Shown here: positions 1 to 20,000 of the stretch, one piece after another
How the letters are laid out: each line of letters begins with the position of its first letter
Position numbering within the stretch: position 1 is the stretch's first letter
IMG/VR virus record: IMGVR_UViG_3300007960_003098
Source: an uncultured virus (IMG/VR IMGVR_UViG_3300007960_003098)
Lineage: Duplodnaviria > Heunggongvirae > Uroviricota > Caudoviricetes
Strand: one strand, 5' to 3'
DNA: 20,000 nucleotides
Translations under genes and position numbers: made by a program
The notes under the pieces: generated by a model
Database searches by the model: none
Told to the model about the DNA's origin: nothing
What the model saw: only the letters and a program-made list of their open reading frames with translations

Positions 1-2
1 TA

Positions 3-902
3 CGTGCTGACGAATTGACTAGTATACGATACTATATCATTAGAAATAAACTAACAAATGTCACCGTAAAAACATGTGACTATGATGCAGGCAAATTTTT
101 ACCGTATTACGCTAAATGGATGAAAGTAGAATGCGAAGACACTTTTGTCAGAAACGCGGCTATGGTAAATGTTGAAGACGATTCTTTCTCATCCGATTTC
201 AATAAAAAGTTCATAAACTTAAATTGGCGGTGGACTCCTCATAGAAACATCATCGCCGCATATCTTGTTAATAGTTCTTCTACTATCAGTTTTTTTTACA
301 AAACTAATTTAGAAAGATTGACTAGCCTGCCGTGGTTTGATTTAAACAATTGTCCAAAAGAATATAAAGATAGAATTTATGAGGGATTATCTACCATAGA
401 TGATAAGGGACCTTTTTGTTTAGACGTACAGTTTGATAATCTAATAGATAGTATTGCAGAACCGTATCCTGTAAACACGACAGTAGACTCATATCTTGAT
501 CCTTCGGTAGAACCCATCACTATCGAAAAATTTTACAAGGACATTTTTTGTGATGTAGTCACAGAATCGAGGTTCGCTCAACCTACAGCAAATTACAGCG
601 AGAAGTCTCATCAACCCATGTGGTATAAAAAACCATTCATTGTGATGGCTCCACCAAAGACATTACAATATCTACGTGAGCAGGGCTTCCAGACATTCAG
701 TGATTTCTGGGACGAGAGCTATGACTTGTGTGAAAATCACCAAGAAAGATTATTTAAAATTTTCGAGGTGATCAAATATATTGAAAGCAAGTCTATAGAA
801 GAATTGCGAGTTATGCATGAAGCCATGAAGCCAGTGCTACTACACAATCATAGCCAGTTAAGAATCAATATCTATGACTGGCTAGGATCTAGTAAAGACT
901 AG
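3..902 (+). CDS. Hypothetical phage protein, possibly glycosyltransferase-like; 5'-truncated by the window edge
   Basis: The frame is open from position 3, with no stop before the TTG at 15. The C-terminal motifs VVTESRF..YSEKSHQP..KKPFI..LREQGFQTFSDFWDESYD recur in large-phage proteins resembling GT10-like 'E..Y.(T/S)EK' sugar transferases. The function is an inference. Confidence 0.6.
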   Translation, partial: RADELTSIRYYIIRNKLTNVTVKTCDYDAGKFLPYYAKWMKVECEDTFVRNAAMVNVEDDSFSSDFNKKFINLNWRWTPHRNIIAAYLVNSSSTISFFYKTNLERLTSLPWFDLNNCPKEYKDRIYEGLSTIDDKGPFCLDVQFDNLIDSIAEPYPVNTTVDSYLDPSVEPITIEKFYKDIFCDVVTESRFAQPTANYSEKSHQPMWYKKPFIVMAPPKTLQYLREQGFQTFSDFWDESYDLCENHQERLFKIFEVIKYIESKSIEELRVMHEAMKPVLLHNHSQLRINIYDWLGSSKD

Positions 903-1224
903 CTATATAATTTTGGTCATGTTTAATAACCTGTTCAATTGTGCATCTTACTTCATGCTTTCTATTTTCAGTGTCGTAAATAATCACAGTTGTGTCAGGT
1001 CTTACTCTGGGTCTAGTGAAAAAGATATTTGGTTCCTTCATTTTACGGATAGACTCCATAGAGCAATTAGTAAAGGGTGCAATGTATGACTGATCATTAC
1101 TTGCCAAGATCAACTTACTAGAAGTAGTGATAGCGAATGCATCGATAGTTTTTGTAGGGATAGATTGATCAGCATATGCAGACAGTGATAGACCCAATGT
1201 GATTACAGCAATTAAAGTTTTCAT
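889..1224 (-). CDS. Secreted/periplasmic hypothetical protein (111 aa)
   Basis: Start reassigned to ATG 1224, which has GGAG just upstream (1231-1234 on the minus strand). MKTLIAVITLGLSLSAYA is a classic signal peptide ending in A-Y-A. Two Cys residues. Confidence 0.75.
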   Translation of the reverse strand: MKTLIAVITLGLSLSAYADQSIPTKTIDAFAITTSSKLILASNDQSYIAPFTNCSMESIRKMKEPNIFFTRPRVRPDTTVIIYDTENRKHEVRCTIEQVIKHDQNYIASLY

Positions 1225-1242
1225 GCGGTTCTCCAAATAGTA

Positions 1243-1278
1243 TTGACATAAAACGTATATACGTTTAATATATTTATA
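1243..1278. promoter_or_regulatory. Divergent promoter region with a 16-bp palindromic operator
   Basis: On + there is TTGACA(1243-1248)-17 bp-TAATAT(1266-1271). The perfect palindrome AAACGTATATACGTTT (1251-1266) lies in the spacer. TATAAATA (T4 late consensus) is on the minus strand at 1271-1278. Confidence 0.65.
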
Positions 1279-1316
1279 CATTATTTGATATATATTAACT
1301 TTTATAGGACAGGACG

Positions 1317-1475
1317 ATGGCCAAGAAAGAAAAGAATGACCAACTGTTGATTAAGATCAACAAGGATACCAAGAAGAAGTTTATCTCCCTATGCGAAGCA
1401 GAAGACACTTCAGCTAGCAGGGAAGTCAGGAAATTTGTGGAAAATTACATCACAGAACGGCAGAAATCTGGGTAA
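1317..1475 (+). CDS. Ribbon-helix-helix (CopG/Arc/MetJ-like) DNA-binding protein, 52 aa; not in the ORF track
   Basis: Hand translation: MAKKEKNDQLLIKINKDTKKKFISLCEAEDTSASREVRKFVENYITERQKSG. It has a beta strand (QLLIKI), a helix, a turn (EDTS) and a second helix (ASREVRKFVENY). AGGA lies upstream. Confidence 0.8.
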   Translation: MAKKEKNDQLLIKINKDTKKKFISLCEAEDTSASREVRKFVENYITERQKSG

Positions 1476-1480
1476 AATGA

Positions 1481-1573
1481 CGTAAGTTGTTGATTCCTCT
1501 AGGCGAAAAATTTGAAAAAAGTGGATAAAAATGGATAAAAAGGCTTGACATTTACCCAAATATCCAGTAATAT
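1481..1573 (+). promoter_or_regulatory. Strong sigma70 (early-type) promoter with phased A-tracts and an upstream IHF-consensus site; copy 1 of a dispersed repeat
   Basis: TTGACA(1545-1550)-17-TAATAT(1568-1573). TAAGTTGTTGATT (1483-1495) is the reverse complement of a WATCAANNNNTTR match. The 36 bp at 1527-1562 are identical to 18649-18684. Confidence 0.85.
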
Positions 1574-1605
1574 ATACATATTGACACTGACACAGAGGTA
1601 AAAAT

Positions 1606-2019
1606 ATGTACTACATCATTGATAAAACAGATAACGGAATCCACAGAGAGCCTAGAAAATCTTCTTGGCAATCTACCGTTTATAAAACTAAAGGTGCCGC
1701 TAAAGCAGGCATCACCCGTACTATTAAGTACTATCAAAAGGCTATCGATCAGGTAGCAGAATATGTTGCTCAAGGCAAGCCTGATTATCATGCTCCAATG
1801 TACAACGCATATCGTTATGCCACTGAAGCGCATTTTGGTATGGTGCACAAGCAATTTGCATCTAGTTACGAAATCGTCCACGTTGACGAGTACGTAGAGC
1901 CCATGATTACTAGAACCGGTATTGCACCCGGTACTGGTAAGCAAATCACTATCACATTGCCACTGAGTGAAGTAGGTAGTTGCTGTGACCCATTGACTGA
2001 ACGTTACTGGAGCATGTAA
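1606..2019 (+). CDS. Hypothetical early phage protein
   Basis: GAGG SD before the ATG. It is the first gene after the promoter and ends in CCDPLTERYWSM. Confidence 0.8.
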   Translation: MYYIIDKTDNGIHREPRKSSWQSTVYKTKGAAKAGITRTIKYYQKAIDQVAEYVAQGKPDYHAPMYNAYRYATEAHFGMVHKQFASSYEIVHVDEYVEPMITRTGIAPGTGKQITITLPLSEVGSCCDPLTERYWSM

Positions 2020-2255
2020 TGGAACGTAATACTACTCAGTACAAAGGCAAGTATTATCCAAGCTGGCATGGTAGCCCCTTCGACCGAGGTTCTGCTGACA
2101 GCTACTATCAACGAGGAGAAGACCCTCACTATTGGCCCGAGGGTACTTACAAAGGCTTGAGAGTCGAAGCTAATGAAATGACTCCTGAAGAAATCGAAGC
2201 ATATAATGCAGGGTTTCAATGGAACGAGTCCATGCAAAACTTTAAAGAGTGGTAA
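2019..2255 (+). CDS. Conserved phage hypothetical protein (HGSPFDRGSADSYY motif)
   Basis: TAATG stop/start overlap and a GGAG SD. The motif is typical of small large-phage proteins. Confidence 0.8.
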   Translation: MERNTTQYKGKYYPSWHGSPFDRGSADSYYQRGEDPHYWPEGTYKGLRVEANEMTPEEIEAYNAGFQWNESMQNFKEW

Positions 2256-2262
2256 GATTATT

Positions 2263-2946
2263 ATGAAAACTTCTCGTTACGCCAAGTTTGATTTTTCTGC
2301 TAATGATGTCTGGGCCGCGGCTTGCAAAGCCCAGCGTCTTAATCGTGAATATATCAAAACCGTTCCTTATGAGTCTAAAAAGGAAACCAACAAAGACCTG
2401 ATGTTGCGTTTCCTCGAGGATCCAAAGAACCGTTTGACTCTCAAGGATCGTAACGAGGGTGTCAAGATCCAGCAGTACTTCAAGGGCTACATGTTCAAGA
2501 AGTTGAGCGGTGCTTACATGTCTGACTTTGATCAAACTGCATGTGAGGTAGCGGACACTGATGTTGTCACTACTGCATTTCAATTCGGTGTTATCGCATC
2601 TTTGCCTAGCGTGTATGCTAAAGCAATCGTCCGTGACGAGCAGAATCGCAAGATCCGTAGCCTCAAGAACAGTAACTTGCTAGGCAAGATTGGTGACAAA
2701 GTAGAGATCGACTTTGAAGTAATCAAGTCTATCTACTCTCAAAAGTGGGGAGTATACTACACTACAGGTGTCACCCCCAATTGCGAAGTTGTATACTTTG
2801 CTAGCGCCAAGCTAAATCCAAAGCCCGGTTCACTGTTAAAAATTAAGGGAACTGTTAAGCAACACCGTATCAATGATGTTGAGGGTAATCAGACCCAACT
2901 TAACAGAGTTAAAGTAATTACAAACCTAACCAAGGAGAAAAATTGA
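2263..2946 (+). CDS. Hypothetical protein with a C-terminal OB-fold-like (nucleic-acid-binding) domain
   Basis: Start reassigned to ATG 2263 (MKTSRY), just after the upstream stop. The C-terminal G.IGDKV.....V...G..LKIKGTVKQH....QTQLNRVK beta pattern suggests an OB fold (inference). Confidence 0.7.
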   Translation: MKTSRYAKFDFSANDVWAAACKAQRLNREYIKTVPYESKKETNKDLMLRFLEDPKNRLTLKDRNEGVKIQQYFKGYMFKKLSGAYMSDFDQTACEVADTDVVTTAFQFGVIASLPSVYAKAIVRDEQNRKIRSLKNSNLLGKIGDKVEIDFEVIKSIYSQKWGVYYTTGVTPNCEVVYFASAKLNPKPGSLLKIKGTVKQHRINDVEGNQTQLNRVKVITNLTKEKN

Positions 2947-3107
2947 AAAACTTAATAATTGGTTTTATTTTGGGCTACCTTACATTCGCATTTGTTCAGG
3001 GTGGTGTTGATAGTGTAGCATACCATATAGGGTGGGCGTTTGCTGAGATTCAACGATTGTTTGAATCATTAGTACTTTGGATACAAAACTACACACCCCA
3101 AAGTTAA
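2943..3107 (+). CDS. Small membrane protein (54 aa); not in the ORF track
   Basis: AAGGAG (2932-2937) precedes a TTG start overlapping the upstream TGA. MKNLIIGFILGYLTFAFVQGG... gives a hydrophobic N-terminus. Confidence 0.7.
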   Translation: MKNLIIGFILGYLTFAFVQGGVDSVAYHIGWAFAEIQRLFESLVLWIQNYTPQS

Positions 3108-3109
3108 TC

Positions 3110-3144
3110 TGAGGCTTGACTTTAGCCTCGTTTTTGTTTATAAT
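3110..3144 (+). promoter_or_regulatory. sigma70 promoter for the ligase gene, overlapping a terminator-like hairpin
   Basis: TTGACT(3116-3121)-17-TATAAT(3139-3144). The GAGGCT/AGCCTC stem (3111-3129) is followed by GTTTTTGTTT. Confidence 0.7.
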
Positions 3145-3167
3145 AATGTTTTACATTAGGAGTTCTT

Positions 3168-4517
3168 ATGTCTGCAAGCTGGATCAAATCGTTACAAGAA
3201 AGTGACTCTAGGCTTCACAAAGAAGAAGTGCTACGCAAAGCACTTGCCGCTAGCAAGCTGGGCAGTGAAAACGCAGACACGTTCTTGACCCTAGCAGGCA
3301 TGTGTTACAATCCTTATGTCACGTTTGGCGTACGCAAAGTATCTAATATCGAAACTTCTACTTCTCAAGAAAATCCTTGGGAAGACTTCAAAGAACTGCT
3401 AGACACATTAGATCACAGGCTAGTGACTGGCAACGCCGCACTTGATGCGGTTGCTGAAATGTCTGCTAGATTCTCAGTAGACGAGTGGAACAACTTCTGT
3501 GCCCCTGTCATTCGCAGAGACTTACGAGCAGGTGTTTCTGTCACAACTCTCAACAAGATTCTAAAAGGAACCGATTACGTTATCCCAGTGTTTGGTTGTC
3601 AACTGGCAACTAACTCTGAGGGCAGACCTGAAATGTCAGGTGTAAAACGTATCGAACCCAAACTTGATGGTGTGCGTGTTATCATGGAAGTAGTCAAAAA
3701 GATGTCTGGCTACGCTATCACTTGCTACTCACGTAACGGCAAAGAGTTTGAGAACTTTGGTCACATCACTGGTCAGATTAGTGAATACGCAGGTAAGATG
3801 ATCTCACTCATGGGTCCTTCTATCGGCAACATGGGTAATGGATTTGTCCTAGATGGTGAAGTGATCGGTAACACATTCCAAGAACTGATGCGTCAAGCAC
3901 GTAGAAAAGAAAACGTACAGGCTACAGATTCAGTATTCAATATTTTTGATATCATGCCCCTCAGTGATTTCCGTGAGGGTCATTGCAATGCACAATTGCG
4001 TAAGCGTATCGCAGTATTAGAGAACATAAGACCTCTAATCGACATGATGCCCAATGTAGAACTTTTACCCCATGTTAATATCGACTTAGATACTGAAGAG
4101 GGTAAGAGCGAACTTCAACGTTATGCCAATGCTCAAGTAGAAGCTGGCTTTGAAGGGATCATGATCAAAGAATTAGAGGCACCCTATGAGTGTAAGCGTA
4201 ACACTTTCTGGATGAAGTGGAAGCCTACAGCGACATTTGATCTGAAGGTCATAGCACTAGAAGAAGGTACTGGACGCAACAAGGGACGGTTGGGCGCACT
4301 TGTATGCCAAGGTGTAGATGACGGTAAAAACATCACTGTCAATGTCGGCAGCGGATTCAGCGATAATGATAGGGACACATTATGGGCTGATCATGTAGAA
4401 CTTGATTGCGTAGTGGGTAAGACTGCCGAAGTGTTGTGTGATGCTGTCACACAGAACCAAGATGGAACATACAGCCTCAGATTTCCTAGGTTCGTTCGTT
4501 TCCGTGATGATAAGTAA
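3168..4517 (+). CDS. lig: ATP-dependent DNA ligase
   Basis: Nucleotidyltransferase motifs: I EPKLDGVR, III LDGEV, IIIa FDI, IV EGIMIK, V WMKWK, OB-domain VGSGFSD and VI LRFPRF. AGGAG SD. Confidence 0.97.
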   Translation: MSASWIKSLQESDSRLHKEEVLRKALAASKLGSENADTFLTLAGMCYNPYVTFGVRKVSNIETSTSQENPWEDFKELLDTLDHRLVTGNAALDAVAEMSARFSVDEWNNFCAPVIRRDLRAGVSVTTLNKILKGTDYVIPVFGCQLATNSEGRPEMSGVKRIEPKLDGVRVIMEVVKKMSGYAITCYSRNGKEFENFGHITGQISEYAGKMISLMGPSIGNMGNGFVLDGEVIGNTFQELMRQARRKENVQATDSVFNIFDIMPLSDFREGHCNAQLRKRIAVLENIRPLIDMMPNVELLPHVNIDLDTEEGKSELQRYANAQVEAGFEGIMIKELEAPYECKRNTFWMKWKPTATFDLKVIALEEGTGRNKGRLGALVCQGVDDGKNITVNVGSGFSDNDRDTLWADHVELDCVVGKTAEVLCDAVTQNQDGTYSLRFPRFVRFRDDK

Positions 4518-4558
4518 TACTATGAGAGTAGATAGAATACAAGAAGCGGACAGACATA

Positions 4559-5371
4559 ATGACTGGTTATAGTTTATCGTTTATTGCAGGATCATCAGGA
4601 AGGTTTTTATCAAATATAACTTATTCACTTTTAAACAACTTGAAAGAAGATATTGATTATTGCGAAGTAAATTCTGCTCATAATACAAACCTATTCAAAT
4701 CCAACATAGACCTTTCAACTATTCCAGACATAAATTTTAGAGCGAAAATTCATCATCTAAGGCTTTTTAGGTACCTTCATTTTTTGCCCACTGAGTATGT
4801 TCCTGTATTACCTACTCATTCTTACCCCATCAGCCAAGATTTAGATTTAAACCCATACTCAAATACCTTTAAGATGATAGTAATAGGTATTAAAGAAGAT
4901 GACCTTATTGAAATAAACACGAACTATGTTCTTAAAAATCTTCATCGCATCATTAATCGTTATATAAGAAATGGGTGTCAAGATTCTATCGAAGACATAT
5001 ATTTGCAGGAAACGCTCAAATTACTAGCAGAATTTAAAATAAATTTTTTAAGTTTGCATAAAAAAGAAGTTATTGAAAAATTTGCAAGGCTACATAGTAT
5101 CAAACAACTTAAATCAAGTTATATTGGATTTATTGAACCGAAAATTAATCCAAAATACGTTGACAAAACACTAGTGATATATTACAATGAACTGTTTGAA
5201 AAAACAAATACAGGGTATAAAGGTCTAGACATGTTGTGTGAATGGTTGAATGTATCACCTTCAAACGAAGTTATAAACAATTACACAAGATATGTTTCGG
5301 GACGAGAATCTTTATTACAAAAATTTGAATTTTTAACTAAAAGGAGAAAATTATGCATGACGGTTTGTTGA
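4559..5371 (+). CDS. AT-rich hypothetical protein, possibly of the sulfotransferase-like P-loop fold
   Basis: 270-aa ORF. The N-terminal beta strand followed by AGSSGRFLSNI, the internal THSYP and the late I.YNELF pattern resemble variable phage sulfotransferase-like proteins. The function is weakly supported. Confidence 0.6.
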   Translation: MTGYSLSFIAGSSGRFLSNITYSLLNNLKEDIDYCEVNSAHNTNLFKSNIDLSTIPDINFRAKIHHLRLFRYLHFLPTEYVPVLPTHSYPISQDLDLNPYSNTFKMIVIGIKEDDLIEINTNYVLKNLHRIINRYIRNGCQDSIEDIYLQETLKLLAEFKINFLSLHKKEVIEKFARLHSIKQLKSSYIGFIEPKINPKYVDKTLVIYYNELFEKTNTGYKGLDMLCEWLNVSPSNEVINNYTRYVSGRESLLQKFEFLTKRRKLCMTVC

Positions 5372-5502
5372 TAAATCTTTTTCAAATAAACGAACAACCA
5401 GAAACAGATCCAAACGAAGATATTGACACTGAGAACGGACAGTGTTGCTGTGGTGAATACGATTGTAAAGATTCGTATGTTCACTGGACATCAGGGTATT
5501 GA
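5353..5502 (+). CDS. Small acidic Cys/His protein (49 aa), putative Zn-binding; not in the ORF track
   Basis: AAGGAG SD at 5341-5346. Translation: MHDGLLINLFQINEQPETDPNEDIDTENGQCCCGEYDCKDSYVHWTSGY. Confidence 0.75.
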   Translation: MHDGLLINLFQINEQPETDPNEDIDTENGQCCCGEYDCKDSYVHWTSGY

Positions 5503-5504
5503 CC

Positions 5505-5777
5505 ATGGCTAGGATCATTCGTAGCGAATGGCATCAGCTAGAACGTAGATACTCTGTTGAAGTAGATAGGCGCTTGCTAAAGCAAGTGTATCCTATGTAT
5601 AACGAAAATCAAATAAATGAAATGTATGTTTCTATCATGTCTGGTAACACAGATGTAAAAGAAATCATGGATGATGCTGAAGGATTAGATATAGTCTGGG
5701 CATATGATGGTGATGATCTTTGGACTGATAGGAAGGGTGGTTATGATACCACATATGAACTAAGTGTAGAAGACTAA
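5505..5777 (+). CDS. Hypothetical protein (EWH...WxDRKG family), paralog of 16561-16842
   Basis: ATG 5505 (MARIIRSEWH). Shares the terminal motifs EWH and W(T/S)DRKG..xxYE with 16561-16842. Confidence 0.8.
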   Translation: MARIIRSEWHQLERRYSVEVDRRLLKQVYPMYNENQINEMYVSIMSGNTDVKEIMDDAEGLDIVWAYDGDDLWTDRKGGYDTTYELSVED

Positions 5778-6031
5778 TGGATATTAATTATAATTGGCCC
5801 GAAGATTGGCAAAAAGTGGTACCTGAAAATTTGTTAGGTGCCAAGCATACCTTTTCTGACAATGACTCTATAGAGATCGTAGCAGTAAAACTAAGAGACT
5901 TTGATGGTGGTATCTCACCTTTTATCTCTTATCAGGTACAGCAAGGACCCGGCATTCCAAGGAAACTTGTGATGGAGTTTAACGAGTTTATTAGAACATA
6001 CGGACATTTGTTTCCAGATGTTTTCAAATAG
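5777..6031 (+). CDS. Hypothetical phage protein
   Basis: TAATG coupling to the upstream gene; 84-aa ORF. Confidence 0.75.
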   Translation: MDINYNWPEDWQKVVPENLLGAKHTFSDNDSIEIVAVKLRDFDGGISPFISYQVQQGPGIPRKLVMEFNEFIRTYGHLFPDVFK

Positions 6032-6092
6032 CAGACTTTAATGGCTCAGGGGAACTAAATACATGTATGAATAAAAGGAAACTTATACCCCT

Positions 6093-8027
6093 ATGTTTTT
6101 AGCATATCTCACATTGATTACTGCACTGACTATCAGTGCCGTAGCCATTTATTATTCGGTATCAGGTCTTGCGGCAATCTTTGCCGCGGCGGTGATTCCT
6201 ATCATCATTATGGGCGGTGTCTTAGAGACAGCAAAGCTAGTAACAGCGGTCTGGTTACACAGATACTGGACTGAAGCCAAATGGTGGTTAAAGACGTATC
6301 TTAGCATTGCAGTTGCGGTATTGATGTTTATCACATCTATGGGTATTTTTGGATTCTTATCTAAGGCCCACATCGAACAAACAAGTTTAAGCACAGAACA
6401 AACTGCACAGATCGAAGCACTAGACGAAAACTTGGCACGTAGCCAATCTAGAGTAGATAGATGGAATGAAGAATTAACACGACTACTAAGCGGCGGTGCT
6501 GGTTTCCGTGTAGACGGCTTGCTACAAAGCAACCAAACTGAATTAAATAATCTGTACGACAGAATTGATACAGAAAAGAATAGAGAGCGTGAACTAGCGC
6601 AGACGCAGATAGAACAACAGAACCAGCGTGTAGCACAAGCAATTGAACGCAGAGATTCTGCCCTAGCAACATTAGGATCCAGACCTACTATAGGTGGTAA
6701 CAGTTGGGACACTAGAGAAAAATCTATTAGAGATGCCGAAGTAAGTGTGTCTGCGGCTGCACAACGTGAGATTAGAAGTATCAACAGCAATCTTAATACT
6801 AAGTTGGCTGAGATTGACCGTAGATATCAACCACAGATCGAACAGTTGACACAACGAATCGACGGGTTACGTAACGACACTACTGAGAAGACAGACGATG
6901 TAGACGCACGTATTAATGAACTAGAAGGTTTCGTTGAAGAAGAACAAACTAAGATGTCTACTGTACGTGAAGAAAAAGCAGTGTTAGAATCACAGTACAG
7001 AATGTTAGAGGCAGAAGTAGGACCCATTAAATACATCGCTGAGTTTATTTATGGCGAAGAAGCAGACAACAATCTTTTAGAAGAAGCAGTACGTTGGGTC
7101 ATCATTGTAATTATCTTTGTATTTGATCCTCTTGCTGTATTGTTATTGATTGCATCGCAGTACACATTTGAATTCCACAGAAAAGAATTTGGTATATTTG
7201 GATACAAAAAAGATCCTGAGCCAGAACCCGAGGACGACCCCGAATCAAAAAAGATTGAGCCAGAACCTGATACCTCTGAGGACGATTGGCCTACACCAGA
7301 TACAGGTGCATTTGGTCCGCCCACTAGCCCTGAAAAACCATTTGAAGGGCCTTTAAGATCAGGAGAAGCACCATATAATTACAATTTAAGAGAAGCAATA
7401 GAATCTATTCCAAACAACGATCCCGATGTTGATTGGGGATTTCTAAAACCTTCAATTGAAGAAGCACGCCAAGCAATCAAGAATTGGGAAGAAAGCAAAA
7501 AATTGCTCGGTGTCAAAGAGGAAGTCTCGGATGAAAATATTCCGGTGAGTGAGTCGGAGCCCGAGCCTGAGCCAGAAGTTGATATACAAGAATTTTTAGA
7601 TAAAGGATTGGTACCTACAGACGGTAAAACATATCAACGAGTTTTAGGTTCTGACTACATTATCGACTTAGAAGGCAAGTCAATTCATCAAGATGCGCTA
7701 AAACAACAGCACCCTGATCTATTCTTAAAGGCTGATGACGGTAAATCTGTTAATACCAGCTTTGGAACCGACTTCCCATTTATAGCAACAAAGGGTGATA
7801 TCTTTGTAAGAGTAGACCAGATGCCAAATCGTGTCTACAAATTCATGGGTCACAAATGGATCGAAGTAGAGAAAGAAAAATCTGACTCTTATCTATTTGA
7901 CGAAGAATACATCAAGCACTTGATCGCTAGGATCGAAACAGGCGAGTACGATATTGATCTGCTGTCCGACAAAGAGAAGGCTCAGATCGAAGACTATCTA
8001 CAAGCTAATCAACCCTCAAACGGGTAA
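6093..8027 (+). CDS. Membrane-anchored long coiled-coil protein with an acidic Pro/Glu-rich C-terminal region
   Basis: About three N-terminal hydrophobic helices, roughly 200 aa of heptad-rich sequence, a further TM segment (WVIIVIIFVFDPLAVLLLIAS) and PEPEPE repeats. Confidence 0.8.
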   Translation: MFLAYLTLITALTISAVAIYYSVSGLAAIFAAAVIPIIIMGGVLETAKLVTAVWLHRYWTEAKWWLKTYLSIAVAVLMFITSMGIFGFLSKAHIEQTSLSTEQTAQIEALDENLARSQSRVDRWNEELTRLLSGGAGFRVDGLLQSNQTELNNLYDRIDTEKNRERELAQTQIEQQNQRVAQAIERRDSALATLGSRPTIGGNSWDTREKSIRDAEVSVSAAAQREIRSINSNLNTKLAEIDRRYQPQIEQLTQRIDGLRNDTTEKTDDVDARINELEGFVEEEQTKMSTVREEKAVLESQYRMLEAEVGPIKYIAEFIYGEEADNNLLEEAVRWVIIVIIFVFDPLAVLLLIASQYTFEFHRKEFGIFGYKKDPEPEPEDDPESKKIEPEPDTSEDDWPTPDTGAFGPPTSPEKPFEGPLRSGEAPYNYNLREAIESIPNNDPDVDWGFLKPSIEEARQAIKNWEESKKLLGVKEEVSDENIPVSESEPEPEPEVDIQEFLDKGLVPTDGKTYQRVLGSDYIIDLEGKSIHQDALKQQHPDLFLKADDGKSVNTSFGTDFPFIATKGDIFVRVDQMPNRVYKFMGHKWIEVEKEKSDSYLFDEEYIKHLIARIETGEYDIDLLSDKEKAQIEDYLQANQPSNG

Positions 8028-8039
8028 GATGTTACCCAA

Positions 8040-8073
8040 TTTACTTGATTTATCTTTCTGACTATAATACAAT
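8040..8073 (+). promoter_or_regulatory. Putative sigma70 promoter
   Basis: TTGATT(8045-8050)-17-TACAAT(8068-8073). An alternative is TTTACT(8040-8045)-17-TATAAT(8063-8068). Confidence 0.5.
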
Positions 8074-8113
8074 TTGTATTGTAAGTTAAATTATATCCAA
8101 GTTAGGAGGATAA

Positions 8114-8839
8114 ATGAAAGTTAATCAGTTGACGGCAGTTGCCCTAGTTGTAGCATCAGTTACGATGACCGGTTGCACTATGTTTGGTAAGAAAGCAGAA
8201 GAGGTAAACGTACCCAAAACTGAAGCGATTACTAGACAAAAACTCAGTACGTTTTTTGAAGACGACGGTATCAAAGTCAATTGGGAGTGTATCGACCGCA
8301 ATAATTGGACTCTTGGTATAACGTGTGCTGAGTCACAAATTGAATCTATTGAGGCTACTGTAACTGTACCGGCAAACGGCGGAACCAATTTCAATGGGTT
8401 CAGTTCATTCCAAGTAGGTCAACTAGAATCGCAAGGCATGATTTCTAGATTTATTAATGAAGAAATTACTACTGAACGGGTAGTCGATCTTATGGTAAAA
8501 AATGTTGAGAAGGCTGATGATACGTATCGCAATCCTATTGCAGGTACAGGTGTTGCTACACCGGGTCTTAGACTCCCCTCAGTCGTAGCACTGTCTAGCG
8601 GAGGTGAACCCGCTATGAATGACACTAGCACACCCAACATGAACTTTGCTGTCCGCTCTAATGTAAATGATACTGTGCGTAATTTGCAAACACAAGTGCG
8701 AGGATCATCGCAATCTATTCAACGAGGAATCGTTTTTCAAGTAGATAAAAAAGATGATCAGTTGCTACAGGTGACTGCCATTTGGCGCAGAGACAGAGCA
8801 GAAAATATTCAAAAGAAAATTTCCCCGTACTTTCAGTAA
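8114..8839 (+). CDS. Lipoprotein (LPP20-like)
   Basis: AGGAGG SD. Signal peptide with lipobox MKVNQLTAVALVVASVTMTG|C. Confidence 0.75.
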   Translation: MKVNQLTAVALVVASVTMTGCTMFGKKAEEVNVPKTEAITRQKLSTFFEDDGIKVNWECIDRNNWTLGITCAESQIESIEATVTVPANGGTNFNGFSSFQVGQLESQGMISRFINEEITTERVVDLMVKNVEKADDTYRNPIAGTGVATPGLRLPSVVALSSGGEPAMNDTSTPNMNFAVRSNVNDTVRNLQTQVRGSSQSIQRGIVFQVDKKDDQLLQVTAIWRRDRAENIQKKISPYFQ

Positions 8840-9793
8840 GTGAAAGTTATGCGAATTATTCTAGGAATAATTTTCGCACTCATAGCCTCTCCAGTAAATG
8901 CAATCGTTGTTATTGGAGAGGCTAAATCCTATGAGTTAGCAAAACAACAAGCCTTTAAACAAGCAATAGATTACGAAGTAGGAGTAATAGTTGACACCGA
9001 AAGGTTTGCGGTAGACAGCGAATTAGTACACAATCAAATACTCACGTATAGTGCTGGATACATTCTAGATTACAAAGTCATCAGTCACAGTGAAAGCAAC
9101 AACACACACACCGTAAAAATGGATGTGACTGTTGCTAGTTCTAAATTAAAAAACTTTCTACTGTCTCATGCACAATATACCGGAAAGTTTAATGGTGAGA
9201 ACATCAGGGCTCAGATAGATTATTACCAAAAGGGCCTAGTCGATGGGGACAAACTTGTTGCTAATACATTAAAGTATTTCCCCAGCCAAGCTATAAACAT
9301 CATTATGACCGAGTATGCAGTCACGTTAGATGAGCGCCGGAACTTTTATTTAGAGATTCCATATCAGATATCATGGGACCAAGAGTATCTGTCGGCTTTA
9401 GTAGAATTGCTGTCTGCATTTTCTTCCGATCAACCCAGTAGAAATTATGTAGATATCGATAAACAACGTTTGTATTTTTACGATACTATGTTTATGAATC
9501 AACTTCATAACAGAATGACCAGACTTGATTTTGTCGAAATAACACTGACTAATATGCGAGGTGAAACCTTACTAAATAGTTGTGTTCGGAATATTCTGTA
9601 TGATCCTATGAGAGGATGGAACGGTAATTTGGCATTATATAGCAAAACAGATAACAGCTTTAGGATCCATAACAGAAAAGTTATTAACAACTATGTTGTA
9701 GTTCCCATATCCAGCGAAATCTATAATGCTTTAGAAAGCGCCAATCAGATTGAACTACAGGTGACATCTAATAAAGATTGTCCGAAAAAATAA
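8840..9793 (+). CDS. Secreted protein with an LPP20/FlgT-N-like N-terminal domain
   Basis: Signal peptide ending SPVNA, followed by an AKQQAFKQAI..VG..VDTE..ILTYSAGYI..YKVI pattern. The start is GTG 8840 or ATG 8849. Confidence 0.65.
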   Translation: MKVMRIILGIIFALIASPVNAIVVIGEAKSYELAKQQAFKQAIDYEVGVIVDTERFAVDSELVHNQILTYSAGYILDYKVISHSESNNTHTVKMDVTVASSKLKNFLLSHAQYTGKFNGENIRAQIDYYQKGLVDGDKLVANTLKYFPSQAINIIMTEYAVTLDERRNFYLEIPYQISWDQEYLSALVELLSAFSSDQPSRNYVDIDKQRLYFYDTMFMNQLHNRMTRLDFVEITLTNMRGETLLNSCVRNILYDPMRGWNGNLALYSKTDNSFRIHNRKVINNYVVVPISSEIYNALESANQIELQVTSNKDCPKK

Positions 9794-9810
9794 CAAGATA
9801 AGTATTATAG

Positions 9811-11010
9811 ATGACAGAGAAAAAGAATTTGCACTGTTCTTTTTGTGGTAATCACAAAGACGCAGTTACAAAATTAATTGTTGGTGATGAAGTTGCTATC
9901 TGCTCTGATTGCGTGAGCCTGTGCCAGCAACTTATCGATGATGATAAGGGTCAGCCTACCGCTACTAAATCTACACCCAAATCTATTGATGCTGTAACTA
10001 TCCTGCGTCATTTGGACAAACACGTAGTCGGTCAATCTAGTGCTAAAATGGTATTAAGTGTTGCTATCGCTAATCATTACAAGCGAATCTTCAATCCTCC
10101 TCCTAAGGACCTAGAAATTTCTAAAGGTAATGTGATGTTGATCGGGCCTACTGGATCCGGTAAAACGTTGCTTGCTAAAAGCGTAGCACGATATCTAAAC
10201 GTGCCTTTTGTAGTAACTGATGCTACTAATCTTACTGAAGCGGGTTATGTGGGCGAAGACGTAGAAAGTATGTTAGGTTCCTTACTAGCCAAGGCTGAAG
10301 GAGATGTCGAGCTAGCACAGCGAGGAATCATCTTTATAGACGAGATAGACAAGATTGCACGTAAGAGCGAGAGTGCGTCTATAACACGTGACGTAAGCGG
10401 AGAGGGCGTTCAGCAGGCGCTTCTGAAGCTAATCGAGGGTACAGTATGTAGAGTCCCACAGCACGGTAAGCGTAAGCATCCTCAAGAACCTGTAGTAGAG
10501 ATCGACACTAGTAATATCTTGTTTATCGCCGGTGGCGCATTTGGTGGTTTAGAAGAAATCATCAAACGCAGAAGCAACGGGTCGTCCATTGGATTCGGGT
10601 CACAACTTCCTAACTATAGCACAGGGCATTTTGAGCATGTTAGACCAGACGATCTAGTGAAATTTGGAATGATACCCGAGTTTATAGGTAGATTCACTAC
10701 TACTATTCATGTAGAAGAATTAACTAAACTTGAATTAATCAAAGTGCTGACTGGCGTAAAGAATAATCTCATAGATCAGTACAAATATCTATTTGCTATA
10801 GATGAACTGACTCTTACTTTTACAGAAGATGCACTAGAAGAAATGGTGATGAACTGCATGAAACTCAAGACTGGGGCCCGGGGTCTACACACTGAAGTAG
10901 AACGTGCCTTGATCCCGCATATGTTTCACATTGCAAAATATAAAAAGAAAGGTATTACCGAGATAAATATTGATAAGGAATTAGTTTTGGATCCAAAACC
11001 TTTAATATAA
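9811..11010 (+). CDS. clpX: ATP-dependent Clp protease ATP-binding subunit ClpX
   Basis: C4 zinc finger (CSFC..CSDC), Walker A GPTGSGKT, pore-1 GYVG, Walker [19 protein letters not shown] loop, IGF loop, Arg finger EFIGRF and sensor II GARGL. Confidence 0.97.
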
Positions 11011-11013
11011 CAT

Positions 11014-11301
11014 ATGAGAAAAAATCACATAAAATTTTATAACGACAAGAAAAAATATCAACAAGAAAAGCCTTTCGGCTTACAAGTAACAGTATTCGAC
11101 AATAATGTAGAGCAAGCGTTACGCAAGTTAAAAAAGAAAGTATCTAACGCGGGGTTGTTACAAGAAGTTAAAAAACGTGAATACTATGAAAAGCCTACTC
11201 AAACAAGAAAATTAAAAAAGGCTATGGCTGTAAAGCGTGAACAAAAGCGCATTGATAAAGAAAGATTAAAACCAAAACGCGGTTACAAAGCAGACTATTA
11301 A
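11014..11301 (+). CDS. rpsU: Phage-encoded 30S ribosomal protein bS21 with an N-terminal extension
   Basis: V.V..NNVEQALRKLKKKV..AGLL.EVKKREYYEKPT..RK.KK..A.KR is the S21 signature. Confidence 0.92.
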   Translation: MRKNHIKFYNDKKKYQQEKPFGLQVTVFDNNVEQALRKLKKKVSNAGLLQEVKKREYYEKPTQTRKLKKAMAVKREQKRIDKERLKPKRGYKADY

Positions 11302-11312
11302 CCCAATTTCAC

Positions 11313-11350
11313 TTGATATTTTATATTTTATCATTATATAATGATAAATA
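11313..11350 (+). promoter_or_regulatory. Tandem promoter signals for hsp20 (sigma70-like plus late-type TAAATA)
   Basis: TTGATA(11313-11318)-18-TATAAT(11337-11342), and TAAATA at 11345-11350. Confidence 0.5.
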
Positions 11351-11353
11351 CTA

Positions 11354-11435
11354 ATATGATTAGATAGGTTTCTAATCATATGGATGCCGAAAGGGTCCAA
11401 ACTTAAATCTTGCTTAATAAAGGAGAAACATTATG
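11354..11435 (+). ncRNA. ROSE-like RNA thermometer (cis-regulatory 5' UTR of hsp20)
   Basis: HP1 is ATATGATTAGA/TCTAATCATAT (11 bp, 11354-11381). HP2 is GGAT-G-CC-GAAA-GG-GTCC (11382-11398). HP3 is UCUU-G-CUU-AAUA-AAG-GAGA (11408-11426), in which UUGCU with a bulged G pairs to the SD, the ROSE hallmark. It sits directly before an sHSP gene. Confidence 0.8.
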
Positions 11436-11888
11436 ACAAGCAATATTCCAACCCTACGTCTAAGTTCTTTAGACATTCCTTCAATTCATAAATTCGGTGT
11501 AGGTTTCGATTCAATCTTTGATGAATTCAACCGCATTGCATCCTTATCTGGTAAGGATAACTATCCTCCATACAATATCATTAAAGAGTCTGATGATGCA
11601 TACATCATCGAACTAGCAGTGGCTGGCTTCAAGCAAGAAGAAGTCGAGATTGAAATGGAGAAGAATGTTCTTACAGTTAAGTCAGTAGAATCTGAAGAAC
11701 CAAAAATCGTACCTGAATATCTACACAAAGGCATCAGTGCTAGAGCGTTTACTCGTTCTTTCACTCTAGCTGATCACGTAGAAGTTCTAGGTGCTACTAT
11801 GCAAGACGGTATTCTAGCAATCCAGTTACAGCGCAAAGTTCCTGAAGCGTTGCAACCCAGAAAGATTGCAATCGAATACACTAAATAG
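11433..11888 (+). CDS. hsp20: Small heat shock protein (Hsp20/IbpA-like)
   Basis: Motifs VGFDSIF, YPPYNI, IELAVAGF, YLHKGISARAFTRSFTLAD, A.MQDGIL and the C-terminal IXI (KIAI). AAGGAG SD. Confidence 0.96.
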   Translation: MTSNIPTLRLSSLDIPSIHKFGVGFDSIFDEFNRIASLSGKDNYPPYNIIKESDDAYIIELAVAGFKQEEVEIEMEKNVLTVKSVESEEPKIVPEYLHKGISARAFTRSFTLADHVEVLGATMQDGILAIQLQRKVPEALQPRKIAIEYTK

Positions 11889-11894
11889 TATAAT
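11866..11894 (+). promoter_or_regulatory. Promoter for clpS embedded in the 3' end of hsp20
   Basis: TTGCAA(11866-11871)-17-TATAAT(11889-11894), with a late-type TAAATA (11882-11887) inside the spacer. Confidence 0.6.
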
Positions 11895-11910
11895 AGAGAC
11901 ATAAAAAACG

Positions 11911-11955
11911 AACGTAGTTGTGGAAGCAACTCGTTGCGGAAGCAACTACGTTTTT
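11911..11955 (+). terminator. Structured RNA element: terminator-like long hairpin that can alternatively fold as two tandem GGAA hairpins
   Basis: AACGTAGTTG/CAACTACGTT forms a 10-bp stem running into a T-tract. The internal direct repeat GTTG(T/C)GGAAGCAACT occurs at 11917-11931 and 11933-11947. Confidence 0.6.
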
Positions 11956-11977
11956 CTCATAAACTTGGAGTAATAGT

Positions 11978-12292
11978 ATGTCAACAAATCCCGATTTTGA
12001 AACACAGCAAAAAATCAAGCCTAATTATGCATTACAGGAACCGCCTCTATATCGGGTGATTTACATCAATGATGAGGTCACTACTATGGAATTCGTAGTA
12101 GACTCGCTGTGTGAATATTTTAACTATAATCCTGACACTGCGTCTAATATCACTACTGATATTCACCAGCACGGTAGTGCTATCGTAGCAGTCCTTCCAT
12201 ACGAGATCGCTGAACAAAAGGGAATTGAAGTTACTTTACAAGCACGTTCTAAGGGATATCCTCTACAGATCAAAGTAGAGGCTGAAGATTAA
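11978..12292 (+). CDS. clpS: ATP-dependent Clp protease adaptor ClpS
   Basis: PPLYRVIYINDEVTTMEFVV..L..YF, IHQHGSAIV..PYEIAEQK and AR..GYPL. GGAG SD at 11967-11970. Confidence 0.95.
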   Translation: MSTNPDFETQQKIKPNYALQEPPLYRVIYINDEVTTMEFVVDSLCEYFNYNPDTASNITTDIHQHGSAIVAVLPYEIAEQKGIEVTLQARSKGYPLQIKVEAED

Positions 12293-13017
12293 GTATTAAT
12301 TGATATTCGTTTAGCGTAAAAGTTCTTAACGTTCTTTTCTACTAAGGGATTAGTAATAGCTGTAATATCATTCTTTCTTGGAACCAGTAGAGTTGCTTCT
12401 ACTGGTTTTCCATATGACCCGTAAACCCAATGACTGACTTTACTTTCTGTGTCAGCATTTAAAATAGTATCTAAAGGGATTTGCATAGGGGTGTATTCTG
12501 GTATTTGTCCAAAATAGCAATTTACGTTTGGAACTGCACTAGTGACTATAATGATATGTTTTACGTCCACATGACGCTGGAGCTTTTCTATTGTTTGATG
12601 TAAAAAGCCCATATCATCCATTCTGTATTGATAGTATTTTAATTCATCTATTGATATAGATTTTCCGGGTTCGTGAGCGTTTTCCCAGCAATTAGAACCG
12701 ATGACAGCAACACCGTCTACAAGAACAACATTGTGATGTAACAATACCAAATTAGGGACAGCTTGAGTTATGTTAAGTATCTCTGCCGTGCGCTGGTTAA
12801 TGTTCTCAGTATCAGAATATTCTGCTAATCCAGGTGTATAGAAAATACCCTGATAAAGAGTGCTAAGGTGTAACAGTGTTTGGTGAACTGTGCGAAGATC
12901 GGAACTGATGTTACCAGACAATAAGCAGTACAAACTTGTAGGTTTGCCCTCCCAATTGAAACTGTCTTCAGGGTCCAGATTTAAATCACTGATAACATCA
13001 AATCCGATTTCGATCAT
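12289..13017 (-). CDS. Calcineurin-like metallophosphoesterase homolog with degenerate metal ligands
   Basis: Motif order is preserved but the ligands are altered: VISDLNL (DxH), LSGNI (GD), PGLAEY (GNHE), VTSAVP (TH.P) and HWVYGSY (GHxH). Confidence 0.75.
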   Translation of the reverse strand: MIEIGFDVISDLNLDPEDSFNWEGKPTSLYCLLSGNISSDLRTVHQTLLHLSTLYQGIFYTPGLAEYSDTENINQRTAEILNITQAVPNLVLLHHNVVLVDGVAVIGSNCWENAHEPGKSISIDELKYYQYRMDDMGFLHQTIEKLQRHVDVKHIIIVTSAVPNVNCYFGQIPEYTPMQIPLDTILNADTESKVSHWVYGSYGKPVEATLLVPRKNDITAITNPLVEKNVKNFYAKRISINT

Positions 13018-13026
13018 AATGGAAAC

Positions 13027-13335
13027 TTACTTAGCTACAGTCAGTTTCTTTTTACCTGTTGTTTTGGCTGGCGCCTTTTTAGTAGCCGGTTTCTTAGCAG
13101 GGGCTTTAGCAGGGGCTTTAGCAGGGGCTTTAGCAGGGGCTTTGCTCTCTGTCTTTGGTGCCCGTTTTGCAGGGGCTTTTTTCACAGGAGCTTTTGCGAC
13201 TGGATCGACTGGTTTTGGAGCAGGAGCCGGTTCAGGGACATCTGCTAAATCTTCATCTTTTTCTAGTCTATTATAAAAGTATAAGCCTGCTAATGCTACG
13301 ACTACTAATAAACCAATAATTATTTCGGGTGACAT
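13027..13335 (-). CDS. Small membrane-anchored protein with a Lys/Ala/Pro-rich (histone H1-like) tail
   Basis: AAGGAG SD, N-terminal TM segment IIIGLLVVVALAGLYFY and KAPA repeats. TAAATA lies upstream on the minus strand (13363-13368). Confidence 0.8.
   Translation of the reverse strand: MSPEIIIGLLVVVALAGLYFYNRLEKDEDLADVPEPAPAPKPVDPVAKAPVKKAPAKRAPKTESKAPAKAPAKAPAKAPAKKPATKKAPAKTTGKKKLTVAK
13094..13141. repeat. Tandem repeat, 4 x 12 bp TTAGCAGGGGCT (encodes KAPA x4 on the minus strand)
   Basis: Exact copies start at 13094, 13106, 13118 and 13130. Confidence 0.95.
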
Positions 13336-13404
13336 GTATTTCTCCTTATCAATTCCGCATTGTATTTATCTGGGTTAGATTGTTATTATGTTTTTCCGTC
13401 TTCC

Positions 13405-13434
13405 TTGACAGGGAAAAGGATATGCTATTATAAT
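13405..13434 (+). promoter_or_regulatory. sigma70 promoter for the SprT-like gene
   Basis: TTGACA(13405-13410)-18-TATAAT(13429-13434), immediately followed by TAAATA. Confidence 0.65.
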
Positions 13435-13473
13435 AAATAAAAGTGAACGATTCTATAATAAAGGAGAAATCGA

Positions 13474-13977
13474 ATGACTCCAAAGGAAGCCCGAGAGCAA
13501 CTTAAGGAATGGATGCAAGAAGATTTACCTAGTATTACAAAACAAAAAAGATACATTTTCAGACCTACTCAACGTGAAATCAATCACACTTATAACGTGC
13601 TGAATCTAGCACTCTATAAAGGCAAGCTAAAAAGACCTAAAATAAGAACTGCATCTAGAAAAAGATATTGGGGTCTATGCCAAGCCTTAAATCATGAACC
13701 TATGAACTATAAATCTAAATCGAACTGTGAACTTATCCTGAGCGATAAATGGTTCTGTAGACAATGGTTTATTGATACTCTAGCACATGAAATGGCTCAT
13801 CAATATCAATGGGACATCGACGGACCAAAAAGAGTAGCAGAAGGAAAAGAAGCAATCATGTCACATGGTCCTAGCTTTTTTAAACACAAACCAACGCTAG
13901 ATCATTATGGATTGAACTTGAAAATTACTCACAAAATAAAAACATGGTTCAAATATCAAAGTTTAACTAAGTGCTAA
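13474..13977 (+). CDS. SprT-like zinc metalloprotease
   Basis: TLAHEMAH (HExxH), a downstream SHGPSF and an upstream Y..LN..LY.G.L..P pattern. AAGGAG SD. Confidence 0.88.
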   Translation: MTPKEAREQLKEWMQEDLPSITKQKRYIFRPTQREINHTYNVLNLALYKGKLKRPKIRTASRKRYWGLCQALNHEPMNYKSKSNCELILSDKWFCRQWFIDTLAHEMAHQYQWDIDGPKRVAEGKEAIMSHGPSFFKHKPTLDHYGLNLKITHKIKTWFKYQSLTKC

Positions 13978-13996
13978 CAATACGATAAATACTGAT

Positions 13997-15553
13997 ATGG
14001 ACCATTATTTAACTAGAAACATACTTGATCAACTAGATTTTCTGGCAGAAGACGTTACTCTTAACGCTAGCCAGATCAATAAGTACCAGTGGAGATTCGA
14101 TAAGTTTATCGACATGATTCGTTCTGGTGATCCTTTCTTTACAGTAGATAGAGAAGAAGTTATTGCAGACCCAAGCGAAGCCGATAGATTTCAAGCATTA
14201 AAAGACGAAGATCAATTCAAAGGTAGCTTGAAACTAAAATTAGATTCAGGTGAAGAGATCGGTTTAAACAAACTCTTAAAGACAGCAGACTTAGGTGGAC
14301 AAGCCGCTACTGGTGATCCTGAATCAGCAGAAGAAGTAGGTAAAGAATCTGCACTGTTAAAGCCTTCGCAGATCGGCATTACTGACAGAGAGATTCCTGC
14401 TAGTGAGTTAGGTACTGAGATCGTCAACAATGAAGTATTAAACTCTACCGAGTATGGTAAAGTAGTAGTTAACATGGCTCAAGAGATTATGAATGGTAGG
14501 AATCCTGTAATCCCGGACAGCGTTCCTGCAAAAGTAAGAGCATCTATACACGACTATGCAGGTGAGTACTTAGGTGTGTTAGCGATGATCATAGGTACAT
14601 CACGTTTCCCAAGACGTAGAAGTTTTGAAGCGTGGTTAGGTGGTAGCGTTAGCGATCTTACTATCTTTTTCCCTACTGCGGCGAATACTAATATTGCTGA
14701 TAGCTTTGCTACTATCAAAAACAAAAAGACTAAGCACAACGTAAACATCTCAAGCAAAGGTAAAGGTGGCGGTGCGCCACCAAGTATTAGCGGACTCAAA
14801 GTTCCTGAGCATCTAAAAGAGAATCCTGATTACGAAGCCGCGTTAAAATTTATTGAGATTTGTCAAGCAGACGCTCCTTTACCTACACCTAAAACAGTAT
14901 CACAAGTGTTCTATGGTATGAATGTGTTAGCACGTTATGTGCCTGATTCTATACCTAAAGAATTCAAGAATTTCTTACCGTGGACTAATCAAGTCATCCA
15001 AGAAGTCAACGATTCGCTAAAAGCGTTTAAGACTTCACAGCCAATCGATCTTCCTAAATATGCATCACTGTGGGAAGGAGTAGATTTCAGTAAACCTTCT
15101 AGCGACGGTGGTAAACTAACATACGTAGTAAAGAAAGCAGTAATGGAAGCTGTCAACGAGGGCAAAGCATTACCTGACTTCCAAAGTGTCATCTTAGAAA
15201 TCTTAGACATGAACTTTATTCAGCAGTATGCTGACTTGTCTACAAAGAAAGGTCCTAAGGTAATGACGTTTGCTACTCAGTGGCCTGCTAAACTAGAGGG
15301 TAAAGTTACACTAGAATCTAAATCAGGTGCAACGGATCCAACTAAGGGTGGTTTCTCATTCAAACTTGCTAACACAGCACCAAAGACAGATATTCCCGAG
15401 CCTGACGAGAGCGGCGTAGATGATAAAGAAATTACATCAAAAGCAGATTTAAAGAAACAAGCTAAAAAGATCACTAAAGGTGGAAGTAAAGAAGTCACTG
15501 ACATCTTTAAGAAACCTGAACCCTCGACCGGTATCAGCAGAAAAAAACGATAA
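13997..15553 (+). CDS. Large hypothetical protein, possibly virion-associated, with a PD-(D/E)xK-like core
   Basis: 518 aa. The N-terminus ...LDFLAE resembles a prohead-protease cleavage site. The central EYLG..FPTAAN..IADSF....ISSKG.GG resembles a restriction-endonuclease-like fold (inference). Preceded by TAAATA-5 nt-ATG. Confidence 0.6.
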   Translation: MDHYLTRNILDQLDFLAEDVTLNASQINKYQWRFDKFIDMIRSGDPFFTVDREEVIADPSEADRFQALKDEDQFKGSLKLKLDSGEEIGLNKLLKTADLGGQAATGDPESAEEVGKESALLKPSQIGITDREIPASELGTEIVNNEVLNSTEYGKVVVNMAQEIMNGRNPVIPDSVPAKVRASIHDYAGEYLGVLAMIIGTSRFPRRRSFEAWLGGSVSDLTIFFPTAANTNIADSFATIKNKKTKHNVNISSKGKGGGAPPSISGLKVPEHLKENPDYEAALKFIEICQADAPLPTPKTVSQVFYGMNVLARYVPDSIPKEFKNFLPWTNQVIQEVNDSLKAFKTSQPIDLPKYASLWEGVDFSKPSSDGGKLTYVVKKAVMEAVNEGKALPDFQSVILEILDMNFIQQYADLSTKKGPKVMTFATQWPAKLEGKVTLESKSGATDPTKGGFSFKLANTAPKTDIPEPDESGVDDKEITSKADLKKQAKKITKGGSKEVTDIFKKPEPSTGISRKKR

Positions 15554-15591
15554 AAAGAGTTGGCTCTGTTAAAAGTGTTTAAATACAATTA

Positions 15592-16497
15592 ATGTATAAA
15601 CATGTAGAAATCGAGTACTCTGATCCATCAGGCAAACTCTCGCCCATCATTTTAAGATATGAGATCAACGACACTAACATTGCCCAGCGATGGGCTAGTC
15701 TGTTGGATTATTCTATAGAGAATTATCAGATTGATGATCCAGAAAGGATGTATGGTTTCAACGATGAAGCGACTGAAAAACTTAATGCTATTAACGCTAT
15801 TAATAATTGTGTTGACACTATCAATGCTTACAGACCTGGGTTTGTTGAGCGTAGGATAGATGAAACTATTGACCAAGATACACTAAACTACTTGCATCAT
15901 ATATTTGAAGTGTATCATGGAATGTTGAATGAACCGCATGAGTTTTTCCAAGATGCACCAAAAGAAGTTCAACGTGCTTTAGGTAAGTTAAACTTAGAAG
16001 TTCACAGGTGTGAATCTATGGCAAAAGACAGTGTACGCAAGATGTTACCAACGCATTTTGTTACTTATTATGACATGCCACGTGGCCCTGAATTCAGAAC
16101 ATTAGAAATGGAAGATTATGAGCATTTTACAGATTTTTATGAATTTGGAACAATTTACCTTCTGTATGTAGAGATAGGAAAAACTCTACAAGACTTATCT
16201 ATTGATGACGACCATCATATCTCAGCAGAAGCATACAAACCCTTTAGACACTATGCTAGTGATTTTGTGATTAGATATTTTAGTTCTTCACATCAAAACT
16301 GGTTATTTCATAAAAAGATTTTTAGAAAGCATTACGAAGAAAACAAAGAGTTTTATGATGCTAGATATGATTATAGTCATCCATACAATAGACCGGGCAA
16401 CATACCTTTAGCTAAATTAAAGACGCATCTATCACAGCAAGAAGTGGTAGAAGGTATCAGAGACAGGGCGTGTGTAACTAACATAAAAGTTTGGTAA
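15592..16497 (+). CDS. Hypothetical phage protein
   Basis: 301-aa ORF with LNYLHHIFE and LNLEVHRCE His-rich helices. Preceded by TAAATA-6 nt-ATG. Confidence 0.75.
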   Translation: MYKHVEIEYSDPSGKLSPIILRYEINDTNIAQRWASLLDYSIENYQIDDPERMYGFNDEATEKLNAINAINNCVDTINAYRPGFVERRIDETIDQDTLNYLHHIFEVYHGMLNEPHEFFQDAPKEVQRALGKLNLEVHRCESMAKDSVRKMLPTHFVTYYDMPRGPEFRTLEMEDYEHFTDFYEFGTIYLLYVEIGKTLQDLSIDDDHHISAEAYKPFRHYASDFVIRYFSSSHQNWLFHKKIFRKHYEENKEFYDARYDYSHPYNRPGNIPLAKLKTHLSQQEVVEGIRDRACVTNIKVW

Positions 16498-16506
16498 CCT
16501 TTTATC

Positions 16507-16535
16507 TTGCTTTTAGTTTAATACTATAGTATCAT
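16507..16535 (+). promoter_or_regulatory. Putative sigma70 promoter upstream of the EWH-family gene and clpP
   Basis: TTGCTT(16507-16512)-17-TATCAT(16530-16535). Confidence 0.5.
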
Positions 16536-16560
16536 AAGTTTTTAATATAGGAGATATGTT

Positions 16561-16842
16561 ATGGCGGAAGTAAAATTTATCCAAAACGAATGGCACCGAG
16601 TTTTTGTTAAAAAGACAATGGTAGCATCTACAACCGATTGGGAAGGTAACGAGGTTGTATCAGAAGAAGATTTGGTAACATACCTTCTAGAAGGTACTAC
16701 CGGTGATGACGAGAAAGACGACATTTGCTGGCAACAAGTAGCAGAAGCAGAATGTGTTGGAGATGAAGAACCCGACTGGTGGTCTGATCGCAAAGGTTGT
16801 ACAGAAATCGATTACGAAATCGTTGACGAAAACGAAGAATAA
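16561..16842 (+). CDS. Acidic hypothetical protein (EWH...WxDRKG family), paralog of 5505-5777
   Basis: AGGAG SD. Contains NEWH and [14 protein letters not shown]. Confidence 0.8.
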
Positions 16843-16855
16843 ATTAGAGGATTAT

Positions 16856-17446
16856 ATGGCATTAGTACCAATTGTATTAGAACAAACTAGCCGCGGTGAA
16901 CGTAGCTATGACATTTACTCACGTTTGCTACGTGATCGTGTTATCTTGCTAGAAGGTGAAGTACATGATCAGATGGCTAATCTTATCGTAGCACAGTTGC
17001 TATACCTAGAAAGCGAGAATAGCGAAGCAGATATCTTTCTGTATATCAACTCGCCAGGCGGTAGCGTAACAGCAGGTATGGCTATCTATGATACTATGCA
17101 GTTCATCAAGCCCGATGTTTGCACTATCGCTATGGGACAAGCCTGTTCTATGGGCAGTCTGTTAGCGCAAGCAGGAGCGGCAGGTAAGCGTAAGATTCTG
17201 CCCCACGCTCGACACATGATTCACCAACCATCAGGTGGTGCAAGAGGCCAAGCAACTGACATGGAAATCCAAGTCAAAGAAATCTTGGAGATGAAGCGTT
17301 ATCTCACGCAGATTTATGTAGACCATAACTCAGCAGGTAAACAGTTTGACGAGATTGCTAAAGACATGGAGCGTGACAACTTTATGTCAGCACAGCAAGC
17401 AGTAGACTACGGCCTTGCAGACGAGATCGTTACTAGTAGAGAGTAA
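16856..17446 (+). CDS. clpP: ATP-dependent Clp protease proteolytic subunit ClpP
   Basis: Start reassigned to ATG 16856 (MALVPIV, GAGG SD). Motifs [11 protein letters not shown] and YINSPGGSV; catalytic Ser in QACSMG, His in MIHQP and Asp in ERDNF. Confidence 0.97.
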
Positions 17447-17473
17447 ACTCAAACTCCGCACATAAATATAAGT

Positions 17474-17968
17474 ATGCGGGCAAATGAGTTTATAGAAAAA
17501 TTCAAAACATGGAAAAAAGAACGGGAGACTCCTCCCGTTCCACCACCTCATAATCTTTTTCATGCCACACTCAAAGACAATTTACCCAACATAATGAAAC
17601 ACGGCTTATTAAGAAGCGGTGTATCAAAAATGTACAAGCAATCTGAATCAGGTGTTGTATATCTTACAACTAGTCCTAATATTGCATCATCAATGATCAA
17701 CACTGAAAGTGATATAATAAACAAAAATTTATTAAAACAATCATCTAATCAAGGGGTGATCTTAGAAATAGATGTGACTAAATTAGATCCTAAAAAATTC
17801 AGAGAAGACGAGTTGCTTCCTGCTAGTTGGATTAAACCAGAATACACTTATAAATATGAAGGTGACATTCCTCCAAATGCAATAAAAGTAAGGGCAGAAT
17901 TTTCAGTTGATGTTGATCCATATTATAGACGCCATCAGATAAGAGCAATTAGACCGAGTAAACCATAA
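17474..17968 (+). CDS. ADP-ribosyltransferase-fold protein (Tpt1/KptA NAD-binding-like) with a capsid-targeting-like N-terminus
   Basis: LFHAT......IMKHGL, GVVYLTT....A, VILEID...L and Y.YEGDIPP..I. The N-terminal MRANEFIE resembles the T4 internal-protein CTS (MKTYQEFIAE). Confidence 0.65.
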   Translation: MRANEFIEKFKTWKKERETPPVPPPHNLFHATLKDNLPNIMKHGLLRSGVSKMYKQSESGVVYLTTSPNIASSMINTESDIINKNLLKQSSNQGVILEIDVTKLDPKKFREDELLPASWIKPEYTYKYEGDIPPNAIKVRAEFSVDVDPYYRRHQIRAIRPSKP

Positions 17969-18258
17969 TGAGTTACAATACTAATACTGAATATGCTATT
18001 GTAGGAGAAATTAGAATTTTTCCATACGACTATGAACCCGAAGGATGGATGCTGTGCGATGGTAGAGAATTGAAAGCGATTGAATACCAAGCATTGTATG
18101 CATTACTAGGTAGTCGATTTGGCGGAGATCCTATACCAAAAGATGTTCCTTTTTCTGAAATGGAAAATTTTAAGTTTAGAATACCTAAAATTCGTGCATA
18201 CAAAGACGGACGCAGATATTTTATAGCAACTAGCGGCCAATTCCCTACACACTGTTAA
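17968..18258 (+). CDS. Stand-alone phage tail-collar domain protein
   Basis: VGEIRIF....PEGWMLCDGREL....YQALYALLG.RFGGD...F.IP, with C-terminal YFIA..G.FP. Confidence 0.88.
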   Translation: MSYNTNTEYAIVGEIRIFPYDYEPEGWMLCDGRELKAIEYQALYALLGSRFGGDPIPKDVPFSEMENFKFRIPKIRAYKDGRRYFIATSGQFPTHC

Positions 18259-18284
18259 AAAGAAAGGGACCGAAGTCCCTTTCT
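18257..18284 (-). terminator. Intrinsic terminator (cUUCGg loop on the minus strand), likely bidirectional
   Basis: AGAAAGGGAC-CGAA-GTCCCTTTCT is a perfect 10-bp stem between convergent genes. On the minus strand it is followed by TTTT. Confidence 0.88.
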
Positions 18285-18300
18285 AGTTCCCCCTTCCCCT

Positions 18301-18510
18301 CTATTGTTTTTCGTTTACGAATTCATAGAGTTCTTTGGCTGTTTTGATTACATCAGACGTTGTAATGTTATTGATAGGTAATGGGGTTTTCTGATCCAGT
18401 ACCTCATTGTTATATTGAATTGCCATCACTTGATTGTTGTGATTTTCGGCTAGCATGCCTTGGGCTTGACTTAGGAGATCGGCTCTGATCTCAAATCCTG
18501 ATTTTGACAT
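18301..18510 (-). CDS. Conserved small phage protein (MSKSGFEIRADLL... family), 69 aa
   Basis: Start reassigned to ATG 18510 with AAGGAG SD (18517-18522). The GFEIR.DLL..A and DVI..AKELYEFV pattern is common in T4-like phages. Confidence 0.8.
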   Translation of the reverse strand: MSKSGFEIRADLLSQAQGMLAENHNNQVMAIQYNNEVLDQKTPLPINNITTSDVIKTAKELYEFVNEKQ

Positions 18511-18612
18511 AATATTCTCCTTGTGTGTATGTGTATGTCTGTAATCTACCATAGATTACTATAATATTTAGCAGATTTGTCACACCTTGTAAAAAAATAT
18601 TGGGTGCAGGAT

Positions 18613-18695
18613 CGTAAGTTGTTGATTTTAAATGGGTAAAAAGTTGAAAAAAATGGATAAAAAGGCTTGACATTTACCCAAATAACCCGTATAAT
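18613..18695 (+). promoter_or_regulatory. Consensus sigma70 (early-type) promoter with A-tracts and an upstream IHF-consensus site; copy 2 of a dispersed repeat
   Basis: TTGACA(18667-18672)-17-TATAAT(18690-18695), with TAAGTTGTTGATT at 18615-18627. Confidence 0.9.
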
Positions 18696-18730
18696 AGAGT
18701 ATATAAAGTCAACACACAGGAACACACACT

Positions 18731-19084
18731 ATGTCTTACAAAGTATATCAACTCAAGATCGACCGCTCAGTTTACGACTACGTTAACGAAGTTGGTCACA
18801 GCAAGGCCGCTGAAGTGTACCCTGAGTACAAAATCTCAATGGATGTTCGATTCGAAGGTTCTGAAAAGTGGGAATCTTGGATGTTTAATCATTTTGGTCT
18901 CGTTTGTGAGATCGATGCCCAAGACCTAGAAGATGTGTTTCACATTGGTAACATGGGTCCTGAAGAAAAGATCGTTCGTCACGACCGCATGCATTCTGTA
19001 AGTGTTGGTGACATCATCGAAGACGAAAATGGTGTCTTTCATATGGTAGATTCCGTTGGTTTTAGTCAAGTGGAGGTAGCGTAA
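18731..19084 (+). CDS. YodL-like domain protein
   Basis: YKVYQL, DLEDVFHIGN, HSVSVGDII and MVDSVGF match the YodL pattern. Confidence 0.75.
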   Translation: MSYKVYQLKIDRSVYDYVNEVGHSKAAEVYPEYKISMDVRFEGSEKWESWMFNHFGLVCEIDAQDLEDVFHIGNMGPEEKIVRHDRMHSVSVGDIIEDENGVFHMVDSVGFSQVEVA

Positions 19085-19269
19085 TGTTCTATGTAGTTAA
19101 AACTCTTGATGGTAAGCCGATGGCTGGTGCTTACTCACAAATCACCAATATCGAAACGGCTCGTAGGTATGCCCGTGAAATGATATTCACGGCACAGTTG
19201 CCAGAAATTCAATCTATGGAAATCTACGCTGATGATGGCGTAACTGAAACTCTAGTGGAGGTAGTGTAA
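19084..19269 (+). CDS. Hypothetical early phage protein
   Basis: GGAGG SD and TAATG coupling. Confidence 0.75.
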   Translation: MFYVVKTLDGKPMAGAYSQITNIETARRYAREMIFTAQLPEIQSMEIYADDGVTETLVEVV

Positions 19270-19412
19270 TGTTAGGTTATATTGGTGCTTTTGTTGCAGG
19301 TATGATCGTAATGGATCTTATGTGGGCATTCAAGTTGGGTATTCCTCAAGCGATGTACAATCGTTTTAAGAACCGTAACCGCGCTGACGATTTTGTCGAA
19401 AAGGAGTTTTAA
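19269..19412 (+). CDS. Small membrane protein (47 aa); not in the ORF track
   Basis: GGAGG SD and TAATG coupling. Translation: MLGYIGAFVAGMIVMDLMWAFKLGIPQAMYNRFKNRNRADDFVEKEF. Confidence 0.75.
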   Translation: MLGYIGAFVAGMIVMDLMWAFKLGIPQAMYNRFKNRNRADDFVEKEF

Positions 19413-19414
19413 TC

Positions 19415-19693
19415 GTGGTGAAATTTGACTTAGTTGAAAACGTTCATTACTGTGGTGAAGGTGTTCAACGGATGTACACCTTTGAAAATGGTACTCAAGT
19501 GAGTGCCATCAAAACGCCATACTCATATGGTGGTAAGAACGACAAGTGGGAAATCGCTGTATTAGATGCCAACGGTGATTGGCTCACTAGAGACGTTTGG
19601 CATGATTTGTCTGATGATGTCATGGGGCATGTTAGTGATGAACTATTACCCAAATACATCGAAGATGTTTATTTTTGGGATTTGGATGAGTAA
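19415..19693 (+). CDS. Conserved phage hypothetical protein
   Basis: AAGGAG SD with a GTG start. Contains the Y.FENG..VS.I...SYGG...WEIAVL motif. Confidence 0.78.
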   Translation: MVKFDLVENVHYCGEGVQRMYTFENGTQVSAIKTPYSYGGKNDKWEIAVLDANGDWLTRDVWHDLSDDVMGHVSDELLPKYIEDVYFWDLDE

Positions 19694-19937
19694 AGAATCA
19701 AGACAGATCCACAAAGAAACTGCAATCTCTATCGCAACCGGACTAATGGTAAACTTTCCACTAAACTTCTCTCTGATCTATCTATGGGTAGAAGTATTAA
19801 AATGGACTGATGCGTTTAGCATTGCAGCCAGTACTACTGCTATAATGACTATAGTGGCTTATACAAGGGTCTATATGATTCGCAGGCATTTTCACAAAAA
19901 ATCTGTTAGAGAATTAGTAGAGACACAACAAGGGTGA
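19686..19937 (+). CDS. Small two-TM membrane protein (83 aa)
   Basis: Start reassigned to ATG 19686 (MSKESRQIHKE), overlapping the upstream stop. Two hydrophobic segments, then YTRVYMIRRHF. Confidence 0.72.
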   Translation: MSKESRQIHKETAISIATGLMVNFPLNFSLIYLWVEVLKWTDAFSIAASTTAIMTIVAYTRVYMIRRHFHKKSVRELVETQQG

Positions 19938-19938
19938 T

Positions 19939-20000
19939 ATGATGGCTAAGAAAAAGTCTAATGTGGTTCAGTTTCCACTCAAATGGGAACCAAGCAAATA
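19939..20000 (+). CDS. Start of a hypothetical protein, 3'-truncated by the window edge
   Basis: An ATG follows the upstream TGA, and the frame MMAKKKSNVVQFPLKWEPSK stays open to the edge. Confidence 0.55.
   Translation, partial: MMAKKKSNVVQFPLKWEPSK

Follow-up and report, generated by a model that had tools for sequence, protein, structure and literature searches.

The window, the whole 20,000-nucleotide stretch of viral DNA analysed here, appears to belong to a T4-like jumbo phage of aquatic habitats that has not been cultivated. Its 8.1 to 17.4 kb region is best explained as a conserved accessory island that encodes the phage's own protein-quality-control machinery. We put the probability of this explanation as a whole, including the mechanism proposed below, at roughly 0.7. 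Widespread, very large aquatic phages carry their own kit of ClpX, ClpP, ClpS, a small heat-shock protein (sHSP) and bS21, with ClpA and DnaJ encoded elsewhere. Phage Clp and chaperone genes have already been published; the new feature is a ROSE-like two-hairpin element in the hsp20 5' UTR.

Gene order and phage origin

All genes named in the preliminary description are present where it placed them, as judged by family-profile scores and motif alignments (Table 1). The clpX, rpsU (encoding bS21), hsp20 and clpS genes are adjacent and in the same orientation (9811-12292), with rpsU starting 3 nucleotides past the clpX stop codon. The clpP start is 4.56 kb beyond the end of clpS, and the SprT-like and metallophosphoesterase-fold genes lie in between.

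Table 1. Features of the island and their positions in the window
Feature	Positions	Strand	Remarks
Sigma-70-like promoter candidate (TTGATT ... TATAAT, 8063-8068)	8040-8068	+	ahead of o8114-o8840-clpX-rpsU
Two conserved ORFs without assigned family (8114-8839, 8840-9793)	8114-9793	+	directly upstream of clpX
clpX, AAA+ unfoldase with N-terminal zinc-binding domain	9811-11010	+	NCBIfam NF003745, 514 bits (cut-off 359)
rpsU, bS21 with about 20 extra N-terminal residues	11014-11301	+	TIGR00030, 67 bits (cut-off 29)
hsp20 promoter candidates: TTGATA-18-TATAAT (11313-11342) and clade-conserved ATAAATA (11344-11350)	11313-11350	+	
hsp20 5' UTR	11355-11432	+	extra hairpin, then two-hairpin ROSE-like element
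hsp20, IbpA/B-like sHSP with C-terminal I-A-I motif	11433-11888	+	Pfam HSP20, 70 bits
clpS sigma-70-like promoter candidate, TTGCAA-17-TATAAT	11866-11894	+	-10 box directly after hsp20 stop
Conserved stem-loop, hsp20-clpS intergenic	11910-11958	+	TTTTT next in window
clpS, N-degron adaptor	11978-12292	+	Pfam ClpS, 89 bits; aligned to E. coli ClpS
Metallophosphoesterase-fold gene, convergent	12289-13017	-	AlphaFold model and Foldseek
Small Ala/Pro/Lys-rich protein with N-terminal hydrophobic segment	13027-13335	-	
Consensus sigma-70-like promoter candidate, TTGACA-18-TATAAT, 12/12	13405-13434	+	ahead of SprT-like gene
SprT-like zincin, HEMAH motif	13474-13977	+	Pfam SprT-like, 26.5 bits, marginal (cut-off 25.6)
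Three ORFs without assigned family (13997-15553, 15592-16497, 16561-16842)	13997-16842	+	
clpP, self-compartmentalised serine protease without propeptide	16856-17446 (ORF 16754-17446)	+	NF001368, 313 bits (cut-off 249)

The expectation that this order is conserved was borne out by a survey of 80 related IMG/VR loci, 68 of which have distinct ClpX DNA. Hsp20 and ClpS are each encoded downstream of ClpX in all 48 distinct loci that extend at least 5.5 kb past ClpX, and the phosphoesterase-fold gene and bS21 occur in 45 and 42 of these. Among the 35 loci that continue for at least 9.5 kb beyond ClpX, ClpP is downstream in 32 and a SprT-like gene was detected in 22. Homologs of the two ORFs at 8114-9793 precede ClpX in most related loci, a ligase is found upstream in 41 of 43, and the slot between rpsU and hsp20 may also contain dnaK, groES-groEL or iscU/iscA/def. 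Because the arrangement recurs in related viral contigs, it is not a product of chance.

The three complete relatives (352 to 524 kb) all encode a Gp23-family major capsid protein (about 330 bits; not found in any of the 14 cellular genomes used as controls), a T4-type S77 prohead protease beside it, and a Terminase_6C protein, and one of them (364 kb) carries direct terminal repeats. The sizes and T4-type proteins of the complete relatives indicate a jumbo phage lineage, and the description of the contig as phage DNA stands. That the stretch is cellular, or that the contig is misclassified and carries a host heat-shock locus captured not long ago, lacking a phage-specific role, is scarcely credible. 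The named genes are all typical of bacteria, and the relative G008 is classed as a provirus in IMG/VR. However, contigs as long as 524 kb with T4-type structural genes and terminal repeats show the identical order, and ClpX proteins from related viral loci share 55 to 74% identity among themselves but no more than 52% with cellular ClpX in a pattern-limited sample of mixed phyla. Flanking ORFs mostly have no family or match only PHROG families; the result that megablast of the window against GenBank phages gave no match is entered on the same side.

The Clp machinery

ClpX and ClpP look fully functional from their sequences, so the earlier suggestion that the phage may build its own ClpXP is plausible. 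Alignment to solved ClpX reveals the zinc finger, Walker A and B, the GYVG pore loop, RKH, the IGF docking loop and GARGL. ClpP aligns to solved ClpP with 273 bits and an intact context for its catalytic Ser/His/Asp triad, and its TIGR00493 score (298.6 bits) is slightly below the cut-off of 308.6. The true clpP start is likely the ATG at 16856 (MALVP...), which corresponds to the mature N-terminus of bacterial ClpP.

The ClpS residues N31, D32, T35, H63, E76 and E79 are invariant among 60 distinct phage sequences, in which the N-degron pocket and ClpA-contact residues are kept. Family-profile searches did not find clpA in the 20-kb window, and the preliminary description, noting this absence, had suggested that the phage may use ClpS to redirect or block host ClpAP. 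The premise that the phage lacks ClpA is not supported by the relatives. Full-length ClpA of about 757 amino acids, with an IGF loop and Clp_N matches in ORFs of 758 to 767 amino acids, is encoded by all three complete relatives and by the fragments G006 and G008, one of which belongs to the window's nearest subclade. The best NCBIfam model for the relatives' proteins is ClpA (781 to 786 bits, end to end), and phage ClpA aligns to residues 4-751 of E. coli ClpA with 597 bits, including the ClpP-docking loop region. ClpA relatives number 315 in viral contigs, and dnaJ is directly upstream of clpA in 75 of 75 loci, so that dnaJ-clpA forms a second conserved pair elsewhere in the relatives' genomes.

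A predicted complex of phage ClpS with the phage ClpA N-domain also opposes the premise and resembles the textbook ClpS-ClpA complex. Its ipSAE is 0.84, compared with 0.01 for the best control, a value that measures likeness and not binding; of the solved complexes, 116 of 157 attain this mark, as do 2 of 215 mismatched pairs. Contacts agree by at least 95% among runs, with a partner pLDDT of 89 or higher, and because similar complexes have already been solved, the high score may reflect the predictor's prior exposure to such structures. Phage ClpS thus most likely feeds phage ClpAP, where the clpA of the window's own phage is predicted from its relatives. ClpS would dock on the ClpA N-domain and hand over N-degron substrates, and one phage ClpP would serve both ClpXP and ClpAP assemblies. 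The L/F-transferase (Aat) was found in none of five relatives searched, so secondary N-degrons, if any, would depend on the host.

Two other uses of these proteins are conceivable. It is unlikely that the phage lacks a ClpA and that its ClpS redirects host ClpAP to N-degrons, or blocks its other substrates, separately from phage ClpXP. In sections of Iyer et al. 2021 (PMC7824862), phage ClpS is proposed to recruit targets for host ClpAP. Cross-binding to host ClpA is possible given the generic nature of the ClpA-contact residues, and, besides the window itself, the 264-kb relative G005 (74% complete) and three fragments yielded no ClpA. Against this stand the ClpA genes of the complete relatives, the nearest-subclade fragment and other viral contigs, together with the confidently modelled ClpS-ClpA pair, and the invariant N-degron pocket speaks for delivery instead of mere blocking. 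Far less probable still is that ClpP is the phage head-maturation protease, with ClpX, ClpS and Hsp20 serving virion assembly only. PHROG matches of the ClpP ORF are labelled "head maturation protease" (phrog_94, 170 bits), and in passages of Chen et al. 2022 (PMC9723584) no listed neighbour of phage bS21 is commoner than a prohead protease. However, the cellular ClpP model scores 313 bits whereas the ClpP-related head-maturation model scores 100.6 (cut-off 120), the complete relatives already have a distinct S77 prohead protease adjoining the capsid protein, and family-profile searches of the window found no capsid genes nearby.

RNA features and promoter candidates

Two conserved RNA features around hsp20 and clpS could correspond to the RNA-level regulation named in the preliminary description. 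In the hsp20 5' UTR, an additional, subclade-specific hairpin (11355-11383) precedes the ROSE-like element. Hairpin I of this element is GGAUGCCGAAAGGGUCC, and the Shine-Dalgarno (SD) hairpin is UCUUGCUU/AAGGAGA with one G unpaired and UUGCU as the anti-SD sequence. The top Rfam match in the window is ROSE_3 (11378-11438, 20.9 bits, E 0.018), and in 8 of the 11 relatives searched a full-length ROSE_3 match directly adjoins the start of hsp20; all score 20.9 to 33.1 bits, below the Rfam gathering score of 43, which none of the 18 loci searched passed.

The two-hairpin structure pairs 93.8% of cells, compared with 38 to 63% when slid, and its covariation score is 0.309 versus at most 0.111, a value reached by 0 of 500 shuffles. 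Compensatory changes occur in 7 of the 9 pairs of hairpin I. The SD hairpin is nearly invariant, which is conservation without compensatory change (both sides changed in 0 of 7 pairs). The model CM R1 scores the window's UTR at 64.5 bits and has 71 matches in 1.12 Mb, all on the plus strand and directly upstream of hsp20, dnaK or groES; its training set excluded ten of the matched dnaK UTRs. The same leader thus precedes dnaK or groES in relatives in which these genes fill the slot.

By its sequence, the element looks like a bacterial RNA thermometer. Its features match the short ROSE-like thermometers in sections of Krajewski et al. 2013 (PMC3669281), where UUGCU/SD pairing with an unpaired G and a G-U pair is the thermosensing hallmark. 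The leader would gate hsp20 translation, and likewise that of dnaK or groES in phages that have them: UUGCU would pair imperfectly with the Shine-Dalgarno sequence, and the ribosome binding site would open on warming, or when aggregates titrate away a repressor, for example the sHSP.

Perhaps the leader is instead a protein operator or an RNase or processing site that senses proteotoxic load rather than temperature, a possibility that we entertain tentatively. As an operator, it might allow phage sHSP to repress its own mRNA and those of other chaperones for as long as the sHSP is not titrated by aggregates. One leader type precedes three different chaperone genes, and the sequence of hairpin I (GAUGCCGA...UCGGGUC) is strongly conserved across the clade and the ROSE_3 consensus. 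Parts of the Krajewski study report that Pseudomonas leaders lacking hairpin I retain the heat response (PMC3669281). In E. coli, according to portions of another study (PMC10410725), 5' UTR stem-loops mediate translational autorepression by IbpA until aggregates titrate it, and this autorepression requires the IbpA IX(I/V) motif, beside which the C-terminus of the window's Hsp20 (...KIAIEYTK) can be set. The thermosensing hallmark in the SD pairing argues against an operator, but heat sensing and protein binding occur together in E. coli, which makes both readings compatible.

The second feature is the stem-loop between hsp20 and clpS. Of 59 distinct intergenic regions, 55 contain a hairpin with at least 8 contiguous pairs, its stem sequences varying by locus, and 55 have a fold z of -2 or lower; just 21 show a T-run after the hairpin. 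The stem-loop, which lies between a promoter-like TATAAT and the clpS start, may serve as a partial terminator, 5' stabiliser or processing site. TATAAT occurs immediately past the hsp20 stop in 36 of the 59 regions, and TTGnnn-N15-19-TATAAT likewise in 36. Upstream of hsp20, ATAAATA is found in 45 of 60 distinct regions, compared with 172 of 5000 random 120-nucleotide windows. The candidate at 8040-8068 probably serves o8114-o8840-clpX-rpsU, because gaps within 8114-11301 are too small for another promoter. Window-identical contigs from RNA libraries cover hsp20 wholly (3 runs from 3 studies) and also span 12900-13404; DNA carry-over is possible in such libraries, so these contigs do not prove transcription, nor do they give transcript ends.

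Remaining genes of the island

Hsp20 scores below the IbpA/B equivalog cut-offs (NF008618 IbpB, 120 bits; cut-off 207). Together with DnaJ and phage or host DnaK, it would hold and refold proteins while phage proteins are being made in a burst. Residues 31-91 of bS21 align to a 71-amino-acid bacterial bS21, and the protein would enter host 30S subunits. Ribosome retuning by bS21, and defence proteins or cleaved virion proteins as substrates of the phage proteases, are speculative suggestions of the preliminary description.

The ORFs at 8114-8839 and 8840-9793, the latter with a signal-like N-terminal segment, match no Pfam or PHROG family, and the three ORFs at 13997-16842 have no family in Pfam, PHROG or NCBIfam searches. 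The Atlas neighbours of ORF 13997-15553 are viral hypothetical clusters only. The product of 12289-13017 has no Pfam match, and its AF2 model (pLDDT 90.9) resembles the metallophosphoesterases PptH, MPPED2, Mre11 and Dbr1 in Foldseek (E 1e-6 to 1e-4; best probability 1.0). By eye, its canonical metal-ligand motifs are mostly replaced. The protein is likely a pseudo-enzyme or a divergent enzyme, in agreement with its earlier designation as a degenerate phosphoesterase.

The clpX island and its phage lineage

The genes named in the preliminary description are all present in the window, as judged by family scans, alignments and one fold match (table). G+C content is 34-43%, nearly every ORF lies on the plus strand, and about half of the ORFs have no family match in these scans. 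The ClpX protein also scores above the TIGR00382 equivalog cut-off (483 versus 371 bits) and matches Pfam zf-C4_ClpX (49.5 bits). In an alignment to solved ClpX (398 bits), the C4 zinc finger, Walker A/B motifs and GYVG pore-1 loop are aligned, and the RKH loop (GKRKHPQ), the IGF ClpP-docking loop (SSIGFGS) and GARGL are visible. The bS21 protein aligns to bacterial bS21 of solved ribosomes. Hsp20 reaches 120 and 107 bits on the IbpB and IbpA equivalog models (cut-offs 207 and 212) and has I-A-I near its C terminus, comparable to the IX(I/V) motif. ClpS lies below every NCBIfam ClpS equivalog cut-off (best 76.8 versus 149). The ClpP start is placed at 16856 because the alignment to solved ClpPs begins there, at the position of the mature N terminus of bacterial ClpP. 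This protein scores 312.6 bits on the NF001368 subfamily model (cut-off 249) and 298.6 versus 308.6 bits on the TIGR00493 equivalog model. Its GQACSMG, MIHQP and ERD segments, which we take to carry the Ser-His-Asp triad, line up with solved ClpP (273 bits).

Genes of the island and its flanks: matches in the window, and occurrence among relatives' loci with distinct ClpX DNA
Product	Coordinates	Match	Occurrence
ATP-dependent DNA ligase	3168-4517	Family scan	41/43 loci with at least 8 kb before ClpX
ClpX	9811-11010	NCBIfam NF003745, 514 bits (cut-off 359)	
bS21	11014-11301	TIGR00030, 67.3 bits (equivalog cut-off 28.95)	42/48 loci with at least 5.5 kb after ClpX; no match in the other 6
Hsp20, IbpA/B-like	11433-11888	Pfam HSP20, 70 bits (at or above cut-off)	48/48 loci with at least 5.5 kb after ClpX
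ClpS	11978-12292	Pfam PF02617, 89.1 bits (gathering cut-off 23)	48/48 loci with at least 5.5 kb after ClpX
Metallophosphoesterase-fold protein	12289-13017, minus strand	No Pfam match	45/48 loci with at least 5.5 kb after ClpX
SprT-like zincin	13474-13977	PF10263, marginal, 26.5 bits (cut-off 25.6); HEMAH (HExxH) motif	22/35 loci with at least 9.5 kb after ClpX
ClpP	ORF 16754-17446; start taken as ATG 16856 (MALVP...)		32/35 loci with at least 9.5 kb after ClpX
Tail-collar-domain protein	17968-18258	Family scan	

The label "degenerate phosphoesterase" given earlier to the minus-strand gene is a fair one, because the protein has a metallophosphoesterase fold in which the metal-ligand motifs look, by eye, mostly replaced. 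An AF2 model built with 54 relatives (pLDDT 90.9) has 102 Foldseek matches in the PDB at E <= 0.001, led by PptH (E 1e-6, TMq 0.66) and followed by MPPED2, Mre11 and Dbr1. The positions of DxH, GD and GNH(D/E), which we take to be the canonical metal-ligand motifs of metallophosphoesterases, read by eye as D11-L-N13, G35-N36 and G63-L-A-E66.

Relatives of the window ClpX number 451 in IMG/VR. The best 80 loci (55-74% identity) were examined by tblastn with the window proteins, and synteny was tallied over the 68 of these 80 that have distinct ClpX DNA. Nearly all 80 share the order ligase, then ClpX-bS21-Hsp20-ClpS, a convergent phosphoesterase-fold gene, SprT and ClpP. The gene order clpX-rpsU-hsp20-clpS, on which the preliminary description had built, is thus conserved among the distinct loci of this best 80 of 451. 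The distance from the end of clpS to the start of clpP is 1.2-5.7 kb (median 3.2 kb). A 644-aa ORF (6093-8027) is kept upstream of clpX in most relatives; its matches are sub-cut-off ones to Tetraspanin and DUF4407 (about 20 bits) and to a "virion structural protein" PHROG (22 bits). The window has no tRNA genes; some relatives carry a tRNA a few kilobases upstream of clpX, as at the loci L055 (338-410) and L018 (354-428; Rfam tRNA, 54 and 51 bits, respectively).

CheckV rates three relatives as complete: one of 524 kb, one of 364 kb that has direct terminal repeats, and one of 352 kb. All three encode a Gp23-family major capsid protein (about 330 bits; found in none of 14 control cellular genomes), a T4-type terminase C-domain and an S77 prohead protease adjoining the capsid gene. 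These genes identify the lineage as a group of T4-like jumbo phages. The separate S77 protease beside the capsid gene led us to reject ClpP as the head-maturation protease of this lineage. Among the matches listed in a pattern-limited scan, cellular ClpX proteins from many phyla reach only 43-52% identity to that of the window, which indicates from sequence comparison that the phage island genes form an old clade of their own. For the same reason, no donor or host can be named from ClpX. Against GenBank phages, megablast of 9811-17446 and tblastn with a 518-aa ORF gave no match; the best GenBank-phage ClpX proteins are 44-51% identical (Atu_ph07, phage G, Lak phages and an Acinetobacter phage), and ClpS matches reach 41% at most. 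Near-identical copies of the stretch itself (60-95% of sampled words, and 92-95% in some runs) occur in 15 DNA runs that come from 9 studies and are labeled as freshwater, estuary, marine, aquaculture and oyster metagenomes.

Components of this kind are already known in phages, as the published accounts of Atu_ph07, of Iyer et al., of Chen et al. and of the "moraphages" indicate. Iyer et al. list ClpP, ClpS, ClpA, ClpX, SprT, Hsp20 and DnaJ in jumbo phages (PMC7824862). In their 2022 survey of bS21-encoding phages, Chen et al. count Hsp20 (n=127) and two ATP-dependent Clp protease pVOGs (n=50 and 47) within ten genes of bS21, so that the association of bS21 with Hsp20 and Clp is already in print as a tally (PMC9723584). 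In the five clades of that survey, bS21 is on the reverse strand inside a structural-gene block and Bacteroidetes hosts are predicted, whereas the bS21 gene of the window lies behind clpX in an accessory island, with strong Shine-Dalgarno (SD) sequences before the genes; the accessible text of the survey does not discuss gene order, ClpS/ClpA logic or UTR elements (PMC9723584). The "moraphages" of Perez-Hernandez et al. (2025) are jumbo phages of fresh water whose structural VOGs are T4-like; ClpA is among their 26 near-core VOGs, DnaJ is common, and DnaK and HSP20 occur in some (PMC12619734). Their genomes are 200-307 kb, with predicted Bacteroidota hosts, in contrast to 352-524 kb for the complete relatives described here; the available text leaves S21 unmentioned and uses "Clp" only twice (PMC12619734).

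The 524,565-bp IMG/VR record G002 (loci L051, L061, L089 and L090) contains two diverged copies of the whole clpX...clpP island. It also has two dnaJ-clpA pairs and two ClpP genes, yet a single Gp23 capsid gene, terminase and S77 protease. Either this is a real large duplication in a megaphage, or the assembly is chimeric. A further ClpP-like gene, diverged to 26-28% identity with the window ClpP, is found just upstream of the canonical clpP in L038, L040, L043 and L044 and also in record G008 (114962-115483), where it scores 95 bits on Pfam CLP_protease. Minus-strand inserts between island genes occur at single loci (L075 11947-12627 and L065 1769-2260). By eye, their N termini (..YVYAY..YIGKG..) resemble GIY-YIG homing endonucleases, and they match no Pfam family.

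A variable chaperone slot and its ROSE-like leader

The gap between rpsU and hsp20 carries inserts that differ among relatives. A bona fide dnaK occupies this slot in 13 of 80 loci (L021, L023/L024, L033, L035, L043, L044, L051/L052, L057/L058, L066 and L073; NF001413, 978 bits versus a cut-off of 648), and HSP70 is found in only one of five records searched. Each slot dnaK is full-length with a ROSE-like leader of its own; in L035, L043 and L044, hsp20 lies directly 3' of dnaK and has no separate leader. At one locus (L070 11440-13555), groES-groEL fills the slot, also behind a ROSE-like leader. Genes for IscU, peptide deformylase and an IscA-like protein are found at two loci. At L040 (11190-14462) they are part of a series comprising an alpha/beta-hydrolase-like ORF, a PGDYG protein, IscU, peptide deformylase, a P-loop kinase-like ORF and IscA, and the insert at L038 (11341-13747) looks similar by eye. 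As judged from the predicted products of these dnaK, groES-groEL and iscU/deformylase/iscA inserts, the island gathers functions in protein maturation and folding.

Across the clade, the roughly 75 nucleotides upstream of hsp20 contain four elements: the motif ATAAATA, hairpin I, a linker and an SD hairpin. ATAAATA occurs in 45 of 60 distinct upstream regions, compared with 172 of 5000 random windows; its usual position is 7 nucleotides 5' of the hairpin core. Hairpin I has a variable outer stem and a conserved core, GAUGCCGA..UCGGGUC, as in the consensus of ROSE_3 (RF02523). In the SD hairpin, an invariant CUUGCUU can pair with the SD sequence AAGGAGA, leaving one G unpaired and including one G-U pair.

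Several lines of analysis bear on whether these leaders belong with ROSE-type RNA thermometers. An Rfam scan of the whole window at E <= 1 returned no match. When 171 nucleotides holding the leader were searched alone, ROSE_3 was the top match, over its full length (11378-11438); its 20.9 bits (E 0.018) fall short of the gathering score of 43. In a permissive search, a full-length ROSE_3 match (22.3-33.1 bits) abuts the hsp20 start in 8 of 11 relatives searched, one of which has a second match before dnaK. At the gathering threshold, none of 18 loci searched passes, and the leader is thus not a ROSE_3 member by the Rfam threshold.

Structure was examined in 54 distinct leaders, omitting three loci in which hsp20 lies directly 3' of a dnaK that carries the element. 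The UUGCU columns are invariant in these 54 aligned UTRs. RNAalifold predicts hairpin I, with compensatory changes in seven of nine pairs. The SD hairpin is absent from its prediction for the MAFFT alignment and was examined instead as a named structure. In the named structure with both hairpins, paired cells amount to 93.8%, compared with 38-63% when partner columns are slid, and the covariation score is 0.309 versus at most 0.111, a value reached by none of 500 shuffles. The SD helix is conserved, and none of its pairs shows a two-sided change. With a covariance model trained on these leaders, 71 matches were obtained in 1.12 Mb, all on the plus strand and each immediately before hsp20, dnaK or groES. 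They include ten dnaK leaders that were absent from the training set, and no match is near clpA-dnaJ in the 1.12 Mb searched.

The hsp20 leader has the structural features of the short ROSE-like definition of Krajewski (2013), namely the hairpins, UUGCU, the unpaired G and the free AUG. Like the Pseudomonas ibpA leader, it comprises two hairpins in about 60 nucleotides directly upstream of an IbpA-like gene, with an imperfect U(U/C)GCU anti-SD in the 3' hairpin, an unpaired G opposite the SD, a G-U pair and an unpaired AUG (PMC3669281). Unlike that leader, it is phage-encoded, relatives carry copies also before dnaK and groES, and the subclade of the window has an extra 5' hairpin. It lies behind sigma-70-like or ATAAATA motifs, whereas bacterial ibpA genes depend on sigma-32 (PMC3669281). 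The phage leader probably descends from a ROSE-type leader and may work like one. As an alternative or additional mechanism, the sHSP itself might repress the leader. By analogy, E. coli IbpA represses its own translation through stem-loops in the 5' UTR, aggregates relieve this repression, and the IX(I/V) motif is required (PMC10410725), a motif to which the I-A-I of the window Hsp20 may correspond.

We found no title or abstract in the literature on RNA thermometers or ROSE and phages that describes a ROSE-type element in a phage genome. A thermometer-like leader common to phage chaperone genes is the most testable novelty of this island. If the leaders work, the phage would be able to sense temperature or aggregate load through translation, and these short, conserved leaders could also serve as compact parts for synthetic biology.

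ClpS, its probable ClpA partner and a possible regulon

Because the window contains clpS without clpA, the preliminary description proposed that the phage ClpS redirects or blocks the ClpAP of its host, and suggested a search for clpA elsewhere and modeling of ClpS with the host ClpA N-domain. When the search was run on relatives for the Clp_N family, ORFs of 758-767 aa were found in all three complete relatives, with two such ORFs in the 524-kb record, and a Clp_N match was found in a 128-kb fragment from the nearest subclade of the window. A protein search revealed ClpA in a further 136-kb fragment. No ClpA was found in one 74%-complete relative or in three fragments that are 27-37% complete, and the nearest record (G001, 4.7 kb) has no Clp_N match. 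The best NCBIfam model for these proteins is ClpA, at 781-786 bits end to end versus an equivalog cut-off of 993. Alignment to E. coli ClpA covers residues 4-751 (597 bits), including the ClpP-docking loop region; the phage protein is full-length and has both an N-domain and an IGF-type loop. All Clp_N-domain genes found in the relatives are ClpA, with no ClpB-type gene. Relatives of this ClpA number 315 in IMG/VR, and a DnaJ-like gene (J-domain plus DnaJ_C) is directly upstream of clpA on the same strand in all 75 loci with room for it.

The window ClpS aligns with E. coli ClpS over core residues 6-101, with an offset of 3. In the E. coli protein we take N34, D35, T38, M40 and H66 to form the N-degron pocket and E79, E82 and K84 to contact ClpA. 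The window protein retains these pocket and contact residues, with D36 replaced by E. Among 60 distinct phage ClpS proteins, N31, D32, T35, H63, E76 and E79 do not vary. A complex of ClpS with the ClpA N-domain, both taken from one single phage record, was modeled with an ipSAE of 0.84, compared with 0.01 for the best control; among solved complexes, 116 of 157 attain the 0.84 mark, as do 2 of 215 mismatched pairs. The runs share at least 95% of their contacts, and partner pLDDT is at least 89. The modeled contacts involve ClpS residues 73-80 and the ClpS N-terminal extension. Because like complexes are already solved, this model is a measure of likeness to known complexes rather than a proof of binding.

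The premise of an orphan ClpS is most likely wrong, given ClpA in three of three complete relatives and two fragments. The gene content, the phage origin and the conserved order on which the preliminary description rested all stand; its interpretation of ClpS as lacking a phage-encoded ClpA most likely does not. It is possible that ClpS acts on the ClpA of the host, and Iyer et al. suggested that phage ClpS supplies host ClpAP (PMC7824862). Given the ClpA of relatives, such action is no longer required to account for the gene. In our reading, the lineage owns both ClpXP and ClpAPS, and we infer the clpA of the window phage from its relatives. No L/F-transferase (Aat) was found in the five relatives searched.

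In E. coli, clpS adjoins clpA. The phage clpS is instead beside hsp20 and clpX, and unlike the E. coli ClpS-ClpAP system (with solved complexes such as 1mbx, 1r6o and 7uiv), all components are phage-encoded and diverged. A close published parallel in content is the Agrobacterium jumbo phage Atu_ph07, which encodes ClpX, ClpP, ClpS, ClpA, ClpB and Hsp20; its ClpA adjoins DnaJ (gp292/gp293), and Attai et al. (2018) suggest that the set serves in the management of protein stress during infection (PMC6102473). The Clp/Hsp20 set and the ClpA-DnaJ adjacency in relatives are alike, and the window ClpX is 48% identical to that of Atu_ph07. In contrast to the contiguous clpX-rpsU-hsp20-clpS genes with clpP nearby, the Atu_ph07 genes are dispersed over 490 kb (gp2, gp292, gp676 and gp708) and include ClpB, and the available text describes no bS21 linkage or RNA element (PMC6102473). 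What appears to be new is the contiguous conserved island, its pairing with a dnaJ-clpA module, the variable chaperone slot and the ROSE-like leaders. We found no literature joining phage-encoded ClpS, ClpA and the N-degron.

Phage Clp and chaperone genes are usually listed singly as auxiliary; in this widespread lineage of aquatic jumbo phages they make up an island that is deeply conserved. This island, together with the dnaJ-clpA pair, argues for coordinated, phage-owned proteostasis over scattered cargo. With the orphan-ClpS idea corrected, the lineage offers a clean setting in which to ask which substrates a virus degrades by way of N-degrons. Perhaps these jumbo phages run an autonomous heat-shock regulon that is untied from host sigma-32, a reading to which we assign a probability of about 0.4. 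In such a regulon, the shared leader would gate translation of whichever chaperone fills the slot (hsp20, dnaK or groES-groEL), and would sense temperature, aggregate load by way of the phage sHSP, or both. A leader that does its own sensing would free the phage from dependence on the host sigma-32 response. The phage N-degron and unfoldase system (ClpS-ClpA-ClpP plus ClpX) would clear host or misfolded proteins. If this regulon exists, its leaders would be the first RNA thermometers of the ROSE class to be assigned to phage genomes, and the virus would carry both the sensor and the effectors of proteostasis.

Promoter-like sites, the hsp20-clpS spacer and RNA contigs

The best sigma-70-like matches in 9500-17700 are all intergenic, before hsp20, clpS and the SprT-like gene. 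Totals in this region are not above shuffles for promoter-like (24 versus a mean of 23.1) or terminator-like sequences (8 versus 4.8), and only the intergenic placement of the three best promoter matches is suggestive. Near-consensus TTGAC(A)-17/18-TATAAT sequences are also seen in the intergenic gaps at 3139-3144, 8063-8068, 13429-13434 and 18690-18695, and strong AGGAG SD sequences precede window genes. The promoters and SDs hint at an SD-using host with sigma-70-type promoters, which fits poorly with published lineages that are similar in other respects but have predicted Bacteroidota hosts. The IbpA-like sHSP, and a bS21 that best matches a 71-aa bacterial bS21, are further host hints; like the promoters and SDs, they are not treated as evidence.

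Among 59 distinct hsp20-clpS spacers, 36 have TATAAT immediately 3' of the hsp20 stop codon, and 36 contain TTGnnn-N15-19-TATAAT. Next comes, in 55 of the 59, a perfect stem of 8-13 bp, with a sequence that varies by locus and an end 14-33 nucleotides from the clpS ATG. A T-rich tail is present in only 21 spacers. The stem-loop might be a leaky terminator, a 5' stabilizer or a processing site.

Contigs from four metatranscriptome runs overlap the window; such contigs prove neither transcription nor transcript ends. Window-identical contigs cover hsp20 and part of the leader in one run (11378-11909), 11424-11898 in a second, and 11367-12021 in four pieces in a third. Other pieces lie over 8430-8815, 12900-13404 and 14079-14482, and clpP is covered in a variant strain. 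Most of clpX, rpsU and the 3' half of clpS are outside this cover, and the contigs are uninformative there. Pieces at 10232-10271 and 17087-17127 were rejected as belonging to the window since they continue unlike it, and they come from clpX and clpP of other organisms. Contigs that end near 11348-11378 and 11898-11909 hint only weakly at transcript ends. A small minus-strand protein (13027-13335) has an N-terminal hydrophobic segment and an Ala/Pro/Lys-rich tail with KAPA repeats; its region is under RNA-library contigs in two runs, one of which carries a 24-nucleotide deletion variant at 13094.
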